This document shows positions 1-36,407 of a stretch of DNA of 36,407 nt, in pieces; within the stretch, counting starts at the first letter, position 1; each line of letters opens with the position of its first letter. Origin of the DNA: Candidatus Enterousia sp. (GTDB taxonomy: Bacteria > Pseudomonadota > Alphaproteobacteria > Rs-D84); contig JAZLDK010000071.1 of the NCBI GenBank assembly GCA_045614725.1, positions 1 to 36,407 on the forward strand, in the 5' to 3' direction. The translations under genes and the position numbers were made by a program. The notes beneath the pieces are model-generated. The model did no database searches. It was not told where the DNA came from and saw only the letters and a program-made list of their open reading frames with translations.

Positions 1-36
1 TCGCGAATTGCACAGACAGCACAACCACAGTTATTA

Positions 37-59
37 AAATGCCCACTGGGGCATTTTTT
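37..59 (+). terminator. Rho-independent terminator of a + strand gene lying upstream of the window
   Basis: A 6-8 bp stem (AATGCCC / GGGCATT, loop ACTG) is followed by a T run (54-59). Confidence 0.6.
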
Positions 60-246
60 GTTTGAAACATAAAGGTTTGGCGAGTTCGAAAGTTAAATTT
101 CCATTTTTTATCTCTTCGAATACACTTTCGAACCGCGTATAACGCTCTAAAAACATTCGAACCAACGACAATATTATAAAACCAATCAAAAACCGCTCTA
201 AATACATTATTTATTCAATATGGTTGCGGTGTGTGGGCGAGTAAAA

Positions 247-275
247 TTGCAACAAATCAAAATCTATGATACGAT
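247..275 (+). promoter_or_regulatory. Candidate sigma70 promoter for the GNAT gene (TTGCAA-17-TACGAT)
   Basis: TTGCAA at 247-252, a 17-nt spacer, then TACGAT at 270-275, about 40 nt upstream of the ATG at 314. The -10 element is weak. Confidence 0.3.
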
Positions 276-313
276 ATAATATAGTGATGAAATTTAAGCA
301 AAAGGCAAAAACA

Positions 314-829
314 ATGGATATAAAAATAAGAAACGCTGTTCCAGAAGATGCCAAAGCTATACAAAATATTATTGCCGTTGGTTATAGGCGCTCTTTTGCG
401 TCTTTACATACACCGGAATATTTAGAAAATAAAATTCAAGAATATTTAAGTCCTGCCAGAATAGAAAAAATGGAAAATATTATTCGTAATAAAAATTCCA
501 TAAATATTGTCGCAACAGACCAAGATAATAATGTTGTTGGTTCAATAGGCGGTATGAAAGACGAAAACGGTAATTGGGAATTGATTGCCTTATATGTAGA
601 TGACAAAGTGATAGGCGATATAAAATTTGCACTTAATTTAGTTAAAGAATTTTCAAACCGCATTAAACAAGATGACGCGAACAAATTTACCACAGGAACA
701 TTAACAGGTAGTAGAGTATGCAAATTATACGAGTTATTGGGCGGTAAAAAAATAAAAGAATTCATAAACGAAAAACGCGACAATGTATCAGAAACAGAAT
801 TTGAATTTGATGTAAATAGATTCCTTTAA
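314..829 (+). CDS. GNAT-family N-acetyltransferase (171 aa from the internal ATG)
   Basis: The N-terminus MDIKIRNAVPEDAKAIQNII is a typical GNAT beta1/alpha1 start. A central ...ELIALYVDDKVIGDIKFALNLVKEF region corresponds to GNAT motif A, but its Q/R-x-x-G-x-G/A signature is degenerate. The ORF track starts at 266; ATG 314 fits the family better. The gene is visibly more AT-rich than its neighbours. Confidence 0.6.
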   Translation: MDIKIRNAVPEDAKAIQNIIAVGYRRSFASLHTPEYLENKIQEYLSPARIEKMENIIRNKNSINIVATDQDNNVVGSIGGMKDENGNWELIALYVDDKVIGDIKFALNLVKEFSNRIKQDDANKFTTGTLTGSRVCKLYELLGGKKIKEFINEKRDNVSETEFEFDVNRFL

Positions 830-869
830 TTTAGCCCGAAACTCGCCCAGGCACCCCAACCAATATTCA

Positions 870-900
870 AACGCCCCTTTTTGGGGCGTTTTTTTTATTT
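870..900 (+). terminator. Rho-independent terminator after the GNAT gene
   Basis: An ACGCCCC / GGGGCGT stem (7-8 bp, T-rich loop) is followed by a long T run. Confidence 0.8.
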
Positions 901-921
901 TTTTTTCATTTTGGCAAAACC

Positions 922-1134
922 TTGGATGGTCATGGTTTGGAATTGTTCGAAGATGGTGTGTACTATGGAATAAGACCAAGGGGTGGGGATACATCGGTTA
1001 AAGTATCCATAATTGATGACGGCATGCCGCCGAATAATAGTATGCTGAACGATATCTATAATCCTGCGCAGGATGATTTCTATGACCCGGCACAAGATTT
1101 GCTTATGCAATCTGCGGTTTATGATTTAATGTAA
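922..1134 (+). CDS. Hypothetical small acidic protein (70 aa, TTG start)
   Basis: This is the only sizeable ORF between two strong terminators. It contains a tandem Y-[ND]-P-A-Q-D motif (YNPAQDDFYDPAQD). It has a TTG start, no clear RBS and no recognisable family. Confidence 0.3.
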   Translation: MDGHGLELFEDGVYYGIRPRGGDTSVKVSIIDDGMPPNNSMLNDIYNPAQDDFYDPAQDLLMQSAVYDLM

Positions 1135-1138
1135 AAAA

Positions 1139-1168
1139 ATCCCCCATGAAAAAGTGGGGATTTGTTTG
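1139..1168 (+). terminator. Rho-independent terminator
   Basis: An ATCCCC...GGGGAT stem is followed by TTTGTTTG, directly after the stop codon of ORF 922-1134. Confidence 0.65.
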
Positions 1169-1177
1169 AAAAAACAC

Positions 1178-1205
1178 TTGCAATAATTTTGTTAAAATAT
1201 ATAAT
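1178..1205 (+). promoter_or_regulatory. Sigma70-type promoter of the marR-efflux operon (TTGCAA-16-TATAAT)
   Basis: TTGCAA at 1178-1183, a 16-nt spacer, TATAAT at 1200-1205. An RBS (AGGAGA) lies upstream of the ATG at 1259. Confidence 0.6.
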
Positions 1206-1258
1206 GATTAAGATTTTTAACGATTTTATTAACCAAACCTATTATATAGGAGATAGAA

Positions 1259-1708
1259 ATGGCGCGCAAGGAATTTGTTCGTTTAATGGAAGAAAATATT
1301 TGGACATTGGATAAAATCGCGGAAAAACTGCGCTTGGATCGTGTTGATACAACCGGATATCCGCGTCAACTGATGTCGATTCTGGTGCGTTTGCACAATG
1401 GTGGGCGCGCGCGCCTTAAAGACATTGCGCGTCGCGAACATGTTTCTGCGCCGAATCTGTGTGCGGCGTTTCGCAAACTGGAACACGACGGGTTGGTGGT
1501 GCGTACGATTGATGAAAACGATCGTCGCAACACTTGGTATGCGGTCAGTGAATCCGGCGCGGAATTGGCTAAGCGTGCAATGGATTTATTCCGTGAAGGT
1601 GTTGAAAAAGTATTTGCCGGTATTTCGCGTGCGGACGAAGCGCGCCTGACGGATGCGTTGCGTACAATGCACGATATTTTAAAGAATGTGGAGTTGAATA
1701 ATGATTAA
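1259..1708 (+). CDS. MarR-family transcriptional regulator
   Basis: 149 aa with a winged-HTH pattern (LKDIARREHVSAPNLCAAFRKLEHDGLVVRTIDENDRRNTWYAVSESG) typical of MarR. Its stop overlaps the start of the next gene (ATGATTAA), so it is the first gene of the efflux operon. Confidence 0.85.
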   Translation: MARKEFVRLMEENIWTLDKIAEKLRLDRVDTTGYPRQLMSILVRLHNGGRARLKDIARREHVSAPNLCAAFRKLEHDGLVVRTIDENDRRNTWYAVSESGAELAKRAMDLFREGVEKVFAGISRADEARLTDALRTMHDILKNVELNND

Positions 1709-3032
1709 GTCTAAATGGTTGTCCGGGGTTTTGGCGGCATGTGCGTCTGTTTTTGCGATGCCTTCCTATGCGTTGGATTTGTCGCTGGACGATGCGGTAT
1801 CAAAAATTGTTGCCCAGTCCCAGGATGTAAAGAAAGCGGATGCAAACATTAAAAAGGCCCAGGCTTCGCTTGATGCGGTTAACGCCAATCGTTGGTTTAA
1901 TATCGAAGCCACCGCATCGTATATGAATATGGTTAATGTGGAAAATCCATCTGAGTCCAAGACGATTGACCTGCCACCTGCATTGGGTGGTCTGATATCT
2001 GAATCATTAAAGGACACATCGATTAGTTTCGAGATGCCTGATAATATTTTCATGGCGGGCGTATCGATTACCCAGCCTATTTATACCTTTGGCAAAATTG
2101 GCAATGCGGTTAAATCTGTGCGTTCGGCAATCAAGATGGCGGATGCTTCGCATGAAATGACCCTGCGCGAGGTTCGCTATGCTGCCGCCGATTTGTATTG
2201 GACCGCCAAGATGACCGAAGAAATAGTTGTCCTGTCCAAGAATGATTTGAACAATGCGCGCGCTGCGAAAAAGAAACTGACCGCGGCCGGTCGTGCAAAC
2301 CGCAGCAATTTGCTGAAAATCGAATCTGATATTGCAACCAAAGAAATTAATTTGTCGGATGCGGAATTTAATCGCGATACAGCCCACAGAATGTTAAAAA
2401 TCATGGCCGGTATTGACATGGAAGAATCCTTGAGCCTGACGGATAATTTTCCAACCGCGTTCGCGGCGCTGGATGCGGGTGAATTAAATTCCACGCCTGA
2501 ATGGGACATCTTGAACGAACAGATTATTATGTACGAGCGTTCGGCCCGTTCCAAGCGCGCGGGTGCTTTTCCAACCTTGGCGGCGACCGCATCATATAAC
2601 TATTATTCCATGGCATCGGATGCGGGGCATATGTTTGATGAAAAGGGTTCTCAGTCTGCGAACTGGGGATTGGCATTACAGGTCCCTGTTTTCAGTGGTG
2701 GCCTAAATCGCGCCAATGCCACCATCGAGGCCATGAATGCCGAGGTCGCCCGTCAGGATTTAGACAAGTCTAAAAAAATAACAACCGAAAAATATGACAA
2801 CGCGATTAAGCAATATGACCATCTGCGTGGCAATTTAAAGTCGTTGGAAAATGCGCGCAATTTGGCGGCCAAGACCTATGATTTGTCCCAGAATCGTTTT
2901 GCTTCGGGGCAAACATCTGCGGTTGAATTGGCGGATGTTGCAGCGGGCCTGTATCAGTTGGATGTGGCGTTGCTGAACACTAAATACAGGGCGTTAATGT
3001 CTGCGGAAATGGTAAAGAAGTTAGGTGAATAA
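1701..3032 (+). CDS. TolC-family outer-membrane efflux protein (OMF)
   Basis: 443 aa with a signal peptide (...VFAMPSYA/LD). The N-terminus LSLDDAVSKIVAQSQDVKKADANIKKAQ is typical of the OEP/TolC family. There are two repeated halves, and the operon context is with an adaptor and an RND pump. Confidence 0.85.
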   Translation: MIKSKWLSGVLAACASVFAMPSYALDLSLDDAVSKIVAQSQDVKKADANIKKAQASLDAVNANRWFNIEATASYMNMVNVENPSESKTIDLPPALGGLISESLKDTSISFEMPDNIFMAGVSITQPIYTFGKIGNAVKSVRSAIKMADASHEMTLREVRYAAADLYWTAKMTEEIVVLSKNDLNNARAAKKKLTAAGRANRSNLLKIESDIATKEINLSDAEFNRDTAHRMLKIMAGIDMEESLSLTDNFPTAFAALDAGELNSTPEWDILNEQIIMYERSARSKRAGAFPTLAATASYNYYSMASDAGHMFDEKGSQSANWGLALQVPVFSGGLNRANATIEAMNAEVARQDLDKSKKITTEKYDNAIKQYDHLRGNLKSLENARNLAAKTYDLSQNRFASGQTSAVELADVAAGLYQLDVALLNTKYRALMSAEMVKKLGE

Positions 3033-3033
3033 A

Positions 3034-3633
3034 ATGGAAAAAATACAGCAAACAATTAAAACAAGAAAATTTAAGCACATTATGTTTTGTGCGTTGGCAC
3101 TGATAATTATCGGTTGGGTCGTGTTTCGCTTTGCGGCGGTTGCATCTGAAAATGCGCGCTATGTATTTAATGCATCACGTGTTGCGGCCGATGTTGGTGC
3201 GCCGGTTCAGGTCCTGGAATTATCGCGCTCAGACGGCGTGTTATATGAACCAATTGCGGTGCGGAATAATCGCGCCTATGTCGCCGGTGAAACCGTATCT
3301 AAATTCAAGGCTGGCCAGAAAGTAGGCAACGGTAAAATTGTTTCTGTATCGTCTGATTTGGATTTGGATACAGGCATGTTTGTAATTCGTACGCGTGGTG
3401 TCGCGGATGGTTTGCATTTTGCAGAATTTTCCGCACGTGGTCATTTTGTTCCTGTCTATGCGGTGCATAATGACACGGTTATGGTTGTGCACGACGGTGT
3501 GGCGCATGCGCGTTCCGTGACGGTTGCGCGTCAGGATTCAGACAACGCGTATATCACTTCGGGATTAAATGACGGCGACATTGTTATTTTGTCCAAGGTC
3601 GATGCTGGCAACAAAGTTCAAATCAAGAAATAA
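3034..3633 (+). CDS. Unusually short periplasmic adaptor (membrane-fusion protein)-like subunit (199 aa)
   Basis: It sits between the OMF and RND genes. It has one N-terminal TM helix (IMFCALALIIIGWVVFRF) followed by a beta-rich sequence ending ...VTVARQDSDNAYITSGLNDGDIVILSKVD, which resembles MFP beta-barrel and membrane-proximal regions. No long coiled-coil hairpin is visible. ATG 3034 (RBS AGGTGA) is preferred over the GTG at 3025. Confidence 0.6.
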   Translation: MEKIQQTIKTRKFKHIMFCALALIIIGWVVFRFAAVASENARYVFNASRVAADVGAPVQVLELSRSDGVLYEPIAVRNNRAYVAGETVSKFKAGQKVGNGKIVSVSSDLDLDTGMFVIRTRGVADGLHFAEFSARGHFVPVYAVHNDTVMVVHDGVAHARSVTVARQDSDNAYITSGLNDGDIVILSKVDAGNKVQIKK

Positions 3634-3651
3634 GGCAAGGGGGGATTGGCT

Positions 3652-6600
3652 ATGTTAAAGTTTTTTGTTCGTCGTCCAATTACGACAATTATGTTTGTTT
3701 TATTCTGGGTTGTGTTGGGATTTTATTCGTTCCCAAACATGAATGTGGAACGCACACCCTCGATTGATTTTCCTATGGTGACGGCGACCTTTATATATCC
3801 TGGTGCTGCGCCTGCGGAACTTGAATCCCAGGTAATTAAAAAAGCCGAAGACGCGATGTCTGAAGTTGCCGAATTAAAGTCCATTAAATCATATGTCTAT
3901 GAAAACAGTGGCATGGTTATGGCGGAATTTAATTTGGGTGTAAATGTTAATGATAAATCGACCGAAATTAAGACAAAACTTGATGCGTTGATGTCCGAAT
4001 TCCCCACGGACATGGAACAGCCAATTGTTGAAAAATTAAATCCTTTGCAGGAATCTGTGTTGGATATCGTTTTGCGTGGTGGTGATGCGCGCGAAATGGA
4101 AGAATACGTGGATAATGTTTTATCCAATAAAATCACCGCGATTAATGGTGTGGCCAGTGTATCTGTATTCGGTGGCCGTCAGCGCGCAATTCGCGTTCAG
4201 TTAAATCCTGACCAGATGGCGGCGCGTGGTGTGACCATTATGGATGTTGTTTCCGCCATGGGCAGTCATAACTTAAATGTCCCCGGGGGCAAGATAGAAA
4301 CAACCCAGAATTCATCCAATGTTCGTTTTATTGGTGAATTTGCATCTGTGGAAGAAATTGCCAATTTGCACATGACAACGGTCGAAGGTCAAAACTTTAA
4401 GTTGTCTGATATCGCGACTGTTTCTGATGCTGCGTTGGATATTGAAAACGGTGCGCGCTATAATGGTGAAGATGTTGTTATTGCATCTGTTGTAAAATCA
4501 TCGGACGGTAATGCAATCAAGATTTCAAACACAATTCGCGACCGCATGCCATCATTGACAGCTGATTTGAAATCGCGTTTTCCAAATGCCGAAATGATGA
4601 TAGTGGCGGATTCTTCGACCAGTATATCTGATGAAACAGATGGTACAATTAATGGTATTGTTCTGGGTGTTATATTTACTGTTTTGGTATTGTTGGCTTT
4701 TACACGCAATTGGCGTTCGACCATTATTGCGGGTGTTGTGATTCCTGCATCTTTGATTGCTGGTTTCTTCTTTATGGATTTTTCGAACTTTACGATTAAC
4801 GCGATGACATTGTTGGCATATTCGTCCGCGTTGGGTACATTGGTTTCGAATGCGATTATTCTGATTGAATCAGCATTACAGGAAATGCATGCCGGCAAAA
4901 CACCCGAAGATGCCGCCATTGACGGAACCAAAAAGGTCGCCGTATCTGTATTGGCGGGTGTTGGAACCAATGTTGTGGTGTTCTTGCCTTTGGCGTTTAT
5001 GAGTGGTATCGTCGGTCAATTCATGGTTCAGTTTGGTATGACGGTTGTGTATTTGACATTGCTGTCTTTGTTGTTCTCGTTCACACTGACACCTATGATG
5101 ATTGCCAAGATTTTGCGCCTGACCGGTGTTAAAAAGTCGCGCGCAAAACCGGTAAAAGTATCCACCACGCAACGCGAAGAATCATGGTTGCGTCGTTGGT
5201 TTAATTATCAGGTTGCGCATCCTTGGCGCGTGGTTGGCTTAATGGCGGCGGTGTTCTTGGTATCGACCCAGTTGATGAAATTTGTTGGAAATGAATTTCA
5301 GCCATCAACCGATGCAAACGAAATCACAATTACGGCGCGCGCACCTATGGGGGCGACATATGAAAAGTCCGCCGCAATTGTAAAGCAGATTGAACAGCGT
5401 TTATCGGCATTCCCAGAAATAAAATCAACAACTGTGAAAATTGGTGAACGCGGTCTGCAAAACATTACGGTTGTAATTGAATTGGTTGATGTTTCCGAAC
5501 GCAATATATCGGATAAAATGTTGACCCAGAAAATATTGCCAACACTGGCCGATATTTCCGATGTCGAAATTACCATCCGTGCTGGCGAGGCTCGTTCTGC
5601 CGGATTAACCGCGGACCTGGTGCTGAATGTATTTGGTCCAGATGATGCAAAACGCGAAGCATACGCGGCCCAGATTATTGACATGGCAAACCAGATACCA
5701 GAAGTTCAATCCGCCATTCGTGCCCAGCAGGTTCCGGCCCTTGAAACCCAGTTTGTTCCCGATCAGGAAAAAATGAATTTCTGGGGTGTGCAAAATTCGT
5801 ACGCGGGTGCGACATTGCGTGCCGCCCTGTACGGTAATGATGACTTTAAGTACAAAGAAGCCGGCGAAGAATATCCAATTTTGTTGGAATTTGCGCGCCC
5901 ATTCAAAAACGCATCTTTGTTTGATGTGGTCTATGTAAATTCACAAAAGGGTATGGTTCCACTGTCGTCACTTGGCGCGGTTAAACAGGTTCCTGCAACG
6001 CCTGATATTCGTCGCGAAGATAAAAATCGTTTGACCGAAGTTGATATCAATATTGGTAAATCAACCATGGGTGTTGTTCAGGCAAAAATCCAAAACGAAT
6101 TGGATAAAATGCAGTGGGAAAACGGATACTATGCCAAGTTTGGTGGTTCGTCTGAATACCAGGCCGAAGCTGCCACGGAAATCGGTCGTGCGTTCTTGCT
6201 GGCAACTGTTTTGACATATATGTTGTTGGCTGCGATTATGAATTCTTTGGCGCATCCACTTACGATTGCGACATCTATTTTGACCAGTTTTACAGGCGTG
6301 TTTGCGTTAATGTTCTTGTCGGGCGCGACAATGAATATTGGTGCGATGTTGGCGTTTGTTATGTTGGTTGGATTGGTGGTTAATAACAATATTTTGGTGT
6401 TGGAACCAACGATTAGCCGAATTCGTGATGGCGAATCCGCATCTGACGCACTGTGGACCGAATTGACCGATAAAAAGAACATGGTGCTGATGACATCAAT
6501 CGCGGTTATCGCGGGTATGGTGCCCCAGTTGTGGTCTATTGACGGTATGAAGGTCGCAATGGGTGCGGTTTTGATTGGTGGTATGTTCGCAAGTCTTGTG

Positions 6601-6675
6601 TTTACATTCACACTGACACCTGCGTTGTTCCTGTTAATGGAACGCGCGCGTCAAAAACTGAAACGCAAAAAATAA
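3652..6675 (+). CDS. RND-family efflux transporter permease (AcrB/AcrD/AcrF superfamily)
   Basis: 1007 aa. The N-terminus MLKFFVRRPITTIMF matches the AcrB-type start. The layout is 12 TM helices plus two large periplasmic loops, with a duplicated TM bundle. ATG 3652 (G-rich RBS at 3636-3644) is preferred over the TTG at 3646. Confidence 0.9.
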   Translation: MLKFFVRRPITTIMFVLFWVVLGFYSFPNMNVERTPSIDFPMVTATFIYPGAAPAELESQVIKKAEDAMSEVAELKSIKSYVYENSGMVMAEFNLGVNVNDKSTEIKTKLDALMSEFPTDMEQPIVEKLNPLQESVLDIVLRGGDAREMEEYVDNVLSNKITAINGVASVSVFGGRQRAIRVQLNPDQMAARGVTIMDVVSAMGSHNLNVPGGKIETTQNSSNVRFIGEFASVEEIANLHMTTVEGQNFKLSDIATVSDAALDIENGARYNGEDVVIASVVKSSDGNAIKISNTIRDRMPSLTADLKSRFPNAEMMIVADSSTSISDETDGTINGIVLGVIFTVLVLLAFTRNWRSTIIAGVVIPASLIAGFFFMDFSNFTINAMTLLAYSSALGTLVSNAIILIESALQEMHAGKTPEDAAIDGTKKVAVSVLAGVGTNVVVFLPLAFMSGIVGQFMVQFGMTVVYLTLLSLLFSFTLTPMMIAKILRLTGVKKSRAKPVKVSTTQREESWLRRWFNYQVAHPWRVVGLMAAVFLVSTQLMKFVGNEFQPSTDANEITITARAPMGATYEKSAAIVKQIEQRLSAFPEIKSTTVKIGERGLQNITVVIELVDVSERNISDKMLTQKILPTLADISDVEITIRAGEARSAGLTADLVLNVFGPDDAKREAYAAQIIDMANQIPEVQSAIRAQQVPALETQFVPDQEKMNFWGVQNSYAGATLRAALYGNDDFKYKEAGEEYPILLEFARPFKNASLFDVVYVNSQKGMVPLSSLGAVKQVPATPDIRREDKNRLTEVDINIGKSTMGVVQAKIQNELDKMQWENGYYAKFGGSSEYQAEAATEIGRAFLLATVLTYMLLAAIMNSLAHPLTIATSILTSFTGVFALMFLSGATMNIGAMLAFVMLVGLVVNNNILVLEPTISRIRDGESASDALWTELTDKKNMVLMTSIAVIAGMVPQLWSIDGMKVAMGAVLIGGMFASLVFTFTLTPALFLLMERARQKLKRKK

Positions 6676-6682
6676 AAATAAT

Positions 6683-6706
6683 CCCGCCATCTGGCGGGTT
6701 TTGTTT
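6683..6706 (+). terminator. Rho-independent terminator of the efflux operon
   Basis: A CCCGCC / GGCGGG stem (loop ATCT) is followed by TTTTGTTT. Confidence 0.8.
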
Positions 6707-6716
6707 CAGATATAAT

Positions 6717-6745
6717 TTGCGAATATAAAAAAACTTGTTTATAAT
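6717..6745 (+). promoter_or_regulatory. Sigma70-type promoter (TTGCGA-17-TATAAT) for the HAD hydrolase gene
   Basis: TTGCGA at 6717-6722, a 17-nt spacer, TATAAT at 6740-6745. An RBS (AAAGGA) lies before the ATG at 6776. Confidence 0.55.
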
Positions 6746-6775
6746 CTGGGCAAGTTATTAAAAGGATTAAAATCT

Positions 6776-7378
6776 ATGTTAAAGAAAACAGAAGTTGTAT
6801 TGTTTGATTTTGATGGCACTTTGTCCGCATGTGATTCAAATGTAGAATTTGCAAAATATTGTTTCCGTCATTCGTTGCGCCCATGGTTGTTTTTGCCACT
6901 GATGGCGATTTGTGGCGTTGTTCGTTGGGTTCGTCCAGACGGCGTTTGGTGGCGCGAAAATATTCGTCGCTTTATGACACCACAAATGGTCAAGAAATTT
7001 GCCCCCGCATTTATTAAACAGCACAAGCGTGAACGCTTTGGGTGGGCCAAGGAACGCGTTCAGTCTGAACGTGATGCCGGTCGCAAGGTTTTGATGATTT
7101 CGGCCAGTCCTGATTACTTGTTGCCATACTTGGTCCGCGACATGAAATTTGATGCGGTTTTTTGTTCGGTTATGGACAAGAAAAAGCCATGGCGTTATGA
7201 ATTTTTATGCTGGGGCCGGAACAAGGTTTATAAAATGGATGAATGGGCCAAAGAAAACAAAATGATTCCACATGTTGTTCGCGCCTATTCGGACAGTAAA
7301 TCTGATTTGCCCATGATGGAAATCGCGGACGAACAGGTCTGGATTGATAAAAAAACCGGCATGCGAAAAGAAGCCTAG
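6776..7378 (+). CDS. HAD-superfamily hydrolase (subfamily IB/IF-like, possibly YfhB/PgpC-like phosphatase)
   Basis: Motif I is LFDFDGTL and motif IV is YSDSKSDLPMM. A hydrophobic segment (LRPWLFLPLMAICGVVRWV) follows motif I, as in the membrane-associated E. coli YfhB/PgpC-type HAD proteins. The specific substrate is not inferable. Confidence 0.65.
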   Translation: MLKKTEVVLFDFDGTLSACDSNVEFAKYCFRHSLRPWLFLPLMAICGVVRWVRPDGVWWRENIRRFMTPQMVKKFAPAFIKQHKRERFGWAKERVQSERDAGRKVLMISASPDYLLPYLVRDMKFDAVFCSVMDKKKPWRYEFLCWGRNKVYKMDEWAKENKMIPHVVRAYSDSKSDLPMMEIADEQVWIDKKTGMRKEA

Positions 7379-7401
7379 TGCGTATTTTTGCATAAGATGT
7401 T

Positions 7402-7439
7402 AAAGTGTTTCTATGGCCCTCATAGAGACACTTTTTGAT
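7402..7439 (+). terminator. Strong hairpin plus T run after the HAD gene; it also sequesters the ATG of the next ORF
   Basis: A 14-bp stem (7402-7415 pairs with 7421-7434, one G-U pair, loop GCCCT) is followed by TTTTT. The ATG at 7413-7415 lies inside the 5' arm. Confidence 0.7.
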
Positions 7440-7673
7440 TTATTAAGTGCGACCGCCGGTGCGATACTTGGCGTGTTGTTTGGATTTTTTTTGAATCGCA
7501 AAAGTCGCCGTAAAATGGCCAGTCAGGTTGTGCTTAGCAAACAAGAATTAAACAAAATTAAACTTGAAAACGAGTCTTTGTTAAAACGCGTTCAGGACAA
7601 AGAAAACATGATTCTTGAATTGCAAATGCACATTCTGGGCAAAGACTCACCCAAGCGAAAATCAAAAAAATAA
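7413..7673 (+). CDS. Hypothetical small membrane-anchored coiled-coil protein (86 aa)
   Basis: An N-terminal hydrophobic helix (SATAGAILGVLFGFFL) is followed by a basic patch (NRKSRRK) and a leucine-heptad segment (LSKQELNKIKLENESLLKRVQDKENMILELQMHIL). There is no RBS, and the start codon is buried in a terminator stem, so expression and start are uncertain. Confidence 0.4.
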   Translation: MALIETLFDLLSATAGAILGVLFGFFLNRKSRRKMASQVVLSKQELNKIKLENESLLKRVQDKENMILELQMHILGKDSPKRKSKK

Positions 7674-7694
7674 TTTTTGAAATAAAAAACAATC

Positions 7695-7722
7695 TTGCAA
7701 TATCTATGTATGGTGCTATAAT
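7695..7722 (+). promoter_or_regulatory. Sigma70-type promoter (TTGCAA-16-TATAAT) for the Cys-rich protein / nucleotidyltransferase pair
   Basis: TTGCAA at 7695-7700, a 16-nt spacer, TATAAT at 7717-7722. It is followed by a small 5'-UTR hairpin (CGTGT GAA ACACG) and an RBS (GGGGGAAAG) before the ATG at 7747. Confidence 0.6.
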
Positions 7723-7746
7723 CCTCGTGTGAAACACGGGGGAAAG

Positions 7747-8262
7747 ATGAAAACTTATTTGTGGACTGGTGTTACGGCTGTTTCTATTTTGCCATATATG
7801 AGTGCATATGCCGCGACAATAACAATTAGTTGCGGTTCCAGTTCTGGGGCGGATTATTTTGCAACTACGACATGTGACAGTGCTGATAAAACCACGACTT
7901 TTTATGCCTATCATGGGGGCAAGATTACATGTAGGTCGGGTACTGGGTTGATCGATTATACATGTAATGTGGTTGATTCTGAATGGTCATCATGGACAAA
8001 AAGCGCTACTTATTATTGTGGATCTGGGACATTTAATGGTGGTACCGGATGTTTTTCGTGTGCTGAATATACCGGTGTTCCAGGGGCGACAAGCGCAACT
8101 AGGGTGACTGGCGGTATAGAATCGTGCTATGTGCCAACCGGTCAGGTAGTAACCGATGATGATGGGGCGACATTTGATTTTACCAGTGCTTGTTATTACG
8201 ATGGCACATTTTCCACGCCAGATACCTCGGAGAAGGGTGTATCCAGTTCATCAACCGATTAA
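7747..8262 (+). CDS. Secreted cysteine-rich, Thr/Gly/Ser-rich protein of unknown function (171 aa)
   Basis: Sec signal peptide MKTYLWTGVTAVSILPYMSAYA/ATITI. By my count there are nine Cys in the mature part, including a C-x-x-C (GCFSCAEY). The composition is low-complexity T/G/S-rich and no family is recognised. ATG 7747 has a good RBS; the ORF track starts at 7729. Confidence 0.6.
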   Translation: MKTYLWTGVTAVSILPYMSAYAATITISCGSSSGADYFATTTCDSADKTTTFYAYHGGKITCRSGTGLIDYTCNVVDSEWSSWTKSATYYCGSGTFNGGTGCFSCAEYTGVPGATSATRVTGGIESCYVPTGQVVTDDDGATFDFTSACYYDGTFSTPDTSEKGVSSSSTD

Positions 8263-8276
8263 TATATAGTTTATAA

Positions 8277-9020
8277 ATGTTGTTCAAATTCAAATATCAT
8301 AAAAATTTAGCCCCGGACATATGGGAATCGCCAACGAAAATGAATCCATTGGTGGTTCATTCACTTAAAATGATAGCGGCTGAATTTGTAAATTACCTGT
8401 GCAATTTTGCGAAATTGCCGGTTAGTGTTGCTGATATTCAGGATGTTTTTGTTCATGGATCGATTGCTAATTATTATTGGGATAAATACAGTGATATAGA
8501 TTTGTGCATTGTTGCCGATTTATCAAAACTAAGAAACTATTTACATTCTTCTGATGACTATATTCTGTTTAAGGGGCTGTTAACATCGTGGTACAGGGTT
8601 TATGATATCAGTATTTTTGGACGCGGAATTGATTTGAAAATGATTGATATTCGGGATACAAATAAAACTCTTACTATGATTGTCGGACCTTCTTATTCCT
8701 TAAAAAAAGACCGATGGGAAAAGACGCCTGTTCGATTGACTAAGTCTGAATTACGCACTCAGTGTCGTATCGCGCGTATAAAATATCGTGCAATTATGCG
8801 TCAGTGTCGATATATGTTGCGACACAAAATGCCGTCTGAATATGTTGATGCCTATCTGGTTAATTTGCAAAAGGTTCGTTTGGCCAGCGCGACTTATCAG
8901 GATAATCATCCCGTCACATCCACGACCATGGCATTCAAGATGGTTCGCAATACTGGGACCTTTCGCAAATTGCGCAAGATGTCCAAGGGGCAGCGTTCTA
9001 AAAAATTCAGATTGGAATAA
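8277..9020 (+). CDS. Pol-beta-superfamily nucleotidyltransferase-fold protein with a basic C-terminal tail (247 aa)
   Basis: The motif VFVHGSIANYYWDKYSDIDLCIVAD is hG[GS]-X(9-11)-[DE]h[DE]h, here G-X11-D-X-D (nt 8457-8501), the minimal-NTase signature. It is followed by a helical Arg/Lys-rich region and the tail FRKLRKMSKGQRSKKFRLE. The gene is more AT-rich than the flanking core genes and has a poor RBS 14 nt after the upstream stop. Confidence 0.6.
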   Translation: MLFKFKYHKNLAPDIWESPTKMNPLVVHSLKMIAAEFVNYLCNFAKLPVSVADIQDVFVHGSIANYYWDKYSDIDLCIVADLSKLRNYLHSSDDYILFKGLLTSWYRVYDISIFGRGIDLKMIDIRDTNKTLTMIVGPSYSLKKDRWEKTPVRLTKSELRTQCRIARIKYRAIMRQCRYMLRHKMPSEYVDAYLVNLQKVRLASATYQDNHPVTSTTMAFKMVRNTGTFRKLRKMSKGQRSKKFRLE

Positions 9021-9022
9021 AA

Positions 9023-9337
9023 TTATTTCCCAAATATGAATGAATTATCGCGGCTGATTTCAATAATCACATCAATACTGTCATCATCGGGTGTTTTTTG
9101 ACGTTTTACTTTGCCGCATTTTTCACATTTGTGTGTGATTATAAATTTATCGCCGTCGGGCTGGGCGGCAATTGGTCGCATCATGCCACCGCATGTCGCC
9201 GCGCGGTCGCCGGGATTGTTGTCAACATGTCTTGACCAAAGACACACATGGCAATGATTGGTATATCCATTGCCATGTACAACTGCGCCACAATGGGCGC
9301 AGTTAAAATCTTCAACAGTCTTGGTGAACGATTTCAT
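9023..9337 (-). CDS. RNHCP-domain protein (zinc-ribbon-like, 104 aa)
   Basis: The sequence FNCAHCGAVVHGNGYTNHCHVCLWSRHVD...ATCGGMMRPI...HKCEKCG matches the RNHCP domain pattern (C-x2-C ... [RT]NHC-x2-CLWS-x-H ... C-x2-C). Its start overlaps the gapR stop by 1 nt (TAATG). Confidence 0.75.
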   Translation of the reverse strand: MKSFTKTVEDFNCAHCGAVVHGNGYTNHCHVCLWSRHVDNNPGDRAATCGGMMRPIAAQPDGDKFIITHKCEKCGKVKRQKTPDDDSIDVIIEISRDNSFIFGK

Positions 9338-9585
9338 TATATCCCCAATGCGTTGCGATACATCTGGGTTAATTCGTCCGCTTCGTCCAATTCATCTGGG
9401 TCCAACTTGCGCAGACGTATCATCTGGCGAATGTATTTTGGGTCAAATCCCGCAGATTTTGCCTCGCTATAAATTTCCTTGATATCGGCGGCGATTGCGG
9501 CCGTATCTTCGTTTAATTTTTCGATGCGTTCAATTATGCTTAACAATTGTTGATTGTCAATTGCACCATGATTTGCTTGTTTCAT
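9337..9585 (-). CDS. gapR: GapR/DUF2312-family AT-rich-DNA-binding nucleoid-associated protein (82 aa)
   Basis: The sequence QLLSIIERIEKLNEDTAAIAADIKEIYSEAKSAGFDPKYIRQMIRLRKLD closely parallels Caulobacter GapR (...[49 protein letters not shown]). An RBS (AAGGGGA) is present. Confidence 0.85.
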   Translation of the reverse strand: MKQANHGAIDNQQLLSIIERIEKLNEDTAAIAADIKEIYSEAKSAGFDPKYIRQMIRLRKLDPDELDEADELTQMYRNALGI

Positions 9586-9664
9586 TCTGTTTTCCCCTTG
9601 TTAAATTGCTAAGAATATGATATATCATAAAACGAAAAAATCAAGAAAAACAGGAAGGGAACAT

Positions 9665-11035
9665 ATGAATAAATATACAAAAATTACAGCATCAATCGGC
9701 CCAAAGTGCGAAGATAAAGAAACCCTGACACGCATGATTCGCGCGGGTGTAAATGTTTGTCGCCTTAATTTTAGTCACGACACGGGCGCGACCCAGGGTG
9801 CAAAAATTGATATGATTCGGGAAATATCGACCGAATTAAATACCCCTGTGGCAATAATGATTGATTTGCAGGGGCCAAAGCATCGTATTGGTAATTTTGC
9901 AACCGAAGAAAAATATCCCCTGTTAATCGGCCAGAAGTTTACATTTGATACATTGGATGTCCCGGGTGATTCCACGCGTGTCCAGTTGCCTGATTCGGAT
10001 GTACTGGCATCTTTGAATGTTGGCGACAGAATTTTATTAAACGACGGCAAAATAGAAATGCGCGTTGAATCCGTGCAACCGTCCAAGGTTGATGCCATCG
10101 TTGTGCGTGGTGATGAAATTTGGTCGCGCCGCGGATTTAATTTGCCCGATACAGAAATTGCAACATCTGTCTTGACGGACAAGGACAGGGCGGACCTGGA
10201 ATATGCAATTACCAAGAAACCAGATTGGGTTGCTATATCGTTTGTTCAAAAGCCTGAAGACATTGCCGAGGTTCGTGATTTTATCACCGCACGCACCGCG
10301 CACCCAATAAAAATTATTGCGAAAATTGAACGTCCAAACGCTGTTGAACGTATTTCGGATATCGCCGCCGCGGCCGATGGTATAATGATTGCGCGTGGCG
10401 ACCTGGCGGTCGAGGTTCCTTATGCCGAAGTACCCGCTATATCGCGTCACATTATTCGTGAATGTCGTAAAATGAACAAACCTGTAATTGTTGCAACACA
10501 AATGCTGGGGTCAATGGTGAACAGTGAATTCCCAACCCGTGCGGAAATTACCGATGTTGCGACCGCATCCTATTTGCGTGCGGATTCAACCATGACATCC
10601 GAAGAAACAACCATTGGTATTAATCCAGTAAATGCGATTGAAACAATGGCGAATATATTGCGCCACGCAGACTGTGATGCAATTGCGAATCCATTTGATT
10701 GGTCGCGTGTTGAAAATGTTCCAGAAAATGATTGGTCGCGTTCGGTTGCTTCTATGGCGTACCTTAATCGCGCGTCTGCAATTGTTGTGTTTGCACGCGA
10801 TACAATTGCCACCACCCAGATTTCTTGCCGCAAACCAGACATTCCTGTAATTGCGATATGTAATGAATCTGCGATTGCAAATCAGTTGTGTTTGGCGCGT
10901 GGTGTTTTCCCGATTTATGATAACGAATTATTCGGCATGCGCGATGCGTTTAATGCGGCGCGCCGATTTAATATCAATATGGGAAAATTGGTAATTGTGG
11001 ATGAAGAAAAAATAAGTCTTCGTACATTAGATTAA
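9665..11035 (+). CDS. pyk: Pyruvate kinase
   Basis: The N-terminus KITASIGPKCEDKETLTRMIRAGVNVCRLNFSH, together with IMIARGDLAVEVPYAEVP and VIVATQMLGSM, are canonical pyruvate kinase motifs. ATG 9665 with RBS GGAAGGGA is preferred over the ORF-track start at 9617. Confidence 0.9.
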   Translation: MNKYTKITASIGPKCEDKETLTRMIRAGVNVCRLNFSHDTGATQGAKIDMIREISTELNTPVAIMIDLQGPKHRIGNFATEEKYPLLIGQKFTFDTLDVPGDSTRVQLPDSDVLASLNVGDRILLNDGKIEMRVESVQPSKVDAIVVRGDEIWSRRGFNLPDTEIATSVLTDKDRADLEYAITKKPDWVAISFVQKPEDIAEVRDFITARTAHPIKIIAKIERPNAVERISDIAAAADGIMIARGDLAVEVPYAEVPAISRHIIRECRKMNKPVIVATQMLGSMVNSEFPTRAEITDVATASYLRADSTMTSEETTIGINPVNAIETMANILRHADCDAIANPFDWSRVENVPENDWSRSVASMAYLNRASAIVVFARDTIATTQISCRKPDIPVIAICNESAIANQLCLARGVFPIYDNELFGMRDAFNAARRFNINMGKLVIVDEEKISLRTLD

Positions 11036-11040
11036 CAAAA

Positions 11041-11062
11041 AACCGCCAAGTGCGGTTTTTTA
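11041..11062 (+). terminator. Rho-independent terminator after pyk
   Basis: An AACCGC / GCGGTT stem is followed by TTTTTT. Confidence 0.75.
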
Positions 11063-11066
11063 TATG

Positions 11067-11096
11067 TTGACCCGATTATAACTTTTTTACTAATAT
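11067..11096 (+). promoter_or_regulatory. Candidate promoter (TTGACC-18-TAATAT) placed so that the carboxypeptidase mRNA would be nearly leaderless
   Basis: TTGACC at 11067-11072 and TAATAT at 11091-11096. The ATG at 11104 lies only 7 nt after the -10 element, with no RBS between them. Confidence 0.35.
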
Positions 11097-11103
11097 TTCT
11101 CGT

Positions 11104-12264
11104 ATGGGAAGAATGTTGGCATTTTTTTTACTATCGATGATTTGCCTGCCACTGTATGCGGCCCAATACCGTGCTGCGCTGGTTGCGGATATGGATACTG
11201 GTCGCGTGCTGTACCAAGAAAAAGCAACTGAATTAAATTATCCCGCCAGTTTGACCAAGATAATGACATTGTATCTGACCTTTGATGCGTTGGATCATGG
11301 GCGATTGGCATTGGATGATTATTTAATTGTGTCACAATCGGCCGCCAATGCTGAACCCGTGAAACTGGGGCTGGCGGCGGGTGCAAAAATTCGTGTCGAA
11401 GATGCAATTAAGGCCGTCGCAGTTTACAGTGCGAATGATGTCGCGCGTGTCTTGGCGGAAAATCTTAAAGGTGGCCAGGAAGAATCCTTTGCGGATTTGA
11501 TGACGCGTGTCGCGCGTGAAATTGGTTTAACAAATACGAATTTCGAGAACTCATCTGGTCTGCCGAACGATGATCATATGTCAACCGCGCGTGATATTGC
11601 TTTGTTGTCCATGGCGGTGTATAAACATTTTCCTCAGTATTGGCATTTCTTTGGGATTAAGTCTTGGACCTATAACGGTAAAACATATACTAATGGGAAC
11701 CGACTGCTAAGTTCGTATAATGGCTGTGATGGTATGAAGACCGGATATACCAAAAAATCGAAATATTCATTGGTCGCAACCGCGCACAGACAGGGGCGGC
11801 ATTTAATTTCGGTTGTCTTGGGTGCGGAAAACAAGGATGTGCGTGCAAATGTTGCGGCGCAGATGTTGACCCGTGGATTTACAATGTTGAATAATGGTGA
11901 TACGCCGATTGCGAAAACAACCTATACCGCGCCGGTTGTGAATTCTTCGGACACGGTCGAAGCGCCAACAACTTTTGCGGGCGCATATAATGCGGCGACC
12001 GCGGCCGCAACACCAAAATACAACAACGCGGTCGCGGCGACACCGTCCGGTGGCGCGGGGGTTCAGTTTGGGGCCTTTTCGTCCCAATCCGCCGCCAACG
12101 CCCAGGTTCAAAATGTAAAAAACAAACTGGGGGTTAATGCGACGATTGAACCAAACGGTTCCGGTATGTATCGTGTGCGCGTACATGGGTTATCGGAATC
12201 CGCGGCCCAGGGACTTAAAAAATCCGCCACGGCAAACGGTATTGACAGTTATGTTTTTCATTAG
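11104..12264 (+). CDS. D-alanyl-D-alanine carboxypeptidase (PBP5/6-like, peptidase S11) with a C-terminal SPOR domain
   Basis: It has a signal peptide. The active-site motifs are SxxK (ASLTKIM), SxN (YSAND) and KTG (MKTGYT). An Ala/Thr/Asn-rich linker leads to a SPOR-like end (GVQFGAFSSQSAANAQVQNVKNKL...MYRVRVHGLSESAAQGLKKSATANGIDSYVF). Confidence 0.85.
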   Translation: MGRMLAFFLLSMICLPLYAAQYRAALVADMDTGRVLYQEKATELNYPASLTKIMTLYLTFDALDHGRLALDDYLIVSQSAANAEPVKLGLAAGAKIRVEDAIKAVAVYSANDVARVLAENLKGGQEESFADLMTRVAREIGLTNTNFENSSGLPNDDHMSTARDIALLSMAVYKHFPQYWHFFGIKSWTYNGKTYTNGNRLLSSYNGCDGMKTGYTKKSKYSLVATAHRQGRHLISVVLGAENKDVRANVAAQMLTRGFTMLNNGDTPIAKTTYTAPVVNSSDTVEAPTTFAGAYNAATAAATPKYNNAVAATPSGGAGVQFGAFSSQSAANAQVQNVKNKLGVNATIEPNGSGMYRVRVHGLSESAAQGLKKSATANGIDSYVFH

Positions 12265-12280
12265 TATCGTGTGATATATC

Positions 12281-12877
12281 ATGAATCCAAAAATAGAAAA
12301 GTTAATCAAGTTATTTGCAAAATTACCGCGTGTCGGTTCGCGCGGTGGTCAACGTATCGCGCTTAGTTTATTACAGGATAAAACTGGTCGCAGTGCGGCA
12401 TTGGCGGCGGCATTGTTGGATGCTGCGGAAAATATCGCGCCGTGTGGTTGTTGTGGTGTTTTAACGGACAGGGGGCATAACTGTGAATTTTGTCGTGACG
12501 CATCGCGTGCCAATGGCCAGTTGTGCATCGTTCGTGATTTATCGGATGTTTGGACATTGGAAAAATCGTCGGTGTTTCATGGGCGGTATCATATCATTGG
12601 CGGATTGCTGTCCGGCGCAACCGGTACATTGCCCCAGGATTTGAATATATCGAATCTGGCACAAAGAATCGAAGATGAAAAAATAGCCGAGGTTATTTTT
12701 GCATTACCCAACACGGTCGAGGGTAAAACAACCCAGCACTATATCATGTCCACGCTGGGTGACACATCATCTGTCACATTCACGGAACTTGCGTCCGGTG
12801 TGCCATTGGGTGGTGATTTGGATTATTTGGATGATGGTACATTAACATTGGCGTTTGGGGGGCGTAAATCATTATGA
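12281..12877 (+). CDS. recR: Recombination protein RecR
   Basis: The N-terminus KLIKLFAKLPRVGSRGGQRIALSLL is a helix-hairpin-helix. It has a C4 zinc finger (CGCCGVLTD...CEFC) and a Toprim segment (LCIVRDLSDVWTLEKS..GRYHIIGG). Confidence 0.9.
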   Translation: MNPKIEKLIKLFAKLPRVGSRGGQRIALSLLQDKTGRSAALAAALLDAAENIAPCGCCGVLTDRGHNCEFCRDASRANGQLCIVRDLSDVWTLEKSSVFHGRYHIIGGLLSGATGTLPQDLNISNLAQRIEDEKIAEVIFALPNTVEGKTTQHYIMSTLGDTSSVTFTELASGVPLGGDLDYLDDGTLTLAFGGRKSL

Positions 12878-13698
12878 TAAATTCTGTTGCGGCACTGCCA
12901 CCGGTTTCAGAAATGATGCGCGAATGTGGTCTTGAACCCAAGAAGCAATTTGGTCAAAACTTTTTATTTGATTTGAATCTGACGGGGCGAATCGCGCGCA
13001 GTGTGCCTGATATTACCACCACCCCCGTGGTCGAGGTTGGACCCGGTCCAGCGGGCCTGACACGCGCAATTTTAATGGCTGGCGCACCGCGTGTTGTTGC
13101 CATTGAAAAAGACAAAACAACAAATCCAATTTTGTCGCGTGTTATTGATGCATCGGCGGGTCGTCTGTGTGTGATATATGACGATGCGTTGCGTGTGAAT
13201 TTTTCGGAACTTGGTCTTGATGAATATGCGATATGTGCGAACCTGCCGTATAATGTCGGTACAGAATTGTTGATTGGATGGTTGCATAAAATTGCATCGG
13301 GCGCGGGTATAAAATCCATGACCCTTATGTTCCAGCGCGAGGTTGCCCAGCGTATAACTGCGCATGTTGGTGATGAACACTATGGTCGATTGGCGGTATT
13401 GACATCATTGCTTGCGGATGCGCGTATTTTATTCGATGTTCCGAACACGGCATTTGTCCCACGTCCCAAGGTTCAAAGTGCGGTTGTGCAAATTATTCCG
13501 AACAAAACCAAGATTGCAAAAATTTCTGATTTGGCCAAGATTGAACAAATCACCGCAAGATTGTTTGGCCAGCGCCGTAAAATGATACGCGGAATTATTC
13601 CAAATGTTGATTGGTCGGTATTTGGTTTAACCGGTACCGAACGCGCGGAAAATTTATCGCCAGAAATGTTTGCGCAATTGGCACAAAGTTTGTTATAA
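12874..13698 (+). CDS. rsmA: 16S rRNA (adenine1518/1519-N6)-dimethyltransferase RsmA/KsgA
   Basis: It carries KKQFGQNFLFDLN, the SAM-binding motif VVEVGPGPAGLTRAIL, and NLPYNVGTELL. The start overlaps the recR stop (ATGA). Confidence 0.9.
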   Translation: MINSVAALPPVSEMMRECGLEPKKQFGQNFLFDLNLTGRIARSVPDITTTPVVEVGPGPAGLTRAILMAGAPRVVAIEKDKTTNPILSRVIDASAGRLCVIYDDALRVNFSELGLDEYAICANLPYNVGTELLIGWLHKIASGAGIKSMTLMFQREVAQRITAHVGDEHYGRLAVLTSLLADARILFDVPNTAFVPRPKVQSAVVQIIPNKTKIAKISDLAKIEQITARLFGQRRKMIRGIIPNVDWSVFGLTGTERAENLSPEMFAQLAQSLL

Positions 13699-13723
13699 TT
13701 ATCGCAACAGGGGGAACGGAGAG

Positions 13724-15433
13724 ATGTCTTTATCGCTATTACTATTTTTCGCAACGATATTTGTTTTGGTTTCTCTTTTTCGCATGGCCAATATAGGTGC
13801 GCTGGTTGCGTTTTTATTCGCGGGCGTATTGTCCGGGCCATATGTTTTTAATCTGTTTGAATTGACTGAAACCTGGACCATTCTTGGTGATTTGGGCATA
13901 ATGTTTTTGTGGTTTAATATCGGACTTGAAATAAATATGCGCCGCCTGTGGCGTATGAAGCGCACGGTGTTTGGTTTTGGTGCAACTCAGGTCATGATGG
14001 TTGTGGTTATGTTATTTCCATTGCTGTTTGGATTTACCCAATGGTCGATAATGGGATGTGTAATGGTTGCGCTTATGTTGGCGATGTCCAGCACATCTGT
14101 TGATATGCAATTACTGACCGAACGCAATCAGTTAAATACGGCAATGGGGCGTCAAACTTTTTCCATTTTGTTATTCCAAGATTTGTTATCAATTCCACTG
14201 TTGGCAATGTTGCCGGCATTTGCGGGCAAATCGTTCAGTATGGGCGCGGCGGCGATTGATGTTGTGGTGATATCCGTGGCGTTAATACTTTCGGTTGTTT
14301 TGATTGGTCGTTTTATTATGACACCATTGCTGCGCATGGTATCTAAATTAAAATCGAACGAGGCATTTTTGCTTGCGATTATGCTGAATATCGTTATCTG
14401 GTCGATATTGATGGATTTACTTGGTCTGCCGGCGGGCCTTGGCGCATTTTTGGCGGGTATGTTAATGTCAGAAACAATTTACCGGCATCAAATAACGGCC
14501 AGTGTTTCCCCATATGCGACAATGTTCTTGGCGTTGTTCTTTATCTCGCTTGGCATGGGTTTGAATCTGCCACTGTTGGGCAGTAATTGGTATATCATAT
14601 TACTGGGACTGATTGCGCTGATATCGATAAAATTCTTTGCGATATTTATTGTTGCGCGCGTTCGTGGTATTGCCCTGCCAGATTCCATAATGATTGCGCT
14701 TATTTTGGCCCAAGGTGGCGAATTTGCATTACTTATGCTTCAAACCATCAAGACCAGTGGTATCACCGTATTGCCCACCGCTTCGACCGAGGTTTTAACC
14801 GCCATAATAATTCTGTCGATTATGGCCACACCATTGTTGTTGTGCCTGTTTGATTATCTGCAACGCCGTGGCAAATTATTCCCCCAGCGTTTCCCGCGCA
14901 CCTTGGATGATGCCGACACATCTATTCAGCCCGAGGTCATAGTTTGTGGTTTTGGTCGTGTGGGCCAGATTATCTGTCAAATGTTGGATGTCCAAAAAAT
15001 TCCATATGTTGCGATTGATTTGGATATCAGTTCCGTTATGATGGGGCGCGATATGGGCTTTAATGTTGTCTATGGCAATTGTACCAGTCGTGAAGTATTA
15101 AAAAAATTCGGGCTAAGGCCACGTGCGGTACGTGCGGTTGTTGTTGCGTTGGATAACGCCACCAGTGCGCGTCAGGCAATTGTTATGGCAAAATCCATCG
15201 CCCCGCGTGTCAAGATTTTTGCACGCGCACGCACATTGGCGGATTCCCAGATTTTAATGCGCGAAAAGATAGAGGCCGCATTGCCCGAAACAATAGAATC
15301 GTCGTTCTTTTTGGGATATAGTGTGATGAGTCACCTTGGTATATCAGATGGTAAAATAAACAACCTTTTGTCGAATATGCGCGCCAACAATTATGCGGCA
15401 TTGGGCACACCGATATCCGATTGGAACGATTAG
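13724..15433 (+). CDS. CPA2-family monovalent cation:proton antiporter (KefB/KefC-like) with a C-terminal TrkA-N (RCK) domain
   Basis: A multi-TM Na+/H+-exchanger-type N-terminal domain is followed by a Rossmann GxGxxG motif (VIVCGFGRVGQIICQML). ATG 13724 (MSLSLLLFF..., RBS GGGGAACGGAGAG) is preferred over 13670, which would overlap rsmA. Confidence 0.85.
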   Translation: MSLSLLLFFATIFVLVSLFRMANIGALVAFLFAGVLSGPYVFNLFELTETWTILGDLGIMFLWFNIGLEINMRRLWRMKRTVFGFGATQVMMVVVMLFPLLFGFTQWSIMGCVMVALMLAMSSTSVDMQLLTERNQLNTAMGRQTFSILLFQDLLSIPLLAMLPAFAGKSFSMGAAAIDVVVISVALILSVVLIGRFIMTPLLRMVSKLKSNEAFLLAIMLNIVIWSILMDLLGLPAGLGAFLAGMLMSETIYRHQITASVSPYATMFLALFFISLGMGLNLPLLGSNWYIILLGLIALISIKFFAIFIVARVRGIALPDSIMIALILAQGGEFALLMLQTIKTSGITVLPTASTEVLTAIIILSIMATPLLLCLFDYLQRRGKLFPQRFPRTLDDADTSIQPEVIVCGFGRVGQIICQMLDVQKIPYVAIDLDISSVMMGRDMGFNVVYGNCTSREVLKKFGLRPRAVRAVVVALDNATSARQAIVMAKSIAPRVKIFARARTLADSQILMREKIEAALPETIESSFFLGYSVMSHLGISDGKINNLLSNMRANNYAALGTPISDWND

Positions 15434-15452
15434 TTCAGTTTATATAAAAAAA

Positions 15453-15479
15453 TCCCCCAATTCGGGGGACATTTTATTT
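15453..15479 (+). terminator. Rho-independent terminator after the antiporter gene
   Basis: A TCCCCC / GGGGGA stem is followed by CATTTTATTT. Confidence 0.7.
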
Positions 15480-15506
15480 GATTTTAATATGCCATATTGC
15501 TATATT
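15478..15506 (+). promoter_or_regulatory. Candidate promoter for lspA-yidC (TTGATT-17-TATATT)
   Basis: TTGATT at 15478-15483, a 17-nt spacer, TATATT at 15501-15506. An RBS (AAGGAA) lies before the ATG at 15534. Confidence 0.4.
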
Positions 15507-15533
15507 TTAACCAGCAACCAAGGAATCAGGAAA

Positions 15534-16070
15534 ATGAAAAAGATATTAATCCTTTTGTCGATTATATTTGGCGCAGTTTTACTGGACCAGGTATCCAAGG
15601 GCATATTTTTATACCTTATCACGGGTGGCGTGCCTTTGTTTGGTGATGCATGGACCATTGTTCCGGTGCCGTATTTAATGGCGCATGTGACGGATTTCTT
15701 TAACTTTGTTTTTACATGGAATCCAGGTACATCTTTTTCCCTGTTTCGTGCATTGGGCGAAAGCGCCCCATTGATAATAGTGATTGCAACTGCGCTGATT
15801 ACCGGCGTTATAGTCTATTATCTGTTTGCGCGTGCAAAATCCTATGAACGCATGCCATTGGCGTTAATTGCTGGTGGTGCAATTGGCAATTTGATTGACA
15901 GGGGTCGCTTTGGTGCGGTTGTTGATTTTCTGGATTTTCACATTGGTGGCTATCATTGGCCGGCATTTAACATTGCTGATATTTGCATAGTCGTGGGTGT
16001 TGGTTTATATATATTAAACCTGTATCTGGCGCGTCGTAAATGTATGAAACAAGTAAAGGATGGTAAATAA
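15534..16070 (+). CDS. lspA: Lipoprotein signal peptidase (signal peptidase II)
   Basis: LLDQVSK, FTWNPGTSFSLF and FNIADICIVVG are the conserved LspA blocks, and four TM segments are visible. The internal ATG at 15534 (MKKILILL) is preferred over the ORF-track start. Confidence 0.9.
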   Translation: MKKILILLSIIFGAVLLDQVSKGIFLYLITGGVPLFGDAWTIVPVPYLMAHVTDFFNFVFTWNPGTSFSLFRALGESAPLIIVIATALITGVIVYYLFARAKSYERMPLALIAGGAIGNLIDRGRFGAVVDFLDFHIGGYHWPAFNIADICIVVGVGLYILNLYLARRKCMKQVKDGK

Positions 16071-16072
16071 TC

Positions 16073-17638
16073 ATGGTTCAATTCTTAGATAAAAATTCTG
16101 GGTTTAATCAGTGGAACGCTAACAAGGATGCCACGGCCAAGAAATCTGGCTTTTCGGGTTTCCTTTGGTGGATGGGTATGTTTTTCCTGGCCTGGTGGGC
16201 GGTTGGTTTGGTCATGTCGCCGAAACAGGCACCAATCGCAGCCGACGAAGAAGTTGTGGCACTTGACCTGTCTGGTGTGCCAGCAACAAACATAGACTCG
16301 GATGTGATTGATGCCACGGTCCAGGGCATTCGTATTTCGGATATTCGCCTAAATAATTATCCGACATCCGCTTCGGATTCTGCGCCTGTATCGTTATTGG
16401 GCGCGGATGATAATTACATTGAAATAGGTCTGTTGGGTAATGGTACGGTTGCGCCCAGTGCGACAACCGTATGGAATGGTGACAATGGCACATATACATG
16501 GCGTGCACCCCATGGTGTGACATTTGAACGCGCCATCACCGCGGACGGATATATTATCACGGTCACGGATACAATTAAAAATGCATCCGCCCAGGATTTA
16601 TCTTTTGCCCCATACGCGCATATTGTTCGCACCAACAAGAACGGCGCATCATCGGGTGTAAACACGGGCGCAATAACCTATGCAAATTCCGACCTTGAAA
16701 CGCGTGCATGGCATAAACTGAACAAAAAATCATATGCGTATACCACAACACACGGTTTCACAGGTTTTGCGGACCAGTACTGGCAAACCGTCGTATCAAT
16801 CGACAGTCCCGACCAAACAATCCGTGTCAAGAAAACGGGTGACAACTATACCGCAGATACCGCGGCGGGTGCCGTCACCATTCGCGCGGGTGATACTGGT
16901 TCGATTGTCTCGCACATATTTGCCGGCCCCCGCGACCAGAAAATCTTGAACGCGGCCGAATCCAAGATTGCGGGTATATCGGAATCGATTGATTATGGTT
17001 GGTTCTGGTTCTTGGCGCGTCCGATGTTGTGGCTGTTGAATGCGATTAATTCAATCGTAATGAATTATGGTGTTGCGATTATTATCATGACATTGTTGTT
17101 GCGCCTGTGCATATGGCCACTTACGCGTAAGTCCTATACCAACATGGCAACTATGCAAAAAATGCAACCGGAAATGCAGCGCATTCAAAAACTGTATGCG
17201 AATGACAAGGTTCGCCTTCAAATGGAAATGATGAAACTGTATCAAACGCACAAGACTTCGCCAATGGCGGGATGTCTGCCCATGCTGATTCAGATTCCAA
17301 TATTCTTTGCACTGTACAAGGCGCTGTTGGTATCGGTCCAGATGCGTAATGCGCACTTCTTGTGGATATCAGATTTGTCCGCGATGGATCCATATTTTAT
17401 TCTGCCGATATTGATGGGTGCAACAATGTGGGCCCAGCAATATTTACAGACCGCAAAATCGCGCGTTAAATCCGATGCGAATGACACAATCGCCCAAACG
17501 CAAAAGATGATGCGCTGGATGCCGATTTTGTTTACGATAATGTTTGCATGGATGCCGGCGGGTTTGGTTCTTTACTGGACCGTATCAAATGTGCTGGGGA
17601 TTATTCAAATGCAGATTATCAAAAAGAAGCATAAATAA
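16073..17638 (+). CDS. yidC: Membrane protein insertase YidC
   Basis: An N-terminal TM helix and a large periplasmic domain are followed by the conserved C-terminal 60-kDa insertase core (LLLRLCIWPLTRKSY..MQKMQPEMQRIQKLY..NPMAGCLPMLIQIPIFFALY..PAGLVLYWTVSN). Confidence 0.92.
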   Translation: MVQFLDKNSGFNQWNANKDATAKKSGFSGFLWWMGMFFLAWWAVGLVMSPKQAPIAADEEVVALDLSGVPATNIDSDVIDATVQGIRISDIRLNNYPTSASDSAPVSLLGADDNYIEIGLLGNGTVAPSATTVWNGDNGTYTWRAPHGVTFERAITADGYIITVTDTIKNASAQDLSFAPYAHIVRTNKNGASSGVNTGAITYANSDLETRAWHKLNKKSYAYTTTHGFTGFADQYWQTVVSIDSPDQTIRVKKTGDNYTADTAAGAVTIRAGDTGSIVSHIFAGPRDQKILNAAESKIAGISESIDYGWFWFLARPMLWLLNAINSIVMNYGVAIIIMTLLLRLCIWPLTRKSYTNMATMQKMQPEMQRIQKLYANDKVRLQMEMMKLYQTHKTSPMAGCLPMLIQIPIFFALYKALLVSVQMRNAHFLWISDLSAMDPYFILPILMGATMWAQQYLQTAKSRVKSDANDTIAQTQKMMRWMPILFTIMFAWMPAGLVLYWTVSNVLGIIQMQIIKKKHK

Positions 17639-17644
17639 ATTAAA

Positions 17645-17675
17645 ATCCGCTGAATTATATCAGCGGATTTTTTTA
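17645..17675. terminator. Bidirectional terminator shared by yidC (+) and the convergent small ORF (-)
   Basis: An 8-bp stem (ATCCGCTG / CAGCGGAT) is flanked by an A run on the 5' side and a T run on the 3' side. The stop codon of the minus-strand ORF lies within the hairpin. Confidence 0.8.
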
Positions 17676-17995
17676 TACAACCCAAACGGTGTTTGTATTC
17701 GCACATCACGTATGCCGATTGCGCGCTTGGTCATTTCCACACAGGTGCGCGCCCCACGCGCCGTAAAGTCATGTGCCAGATTGCGCGGCAAATATACAAA
17801 CCGCCACCCATATTGACCAAGTATTTTTATATCGCGCATACTAAGTGGAATTTTTTGAATATTTCCCCGCCGCACAAATTGCAGCATTATCATATTATTG
17901 TTGCAGACGATTATCGGCGCGACATGTTTATATTTTCTGCAAAATAATTTTGGGATAAACCTGCTGGTTTTTCGTGAAAAGGCAATGATAATCAT
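17660..17995 (-). CDS. Hypothetical basic protein (111 aa from ATG 17995; the longer 145-aa form would start at 18097)
   Basis: ATG 17995 is preceded by an RBS (AAAGGA, 7-nt spacing). The longer form would overlap the upstream gene and read through a GC hairpin. I recognise no family. A His (KYKHVAPII) upstream of a Cys (ARTCVEMTKRAIGI) is loosely reminiscent of permuted papain/NlpC-P60-like hydrolases, but that is speculative. Confidence 0.45.
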   Translation of the reverse strand: MIIIAFSRKTSRFIPKLFCRKYKHVAPIIVCNNNMIMLQFVRRGNIQKIPLSMRDIKILGQYGWRFVYLPRNLAHDFTARGARTCVEMTKRAIGIRDVRIQTPFGLYKKIR

Positions 17996-18053
17996 GTGAA
18001 ATCCTTTGTGTTTTTTATTTGCGGGGCAGGGCATGCCCCGCGCCGAATAAAAC

Positions 18054-18401
18054 CTAATCAATCCATCCATGTTTTTTTGCTGCGATATTAATAACATTCA
18101 TTGCATTGTTCCATTGTGCGGCGGCGCGGTTTTCACTCCATATATGCTGATGGGGTGCGCGTCTTTTATCTCCAAATTTTTTCATAATTTCTAATTGTTC
18201 GTCTGTTAATTTTCCGGCCAGATAAAGTTTAGTAATCATTGTTTCCACATCCACCAGTTCGCATGGTCGCCGTGTTGGGTTTGCTCGCATTTGTGTAAAA
18301 CTGTTGCGCACAGATTTAGAATATAAAAACCAGAACCACAATTGTTCTGCGCTTTGAAATTTTTCTGATGCGTTTTCTGTGATGGTATTAAGTTGTGTCA
18401 T
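18054..18401 (-). CDS. Hypothetical small helical protein (115 aa)
   Basis: It has a strong RBS (AAGGAGA, 9 nt before the ATG at 18401). The sequence looks helical and soluble (…SAEQLWFWFLYSK…RRPCELVDVETMITKLYLAGKLTDEQLEIMKKFG…). I recognise no family. Confidence 0.55.
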   Translation of the reverse strand: MTQLNTITENASEKFQSAEQLWFWFLYSKSVRNSFTQMRANPTRRPCELVDVETMITKLYLAGKLTDEQLEIMKKFGDKRRAPHQHIWSENRAAAQWNNAMNVINIAAKKHGWID

Positions 18402-18429
18402 GTTTTCTTTCTCCTTTTTTTATCCGTGT

Positions 18430-18449
18430 TATATATATATATATATATA
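18430..18449. repeat. (TA)10 dinucleotide microsatellite
   Basis: Perfect TATATATATATATATATATA, 29-48 nt upstream of the minus-strand ATG at 18401. Confidence 0.95.
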
Positions 18450-18596
18450 ACAAGAAAAGATTCCTGTGAATCATTACAACCGATGGTTGAAGTTCGAATC
18501 GAAAATCCGATTCAAAATGCGAATTTTTGTTTCGCGTTACGAATCGAAAAATTTATCCATAATCAATTTTTTTCATTTTTTATCCTTAAATAAAAA

Positions 18597-18613
18597 ACGC
18601 GCCATTGGCGCGT
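18597..18613 (-). terminator. Second of two tandem terminators after virB10
   Basis: An ACGCGCC / GGCGCGT stem (loop ATTG) is followed by a T run on the minus strand. Confidence 0.65.
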
Positions 18614-18641
18614 AAAAAATATTTTACATATCTTGATAAAT

Positions 18642-18663
18642 AAACCCGCCATTGGGCGGGTTT
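18642..18663 (-). terminator. Rho-independent terminator immediately after the virB10 stop
   Basis: A 9-bp stem (AAACCCGCC / GGCGGGTTT, loop ATTG) lies 3 nt from the stop codon and is followed by TTTATTTAT on the minus strand. Confidence 0.8.
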
Positions 18664-18665
18664 AT

Positions 18666-21056
18666 TTATATCAGTGGCGGGAAACAATCGCCCCCGGTTG
18701 TCGGGCAACAGTTAAACCCATCTTCACCCATATCGGTATAAACTTCGCCGGCACAGCACCCAAATTGATCGGGTGGATTACCATCTTCACAGGTTAAAAT
18801 GGCCTCTTGTGTGCCGCTGCTGGACGAAGAAGCATACGGATTTTTGACTGTTCCGTCAGCATTATACTGAATCCCCAGTATTTCTTCGTTAAATTGCTGT
18901 TCGTTCATATCATTAATTTTCTGGTCGTATTGTGCCTTTTGGTCGGCCTTATAGGCATCGTATTGCAATTCCTTTTTGGATTGATAGTTTAATGAATCGC
19001 ACCACAATTTAAGTGTCGCGTACGAATACCCACCACATGGATTTAATTCACCGTTCTCGCCTTTTGCGCATGCGGGCTTCACACGCCACAGACCGTCAAC
19101 ATCCTCGCAGAACTGTTCGTTGCCCGCCGCCATCCACGAACGCGCCTGACCAATCCAAGAGTCATCATCTGCCGGGGTTAGTTCACTGTTCTTAACATCC
19201 TTACCCCAATCGCGACGTTTGTCGTTTACTGTGTTGTTGTCGCCTTCTGAAAGTGTGCACTTGTCATTTCCGGTACATGCGACCTGTAAATCAACCGGTG
19301 AATAAACCGTTATGCGCGTTCCGGCCGGAATTGTGAATGGCGGAACCGTGTTATCCATCATATCAACCAACAGTTTCTGTGCCACGCTGTTCCATGCGGT
19401 GATAATTTCATTCTTGGCCAATTCGGACGAGCGGATTTTACCGCTTTGTACGACCGTGTTATTATCCAAATCAATTTGATTTACAAATGCATCCGCCACC
19501 GGATTAATCAGGTTAATCGTCGCCGGCACAAACGCGGTCAGCATCGGCATAACAAATTGTTCCAAATAATCGGTACTGCCACGACCGGGCACACCCACAC
19601 GTCCCTGCGCATCGGCCGAGAATGGGTCTTGTTCTTTGTCAAAATTAAACTCCACACCATTTGGCAAAATAAATTGATACCACTTAATTTCCATGCGACC
19701 AATTGCCTTGTAAGGTCCGGGGATTTTGCCGGTCACATATCCCATCAATAATGTACCCGCCGGAAGAATAACGGTACGGCCATTATCGGAATATACATTC
19801 CTGTCAACCGTTGCACGCACGGGCAGGGACCCCTCGCTTTTCAGCATTTCTATATCCGCACGAACATCCGATACGATTGTTGCAGGAATCGGTTTAAATT
19901 GTCTAAGCACAAAACTGCGATCATATGGTTGTGTTGAAACCACGGCTGTGCCGGTCGTGCCGTATATCACATCCTTGACCTTGGCCGGTTTTACGATGCC
20001 GCCGTTTGATTCAGGGGCAATACTGCTGCCGCGGCTGTTGCTTGGTGTTTCGTTTTGGCGCGCACGATTAACCGATTTTGTTCCTTCTTCTGTGCGCTGT
20101 GCCCATTCAGGTAATCTGCCGCCGGATATTGCAACATATCCGATATGTTCTGCATCACTGCCAATTTTACGGCCACGATTATTAATATCCATAATTAAAC
20201 CAGAATCTGGATTATATATACCCGTCGGATCGTCGCTGCAATCCGTATCAGAAAACGGATGAAAATAGTATGCGCCACCCTTTGGTTTAATCCAGCCACT
20301 TTGATTCCCCGCCAGATTGTATCCCGGGAACGCAAATTCAGAACAAGGTTCGCTTAAGTCAGCGGGCATGCGCTGTGGTTTTTCAAATGGGTCGCCGGCC
20401 GCAATATCATCTACTGCCCTAACAACGGGTTGTGGTTCCGGTTCAGGCTCAGGTTCAGGCTCAGGTTCAGGCTCTGGTTCAGGCTCTGGCTCAGGCTCTG
20501 GTTCAGGCTTTGGCTCTGGGATAACGACAGGTGTTGGTTCGTCGTTGATTTCGGTTGTATATGCACCAATTGCCACAGGAATTGTTGAAATTTCCGACAT
20601 TTCCGGCGCGGCCTGTTCTGCATACCATTCGATTTCAATGGGAATATCGATTGTGTCCATTTCAATCGTTGGCGCAAATTTTACAATTATATCACAACTA
20701 AGATCTTCATTTATAAAGCCGGCACTTTCGCAAGTATTTGTGACTTCAAGGCCATCTACCTCGGGCTTTGATACGGCCTTGATACTGACCGAAGAATTTG
20801 TGGTCACGATAATTTTTTGTTCTTTGGTTTGTCCAACAAGTACCTCGGGCCAATTAATTTCGTCCGGTGTTATTTTTATATTGACCGCTGAATCCTCGCT
20901 TGTTTCTGGCGGCAATTCGACATTTGTCTTTTTTTGCCCCATCAACAGTGTCAGCAAGATAATTACAACAACAAACGCGACACCCAGCAACAACCATCGC
21001 ATATGCTTTGGCATATTATTCAACAGTTCTGATATTTGTTGTTTCAGTTTATTCAT
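18666..21056 (-). CDS. virB10: VirB10/TrbI-family type IV secretion core protein, greatly expanded (796 aa)
   Basis: It has a short cytoplasmic N-terminus, one TM helix (WLLLGVAFVVVIILLTLLM) and a Pro-rich tract (PEPK(PE)12PQP). The TrbI/VirB10 beta-barrel core reads ...PYDRSFVLRQFKPIPATIVSDV..LPVRATVDRNVYSDNGRTVILPAGTLLMGYV..RMEIKWYQFILPNGVEF..ADAQGRVGVPG..FTIPAGTRITVYSPVDL. Extra N-terminal, middle and C-terminal segments are present. ATG 21056 with RBS AAGGTGGGG is preferred over 21077. Confidence 0.85.
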   Translation of the reverse strand: MNKLKQQISELLNNMPKHMRWLLLGVAFVVVIILLTLLMGQKKTNVELPPETSEDSAVNIKITPDEINWPEVLVGQTKEQKIIVTTNSSVSIKAVSKPEVDGLEVTNTCESAGFINEDLSCDIIVKFAPTIEMDTIDIPIEIEWYAEQAAPEMSEISTIPVAIGAYTTEINDEPTPVVIPEPKPEPEPEPEPEPEPEPEPEPEPEPEPQPVVRAVDDIAAGDPFEKPQRMPADLSEPCSEFAFPGYNLAGNQSGWIKPKGGAYYFHPFSDTDCSDDPTGIYNPDSGLIMDINNRGRKIGSDAEHIGYVAISGGRLPEWAQRTEEGTKSVNRARQNETPSNSRGSSIAPESNGGIVKPAKVKDVIYGTTGTAVVSTQPYDRSFVLRQFKPIPATIVSDVRADIEMLKSEGSLPVRATVDRNVYSDNGRTVILPAGTLLMGYVTGKIPGPYKAIGRMEIKWYQFILPNGVEFNFDKEQDPFSADAQGRVGVPGRGSTDYLEQFVMPMLTAFVPATINLINPVADAFVNQIDLDNNTVVQSGKIRSSELAKNEIITAWNSVAQKLLVDMMDNTVPPFTIPAGTRITVYSPVDLQVACTGNDKCTLSEGDNNTVNDKRRDWGKDVKNSELTPADDDSWIGQARSWMAAGNEQFCEDVDGLWRVKPACAKGENGELNPCGGYSYATLKLWCDSLNYQSKKELQYDAYKADQKAQYDQKINDMNEQQFNEEILGIQYNADGTVKNPYASSSSSGTQEAILTCEDGNPPDQFGCCAGEVYTDMGEDGFNCCPTTGGDCFPPLI
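20433..20519 (-). repeat. In-frame hexanucleotide tandem repeat (GGYTCW)n encoding PEPK(PE)12P in VirB10
   Basis: On the + strand the sequence reads GGTTCAGGCTCAGGTTCAGGCTCA... for about 14 units. Translated on the minus strand it gives alternating Pro-Glu. Confidence 0.95.
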
Positions 21057-21098
21057 CCCACGACCCCACCTTAACAAATTGCGTTCTAAATTATGTAA

Positions 21099-22628
21099 TT
21101 ATTGCATTCTTACAACATTGCAACTGGTGCCACTGAACTTTAACAGTTTGTCGCACAAAGTCTGTGCCGTATCGATATCAGTCAATGGCCCAATGCGCAA
21201 ACGATACAGTTGTGCGGTGGATGAAGATGCACCCAAATCACCAACGCCTTGGTCATCAACCGCAAAGAATACTTTGTCTTCATATGGTGTCAGCAATCCC
21301 ACCCCATTATCGCCACTGAACTTGGCGCGCAATTTATTCCAGTAATCTTCCAGTGCAGATACCGTTGTATCGGAACGCAGTTCCACCGCCACACCCAACT
21401 GGTTATTGGTAATCAATGGGATGTTCGTCTGGGGCAAATATGCGCCCGCTGTATTACGCTGTGTTGGCAACATATTTGCAACACTGCCATTGCCCGTCTG
21501 TGGTGCGGTGTATCCCGCCGGCATATAATACCCCGCCCCTGTGTTTGGATTAACGGTTGCGGTATTGCCCATAAACACAGGTGTGCCCGTGTAATTTGTT
21601 CCCATGCTCATTGCGGCCATATCGGCGGTATAGGCAATGTTGTTCAATGATTGGCCCGACAACATGCTTTGTGCTACATTCGCCTCGGCCAGGGCCATAA
21701 CAGATGCAGTGTCTGCAATCAAGAATGGCTTCTCGCGCTTTTTGATACAAACAATTCGTTGTCCGCTGCGCAGAACCATATCGCCAACCGCCTCTACAAT
21801 CAACAGGCGACCATCTTCGCCGTCTGTGCGGAAACCGACCGGAGACTCGCCCCCTTCAACCAGCAGCGACACAACCGGTCTTTGTGTCATGGCGATAACT
21901 TTGTCGCCAAAGTCGATATATGTAAAGATTCTGTCGCGCCATACGCGTTCAGGTGCGATAACATAATCGTCCGGATTTGGAACAAAAATATCCAAATCAA
22001 AACGGAATTCCGATGGGTCAATCTTCATAGATTTAATCCAACCATAATCTTCACCGTCAACCCCAACTGTGTTGGTTGCCGCGGCTGGTGCCTTTTTGAA
22101 TATAGAACCCGAAGCACCCGTTGTTGGCTGGGCACCCATCATAGGCAATGCGCCATTACCATCCAGAACAATATCGACCTGGGAATATGTAATTTCGCTT
22201 GAATTGGATGGTTCCGCCCGCAGATAGAAAACATAACGATTGCCGGATGCGCCCGTCACAATCATATTTGTATCCGAACCCTGATTGCTTGCTTTGGGCG
22301 ATATGAACATTGTTCGTTCGCCCTGAGTTGCATCAATATCAAACTGACCTGTGTCACCAACCTGGGCATCAACAATCTGTTCGCCGTTTGGCAGTGTCAC
22401 CATTGTAATCATGCCGTTGCGTAATTTGATTGGCAAAACCGCGCCCGTTGACCAAGACAGTTGTGCGTATCCAGGCTTGGAACTGCCCATTGCCATGTTT
22501 GCGGTTGGATTGTCCCATGCCTCTTGTATGCCATACGAGGTCCCAGCCTCGGCATATGCGGACACACTAAGTGTTGCCGCCAAACACAGTGTCAGCATAT
22601 TAAACTTAAATAATTTTGCCATTGTCAT
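21099..22628 (-). CDS. virB9: VirB9/TrbG/CagX-family type IV secretion core protein with a C-terminal extension (509 aa)
   Basis: Signal peptide MTMAKLFKFNMLTLCLAATLSVSAYA. The N-terminal VirB9 domain (LPIKLRNGMITMVTLPNGEQIVDAQVGDTGQFDI...MFISPKA...NMIVTGASGNRYVFYLRA) and the C-terminal VirB9 domain (APERVWRDRIFTYIDFGD...VSLLVEGGESPVGFRTDGEDGRLLIVEAVGDMVLRSGQRIVCIKK) align by eye with A. tumefaciens VirB9. About 200 further residues follow. Confidence 0.85.
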   Translation of the reverse strand: MTMAKLFKFNMLTLCLAATLSVSAYAEAGTSYGIQEAWDNPTANMAMGSSKPGYAQLSWSTGAVLPIKLRNGMITMVTLPNGEQIVDAQVGDTGQFDIDATQGERTMFISPKASNQGSDTNMIVTGASGNRYVFYLRAEPSNSSEITYSQVDIVLDGNGALPMMGAQPTTGASGSIFKKAPAAATNTVGVDGEDYGWIKSMKIDPSEFRFDLDIFVPNPDDYVIAPERVWRDRIFTYIDFGDKVIAMTQRPVVSLLVEGGESPVGFRTDGEDGRLLIVEAVGDMVLRSGQRIVCIKKREKPFLIADTASVMALAEANVAQSMLSGQSLNNIAYTADMAAMSMGTNYTGTPVFMGNTATVNPNTGAGYYMPAGYTAPQTGNGSVANMLPTQRNTAGAYLPQTNIPLITNNQLGVAVELRSDTTVSALEDYWNKLRAKFSGDNGVGLLTPYEDKVFFAVDDQGVGDLGASSSTAQLYRLRIGPLTDIDTAQTLCDKLLKFSGTSCNVVRMQ

Positions 22629-22650
22629 ACCAATCCTTCCGTTCTTTATT

Positions 22651-23364
22651 TTATTTGTTTATCACAAAACTATCCAACGGGTCAAGCCCGCCATCGGTAA
22701 TTTTGTATTCTGACACGCGCAACCCCAGTGGGTTTTCGATGCGGTCTGTCCATTTTATCTTTTCGATGTCACCCGATACCAATCTTAATGCAATTGTATA
22801 ATCTTTTGTAGACAAAGGTCCAGCATTATTTGCGCAATTATACCTAAGTTTTATCTGGTACAATTGTTCTTGTTTAAGATACTTTATTGGTTCCGAATTA
22901 ATAAAGTCAACCGTGCATGACAGCGCCAGGTTCTGAACACCATGTCGCCTGATTGAATTTACGGTGCTTGTGCCGGAAAAAGTCTTGTACACATCATCCG
23001 TTGACCAGATTTTTACCAGCCCATCCTTGGCGTTCCACTTTTTGTTCATAATTTTTGATTCAGGTAATATTTCGTTTCTGGCACGAATGTATTCGCGTAT
23101 AAATGCGCGAACATATCGGTCGGCATATGCATCGTCGGTTGGCATTTCGATGATTCGTACCTCTACATTATCTCGCAATTGCGCGGTCAGAAAAAATATC
23201 TGGGGTCTGTTCAGAGGGAACATGTTTTTCAATGTTATTCCCAACGCAAACAACACGACCACCGACATGGCTAAAACAAACACCAGTAATCTTGACAGTA
23301 AAATCGGCGGTTCTATGCGGTTTTTCACGACTTCCTCTCTCTTAATTAAAATGATTGTAGACAA
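22651..23364 (-). CDS. virB8: VirB8-family type IV secretion protein (237 aa, TTG start)
   Basis: A short cytoplasmic N-terminus and one TM helix (LLVFVLAMSVVVLFALGI) precede a periplasmic NTF2-like domain with the family hallmarks FIREYIRARNE and the C-terminal NPLGLRVSEYKI (compare NPLGFQVTSYR in VirB8). The only available start is the TTG at 23364, preceded by GGGGG. Confidence 0.8.
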   Translation of the reverse strand: MSTIILIKREEVVKNRIEPPILLSRLLVFVLAMSVVVLFALGITLKNMFPLNRPQIFFLTAQLRDNVEVRIIEMPTDDAYADRYVRAFIREYIRARNEILPESKIMNKKWNAKDGLVKIWSTDDVYKTFSGTSTVNSIRRHGVQNLALSCTVDFINSEPIKYLKQEQLYQIKLRYNCANNAGPLSTKDYTIALRLVSGDIEKIKWTDRIENPLGLRVSEYKITDGGLDPLDSFVINK

Positions 23365-23435
23365 AAAGCCCCCATGTGCGCAAGTAAAAAAGTTTCAAAA
23401 TACAAAGTGTTTGTGTTGTTGGTTTGAAAATGGTC

Positions 23436-23464
23436 TTGCGTAAAGGGGGAAAAAGTATTATAAT
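23436..23464 (+). promoter_or_regulatory. Sigma70-type promoter (TTGCGT-17-TATAAT) for tRNA-Trp and probably secE-nusG
   Basis: TTGCGT at 23436-23441, a 17-nt spacer, TATAAT at 23459-23464, about 80 nt upstream of the tRNA. Confidence 0.55.
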
Positions 23465-23544
23465 ATTTCCACTTGATTTTTTGTATTCGTATGCTATTCT
23501 GTCGCAGAATACGCATTGGTGTACAAGGTGTTTGGTGGGTTTAC

Positions 23545-23618
23545 AGGGGCATAGTTCAACGGTAGAATATCGGTCTCCAAAACCGCGGATGAGGGTTCGA
23601 TTCCTTCTGCCCCTGCCA
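23545..23618 (+). tRNA. trnW: tRNA-Trp (anticodon CCA), with the 3' CCA encoded
   Basis: 74 nt: AGGGGCA acceptor stem pairing with TGCCCCT, D arm GTTC/GAAT, anticodon loop CTCCAAA, T arm GAGGG-TTCGATT-CCTTC, discriminator G, then CCA. It is very similar to E. coli tRNA-Trp and occupies the conserved position upstream of secE. Confidence 0.92.
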
Positions 23619-23675
23619 GGTTAAAATGCGCGGAAGTCTGCGTGTTGTAGGCGCTTTTACACGCACATAAAATGG

Positions 23676-23864
23676 ATGGTTTTGATGAAGAAAGTACTGG
23701 AATTTTTTAAGTCGGTTCGTCGTGAATGGTTCAAGATTGTATGGCCATCGCGTGACAGTGTTGTTCGTGCGACAATTATGATTCTAGTGTTTTCAGCGGC
23801 GGCGGCACTGTTCTTCTTCGTGGTGGACAGTTTGTTGAACGCTATTGTTGGTTGGATTTTCTAA
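23676..23864 (+). CDS. secE: Preprotein translocase subunit SecE
   Basis: A small single-TM protein with the SecE signature FFKSVRREWFKIVWPSRDSVVRATIMILVF, directly upstream of nusG. The start could equally be the ATG at 23685. Confidence 0.85.
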   Translation: MVLMKKVLEFFKSVRREWFKIVWPSRDSVVRATIMILVFSAAAALFFFVVDSLLNAIVGWIF

Positions 23865-23888
23865 ACAAAACGGGCAAAGGAAGCACAG

Positions 23889-24422
23889 ATGGAAGAAAAA
23901 ATGCAATGGTATGTTGTTAATGTTCATACAAGCTGCGAAGATAAAGTGGCGCGTGGTCTGCGCGAACAGATTGATAAGCGTCGTTTGAATGCGCTGTTTG
24001 GTGAAATTTTGGTTCCAACACGCGAAGTGACCGAGGTTAAGGCCGGCAAACGCGTAAAATCCGAAAAGAAATTCTTTCCTGGCTATATCGTTGTCCAGAT
24101 GGTTATGAATAACGAAACCTTTACATTGGTAAAACAGATTCCCCAGGTTGTTATGTTCCTGGGTGCGCGCAACAAACCAATCGCGGTCAGCGAAGAAGAA
24201 GCGCGTCGCCTGTTGAAACAGGTGGAAGAGGGTGCGGTCGTCATGGACGATGTCGAATACGAAGTTGGACAGGAAGTTCATGTTATCGACGGGCCATTTG
24301 CGGGTTTTAACGGTGTTGCATCCGAAGTTGATAATGTAAAGCAAAAAATGACTGTGACGGTTCTGGTGTTTGGTCGTGAAACCAGCATGGATTTGGAATT
24401 TAGTCAGGTCGAACGCGTATAA
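23889..24422 (+). CDS. nusG: Transcription termination/antitermination factor NusG
   Basis: It has WYVVNVHTSCEDKV (NGN domain), FPGYIVVQM, and a C-terminal KOW motif (VHVIDGPFAGFNGVASEVD). Confidence 0.92.
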   Translation: MEEKMQWYVVNVHTSCEDKVARGLREQIDKRRLNALFGEILVPTREVTEVKAGKRVKSEKKFFPGYIVVQMVMNNETFTLVKQIPQVVMFLGARNKPIAVSEEEARRLLKQVEEGAVVMDDVEYEVGQEVHVIDGPFAGFNGVASEVDNVKQKMTVTVLVFGRETSMDLEFSQVERV

Positions 24423-24525
24423 AGATTTTTGTGGTTTTCTGAAAAATATCATGTAAAATCACAGCAAACCGTGGTAGATACGCCATATCGTACCACGACA
24501 CAAACGAAAAAAAACGGAGTGAAAA

Positions 24526-24957
24526 ATGGCAAAAAAAGAAGTTAAGGGATTGGTCAAATTGGTCGTCCCTGCAAAACAGGCTAATCCTGCGCCTCCTATT
24601 GGTCCGGCGTTGGGTGCTGCTGGTGTAAACATCGCAGAATTCTGCAAACAGTTTAACGATAAAACGGCTGATAAAGAACCAGGAATGCCAATTCCTTGCA
24701 TTATCACTGTTTACACAGACCGCAGTTTCGAATTCATTATGAAATTGCCACCTGTATCGTACTATATCAAAAAAGCATTGAAATTGAAAATCGGTTCCCA
24801 CAAACCAGGTCGCGATTTTGTTGGTACAATTTCTCAGGCTCAACTGAAAGAAATTGCCGAAGCAAAAATGCCAGACTTGAATTGCTCTTCCATTGAATCC
24901 GCTATGAACATTGTCGCGGGTCAGTGTCGTTCTATGGGCGTAAAGGTAGAGGAGTAA
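24526..24957 (+). CDS. rplK: 50S ribosomal protein L11
   Basis: [44 protein letters not shown] is the canonical L11 N-terminus. Confidence 0.95.
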
Positions 24958-24961
24958 TATC

Positions 24962-25636
24962 ATGAAACTGACTAAGAAACAACAGACTTGGAAAAACTTG
25001 GATACTGAAAAAGTATATGCTTTGGATGAAGCAATCGAAACATTGCGCACATATGCATCCAAGAAATTTGATGAAACATTGGAAATCGCTATCCGTTTGG
25101 GTATCGATGTGACCAAGGCCGACCAGAACATTCGTGGTATGCTGTCTTTGCCAAATGGCACGGGTAAATCCGTTCGCGTTGCTGTTTTCACAGTAAATGC
25201 CCAGGACGAAGCCAAGAAAGCGGGTGCCGATGTTGTTGGCGGTGAAGAATTAATCGAAGCGGTTGCGGCGGGCAATATCAACTTTGACCGTGTTATCGCA
25301 ACACCTGACATGATGCCAAAGATGTCCAAAATTGCACGTGTATTGGGTCCTAAGGGCTTGATGCCGAATCCAAAATTGGGCACTGTGACAAACAATGTTG
25401 CAGAAGCGGTTGCCACCGCCAAGGCTGGTCAGATTGAATACCGTGCGGAAAAGAAGGGTATCATCCACGCGGGTATTGGTAAAATGTCATTTGAAACCGC
25501 TAAATTGGTTGAAAATGCAAATGCTTTGATTGATCAGTTAAAGAAAATCAAACCTGCATCTGCCAAGGGTCAGTATATCTTGGGTATCTCGGTTGCTACA
25601 ACCCAGGGCCCAGGTCTGAAAGTAGATGCAAAATAA
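24962..25636 (+). CDS. rplA: 50S ribosomal protein L1
   Basis: FDETLEIAIRLGIDVTKADQNIRGMLSLPNGTGKSVRVAVF and LGPKGLMPNPKLGTVT are canonical L1 blocks. Confidence 0.95.
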   Translation: MKLTKKQQTWKNLDTEKVYALDEAIETLRTYASKKFDETLEIAIRLGIDVTKADQNIRGMLSLPNGTGKSVRVAVFTVNAQDEAKKAGADVVGGEELIEAVAAGNINFDRVIATPDMMPKMSKIARVLGPKGLMPNPKLGTVTNNVAEAVATAKAGQIEYRAEKKGIIHAGIGKMSFETAKLVENANALIDQLKKIKPASAKGQYILGISVATTQGPGLKVDAK

Positions 25637-25826
25637 TTAATTGCGATTGGGGGGCACCTCCCCCGGTCGCAAAAACAGATTTCTGTCCAAGACTGATGGT
25701 GCGACAACAATGTCACTTAATTTCCATCATAGACAAAGAAAAATTCTTTGGGGCAGGAAACGAAGCCCCACCCAAGGGCAACCTTGGATGGAAAGTTAAC
25801 AAAACAGAAGCTTGAAGGAAAAATAG
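25637..25826 (+). promoter_or_regulatory. rplJ-rplL leader region with stem-loops (probable L10/L12 autoregulatory leader)
   Basis: Three hairpins are visible: GCGATTGGGGGG/CTCCCCCGGTCGC (about 25653-25680), TGGGGC/GCCCCA, and CCAAGG-GCAA-CCTTGG with a GNRA loop. A 190-nt untranslated leader before rplJ is the known location of the L10 leader in many bacteria. Confidence 0.5.
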
Positions 25827-26306
25827 ATGAGACGCGAAGAAAAATCAGATTTGATTTCAGCGTTGCAGTCGTCCCTGAAAGAAGCAAACGGTGTTTTCAT
25901 CATTGAAAACCATGGTTTGACTGTAAAAGAATTCGAAGGCCTGCGTAATGAATTGCGCCCATTGGTTTCCGTATTCAAAGTTGTCAAAAACCGTTTGATG
26001 AAATTGGCGTTAAAAGACACCGATTTTGAACCTGTATCCGATATGTTAAAGCGTCCAACTGCGGTTGCTGTTGCAACTGATGGTTTGGCGGTCACCAAAG
26101 TATTGGCTAAATTTGCGGAAACACACCCAAATTTGACAATCGTTGGTGGTAAAATGGATGCAGACGTTCTGAACGCGGACGGCGTTATGCAATTATCCAA
26201 GCTTCCTTCCCTGTTGGAAATTCGTGGTACTATTGCGCGTATCTTGGTTGAACCTGGTTCACGCTTGGCACGTGTTTCGGCAGAGTATGGAAAAAAAGAA
26301 CAATAA
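25827..26306 (+). CDS. rplJ: 50S ribosomal protein L10
   Basis: The match is by position between rplA and rplL and by an L10-like sequence (…GVFIIENHGLTVKEFEGLRNELR…FKVVKNRLMKLAL…). Confidence 0.9.
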   Translation: MRREEKSDLISALQSSLKEANGVFIIENHGLTVKEFEGLRNELRPLVSVFKVVKNRLMKLALKDTDFEPVSDMLKRPTAVAVATDGLAVTKVLAKFAETHPNLTIVGGKMDADVLNADGVMQLSKLPSLLEIRGTIARILVEPGSRLARVSAEYGKKEQ

Positions 26307-26354
26307 AATCAGAACAGCGAATCTGTTCTGACCTACCCAAATAGGAGTAAAAAA

Positions 26355-26720
26355 ATGGCAGACATTCAGAAATTAGTTGAAGAATTGTCAAAATTGACTG
26401 TTTTGGAAGCAGTTGAACTGTCCAAAGCATTGGAAGAAACATGGGGCGTAAGCGCTGCTGCCGCTGTTGCAGTTGCTGCTGGTCCACCTGCTGCTGCTGC
26501 AGAAGAAAAGACAGAATTTGACGTTGTCTTGGTTGATGCAGGCGCAGGCAAATTGGCTGTTATCAAGGCTGTAAAAGACATCACAGGTCTGGGTTTGGGC
26601 GAAGCAAAAGCTTTGGTTGAATCTGCACCTAAGGCTGTCAAAGAAGGTGTTGCAAAAGACGAAGCTGAAAAGCTGAAGGCAACATTGGAAGCAGCTGGTG
26701 CCAAGATTGAATTGAAATAA
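26355..26720 (+). CDS. rplL: 50S ribosomal protein L7/L12
   Basis: It has the N-terminal dimerisation helix, an Ala/Pro hinge ([17 protein letters not shown]) and the C-terminal domain [56 protein letters not shown]. Confidence 0.95.
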
Positions 26721-26782
26721 TTCAATCATGGAACCAAATGGTTCTAGAACAAATCTGGTCGAATAAATTCGGCCAAAACGCC

Positions 26783-26862
26783 GCCCGCGTGGGAAGAAAA
26801 TCCCATGCGGGCACAAAGGCGTAAAATACACAAAGAAAAAAATAGCGACATACACATGTCGC
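26783..26862 (+). promoter_or_regulatory. Stem-loops in the rplL-rpoB spacer (possible attenuator or RNA-processing site)
   Basis: There is a 12-bp stem at 26783-26812 (GCCCGCGTGGGA / TCCCATGCGGGC) and a 7-bp stem at 26845-26862 (GCGACAT / ATGTCGC). Neither has a T run. In E. coli this spacer holds a partial terminator and an RNase III site. Confidence 0.4.
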
Positions 26863-26901
26863 ACGTTTGCACGAAACGCACAGAAAAAAGGATTAAAACC
26901 G

Positions 26902-29900
26902 ATGGCAGTTATCCAGAAACTTAGAAAATCTTTTGGTAAAAGTTTTTTGCAAACTCCGCTTCCCGATTTAGTTGAAATACAATATGATTCCTACAAGGAT
27001 TTCTTGCAGGCGGATGTCGAACCCCAAAACCGCAAGAACAAGGGGTTGCAGAATGTATTCTCTTCCATGTTCCCAATCAAAGACTATGCCGGCATTGCCG
27101 ACCTGGAATTTGTGGAATACACATTGGATAAACCTGTGTACAATGTGAAAGAATGCATGTTGCGCAACATGACATACTCCAGCAAGCTGAAATTGAAGCT
27201 GAGATTGATTTTATGGGACGTCGCCGAAGATGGCAAAAAGACTTTGCGCGATATCAAGGAACAAGAAATATTTATGGGCGAAGTGCCGTTAATGACCGAA
27301 CGCGGCAGCTTTATCGCATCGGGCGTGGAACGCGTGATTGTTTCCCAGATGCACCGTGCCCAGGGTGTTGTGTTTGCAACAACCAAAGAAGCAAAAGTTG
27401 CTGGAAACCCAATCACATATACTGCGCGTATCATCCCAGAACATGGTTCATGGATTGATTTTGAAGAATCCAAGGGTGTAATCTATGTTCGTATCGATCG
27501 TCGTCGCAAGATTCCTGCAACCGTACTGTTGCGTTGCTTGCCAGCGGCCGAAGATGAAAAGAAATGGTTGGCGGAACCACGCAAGCCTTCTATTCGTGGT
27601 ATGTCTGATACAGAAATTCTGTCGGCATTTTACAAACGCATCCCATTGTCATTTGACGGTAAATTCTGGGCCGGCGAAACCGCAAGTTTCGAAGGTTTGG
27701 ACAAATATCGCTTGAATTATGATTTGTTCAACCCCAAGGATAAAAAAGCATTGGCATCCAAGGGCGACCGTCTGAACGCAAAGCGATTGAAAAAGATTAT
27801 GGACACATCCAAGAAATTCGGCATCTTGCCAGAATCCTTGGTCGGTGAATACCTGTTTGACCCAATTATGTCTGGCGACGAAGTTGTATTCCCAGCGGGT
27901 ACAGAAATCACCGAAGAAGTATTGAACGATTTGGACAAAATGAATATCAAAGAAATCAGCCTGATTTCCATTGATAACAATACAATCAGTGCCCATATGC
28001 GCAATACTTTGATGGCCGACAAGACCACAAACCGCGAAGAAGCATTGATTGAAATCTATAACATCATCCGTCCGGGTGAACGTCCAACACTGGAAGCGGC
28101 AATCAATCTGTTCATGCGCCAGGGGTTTGAACCTGCATACTATGATTTGTCCGCGGTTGGTCGTTTCAAGATGAACAAGCGTTTAAAGATTGATTCTGGC
28201 AAAAAACCAGAAGACGAACGTCTGTTGACCAAGGGCGACTTCTTGGCTGTATTGAAAACTTTAACAAATATTATCGACCGCAAGGATACCGTTGATGATA
28301 TTGATAACCTGTCCAATCGTCGTGTTCGCACAGTTGGCGAATTGCTGGAACAGAATTTCCGCACCGGTATGGTTCGTATCGAACGTCTGGTCCGCGAAGC
28401 TTTGTCCAGTCCAAACATTGCCAATATGCAGCCCCAGGATGTTATCAATGTAAAACCATTAATGTCATTGGTATCTGAATTCTTGGGAACATCTCAGTTG
28501 TCCCAGTTTATGGACGCATATAACCCATTGGCGGAATTGGAACACAAGCGTGTGATTTCTGCGTTGGGTCCTGGCGGTTTGAATCGTGAACGTGCCGGCA
28601 TTGATGTCCGCGACGTTCATCCAACACATTATGGTCGTCTGTGCCCAATTCACACCCCAGAAGGTGCGAATATTGGTCTGATTAACCACTTGTCAACCTA
28701 TGCGCGTGTCAATCCATATGGCTTTATCGAAACACCATATTACGTTGTTGAAAACAGCCGTATCACAGACAAGATGGTATACCTGACCGCGGATGAAGAA
28801 TTGGGTCATAAAATTGCCCAGGGTAACACCCCAACAACCAAAGATGGTGTTTTGGCAGAAGACACAGTCACTGCCCGTGTTGACGGTGAATTTACCATGG
28901 TGTCCAAGGACGAAGTTGACTTAATCGACGTTGAACCACGTCAGGTGGTATCCATCGCCACAGGTCTGATTCCATTCGTTGAAAACGACGACGCGAACCG
29001 TGCCTTGATGGGTTCTAACATGCAGCGCCAGGGTGTACCTTTGTTGCGTGTTCAGGCACCATTGGTTGGTACCGGTATTGAACGCGAGGTTGCACGTGAT
29101 TCCCGCACTGGTAAGGTTGCAAAACACAGTGGTGTTGTTGAATCCGTTGATGCAAACCGTATCGTGGTTAAATGTATGAACAGCCGCAATGTTGTGACAG
29201 GTGTAGATATCTATAATCTGGAAAAATTCGAACGCAGCAACAGCGAAACCCTGATTCATCAGAAACCATTGGTCAAGGTTGGCGATCGCATATCGGCGGG
29301 CGACATCATTGCAGCCGGTTCTTCTATGAATTATGGTGAATTGGCGTTGGGTCGCAATGTTCTGGTTGCGTTCATGCCATGGCGTGGATATAACTACGAA
29401 GACTCTATCGTTATTTCCGAACGCATTTCACGCGATGACGTATTTACATCTGTGAAAATCGTTGAAAAAGAATTCAAGGTTCGCGACACCCAGTTGGGCC
29501 CAGAATCTTTGACACGCGATATTCCAAACGTCAGCGAAGAAGCATTAAAGAATCTGGACGAATCCGGTATCATTTATGTTGGCGCACGTGTAAAGCAGGG
29601 CGACATCTTGGTTGGTCGTGTTTCTCCGAAATCGGAAACACTGTTAACCCCAGAAGAAGCACTGTTGCGCAATATCTTTGGTGAAAAGGCCTTGAATGTT
29701 AAGGACACATCCCTGCGCGTTGGACCAAACGAAGAAGGTACGGTTATCGGCGTTAATGTTTTGACCCGTCATGGTGTTAAAAAAGACGAACGTACCCAGA
29801 TGATTGAACTGGAAAAAATCGAAAAGATTAACAAAGACCGCGAAGAAGAAATCGCTATTATCGAAAAGGGCTTTGCTGATCAGGTATTCCAGATTGCAGA

Positions 29901-31038
29901 AAACATGGTTATCGAATCCGGTACCGGCAGTTTGAAACCATTCGTTGGCAAGAAATTAACAGGCGAAGTATTCGAAGGCATTCGTCCATCAGATGTTAAA
30001 AAACTGTCTGTTGGCAACAAAGAAGCCCAGGCTAAAATTGATGAATTGCGCGAACAGCATGTAATCAAATTAAAGGCCCTGAATGAAAAAGCGGATGCTG
30101 AAATCGCCAAGGCAACAGAAAGCAATTCGTTGAACGCGGGTGTATTGAAAGAAGTAAAAGTATACATCGCACACAAGATGAAATTGCAGCCGGGTGACAA
30201 AATGGCTGGTCGTCACGGAAACAAGGGTATTGTATCCAAGGTTGTTCCTGTCGAAGATATGCCACACTTGGCCGATGGTACACCGGTTGATTTGGTGTTG
30301 AATCCATTGGGCGTGCCTTCACGTATGAACATTGGCCAGATTTTGGAAACCCACCTTGGTATGGCGGCCCGCACATTGGGTGCCCAGATTGGTGCGGTTT
30401 TGGACGAAGTCAAGGCTAAACGTGCGGTCACGGATGACCTGCGCAATGTAATGGGTAAAATCTATGGCAAAGAAACATCTGAAAAACTGGATAAAATGAC
30501 AGACACAGATGTTCGTGCCGAAGCGGCCCTGTTGCGTGACGGTGTTCCAATGGCGACCCCAACATTTGACGGTGCCACCCCAGAAGATATTCGCAGCATG
30601 CTGAAATTGGCGGGCTTGCCTGAAACGGGTCAGTTTGACCTGTACGACGGTATGACCGGCGAAAAGTTTGCGCGTCCTGTGACGGTTGGTGTTATGTACA
30701 TGCTGAAACTGCATCACTTTGTTGATGAAAAGATTCACGCACGTTCCACCGGCAGTTATTCTTTGGTCACACAACAACCATTGTCTGGTAAGGCCCACAT
30801 GGGTGGCCAGCGTTTGGGTGAAATGGAAGTGTGGGCATTGGAAGCACACGGTGCCGCCCATCTGCTGCGCGAAATGTTAACGGTCAAGTCTGACGATATT
30901 GCCGGCCGAAACAAGATGTATGAATCCATCATTTCCGGCAGCGATGATATCCAGACCGGCACACCAGAAGCATTCAACGTATTCGTTCGCGAATTGCGTG
31001 GATTGGGTCTGGCAATGACACCAAAGAAAATTGATTAG
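26902..31038 (+). CDS. rpoB: DNA-directed RNA polymerase subunit beta
   Basis: 1378 aa with canonical blocks, for example GPGGLNRERAG..VRDVHPTHYGRLCPIHTPEGANIGLI, NMQRQGVPLL, GRHGNKGIVSKV and GKAHMGGQRLGEMEVWALEAHGAAH. Confidence 0.98.
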   Translation: MAVIQKLRKSFGKSFLQTPLPDLVEIQYDSYKDFLQADVEPQNRKNKGLQNVFSSMFPIKDYAGIADLEFVEYTLDKPVYNVKECMLRNMTYSSKLKLKLRLILWDVAEDGKKTLRDIKEQEIFMGEVPLMTERGSFIASGVERVIVSQMHRAQGVVFATTKEAKVAGNPITYTARIIPEHGSWIDFEESKGVIYVRIDRRRKIPATVLLRCLPAAEDEKKWLAEPRKPSIRGMSDTEILSAFYKRIPLSFDGKFWAGETASFEGLDKYRLNYDLFNPKDKKALASKGDRLNAKRLKKIMDTSKKFGILPESLVGEYLFDPIMSGDEVVFPAGTEITEEVLNDLDKMNIKEISLISIDNNTISAHMRNTLMADKTTNREEALIEIYNIIRPGERPTLEAAINLFMRQGFEPAYYDLSAVGRFKMNKRLKIDSGKKPEDERLLTKGDFLAVLKTLTNIIDRKDTVDDIDNLSNRRVRTVGELLEQNFRTGMVRIERLVREALSSPNIANMQPQDVINVKPLMSLVSEFLGTSQLSQFMDAYNPLAELEHKRVISALGPGGLNRERAGIDVRDVHPTHYGRLCPIHTPEGANIGLINHLSTYARVNPYGFIETPYYVVENSRITDKMVYLTADEELGHKIAQGNTPTTKDGVLAEDTVTARVDGEFTMVSKDEVDLIDVEPRQVVSIATGLIPFVENDDANRALMGSNMQRQGVPLLRVQAPLVGTGIEREVARDSRTGKVAKHSGVVESVDANRIVVKCMNSRNVVTGVDIYNLEKFERSNSETLIHQKPLVKVGDRISAGDIIAAGSSMNYGELALGRNVLVAFMPWRGYNYEDSIVISERISRDDVFTSVKIVEKEFKVRDTQLGPESLTRDIPNVSEEALKNLDESGIIYVGARVKQGDILVGRVSPKSETLLTPEEALLRNIFGEKALNVKDTSLRVGPNEEGTVIGVNVLTRHGVKKDERTQMIELEKIEKINKDREEEIAIIEKGFADQVFQIAENMVIESGTGSLKPFVGKKLTGEVFEGIRPSDVKKLSVGNKEAQAKIDELREQHVIKLKALNEKADAEIAKATESNSLNAGVLKEVKVYIAHKMKLQPGDKMAGRHGNKGIVSKVVPVEDMPHLADGTPVDLVLNPLGVPSRMNIGQILETHLGMAARTLGAQIGAVLDEVKAKRAVTDDLRNVMGKIYGKETSEKLDKMTDTDVRAEAALLRDGVPMATPTFDGATPEDIRSMLKLAGLPETGQFDLYDGMTGEKFARPVTVGVMYMLKLHHFVDEKIHARSTGSYSLVTQQPLSGKAHMGGQRLGEMEVWALEAHGAAHLLREMLTVKSDDIAGRNKMYESIISGSDDIQTGTPEAFNVFVRELRGLGLAMTPKKID

Positions 31039-31101
31039 TGGTTAGTGTTCCCCGGCCCCATGTTGGGTTGGGGACCCCTAGCAACTAATAACTAACCACT
31101 A
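31036..31101 (+). other. Nested inverted repeat in the rpoB-rpoC spacer
   Basis: The outer 11-bp arms are TAGTGGTTAGT (31036-31046, including the rpoB stop) and ACTAACCACTA (31091-31101). They enclose a G/C hairpin (31050-31073, CCCCGGCCC / GGGTTGGGG with two G-U pairs). Confidence 0.6.
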
Positions 31102-31136
31102 ACAACTCTTTAAGCGACTGAAAGGAGCGAAATATA

Positions 31137-34100
31137 ATGAGCAATATGTTGCAAAAGATATTTGGACAAATTGAAACTAAGGAACAGTTTGATGCCTTGC
31201 GCATTACAATTGCATCCCCCGAAGAAATCTTGTCCTGGTCACATGGTGAGGTTAAAAAACCAGAAACAATTAACTATCACTCGATGAAACCAGAAGCAGA
31301 AGGTTTGTTCTGCCAGCAGATTTTCGGACCTGTCAAGGATTACGAATGTGCCTGTGGTAAATACAAAAGAATTAAGTTCCGTGGCGTTGTTTGTGAACGT
31401 TGTGGGGTCGAAGTTGGCTCTTCATCGGTTCGTCGCGAACGCATGGGACACATAAAATTGGCGATGCCTGTGGCGCACACATGGTTCCTGCGCGAAGGCA
31501 AAATTGCCACATTGTTGAATAATCTGCCACAAAAGAAATTGGAACAGGTTATTTCATACGATGCCTATATCGTTATTGAACCAGGTTTAACTAATTTGAA
31601 ACAGTACGATGTCATCAGCGAAGATGAATATCAGGCGGCTGTTGAAGAATTTGGTGCGGACGCATTCCATGTTGGCATTGGTGCCGAAGGTGTGCGCTCT
31701 ATTATCGCGAATTTGGATATGGGTGATGAACGCACACGTCTGCGCGCGGAATTATCCGAAACAAAATCCGAAGCGAAACGCAAATCTATTATTAAACAGT
31801 TGAAACTGGTCGAAGCGTTCTTGGATTCCAAGACAGAACCTGCATGGATGATGCCGGACATTATTCCGGTAATTCCACCAGATATGCGTCCATTGGTCAC
31901 ATTGGATGCGGGTCATGTTGCGGCATCTGACTTGAACGATTTGTATCGTCGCGTAATTATCCGTAATAATCGTCTGAAACGCTTTATGGAAATGCATGCA
32001 CCTGAAATCATTGTTCGCAATGAAAAGCGCATGTTGCAGGAAGCGGTGGATTCATTGTTCGACAACGGTCACAAGGCCCGTCCAATGGTATCCCAGAACC
32101 GTCGCCCATTGAAATCATTGTCTGATTCTTTGCGTGGTAAGTCCGGTCGTTTCCGTATGAACATGTTGGGTAAGCGTGTGGACTATTCCGGTCGTTCGGT
32201 TATTGTGTCTGGTCCAACATTGAAACTGCATCAGGTTGGTTTGCCCAAGACAATGGCATTGGAATTATTCAAACCATTCGTATTTGCGCGTTTGATGGCC
32301 GGTGATTATGCAAACACAATTAAAACAGCCCGCAAAATGGTTGAAAACGGCGAAGATGTCGTATGGGAAATCTTGGAAAAGGTTATCCACGAACATCCAG
32401 TTTTGTTGAACCGTGCACCAACCTTGCACCGTCTGTCCCTGCTGGCATTCGAACCGGTTTTGATAGAAGGCAAGGCCATCCGTCTGCACCCATTGGTCTG
32501 CGCTGGATTTAACGCTGACTTTGACGGTGACCAGATGTCTGTGCACGTTCCAATCTCGCTTGAGGCTCAATTGGAAGCACGCACCTTGATGCTGTCTTCG
32601 AACAACGTTTTGTCACCTGCGAACGGTGCGCCAATGATTGTTCCAACCCAGGACATGGTATTGGGCGTGTACTATATCTCGTTGATTAATGGCGAACATG
32701 ATGACAAGTCCCCACGCTTTGCGAACATGGACGAAGTGAAATTGGCATTGGAAAACAAGACAATTACACTGCACACACCAATTGTTGCGCGTATCAACGG
32801 AAAAACATACAAAACAACCGCTGGTCGTATGATTTTGGGTGCATTGTTGCCAAAATCCGACAAGATGGAATTCGATTTGGTTAACAAAGTTATGCCAGCC
32901 AAAGAAATCAAGGCGTTGCTGGCCACAACTTATGAACGTTGCGGTGACAAGGCCATGATTCTGTTGGCGGACGCTTTGAAAGACACAGGTTTTGAACAGG
33001 CGGCACGAAGCGGTATTTCCATTGGTTATGACGACATCGTTATTCCTGCGGAAAAGAAAGATATTATCGCCGAATCCGAAGCCACCGCCCAGGAAATCGA
33101 AGAACAGTATCAGAACGGTTTGCTCTCTGGTGGTGAACGCTATAACAAATTGGTCGATATGTGGCAGAAAACAACCGACAAATTGGGTGATATGGCGTAT
33201 GCATCATTGGGTAAATCAACCGGTGACAATTGGAATTCCATCCACATGATGGCGTTGTCCGGTGCCCGTGGTTCCAAGCGTCAGATTCAACAGTTGGCCG
33301 GTATGCGTGGTATGATGTCCAAACCAGACGGTTCTATTATCGAAGTTCCAATTATATCGAACTTTAAAGAAGGTCTGACCATGGCGGAATACTTTACATC
33401 CACCCACGGTGCGCGTAAAGGTATGTCCGACACGGCGTTGAAAACAGCTGACGCTGGTTATTTGACCCGTCGTTTGGTTGAATTGGCCCAGAACACAGTT
33501 ATCACCGAACACGATTGCGGTACAACAGAATTCGTGACGGCAAAACCTGTTTATCAGGGTTCGACATTGTCTGTTGCGTTGGGTGATGTTGTATTGGGTC
33601 GCACCGCGGCACATGACATTGTTCATCCAATTACCAAGGAAGTAATTGTCCCAGCCGGCGAATTGATTACCAAGGCCGCATCCAAGGCAATTAATGAATC
33701 AGGCCTGCCATCCGTTGATGTTCGCAGTGTTCTGACATGTTGCAGTGACGGTCTGTGTGCAAAATGTTATGGTATGGACCTGTCGCGTAACGCATTGGTA
33801 CATGTTGGCGAAGCGGTTGGTGTTATCGCGGGTCAGTCGATTGGTGAACCAGGTACTCAGTTGACATTGCGTACTTTCCACATTGGTGGTGTTGCTGCTG
33901 GTGGTGCGGAAAGTCACTTTATCGAAGTCCCAGTATCCGGTACAATCAAATTGTCTGGCGTGAACACAATTAAGAACAGTGCTGGCCGTATCGTTGTATT
34001 AAGCCGCAATGGTAAATTGTTGGTTGTGGATGGCGAAGGCAAAGAACTGTTCAGCAGCAGCCTGCCATATGCATCTATGTTGATTGTTAACGATGGCGAT

Positions 34101-35246
34101 TCCGTTGAAAAGGGCGCGAAAGTGGCCGAATGGGATCCATATTCGAACACAATCATCGCTGAAAAGGACGGTATTGTAAACTTCAACGACTTGATTGAAA
34201 ATGTTTCATATCAGGAAGAAGTTGATTCCATGACCGGTATTGTATCGCGCAAGGTTATTAACTGGAAAACAAACACCAAGAAGGCATTAAAACCTGCGGT
34301 CACATTGGTTGACGACAAGGGTAATGTTATTTCCTTGGGTGGCAAGAAGATTGCAGAATATTTGCTGCCAATCTATTCGGTATTGAATGTTGCGAACGGT
34401 GACCATGTTGTTGCTGGTGACATTTTGGCCCGCATCCCTGTTCAGGCAAAGCGTACGGGCGACATTACCGGTGGTCTGCCACGCGTTAACGAATTGTTAG
34501 AAGTTCGTCGTCCAACTAATCCTGCCTTGTTGGCTGAAATCGACGGTACGGTTGAATTGGAAGATTCCAAATCCAAAATCATCATTCGTATCGAACCAAC
34601 AGATGGCACAGCACCTGTTGAATATGCGGTTCCAAAGGGTACAAACCTGTTGGTACGCAGTGGTGACACCGTGCGCAAGGCTGAAAAGTTGGTTGATGGT
34701 GATCCGGTTCCTCAGGACATCTTGCGTATCTTGGGCCAGAAAGCCTTGGCAACATTTATGGTTGACCAGATTCAGCAAGTTTACCGTCTGCAGGGCGTGG
34801 TAATTAACGACAAGCATATTGAAATTTTGATACGCGAAATGACCCGTCGTGTTGAAATTACAAACCCTGGCGACACTGGTTTCTTGATGGGACAGGTTGT
34901 TGACCGTGTTGATTTCGAAGAAGAAAATGCGCGTGTTGCGCGTGATGGTGGTCGCTTGGCCGAAGCCTCGCAGGTATTGGTTGGTTTGACCCGTGCATCA
35001 TTGACATCGCGTTCATTTATATCGAATGCATCGTTCCAACAGACAACCAAGGTATTGGTTGATGCCGCCATCAGCGGTTCGACCGACAAATTGGTTGGTA
35101 TTAACGAAAACTTGATTGTTGGTCGCTTGATACCAATTGGAACCGGCGCGTATGTTCGTCGCGTTCGCGAAATTGCCAAAGAAGAAGAAAAAGCAGAAAG
35201 ATTGGCACGCGAAGGCAATGGTCAGCAGCAGTTGCTGGATATCTAA
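31137..35246 (+). CDS. rpoC: DNA-directed RNA polymerase subunit beta'
   Basis: 1369 aa with the zinc-binding CACGKYKRIKFRGVVCERCG, the catalytic NADFDGDQM, and conserved blocks such as GLPRVNELLE. Confidence 0.98.
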   Translation: MSNMLQKIFGQIETKEQFDALRITIASPEEILSWSHGEVKKPETINYHSMKPEAEGLFCQQIFGPVKDYECACGKYKRIKFRGVVCERCGVEVGSSSVRRERMGHIKLAMPVAHTWFLREGKIATLLNNLPQKKLEQVISYDAYIVIEPGLTNLKQYDVISEDEYQAAVEEFGADAFHVGIGAEGVRSIIANLDMGDERTRLRAELSETKSEAKRKSIIKQLKLVEAFLDSKTEPAWMMPDIIPVIPPDMRPLVTLDAGHVAASDLNDLYRRVIIRNNRLKRFMEMHAPEIIVRNEKRMLQEAVDSLFDNGHKARPMVSQNRRPLKSLSDSLRGKSGRFRMNMLGKRVDYSGRSVIVSGPTLKLHQVGLPKTMALELFKPFVFARLMAGDYANTIKTARKMVENGEDVVWEILEKVIHEHPVLLNRAPTLHRLSLLAFEPVLIEGKAIRLHPLVCAGFNADFDGDQMSVHVPISLEAQLEARTLMLSSNNVLSPANGAPMIVPTQDMVLGVYYISLINGEHDDKSPRFANMDEVKLALENKTITLHTPIVARINGKTYKTTAGRMILGALLPKSDKMEFDLVNKVMPAKEIKALLATTYERCGDKAMILLADALKDTGFEQAARSGISIGYDDIVIPAEKKDIIAESEATAQEIEEQYQNGLLSGGERYNKLVDMWQKTTDKLGDMAYASLGKSTGDNWNSIHMMALSGARGSKRQIQQLAGMRGMMSKPDGSIIEVPIISNFKEGLTMAEYFTSTHGARKGMSDTALKTADAGYLTRRLVELAQNTVITEHDCGTTEFVTAKPVYQGSTLSVALGDVVLGRTAAHDIVHPITKEVIVPAGELITKAASKAINESGLPSVDVRSVLTCCSDGLCAKCYGMDLSRNALVHVGEAVGVIAGQSIGEPGTQLTLRTFHIGGVAAGGAESHFIEVPVSGTIKLSGVNTIKNSAGRIVVLSRNGKLLVVDGEGKELFSSSLPYASMLIVNDGDSVEKGAKVAEWDPYSNTIIAEKDGIVNFNDLIENVSYQEEVDSMTGIVSRKVINWKTNTKKALKPAVTLVDDKGNVISLGGKKIAEYLLPIYSVLNVANGDHVVAGDILARIPVQAKRTGDITGGLPRVNELLEVRRPTNPALLAEIDGTVELEDSKSKIIIRIEPTDGTAPVEYAVPKGTNLLVRSGDTVRKAEKLVDGDPVPQDILRILGQKALATFMVDQIQQVYRLQGVVINDKHIEILIREMTRRVEITNPGDTGFLMGQVVDRVDFEEENARVARDGGRLAEASQVLVGLTRASLTSRSFISNASFQQTTKVLVDAAISGSTDKLVGINENLIVGRLIPIGTGAYVRRVREIAKEEEKAERLAREGNGQQQLLDI

Positions 35247-35252
35247 ATCTTG

Positions 35253-35290
35253 CCCGTGGGGGATAAAATCCCCCTTGGGTTAAAGTTTTT
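35253..35290 (+). terminator. Terminator after rpoC
   Basis: A long stem (CCCGTGGGGGA / TCCCCCTTGGG, loop TAAAA) is followed by TTAAAGTTTTT. Confidence 0.65.
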
Positions 35291-35291
35291 C

Positions 35292-35319
35292 TTGCAAATA
35301 CGCAGAAAATGAATAGAAT
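35292..35319 (+). promoter_or_regulatory. Sigma70-type promoter (TTGCAA-16-TAGAAT) for rpmF-plsX
   Basis: TTGCAA at 35292-35297, a 16-nt spacer, TAGAAT at 35314-35319. An RBS (AAAGGA) lies before the ATG at 35349. Confidence 0.5.
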
Positions 35320-35348
35320 AGGACAGCTAGTAATAAAAAGGATAAAAA

Positions 35349-35498
35349 ATGGCAACGCCAAAAAGTAAAACAAGTAAAGCACGTTCCGCACAGCGTCGTT
35401 CCCACGATGGTCTGTCTGTAATGCCATGCGGTGTATGCAAAACATGTGGCGAAAAGAAACGCCCACATCATGTATGTCCTGCATGCGGTGCAAAATAA
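35349..35498 (+). CDS. rpmF: 50S ribosomal protein L32 (49 aa; below the ORF-track cutoff)
   Basis: My own translation is MATPKSKTSKARSAQRRSHDGLSVMPCGVCKTCGEKKRPHHVCPACGAK*. This is the canonical L32 N-terminus plus a C-x2-C...C-x2-C zinc ribbon. The conserved rpmF-plsX arrangement supports the call. Confidence 0.9.
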   Translation: MATPKSKTSKARSAQRRSHDGLSVMPCGVCKTCGEKKRPHHVCPACGAK

Positions 35499-35520
35499 TC
35501 TAACTAATCACGGATAAAAG

Positions 35521-35560
35521 GCAGAAGCAGGGCGCATAATGTGCCTTTTCTGCTTTTTTA
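35521..35560 (+). terminator. Hairpin plus T run between rpmF and plsX (terminator or attenuator)
   Basis: An extended stem (GCAGAA...GGCGC ATAAT GTGCC...TTCTGC) is followed by TTTTTT. Confidence 0.6.
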
Positions 35561-35569
35561 CATTATACC

Positions 35570-36407
35570 ATGTCAGATACAAAAAAAATCATATCAATTG
35601 ATGCCATGAGTGGTGACAAAGGTCCCAAGGCCGTTTTGGGCGGCATGAACCAGTTCCTGTATCAAAATGGCGAAGGTGGTGTTTTCTTTCGTGTTTTTGG
35701 CGATGAAAAGCGTTTGCGCAAAATGCTGGAAAAATATCCACGCGTTGCGCGCAATTGCGAAATCATCCACGCGCCAAATGTGGTCAAGGGCACGGACAAG
35801 GTTATGGAAATTCTGCGCCACGCCCAGGACACATCAATGTACATGGCTATCAAAGACGTACGCGAGGGTAAATCTGCTGCGGTTATCAGTGCTGGAAATA
35901 CCGGTGTGTTTATGTCGCTTTCTAAATTGGCGTTAAAGACACTTGATGGTATATCACGCCCTGCGATTACGACAATGTTGCCATCCGGTGGCGGTGACAG
36001 TCGTGTGGTTGTTTTGGATTTGGGCGCAAATGTTCAGTGTGATGAAAGTATTCTGTTTGACTTTACCGTTTTGGGCAGCGTCTATGCCGAGGTTATCGGC
36101 CACATGGCAAAACCGAAACTGGGGGTATTAAATATCGGTTCCGAAGAAACCAAGGGCAACGAAACCCTGCAACATTTGAACAGGGTTTTATCCGCGCACA
36201 AGGATGAATTGCCATACGAATATCTGGGCTTTGTCGAAGCAAATGATATCAGTGCCGGTAATGTCCAGGTTGTCGTCACGGATGGATTTACGGGCAACAT
36301 CGTGTTAAAGACGGTCGAAGGCACCGCCAAGTTAATCAAACGCGTTGTTGTTGAAAATTTCAAGAAATCTGTGTTGGCGATAATTGGCGCATTTTTCTTG
36401 GTGCATG
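35570..36407 (+). CDS. plsX: Phosphate acyltransferase PlsX (5' part; it runs off the window end and is not in the ORF track)
   Basis: My own translation from ATG 35570 is MSDTKKIISIDAMSGDKGPKAVLGGMN...AVISAGNTGVFMSL...VVVLDLGANV...LGVLNIGSEETKGNE...VVVTDGFTGNIVLKTVEGTAK. These are the conserved PlsX blocks, and the frame stays open to the last base. Confidence 0.9.
   Translation, partial: MSDTKKIISIDAMSGDKGPKAVLGGMNQFLYQNGEGGVFFRVFGDEKRLRKMLEKYPRVARNCEIIHAPNVVKGTDKVMEILRHAQDTSMYMAIKDVREGKSAAVISAGNTGVFMSLSKLALKTLDGISRPAITTMLPSGGGDSRVVVLDLGANVQCDESILFDFTVLGSVYAEVIGHMAKPKLGVLNIGSEETKGNETLQHLNRVLSAHKDELPYEYLGFVEANDISAGNVQVVVTDGFTGNIVLKTVEGTAKLIKRVVVENFKKSVLAIIGAFFLVH

Follow-up and report, generated by a model that had tools for sequence, protein, structure and literature searches.

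A conserved stand-alone virB8-virB9-virB10 operon in Candidatus Enterousia, the probable scaffold of a dispersed rvh-like T4SS

Introduction

What three T4SS genes, virB8, virB9 and virB10, are doing alone on the minus strand adjoining ribosomal-protein genes is the question raised by the 36,407-nucleotide stretch of Candidatus Enterousia DNA analysed here (hereafter, the window). Bacteria of the Rs-D84/Enterousia lineage, an alphaproteobacterial order represented by animal-gut MAGs, are common in the guts of ruminants, horses, chickens, mice and humans, have genomes of <1 Mb without amino-acid, nucleotide or lipid biosynthesis, and lack standard uptake transporters and any recognizable nutrient transporter; a life at the expense of partner cells has been proposed for them (PMC12306168). 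The sole published genome survey of the lineage describes many unexplained membrane proteins and does not mention a secretion system (PMC12306168), a silence that is weak evidence because the annotation was centred on metabolism.

A compact operon and its downstream neighbours

The three genes are packed into one compact unit, complete with RBSs and terminators. They span 4.7 kb (0.5% of the genome), have a GC content similar to that of the neighbouring DNA, and are separated by gaps of 22 nt and 42 nt. A first-pass annotation of the sequence had described three close-packed minus-strand homologues of VirB8, VirB9 and VirB10 with these gaps, separate RBSs and two tandem terminators, and all of these elements were found: the ORFs, both gaps, the RBSs GGAAGGA and AGGTGGGG (the latter preceding virB10), and two intrinsic-terminator-like hairpins with T-runs 3' of virB10 (18587-18663, minus strand; individually at about 18636-18663 and 18587-18613). 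One hairpin, aaacccgcc-caat-ggcgggttt followed by a T-run, was recognized by reading the sequence, and the other, acgcgcc-aat-ggcgcgt followed by TTTTTT, by a hairpin scan.

The mechanical ORF of virB8 extends from TTG 23364 (22651-23364); GTG 23328, preceded by the RBS GAGAGGAAG, is the likely start, which gives a protein of 225 aa (22651-23328, minus strand) as in all relatives, whose VirB8 proteins begin with the corresponding V-x-x-R-[VI]-EPP and have 223–228 aa. virB9 occupies 21099-22628 (minus strand; 509 aa). For virB10, the mechanical ORF from TTG 21077 (18666-21077) encodes 803 aa, and the homologues all begin at the equivalent of M8, so that ATG 21056 is the likely start (18666-21056, minus strand; 796 aa); residue numbers of VirB10 sub-parts given below follow the 803-aa ORF.

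Two small minus-strand genes follow. The first, orf115 (18054-18401), has its own RBS and encodes a conserved, cytoplasmic-looking protein of 115 aa that occurs at 83 of 86 loci, with a median identity of 67% (100% in a close relative). Its only relatives are weak and phage-type, and it showed no homology to the small secreted protein at the same position in lineages L088, L090 and L093; orf115 is probably not part of the machine. The second, orf111 (17660-17995; mechanical ORF of 145 aa, to 18097), is found in 77 of 86 loci, is annotated with a length of 111 aa in both L095 and L096, has a dN/dS of 0.19, and matched no family.

Core-complex subunits with added domains

The family assignments of the first-pass annotation, for which it had named an HMM check, held for all three proteins, which exceed the Pfam gathering cut-offs: VirB8 (PF04335, 37.8 bits; cut-off 23.2), VirB9 (CagX, PF03524, 84.4 bits; cut-off 34.2) and VirB10 (TrbI, PF03743, 63.5 bits; cut-off 35). 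CagX was also matched by 20 of 20 VirB9 family members. The NCBIfam equivalog scores stayed below their cut-offs in each case (VirB8: 17.3 vs. 188 bits; VirB9, TIGR02781: 56 vs. 218 bits; VirB10, equivalog domain NF038091: 56.8 vs. 220 bits). The module shares its three Pfam families, its gene order and its predicted topology with the canonical core complexes (A. tumefaciens VirB7/9/10, pKM101 TraN/O/F, R388 TrwH/F/E and Xanthomonas VirB7/9/10), whereas its VirB10 is only about 26–28% identical to plasmid VirB10, its VirB9 and VirB10 have roughly double the canonical length, its gene set is not contiguous, and the locus does not lie on a mobile element. The atypical architecture described earlier is real and conserved, with extensions on VirB9 and VirB10.

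VirB8 is a bitopic inner-membrane protein, and to our knowledge the sole known role of this family is that of a T4SS assembly factor. VirB9 is a secreted protein in which a signal peptide (aa 1–26) is followed by the VirB9/CagX domains (aa 56–297), a low-complexity linker and a C-terminal SPOR-like domain; the protein has about 210 additional C-terminal residues. Its profile matches the N-terminal domains of the solved Xanthomonas VirB9 (6gyb) and R388 TrwF (7o3j). The C-terminal domain (aa ~411–509; 21102-21398, minus strand) is probably a peptidoglycan-binding SPOR domain: the window protein scores just above the Pfam cut-off (PF05036, 21.4 bits; cut-off 21), a borderline result, and SPOR matches were obtained in 20 of 20 VirB9 family members including outgroups (E ≤ 0.01, best E 1.6e-6), although neither hhalign nor a low-confidence single-sequence structure model confirmed it. 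A C-terminal SPOR domain of ~75 aa, which binds peptide-free glycan strands of peptidoglycan, is also found in FtsN, DamX, RlpA and the DacSPOR carboxypeptidase of the window (11104-12264); unlike in these proteins, the domain in VirB9 would be fused to a secretion-system ring subunit, and no paper naming VirB9 together with a SPOR domain turned up in our literature search.

VirB10, with more than 890 full-length homologues, carries about 380 additional N-terminal and about 200 additional C-terminal residues. It begins with a conserved cytoplasmic tail and transmembrane helix (aa 8–46; 20940-21056; all VirB10 parts on the minus strand), in which the first 25 residues reach a conservation of 0.74 (81 sequences), and P23, W28 and the hydrophobic stretch 28–46 are invariant. 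A predicted periplasmic ASH/PapD-like Ig-fold domain follows (aa 64–175; 20553-20888), the only part of the AlphaFold model with a pLDDT of about 81–91, for which Foldseek returned ASH/PapD-like and SPD-2 matches (E 1e-5 to 1e-4); VirB10 also has a weak NCBIfam choice-of-anchor D match, and PF15780 is precomputed on the homologue P0117. The next segment is a Pro-Glu repeat linker (aa ~179–219; 20421-20543) that is gapped in the alignment and differs in length among species; TonB and PARP matches on it were rejected as spurious and composition-driven. Many invariant columns mark a middle domain (aa 245–330; 20088-20345; conservation 0.74–0.78) with the motif CS[DE]FAFPGY...GWIKP...YNPD[NS]G and no Pfam match. 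The TrbI beta-barrel domain (19278-19925; Pfam match aa 397–593) has a conservation of 0.72–0.97, with the maximum at a helix-loop-helix, and a low-confidence model predicts two long antenna-like helices (aa ~503–574). The C-terminal extension (aa 601–803; 18669-19277) is rich in invariant cysteines and ends in the invariant motif GCC.GE..TDMG..GFNCCP..GGDCFPP (conservation of the last 20 residues, 0.90); it matched no Pfam or NCBIfam family and is missing from the VirB10 of L088 (673 aa). The VirB10 profile matches CagY (9vgf, 8cb2), the best match among solved structures, and ComB10 (2bhv). CagY of the Cag T4SS is likewise a VirB10 homologue much enlarged N-terminal to the TrbI barrel, but its extra domains are unrelated, and the window protein has a more modest extension and an additional C-terminal Cys-rich domain.

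Vertical inheritance under purifying selection

Relatives are present in 271 species genomes, and the circular MAG OZ007020.1 (958,618 bp) carries the module at about 29–32 kb. In all 80 species fetched, the three ORFs are intact and the synteny is identical, with virB8-9-10-orf115-orf111 between nusG-secE and yidC; throughout the genus the position between secE and yidC does not change. The window genes from secE to rpoC were assigned from the Pfam annotation that their syntenic counterparts carry in L001 and L004. The dN/dS values are 0.03 for virB8, 0.13 for virB9 and 0.30 for virB10, compared to 0.08 for yidC. The median identity of VirB9 is 77% (86 loci), and VirB9 overall is more conserved than YidC. 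VirB9 aa 201–325, the C-terminal beta-sandwich domain and the next helix (21654-22028, minus strand), are hyper-conserved, at 0.97–1.00 per column among 78 species-level genomes, and this region is still about 60–80% identical in the distant lineages L088–L093. The module is a vertically inherited core-genome locus and not a mobile element or relic. A decaying paralogue, the scenario that the first-pass annotation had named against its own proposal, is excluded: 80 species have intact ORFs, the dN/dS values lie between 0.03 and 0.30, and conservation is greater in VirB9 than in YidC.

Search for the remaining T4SS genes

A VirB4-family ATPase is the universal signature of T4SSs. Pfam scans of every window ORF not already recognizable as housekeeping found no T4SS family besides VirB8, VirB9 and VirB10. 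With Rhizobium-plasmid VirB1-6, VirB11 and VirD4 as tblastn queries only B8, B9 and B10 were matched, and two VirB11 proteins from the closest virB11-bearing lineages gave no match, in keeping with the earlier claim that the 36 kb hold no other T4SS gene. VirB1, the VirB2/VirB5 pilus proteins, VirB3 and VirB6 thus had no local match by either approach, and the intergenic sequence around the module contains no small lipobox ORF resembling VirB7. Across 86 loci, 1.65 Mb of flanking sequence yielded no relative of VirB4, VirB11, VirD4, VirB6, VirB3 or VirB2, and the 10-kb flanks of the module contain no ATPase gene (VirB4/VirB11/VirD4) in any of 80 species. The module occurs without an ATPase gene in four separate lineages of differing genomic context (Enterousia, L088, L090 and L093).

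Gene order in distant relatives and the rvh cluster

The nearest relatives outside the Enterousia clade that keep more genes are two lineages of distant gut alphaproteobacteria, L091 and L092, in which the order is virB8, small lipoprotein, virB8, virB9, virB10, virB11. In both, VirB9 can be aligned from end to end with that of the window, the C-terminal SPOR-like domain included; the lipoproteins, also found in L090, are 57–62 aa long, and in a database search with the L092 VirB11 its own lineage filled the matches listed. The rvh cluster of Rickettsiales has the order virB8, virB7, virB8, virB9, virB10, virB11, virD4, with the other genes dispersed and virB4, as a rule, not adjacent. L091 and L092 follow this order as far as virB11, and the window holds only virB8-virB9-virB10. 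Because the gene order of the distant relatives is the rvh order, the Enterousia module is best read as a pared-down rvh-like cluster; together with the full-length VirB9 alignment, this supports the rvh link suggested in the first-pass annotation.

Both rvh and the module are chromosomal, vertically inherited and P-type in reduced alphaproteobacterial genomes, rvh is split over several loci with virB4 away from virB8-10, and no virB4 adjoins the module. Unlike rvh, the window has only one virB8, lacks a gene for a virB7-like lipoprotein and shows neither virB11 nor virD4 behind virB10; it also differs in the SPOR-like domain on VirB9 and the ASH/Ig domain, novel middle domain and Cys-rich tail on VirB10.

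Discussion

We consider it probable (roughly 0.6) that virB8-9-10 encodes the envelope-spanning scaffold of a dispersed, P-type, rvh-like T4SS that belongs to the core genome of Enterousia-like bacteria (Rs-D84). VirB9 and the C-terminal VirB10 barrel would form the outer-membrane core ring, with the two long VirB10 helices lining the outer-membrane pore and the N-terminal VirB10 helix anchoring the ring in the inner membrane. VirB8 would nucleate the inner-membrane part, and the conserved 20-residue cytoplasmic tail of VirB10 may contact a cytoplasmic partner. The SPOR-like domain of VirB9 could fix the ring to peptidoglycan, replacing the anchoring role that the VirB7 lipoprotein has elsewhere. 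The conserved VirB10 tail (0.74) suggests a partner in the inner membrane or cytoplasm, and so does the fact that VirB8 has been kept. By analogy with Rickettsiales, we infer that the genes for the energising and substrate-handling parts, VirB4, VirB3, VirB6 and perhaps VirB11, VirD4 and VirB2, would be found at other sites of the ~0.9-Mb chromosome. Such a machine may serve contact-dependent exchange with the partner cell that these metabolically crippled bacteria are presumed to need. Against a dispersed scaffold stand the lack of other T4SS genes in the flanks, the ATPase-free module in four lineages, the sub-threshold NCBIfam equivalog scores of all three proteins, the lack of an adjacent VirB7-like gene and, as weak evidence, the silence of the lineage survey on secretion systems (PMC12306168).

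Some of the same observations would fit an autonomous envelope complex, in which VirB8/9/10 outlasted the motor and pilus genes as the genome shrank, an explanation that we regard as possible but unlikely. The ring would then serve either as a static conduit across both membranes or as a tether of the envelope, linking the inner membrane, the peptidoglycan (via SPOR) and the outer membrane, with the added Ig-like and Cys-rich domains bringing new functions. Heterologously expressed VirB7/9/10 rings self-assemble without the remaining subunits. No ATPase or other T4SS gene was found within 10 kb in 80 species and three further lineages, the module relocates as exactly virB8-9-10, virB11, which adjoins virB10 in L091 and L092, is gone from the window, and a probable peptidoglycan-binding domain and disulfide-rich domains were gained. 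Its housekeeping-level conservation (97–100% at VirB9 aa 201–325; VirB9 above YidC) is unusual for a host-interaction system, and the lineage survey reports no secretion system and many unexplained membrane proteins (PMC12306168). However, the persistence of VirB8 and of a conserved cytoplasmic tail on VirB10 is difficult to account for if partners in the inner membrane or cytoplasm are missing, a non-adjacent virB4 is also usual in dispersed rvh systems, and the absence of ATPase genes covers the window and the module flanks, not whole genomes. The prior is low because we know of no T4SS-derived machine without VirB4. It is correspondingly doubtful that Enterousia and its relatives are devoid of any VirB4, VirB11 or VirD4 and that their VirB8/VirB9-SPOR/VirB10 ring is the first ATPase-free T4SS-derived machine known, an essential, peptidoglycan-anchored double-membrane conduit or tether for exchange with a partner cell.

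Less plausible still is a ComB-like DNA-uptake system, in which a B8-B9-B10 operon would work with a separate B2-B3-B4 set, without VirB11 or VirD4, and import environmental DNA, perhaps mainly as a source of nucleotides. In H. pylori, the comB6-comB10 operon encodes the B8/B9/B10 homologues apart from the B2-B3-B4 set with its B4 ATPase, and VirB11 and VirD4 are lacking; the window layout, B8-B9-B10 alone without B11 or D4, is compatible with this. ComB10 is the second-best NCBIfam match of VirB10 and among the few solved structures matched, but its score (46 bits) is far under the 300-bit equivalog cut-off and below the VirB10 score, and no ComB6 or ComB7 adjoins the module. The module abuts dprA in L088, an adjacency seen in this one lineage that could be chance, and the lineage cannot make nucleotides (PMC12306168). 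The nearest fuller relatives (L091, L092) carry virB11, and the regions searched showed neither comB4 nor comEC nor any further competence gene.

It is very improbable that the module is a decaying T4SS remnant or a piece left by an integrated conjugative element. This reading is suggested only by the three genes standing isolated and by two small phage-like ORFs downstream, and it is contradicted by ORFs intact in 80 of 80 species with dN/dS of 0.03–0.30, a secE-yidC position fixed across the genus, GC content like that of neighbouring DNA, and family scans of the window ORFs that found no integrase, relaxase or repeat boundary.

Whether as the scaffold of a dispersed rvh-like T4SS or otherwise, the module bears on how Rs-D84/Enterousia, with almost no biosynthesis, obtain nutrients (PMC12306168): its 4.7 kb are intact in every species examined and in places match ribosomal proteins in conservation, which makes it a prime candidate to form the interface to a partner cell. 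T4SS biology gains a natural minimal B8/B9/B10 unit, and the probable VirB9-SPOR fusion, standing in for VirB7, would attach the core ring to peptidoglycan in a manner that has apparently not been described. Were VirB4 to be absent altogether, the module would be the first ATPase-independent descendant of a T4SS.

A stand-alone virB8-virB9-virB10 operon

Three adjacent minus-strand genes in the window, virB8 (22651–23328), virB9 (21099–22628), and virB10 (18666–21056), encode proteins that score above the Pfam gathering thresholds of their families (VirB8: 37.8 bits vs 23.2; CagX/VirB9: 84.4 bits vs 34.2; TrbI/VirB10: 63.5 bits vs 35). The much stricter NCBIfam equivalog cut-offs were reached by none of the three, which places them in these families but not among the close orthologues of the textbook proteins. 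The virB8 gene likely starts at GTG 23328 (RBS GAGAGGAAG), giving a 225-aa protein that matches all relatives, and the likely start of virB10 is ATG 21056 (RBS AGGTGGGG), because the equivalent of M8 is the first residue in all homologues. Measured from these revised starts, the intergenic gaps are 22 nt and 42 nt, and the virB10 stop codon is followed by tandem terminators (two hairpin and T-run structures). Pfam scans of ORFs and tblastn searches recovered no T4SS family in the window besides these three, including when Rhizobium-plasmid VirB1–6, VirB11, and VirD4 or two clade-related VirB11 proteins served as queries. The first-pass annotation, which had described a three-gene operon with these gaps and terminators and no further T4SS gene nearby, was confirmed overall.

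Chromosomal setting of the module

The window is a chromosomal alphaproteobacterial segment. ORF listing and family scans placed genes for MarR, OEP, AcrB, HAD, pyruvate kinase, a D-Ala-D-Ala carboxypeptidase with a SPOR domain (hereafter, DacSPOR), RecR, KsgA, KefB, LspA, and YidC on the plus strand, and RNHCP and GapR genes on the minus strand (9023–9585). Beyond the minus-strand virB block, tRNA-Trp, secE, nusG, rplKAJL, and rpoBC follow on the plus strand, with the secE-to-rpoC block named from the Pfam annotation of syntenic genes in two related loci (L001 and L004), not from our own ORF scans. GC content is about 44% across the window, and the virB block shows no compositional break.

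The MarR regulator, the TolC-like OEP, and a 1009-aa AcrB-type RND pump (1259–6675, plus strand) are kept in a genome of <1 Mb; a 202-aa ORF between OEP and AcrB, the expected position of a membrane-fusion protein, has no family match. The RNHCP-domain and GapR genes adjoin that of pyruvate kinase, and the pyruvate kinase-GapR adjacency was seen again in a distant lineage (L093, 3461–5264). Pyruvate kinase, encoded full-length in the window, is among the enzymes in the pathway figure of the mSphere survey. DacSPOR (Peptidase_S11, 11104–12264, plus strand) has at its C-terminus a clear SPOR domain (38.6 bits), is conserved in syntenic loci, and represents a second SPOR protein located 9 kb from the SPOR-like VirB9.

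Conservation of the module in Enterousia

A database search with VirB10 returned >890 clusters, and the 120 matches listed with details (about 730–850 aa, 47–91% identical, nearly all aligned full-length) came without exception from uncultured Alphaproteobacteria. When one genome per GTDB species was scanned, 271 genomes contained a relative of the module. The 80 that we examined are MAGs of gut origin (yak, deer, buffalo, sheep, goat, horse, chicken, mouse, and human) and carry the label Candidatus Enterousia, Alphaproteobacteria, or "Rickettsiales"; one of them is a closed chromosome of 958,618 bp (OZ007020.1). All 80 species loci share the gene order nusG, secE, then virB8, virB9, virB10, orf115, orf111, then yidC, which is complete in 57 loci, the others being cut by contig ends or showing small downstream differences. 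The virB9 and virB10 ORFs are full length wherever a contig end does not cut them, and four seeming virB8 truncations were ORF-calling artefacts.

Compared to L095, a relative 94–99% identical to the window, dN/dS was 0.03 for virB8, 0.13 for virB9, and 0.30 for virB10 (yidC: 0.08). Across the genus, the median best-HSP identity to the window protein was 77% for VirB9, 50% for VirB10, and 47% for VirB8 (LspA: 68%; KefB: 67%; YidC: 63%). Conservation along VirB9 and VirB10 is highly uneven: residues 201–325 of VirB9, which span the C-terminal beta-sandwich and the helix after it, are 97–100% conserved in 78 species. Synteny, intact ORFs, and dN/dS rule out the pseudogene and mobile-element readings of the module; together with this local conservation, they exclude a recent mobile-element origin as well as the decaying copy that the first-pass annotation had considered.

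Architecture of VirB9 and VirB10

VirB9 begins with a signal peptide of the non-lipoprotein type, followed by VirB9/CagX domains (profile matches to Xanthomonas VirB9 and R388 TrwF), a low-complexity linker, and a C-terminal domain that is borderline for Pfam SPOR in the window protein (21.4 bits vs 21). The SPOR match recurred in 20 of 20 VirB9 family members, distant ones included (best E-value 1.6e-6). In an hhalign comparison of the VirB9 family with DacSPOR only the signal peptides aligned, and a single-sequence model of the C-terminus (pLDDT 57) gave no meaningful Foldseek matches; neither result supports SPOR. Judged from the profile matches, the domain is probably SPOR. Our literature search found no paper in which VirB9 and a SPOR domain occur together.

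VirB10 consists of a cytoplasmic tail, a transmembrane helix, an ASH/PapD-like Ig domain (Foldseek matches at 1e-5 to 1e-4), a PE-repeat linker that varies in length, a conserved middle domain without family matches, a TrbI barrel with CagY and ComB10 as its closest solved relatives, and a 200-residue Cys-rich tail with an invariant final CC...CC...C motif. Matches to TonB, PARP, ClfB, and DedD were discarded as compositional because of the PE repeat. The AlphaFold model of full-length VirB10 (12-sequence alignment; mean pLDDT 49) is usable for the Ig-like domain only. Conservation in the TrbI barrel is 72–97%, with its maximum at a helix-loop-helix predicted in a low-confidence model, the position that the outer-membrane antenna of VirB10 occupies in known systems. 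Elsewhere in the protein, conservation is 0.74 in the cytoplasmic tail and 0.90 in the last 20 residues.

Related modules in other lineages

An exhaustive search with the TrbI domain over 50%-identity representatives, followed by inspection of several contexts, yielded a graded series of relatives. Three lineages (L088, L090, and L093) contain a stand-alone virB8, virB9 (SPOR), and virB10 followed by a gene for a small secreted protein of 116–125 aa (L088: 8278–8628; L090: 10882–11247; L093: 12267–12644; faint PF27226), with different housekeeping genes around the module in each. L088 (55% GC) is labelled "Rickettsiales bacterium", and L090 (34% GC) has a gene for a 57-aa lipoprotein upstream of the module. 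The small secreted protein, possibly an extra ring or periplasmic subunit, belongs to a family of 41 clusters in 5.8 billion proteins, one distant member of which is marine and in an unrelated context; it is absent from the 86 Enterousia loci examined, and the 41 clusters hold no Enterousia-like member. In L088, the gene directly after the module, on the opposite strand, is dprA (DNA-processing protein of natural transformation; 8629–9741); this adjacency, seen in one distant lineage, may be due to chance or hint at a role in DNA uptake.

Two other loci encode a giant VirB10 (L091: 2287 aa, 10001–16864; L092: 1413 aa, 6373–14242) with long internal repeats and faint Bflower/RHS Pfam matches; about 45 of the best 150 matches represent this type. 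Their gene order is virB8, a 58–62-aa lipoprotein, virB8, virB9 (SPOR), virB10, and a T2SSE/VirB11 ATPase; as far as virB11, this is the order of the rvh cluster in Rickettsiales. L092 has a separate 1208-aa repeat protein between virB9 and virB10. The lineage of L092, a common alphaproteobacterium of the gut, has contigs of up to 1.9 Mb, and with a YidC just 33% identical to that of the window, it represents a different order-level lineage. The matches listed in a search with its VirB11 were all from its own lineage at ≥88% identity, and are uninformative on Enterousia. In a further locus (L094, 5980–9873), three tandem VirB8 paralogues (277, 231, and 211 aa) were found together with a virB9 split into 104-aa and 352-aa ORFs (frameshift or assembly error) and about ten co-oriented upstream ORFs with no family match.

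This series places the window module, in pared-down form, within an rvh-like family that extends through uncultured Alphaproteobacteria of the gut and has the VirB9-SPOR fusion (the domain being a probable SPOR) as a family-wide trait. The link to rvh suggested by the first-pass annotation is supported as kinship through the L091 and L092 gene order, whereas the window cluster itself comprises virB8-virB9-virB10 only.

Directly after the module, orf115 (18054–18401) and orf111 (17660–17995), both on the minus strand, are present in 77–83 of 86 loci, and a relative with 94% identity in VirB10 shows 100% identity in orf115. Outside relatives of orf115 are limited to a Rhodovastum hypothetical gene (on a linear phage-plasmid-like replicon, within its early region), a chromid of Azospirillum, and a weak PHROG match; the two genes may be domesticated phage genes. 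We rejected a role for orf115 as a fourth component of the machine: it lacks a signal peptide, sits behind two terminators, has phage-type relatives only, and shows no homology to the fourth gene found in the sister lineages. A (TA)n run about 20 nt long (18430–18450) occupies the orf115 promoter region, with the virB10 terminators on one side and the RBS of orf115 on the other.

Proposed function and alternatives

We consider it fairly probable (about 0.6) that the module is the scaffold of a T4SS whose other parts lie elsewhere. VirB8, VirB9, and VirB10 would form a periplasm-spanning scaffold in which VirB9 and the barrel of VirB10 would build the outer-membrane ring and pore, as their families and the conserved helix-loop-helix suggest. 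VirB10 would extend back to the inner membrane, where conservation of its tail suggests contact with a cytoplasmic or inner-membrane partner, and VirB8 may seed inner-membrane assembly, the known role of its family. The SPOR-like domain may anchor the ring to peptidoglycan, replacing the missing VirB7 lipoprotein, and the ATPase and channel subunits, by analogy with rvh, would be encoded elsewhere.

Such a system could serve contact-dependent exchange with a partner cell, given the obligate partner-dependent life proposed for Rs-D84/Enterousia (PMC12306168). The genomes of this group (0.75–1.0 Mb) lack amino-acid, nucleotide, and lipid biosynthesis, respiration, and standard uptake transporters, and their glycolysis is incomplete (PMC12306168). 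The same genome survey, the only genomic study of the group, does not mention secretion systems, which is weak evidence because its annotation was metabolism-centred.

An ATPase-less, repurposed complex is an unlikely alternative that draws on two observations: tblastn found no relative of VirB1–6, VirB11, or VirD4 in 1.65 Mb around the module (86 loci), and the module relocates between genomic contexts as exactly the virB8-virB9-virB10 unit. However, dispersed rvh systems show an equal separation of virB8-10 from virB3-4-6, and the relocation as a unit fits an autonomous complex and a dispersed rvh-like system equally. A ComB-like DNA-uptake system, with VirB4 present and VirB11 and VirD4 absent, seems quite improbable. 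A decaying or mobile remnant, contradicted by synteny, intact ORFs, and dN/dS, is barely credible.

The existence of the genes is not new, since some module proteins already carry the label "TrbI/VirB10 family protein" at NCBI. Our literature search found no paper linking RF32 to a T4SS and no discussion of T4SS in the Enterousia and Rs-D84 papers examined; a camel-rumen survey was the sole mention of secretion systems in Rs-D84. What appears undescribed is the core-genome status of the module and its housekeeping-level conservation across a whole reduced-genome order, the three-gene stand-alone unit that recurs in four lineages, the putative VirB9-SPOR fusion, and the VirB10 accretions. If the ATPase-less reading were true, the module would be a categorically new T4SS derivative.

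Follow-up and report, generated by a model that had tools for sequence, protein, structure and literature searches.

A SPOR-like domain on the VirB9 subunit of Candidatus Enterousia as a possible cell-wall tether of a type IV secretion core

How type IV secretion systems (T4SSs) are fixed and positioned relative to peptidoglycan is poorly understood for VirB-type machines. Canonical VirB9/TraO/TrwF subunits (pKM101, R388, Xanthomonas) carry a signal peptide followed by N- and C-terminal beta-sandwiches, are encoded in the order virB8-virB9-virB10 and end after the C-terminal domain, at about 250-300 aa. In solved structures, type IVA core rings are 14-fold. A wall-binding module fused to an outer-membrane channel subunit is found in type IV pili, in the form of the AMIN domains of the PilQ secretin.

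Among T4SSs, the known wall-binding parts are accessory lipoproteins of the distant Dot/Icm system: in Legionella, DotK and Dis1 bring OmpA-like peptidoglycan-binding domains to the Dot/Icm outer-membrane core (PMC9302130). SPOR domains (PF05036), represented by RlpA, FtsN, DamX and DedD, are found on division or wall enzymes. In the RlpA complex, a conserved Gln acts as hydrogen-bond donor to two groups, the lactyl carboxylate of MurNAc and the N-acetyl group of GlcNAc, and the domain does not bind N-deacetylated glycan (PMC6895207).

Here, we describe a VirB9 homologue encoded in a 36,407-nucleotide stretch of Candidatus Enterousia DNA (contig JAZLDK010000071.1, hereafter the window). It shares the domain layout and gene order of canonical VirB9 proteins and continues for 212 residues beyond their end. 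This tail resembles the SPOR domains named above in its predicted beta-alpha-beta-beta-alpha-beta fold of about 75-100 aa, in following a low-complexity linker at the very end of the protein and in a basic R-x-R on beta3, and it differs from them in being carried by a secretion-system subunit. With DotK and Dis1 it has in common that the outer-membrane core of a T4SS would carry a peptidoglycan-binding-type module at its periphery (PMC9302130); those proteins, however, are lipoproteins in their own right, have an OmpA_C-like fold and are part of a type IVB system, whereas the tail has a SPOR-type predicted fold and is a covalent part of VirB9. The AMIN domains of PilQ are of another fold, are N-terminal and belong to a different machine.

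The virB9 gene and its surroundings

The ORF at 21099-22628 (minus strand, 509 aa), a VirB9/CagX homologue between virB8 and virB10, supplies the VirB9 component of the outer-membrane core of a VirB/VirD4-type (type IVA) secretion system. Because the Pfam CagX match (PF03524; E 1.2e-23, 84.4 bits, cut-off 34.2) spans residues 56-297, the boundary of the core falls at ...GQRIVCIKK, which upholds the first-pass annotation of a VirB9 homologue extended by about 210 residues after this motif. The NCBIfam equivalog cut-offs for VirB9 and TrbG are not reached (56 versus 218 bits), and the protein therefore belongs to a divergent subfamily. Sequence similarity to solved VirB9 proteins is very low, with 6gyb alone retrieved in a profile search (E 0.009). 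A Foldseek search with the full-length AlphaFold2 (AF2) model matched Xanthomonas VirB9 (6gyb_B, 4.7e-11), along with TrwF 7o3t_B, 8rt6_B, DotH 7muc and CagX 6x6j.

Directly upstream, in the same operon, lies virB8 (22651..23364, minus strand, 237 aa; Pfam VirB8, E 2.3e-9). Directly downstream is virB10 (18666..21077, minus strand; Pfam TrbI, E 3e-17, and NCBIfam VirB10), whose 803-aa product contains a (PE)n repeat, the TrbI domain at residues 397-593 and a Cys-rich C-terminal extension. The same gene order recurs in 80 related loci. In Candidatus Enterousia (order Rs-D84), the virB8-9-10 operon is strongly conserved; a genomic description of the group makes no mention of it (PMC12306168). 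Genes for VirB2, VirB3, VirB4, VirB6, VirB11 and VirD4 were found neither in the 36-kb window, the part of the genome that was read, nor within about 10-15 kb of virB8-9-10 in 80 Enterousia-like loci. The window also holds no VirB7 lipoprotein gene, as had been noted at first pass, nor any virB7-like small lipoprotein ORF, and no such gene was seen within 10 kb in the 80 Enterousia-like loci.

Read from the sequence, residues 1-26 of VirB9 (...SAYA/EAG; 22551..22628, minus strand, as are all VirB9 features below) form a signal peptide with a hydrophobic core and an AYA-E site, without a lipobox, and with 42% identity among relatives. A cryptic lipobox at the invariant Cys15 was considered and rejected: the residue at -1 is L, F or I, and the hydrophobic core that contains this Cys belongs to a signal peptide of the signal peptidase I type. 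The N-terminal beta-sandwich (residues ~27-155; 22164..22550) is matched by Pfam CagX and TraK_N, is modelled at a pLDDT of ~80, and corresponds in Foldseek to the TrwF/VirB9 N-terminal domain (7o3t_B and 8rt6_v, TM(target) 0.76-0.79). A variable inter-domain stretch and the C-terminal (O-layer) domain follow (residues ~156-297; 21738..22163), with the CagX match reaching 297; among Enterousia relatives, identity over residues 191-297 is 98.8%. AF2 modelled the C-terminal domain and linker (residues 158-401) poorly, at a pLDDT below 50.

The 212 extra residues comprise a conserved segment (298-335), a linker (336-405) and a folded domain (406-509); the span first annotated as the tail, 21102-21728, corresponds to residues 301-509. 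The segment directly after the C-terminal domain, REKPFLIADTASVMALAEANVAQSMLSGQSLNNIAY (21624..21737), is nearly invariant, with 97% identity in an alignment (A1) of 23 relatives whose overall identity is 76-90%, and is confined to the Enterousia-proximal group. A helix is predicted at 308-323 with low confidence, and because the full-length AF2 model is poor in this region, it gives no reliable packing for the segment. Low-complexity sequence had been annotated from the end of the core onwards; this description fits residues 336-405 (21414..21623), an A/T/G/N/M/P-rich, variable and flexible stretch with a pLDDT below 40 whose length in relatives ranges from ~70 to ~200 aa, and it overlooked the near-invariant segment before it.

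The tail as a member of the SPOR superfamily

The C-terminal domain (residues 406-509; 21102..21413) was delimited with Pfam SPOR, AF2, Foldseek and hhalign. Models built from two different alignments both show the beta-alpha-beta-beta-alpha-beta topology, at a tail pLDDT of about 71-84. Its elements are beta1 (412-420, GVAVELRSD, including Glu416), alpha1 (423-436), beta2 (453-458), a loop (459-473), beta3 (474-482, LYRLRIGP, including Arg476 and Arg478), alpha2 (485-499, including Cys492) and beta4 (504-508), with Cys503 just before it. Compared with described SPOR domains, the tail has a short helix and 15 additional loop residues where alpha1 leads on to beta3, and its Cys pair sits on alpha2 and beta4, in contrast to the C252-C312 positions of FtsN. 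The invariance of this pair suggests a disulfide bond.

The Pfam SPOR match lies at residues 468-507 and covers profile positions 37-76 only, scoring 21.4 bits with the whole protein and 24.1-26.5 bits with the tail alone, marginally above the gathering cut-off of 21. Matches at E<=0.01 were obtained for 18 of 23 diverse tail-bearing relatives (best E 5.8e-7) and for 76 of 85 members of a sister clade (best E 2.7e-6); in some relatives the match runs over profile positions 4-76, the full length, with 30.8 bits. With the tail-only model, the top three PDB matches in Foldseek are all SPOR domains (RlpA 6i09, RlpA 6i05 and DedD 6ztg), the RlpA matches having a probability of 1.0 and a TM(target) of 0.69-0.70 at modest E-values (3.5e-3). 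The RlpA SPOR domain was recovered again as the best match for this domain from the full-length model, which brings the TM(target) range for RlpA over both models to 0.69-0.71. Tail profiles (A2 and A5) run against PDB sequences returned no SPOR structure and only chance matches such as antibody chains, so sequence alone gives no link to solved SPOR domains.

The window contains a canonical SPOR domain for comparison, on a DD-carboxypeptidase (ORF 11104-12264; domain at 12046..12255, plus strand; VQFGAF...YRVRV). It scores 38.6-42.5 bits with Pfam SPOR, in agreement with its first description as bona fide, and carries Gln at HMM position 8 and Phe at position 12. BLASTP of the VirB9 tail against this domain gave no match. 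Profile and predicted fold support membership of the VirB9 tail domain in the SPOR superfamily, as proposed in the first-pass annotation. The accompanying description as typical did not stand, given the Gln-to-Glu change and the loss of the aromatic at position 12: judged by its residues, the domain departs from the SPOR type.

Proteins of this architecture are not rare. All 120 listed homologues (120/120), drawn from many independent assemblies, have the tail and the full length of 500-520 aa, and so do the proteins of 80 species-level Candidatus Enterousia-like genomes, including a closed 958-kb chromosome (OZ007020.1). Overall, well over 2000 protein clusters at 90% identity and at least 589 species-level genomes carry it, and some tail-bearing VirB9s are already tagged CagX+SPOR in precomputed Pfam. 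A survey of homologues bore out C-terminal fusions in relatives. No paper on a VirB9-SPOR fusion was found in the literature, in keeping with the first-pass remark that no description of the architecture was known to its author. The motifs GVA[VI]EL and YRLR[IVL]GP and the Cys pair occur in all 120 listed homologues. Because the frame is continuous and the full length conserved, a frameshift or assembly join is excluded; the idea that such an artefact fused virB9 to a separate SPOR gene, refuted also by the second clade described next, retains practically no probability.

Related fusions occur in this second large clade of gut Alphaproteobacteria, the sister clade, and in a more divergent form in Microvirga plasmid T4SSs. 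More distant VirB9s have a homologous C-terminal domain (hhalign probability 98.3%, E 1.4e-14) that matches Pfam SPOR in 0/42 cases yet keeps the Cys pair. Searching for homologues with just the tail as query yielded nothing beyond contig-end fragments from the same clade and showed no other architectures. In the sister clade (loci L082 and L084), the tail-bearing VirB9 is encoded with VirB4, a VirB7-like lipoprotein, VirB8, VirB10 and VirB11, and pMVF16-3 of Microvirga sp. VF16 (L081), whose tail-bearing VirB9 is WP_203447098.1, has the same set plus VirB2, VirB3, VirD4 and a relaxase. In both, the VirB7-like lipoprotein gene lies just upstream of virB8 and the tail-bearing virB9. Since tail and lipoprotein gene are found together, the tail is no mere stand-in for VirB7, and the suggestion that it makes up for a missing VirB7 was rejected as a general explanation.

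Residues at the ligand-contacting positions

The glycan-contacting Gln of canonical SPOR domains (RlpA Q270, FtsN Q251; HMM position 8) is replaced by Glu416 in the window VirB9, the register having been checked with the same SPOR HMM on the DD-carboxypeptidase domain. Glu occupies this position in 239/239 proteins, comprising 120/120 of the Enterousia type and 119/119 of the sister clade; among other relatives there are exceptions, with Gln in P0194 and Asp in P0187. The aromatic at HMM position 12, Phe in SPOR domains (RlpA F274) versus Asp/Ser in the VirB9 tail, is lost as well, being Asp420 (ELRSD) in the window and D, G, N or A in the sister clade (for example, ELGTD, ELGQG, ELGSN and ELGTA). 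The basic beta3 residues Arg476 and Arg478 are retained and are equivalent to R309 and R311 of the RlpA basic patch, R302/R309/R311 (PMC6895207); in FtsN, R285 belongs to this patch. Arg478 shows no variation either in alignments of diverse tail-bearing relatives or in the motif counts for the two clades, while Arg476 is replaced by His in most sister-clade proteins.

The same exchange has been made in FtsN, where Q251E lowers both binding to denuded glycan and septal localisation, as relayed in a 2024 preprint (bioRxiv 10.1101/2024.05.13.594014). Peptidoglycan binding by the VirB9 tail therefore cannot be assumed. The conserved Glu, together with the lost aromatic, points to a ligand that is probably a different or modified cell-wall feature and not plain denuded glycan. 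The invariant Gln-to-Glu change amounts to a natural experiment on SPOR ligand specificity: either the classical ligand has been lost or a new one gained, and both outcomes would be informative for SPOR biology.

Possible roles of the tail

We favour, with a probability of roughly 0.55, the reading that the tail is a SPOR-type cell-wall-tethering module on the T4SS core, of uncertain ligand, which acts alongside a VirB7-type lipoprotein. VirB9 would leave the cytoplasm through Sec and take its place in a multi-copy ring, with the C-terminal core domain beneath the outer membrane. Because the ring holds many copies, one SPOR-like module per copy would hang into the periplasm on a tether of 70-110 residues. 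Such a crown of weak binders could, by avidity, hold the core on the peptidoglycan sacculus or at the edge of the opening made for the machine, and might also bias the site at which the machine is installed. At least in related systems, the tail would work beside the VirB7-type lipoprotein and not replace it. Compared with the accessory lipoproteins of Dot/Icm, a domain borne by VirB9 itself would supply up to 14 tethers per core.

The substitutions described above can also be read as the loss of glycan binding from a retained fold, so that the tail would be a protein-protein module, which might add a further ring to the core on the periplasmic side, in the manner of the N0 domain of Xanthomonas VirB7, or serve as a docking site for VirB10, VirB8 or a hydrolase. 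An invariant exchange at the key ligand residue with loss of the aromatic, the weakened glycan binding of FtsN Q251E (bioRxiv 10.1101/2024.05.13.594014) and the distant VirB9 tails, which keep the fold-defining Cys pair and score 0/42 for Pfam SPOR, all argue for this. The beta3 Arg pair matching the RlpA basic patch is nevertheless retained, and a long disordered tether is better suited to reaching something remote and extended, like the wall, than to building a fixed ring; on balance, we consider the explanation unlikely, though deserving of some weight. The tail could instead be mainly a localisation signal, comparable to the SPOR domains in division proteins or to the PilQ AMIN domains, that recruits VirB9 to septal peptidoglycan, so that the machine is placed at new poles. 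Septal targeting is the known role of SPOR domains (PMC6895207), and since a canonical SPOR protein is kept in the same genome, denuded septal glycan presumably exists in this organism. But Glu at position 8 is the very change that lowers septal localisation of the FtsN domain, and we consider this role improbable.

A modified wall would be another possible ligand. In this case, the Glu-bearing domain would recognise N-deacetylated sugars, or chain ends made by lytic transglycosylases, at the hole where the T4SS is inserted. The RlpA Gln contacts the lactyl carboxylate and N-acetyl groups, deacetylated glycan being left unbound (PMC6895207), and a free amine on a sugar could be the partner of a carboxylate in place of the Gln. 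In some Alphaproteobacteria, the anhydroMurNAc ends of the chains are deacetylated (PMC10838918), and work cited in the same source, as summarised there, indicates that peptidoglycan deacetylation affects Dot/Icm localisation in Legionella. No deacetylase gene was found in the window, however, and we hold this specific proposal to be very improbable. A wider joint reading, quite unlikely in our estimation, is that the tail represents a 'Glu-type' branch of SPOR domains with a new ligand specificity, and, in relation to this, that Enterousia has a stand-alone VirB8/9/10 core. The ligand might, for example, be N-deacetylated glycan ends or ends cut by lytic transglycosylases and, if so, would couple assembly of the T4SS core to a locally remodelled patch of wall. 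A stand-alone core comes into consideration because the Enterousia locus shows virB8-9-10 only; a wall-tethered VirB8/9/10 assembly might then be an envelope-spanning structure with a function other than ATPase-driven type IV secretion.

For the preferred reading, a wall-tethering module, thousands of conserved sequences from abundant, uncultured gut Alphaproteobacteria with tiny genomes, together with the divergent form in cultured Microvirga, provide a testable handle on how the machine is anchored and placed.

The Xanthomonas X-T4SS (6gyb) likewise has an extra small alpha/beta domain on its outer-membrane core, the N0 extension of VirB7; this domain is on VirB7 and not on VirB9, adopts the N0 fold and assembles into a ring of protein; it is not a wall-binding module. 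The same structure is the top structural match for the VirB9 part of the window protein.

A conserved SPOR-superfamily tail on VirB9

The VirB9 gene lies in an operon of three closely packed minus-strand genes: virB8 (22651-23364; Pfam VirB8, E 2.3e-9), a 509-aa ORF (21099-22628) whose residues 56-297 match CagX/VirB9 (E 1.2e-23), and virB10 (18666-21077; Pfam TrbI, E 3e-17). Ordinary chromosomal genes flank the operon, with yidC, lspA, a Kef-type exchanger, ksgA, recR, a DD-carboxypeptidase and pyruvate kinase on one side and tRNA-Trp, nusG, ribosomal protein genes, rpoB and rpoC on the other. The 509-aa protein carries an N-terminal Sec-type signal peptide, and its full-length AlphaFold model retrieves the solved family members Xanthomonas VirB9 6gyb_B (4.7e-11), R388 TrwF, DotH and CagX in Foldseek. 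Its identity as a VirB9 homologue, proposed in the first-pass annotation, is therefore secure. Judged by sequence, the subfamily is divergent, since NCBIfam equivalog cut-offs are missed and the family profile scarcely finds 6gyb. The 803-aa VirB10 has an N-terminal transmembrane helix, an Ig-like region with weak Cep192_D4/CFAP74 matches, a (PE)n repeat spanning roughly residues 180-217, its TrbI domain at 397-593 and a C-terminal extension of about 200 aa that has 12 cysteines and matches no family. Downstream of virB10, an overlapping pair of minus-strand ORFs (17660-18401; 145 and 115 aa) has no Pfam or NCBIfam match.

A frameshift or assembly join of two genes is excluded as the origin of the long VirB9: the 120 close homologues listed all measure 500-524 aa and cover the query fully. 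When a single genome was scanned for each species, at least 589 genomes contained a relative; in the best 80, all Candidatus Enterousia or unnamed gut Alphaproteobacteria, the protein is full length in every one, including a closed 958,618-bp chromosome. Candidatus Enterousia (order Rs-D84) comprises gut bacteria with genomes below about 1 Mb and with neither a TCA cycle nor respiration (PMC12306168).

The extension comprises 212 residues beyond ...GQRIVCIKK. The linker and end domain that had been proposed are both present, and a further conserved segment precedes them. This near-invariant segment, REKPFLIADTASVMALAEANVAQSMLSGQSLNNIAY (residues 298-335; 21624-21737, minus strand), is 97% identical across the clade among relatives whose overall identity is only 76-90%, on par with the VirB9 C-terminal domain (98.8%); a helix at 308-323 is predicted within it at low confidence in the full-length AlphaFold model. 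Residues 336-405 form a low-complexity linker, which spans about 70 to 200 residues in wider relatives, and residues 406-509 are predicted to form a folded domain (74% identity within the clade, close to the 79% of the VirB9 N-terminal domain). Cys492 (alpha2) and Cys503 (beta4) are invariant in every clade at a spacing of 10-13 residues. For a periplasmic domain, the natural expectation is that the two form a disulfide bond.

Profile and predicted-fold evidence together make membership of this domain in the SPOR superfamily well supported. Pfam SPOR (gathering cut-off, 21 bits) scores 21.4 bits for the complete protein and 24.1-26.5 bits for the isolated tail, although this match spans the beta3-alpha2-beta4 half only. 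It also matches 18 of 23 diverse tail-bearing representatives (best E 5.8e-7) and, in a sister clade that forms a second large group of gut alphaproteobacterial metagenome-assembled genomes, 76 of the 85 members (best E 2.7e-6); in some relatives the match is full length, over profile positions 4-76. The tail-only AlphaFold model has the beta-alpha-beta-beta-alpha-beta order with an inserted loop (pLDDT 70.7, pTM 0.61), and the full-length run, made with another alignment, gives identical elements (pLDDT about 75-84). Against the PDB, the three best Foldseek matches to the tail model are the RlpA SPOR domains 6i09 (E 3.5e-3) and 6i05 (E 6.4e-3), both with probability 1.0 and a target TM of 0.69-0.70, then the DedD SPOR domain; those ranked lower are generic ferredoxin-like folds only (E>0.1), and the full-length model again finds the RlpA SPOR domain. 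Tail profiles found no solved SPOR domain by sequence in the PDB, and BLASTP gave no match between the tail and the canonical SPOR domain of the DD-carboxypeptidase in the window; such negatives are expected, since pairwise identity in the family is below 20% (PMC6895207).

Glycan-contact residues

Denuded-glycan recognition has been ascribed to four determinants: a highly conserved beta1 Gln at HMM position 8 (Q270 in RlpA, Q251 in FtsN), a preference for Phe at position 12, a basic patch (R302/R309/R311 in RlpA, R285 in FtsN) and backbone contacts (Alcorlo et al., PMC6895207). We set the residue register with one Pfam SPOR model for the VirB9 tails and the DD-carboxypeptidase (Peptidase_S11; 11104-12264, plus strand), whose canonical C-terminal domain (VQFGAF...YRVRV) has this Gln and Phe at positions 8 and 12 and so serves as the genuine comparison it was suggested to be; Agrobacterium also has a SPOR-containing DacA, Atu1505 (PMC10838918). 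The VirB9 tail departs from the typical SPOR domain it was likened to. Its motif reads V-E-L-R-S-D in the window and I-E-L-G-T-D in the sister clade, which puts Glu where the Gln would stand and Asp in place of the Phe. In the window protein the beta3 basic pair Arg476-x-Arg478 (YRLRIGP) is retained. All 120 Enterousia-type and all 119 sister-clade proteins have Glu at position 8; in the set of diverse representatives the sole exceptions are one protein with Gln and one with Asp. The corresponding change in FtsN, Q251E, reportedly lowers its binding to denuded glycan (bioRxiv 10.1101/2024.05.13.594014). The invariant Glu thus argues against classical denuded-glycan binding, and its strict conservation in turn argues for a continued role of the position, with another ligand or partner.

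Distant relatives and VirB7

An exhaustive search found 473 related VirB9s (50%-identity representatives), and the tailed architecture is present in many lineages. A recognisable tail homologue ends 22 representatives (37-72% identical, 463-621 aa). Pfam SPOR matched none of 42 further extended VirB9s; 29 of these carry a C-x(9-12)-C motif 2-9 residues from the C-terminus, and a profile built from 24 of these could be aligned to the tail family across 84 columns (hhalign, probability 98.3%, E 1.4e-14). These distant proteins include those of cultured Microvirga species. On plasmid pMVF16-3 of Microvirga sp. VF16, the tailed VirB9 (550 aa) is encoded inside a complete conjugative-type cluster, ordered MobA/MobL relaxase, VirB2, VirB3, an 816-aa protein at the VirB4 position, VirB8, VirB9, VirB10, a VirB11-type ATPase and a VirD4-type coupling protein. 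The sister clade (at least 1022 90%-identity clusters) has the order VirB4, four unassigned proteins, VirB8, a 62-aa lipoprotein, a second VirB8, tailed VirB9, a 1305-1355-aa protein with beta-flower, DUF3659 and RHS-type repeats (11641-15558 in sister-clade locus L082, 11671-15738 in L084), a giant VirB10 (1657-1746 aa), itself with beta-flower repeats, and VirB11.

The 62-aa lipoprotein has the lipobox LLSAC and a motif SPCAC, and a 58-aa Microvirga homologue (LSAC...SPCAC; tblastn E 6e-5) occupies the equivalent position. Directly upstream of virB8 in both groups (L082 9050-9238, L084 9053-9241, pMVF16-3 13942-14118) and annotated only as hypothetical, this conserved protein (lipobox L[LS]AC) is VirB7-like by size, lipobox and position. 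Its presence beside tailed VirB9s rules out the tail as a general VirB7 replacement. The absence of virB7 noted earlier holds locally: no VirB7-like ORF was found within 10-15 kb in the window or 80 Enterousia-like loci. Nor were VirB2/3/4/6/11/D4 homologues found over that distance, these loci (17600-25500 in the window) holding virB8-virB9-virB10 only, between yidC and tRNA-Trp/secE/nusG; the core-complex operon may lie apart from the other genes of its system, or stand alone. Segment 298-335 occurs only in the Enterousia-proximal group, the one without an adjacent VirB7-like gene.

Possible roles of the tail, and other genes of the window

VirB9 is thus a core subunit bearing a conserved C-terminal SPOR-superfamily domain on a variable, flexible tether. 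The signal peptide and cysteine pair would place the domain in the periplasm, one copy would accompany each VirB9 of the core ring (solved type IVA cores have 14), and the length of the tether would allow it to reach the sacculus. The function with the best support would be a multivalent tether or positioning device linking the outer-membrane core to the cell wall; given the Gln-to-Glu change, its ligand need not be denuded glycan. The closest analogues are DotK and Dis1 of the Dot/Icm core, which are OmpA-like (PMC9302130). A peptidoglycan-binding-type module on a type IV secretion outer-membrane core is already known in kind; what is unusual is a SPOR branch with a strictly conserved Glu.

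The tail may instead be a protein-protein ring or docking module, or a septal or polar targeting signal. A speculative lead is a specificity switched to a modified glycan: in simulations, loss of the Gln contact keeps RlpA from holding N-deacetylated glycan (PMC6895207), and some Alphaproteobacteria deacetylate anhydroMurNAc chain ends (PMC10838918). Peptidoglycan deacetylation reportedly affects Dot/Icm localisation in Legionella (work cited in PMC10838918).

The fusion had been thought undescribed. We found no description of it in full-text literature on VirB9 or type IV secretion with SPOR domains, or on Rs-D84 with type IV secretion, and the Enterousia genome paper does not mention such a system (PMC12306168). 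Some of these proteins, a minority, already carry the database label CagX+SPOR or 'SPOR domain-containing protein, partial', so annotation pipelines can see the fusion, which seems to have gone unstudied.

Elsewhere in the window, a 202-aa ORF without a Pfam match (3025-3633, plus strand) separates a TolC-like OEP gene (1701-3032) from an AcrB-type RND pump (3646-6675), a place where a membrane-fusion adaptor would be usual. Positions 1-1000 have a GC content of 0.34, versus about 0.45 elsewhere, and include a 187-aa ORF without a family match (266-829). A small RNHCP-domain protein (9023-9337, minus strand) is encoded on the strand opposite to its neighbours.
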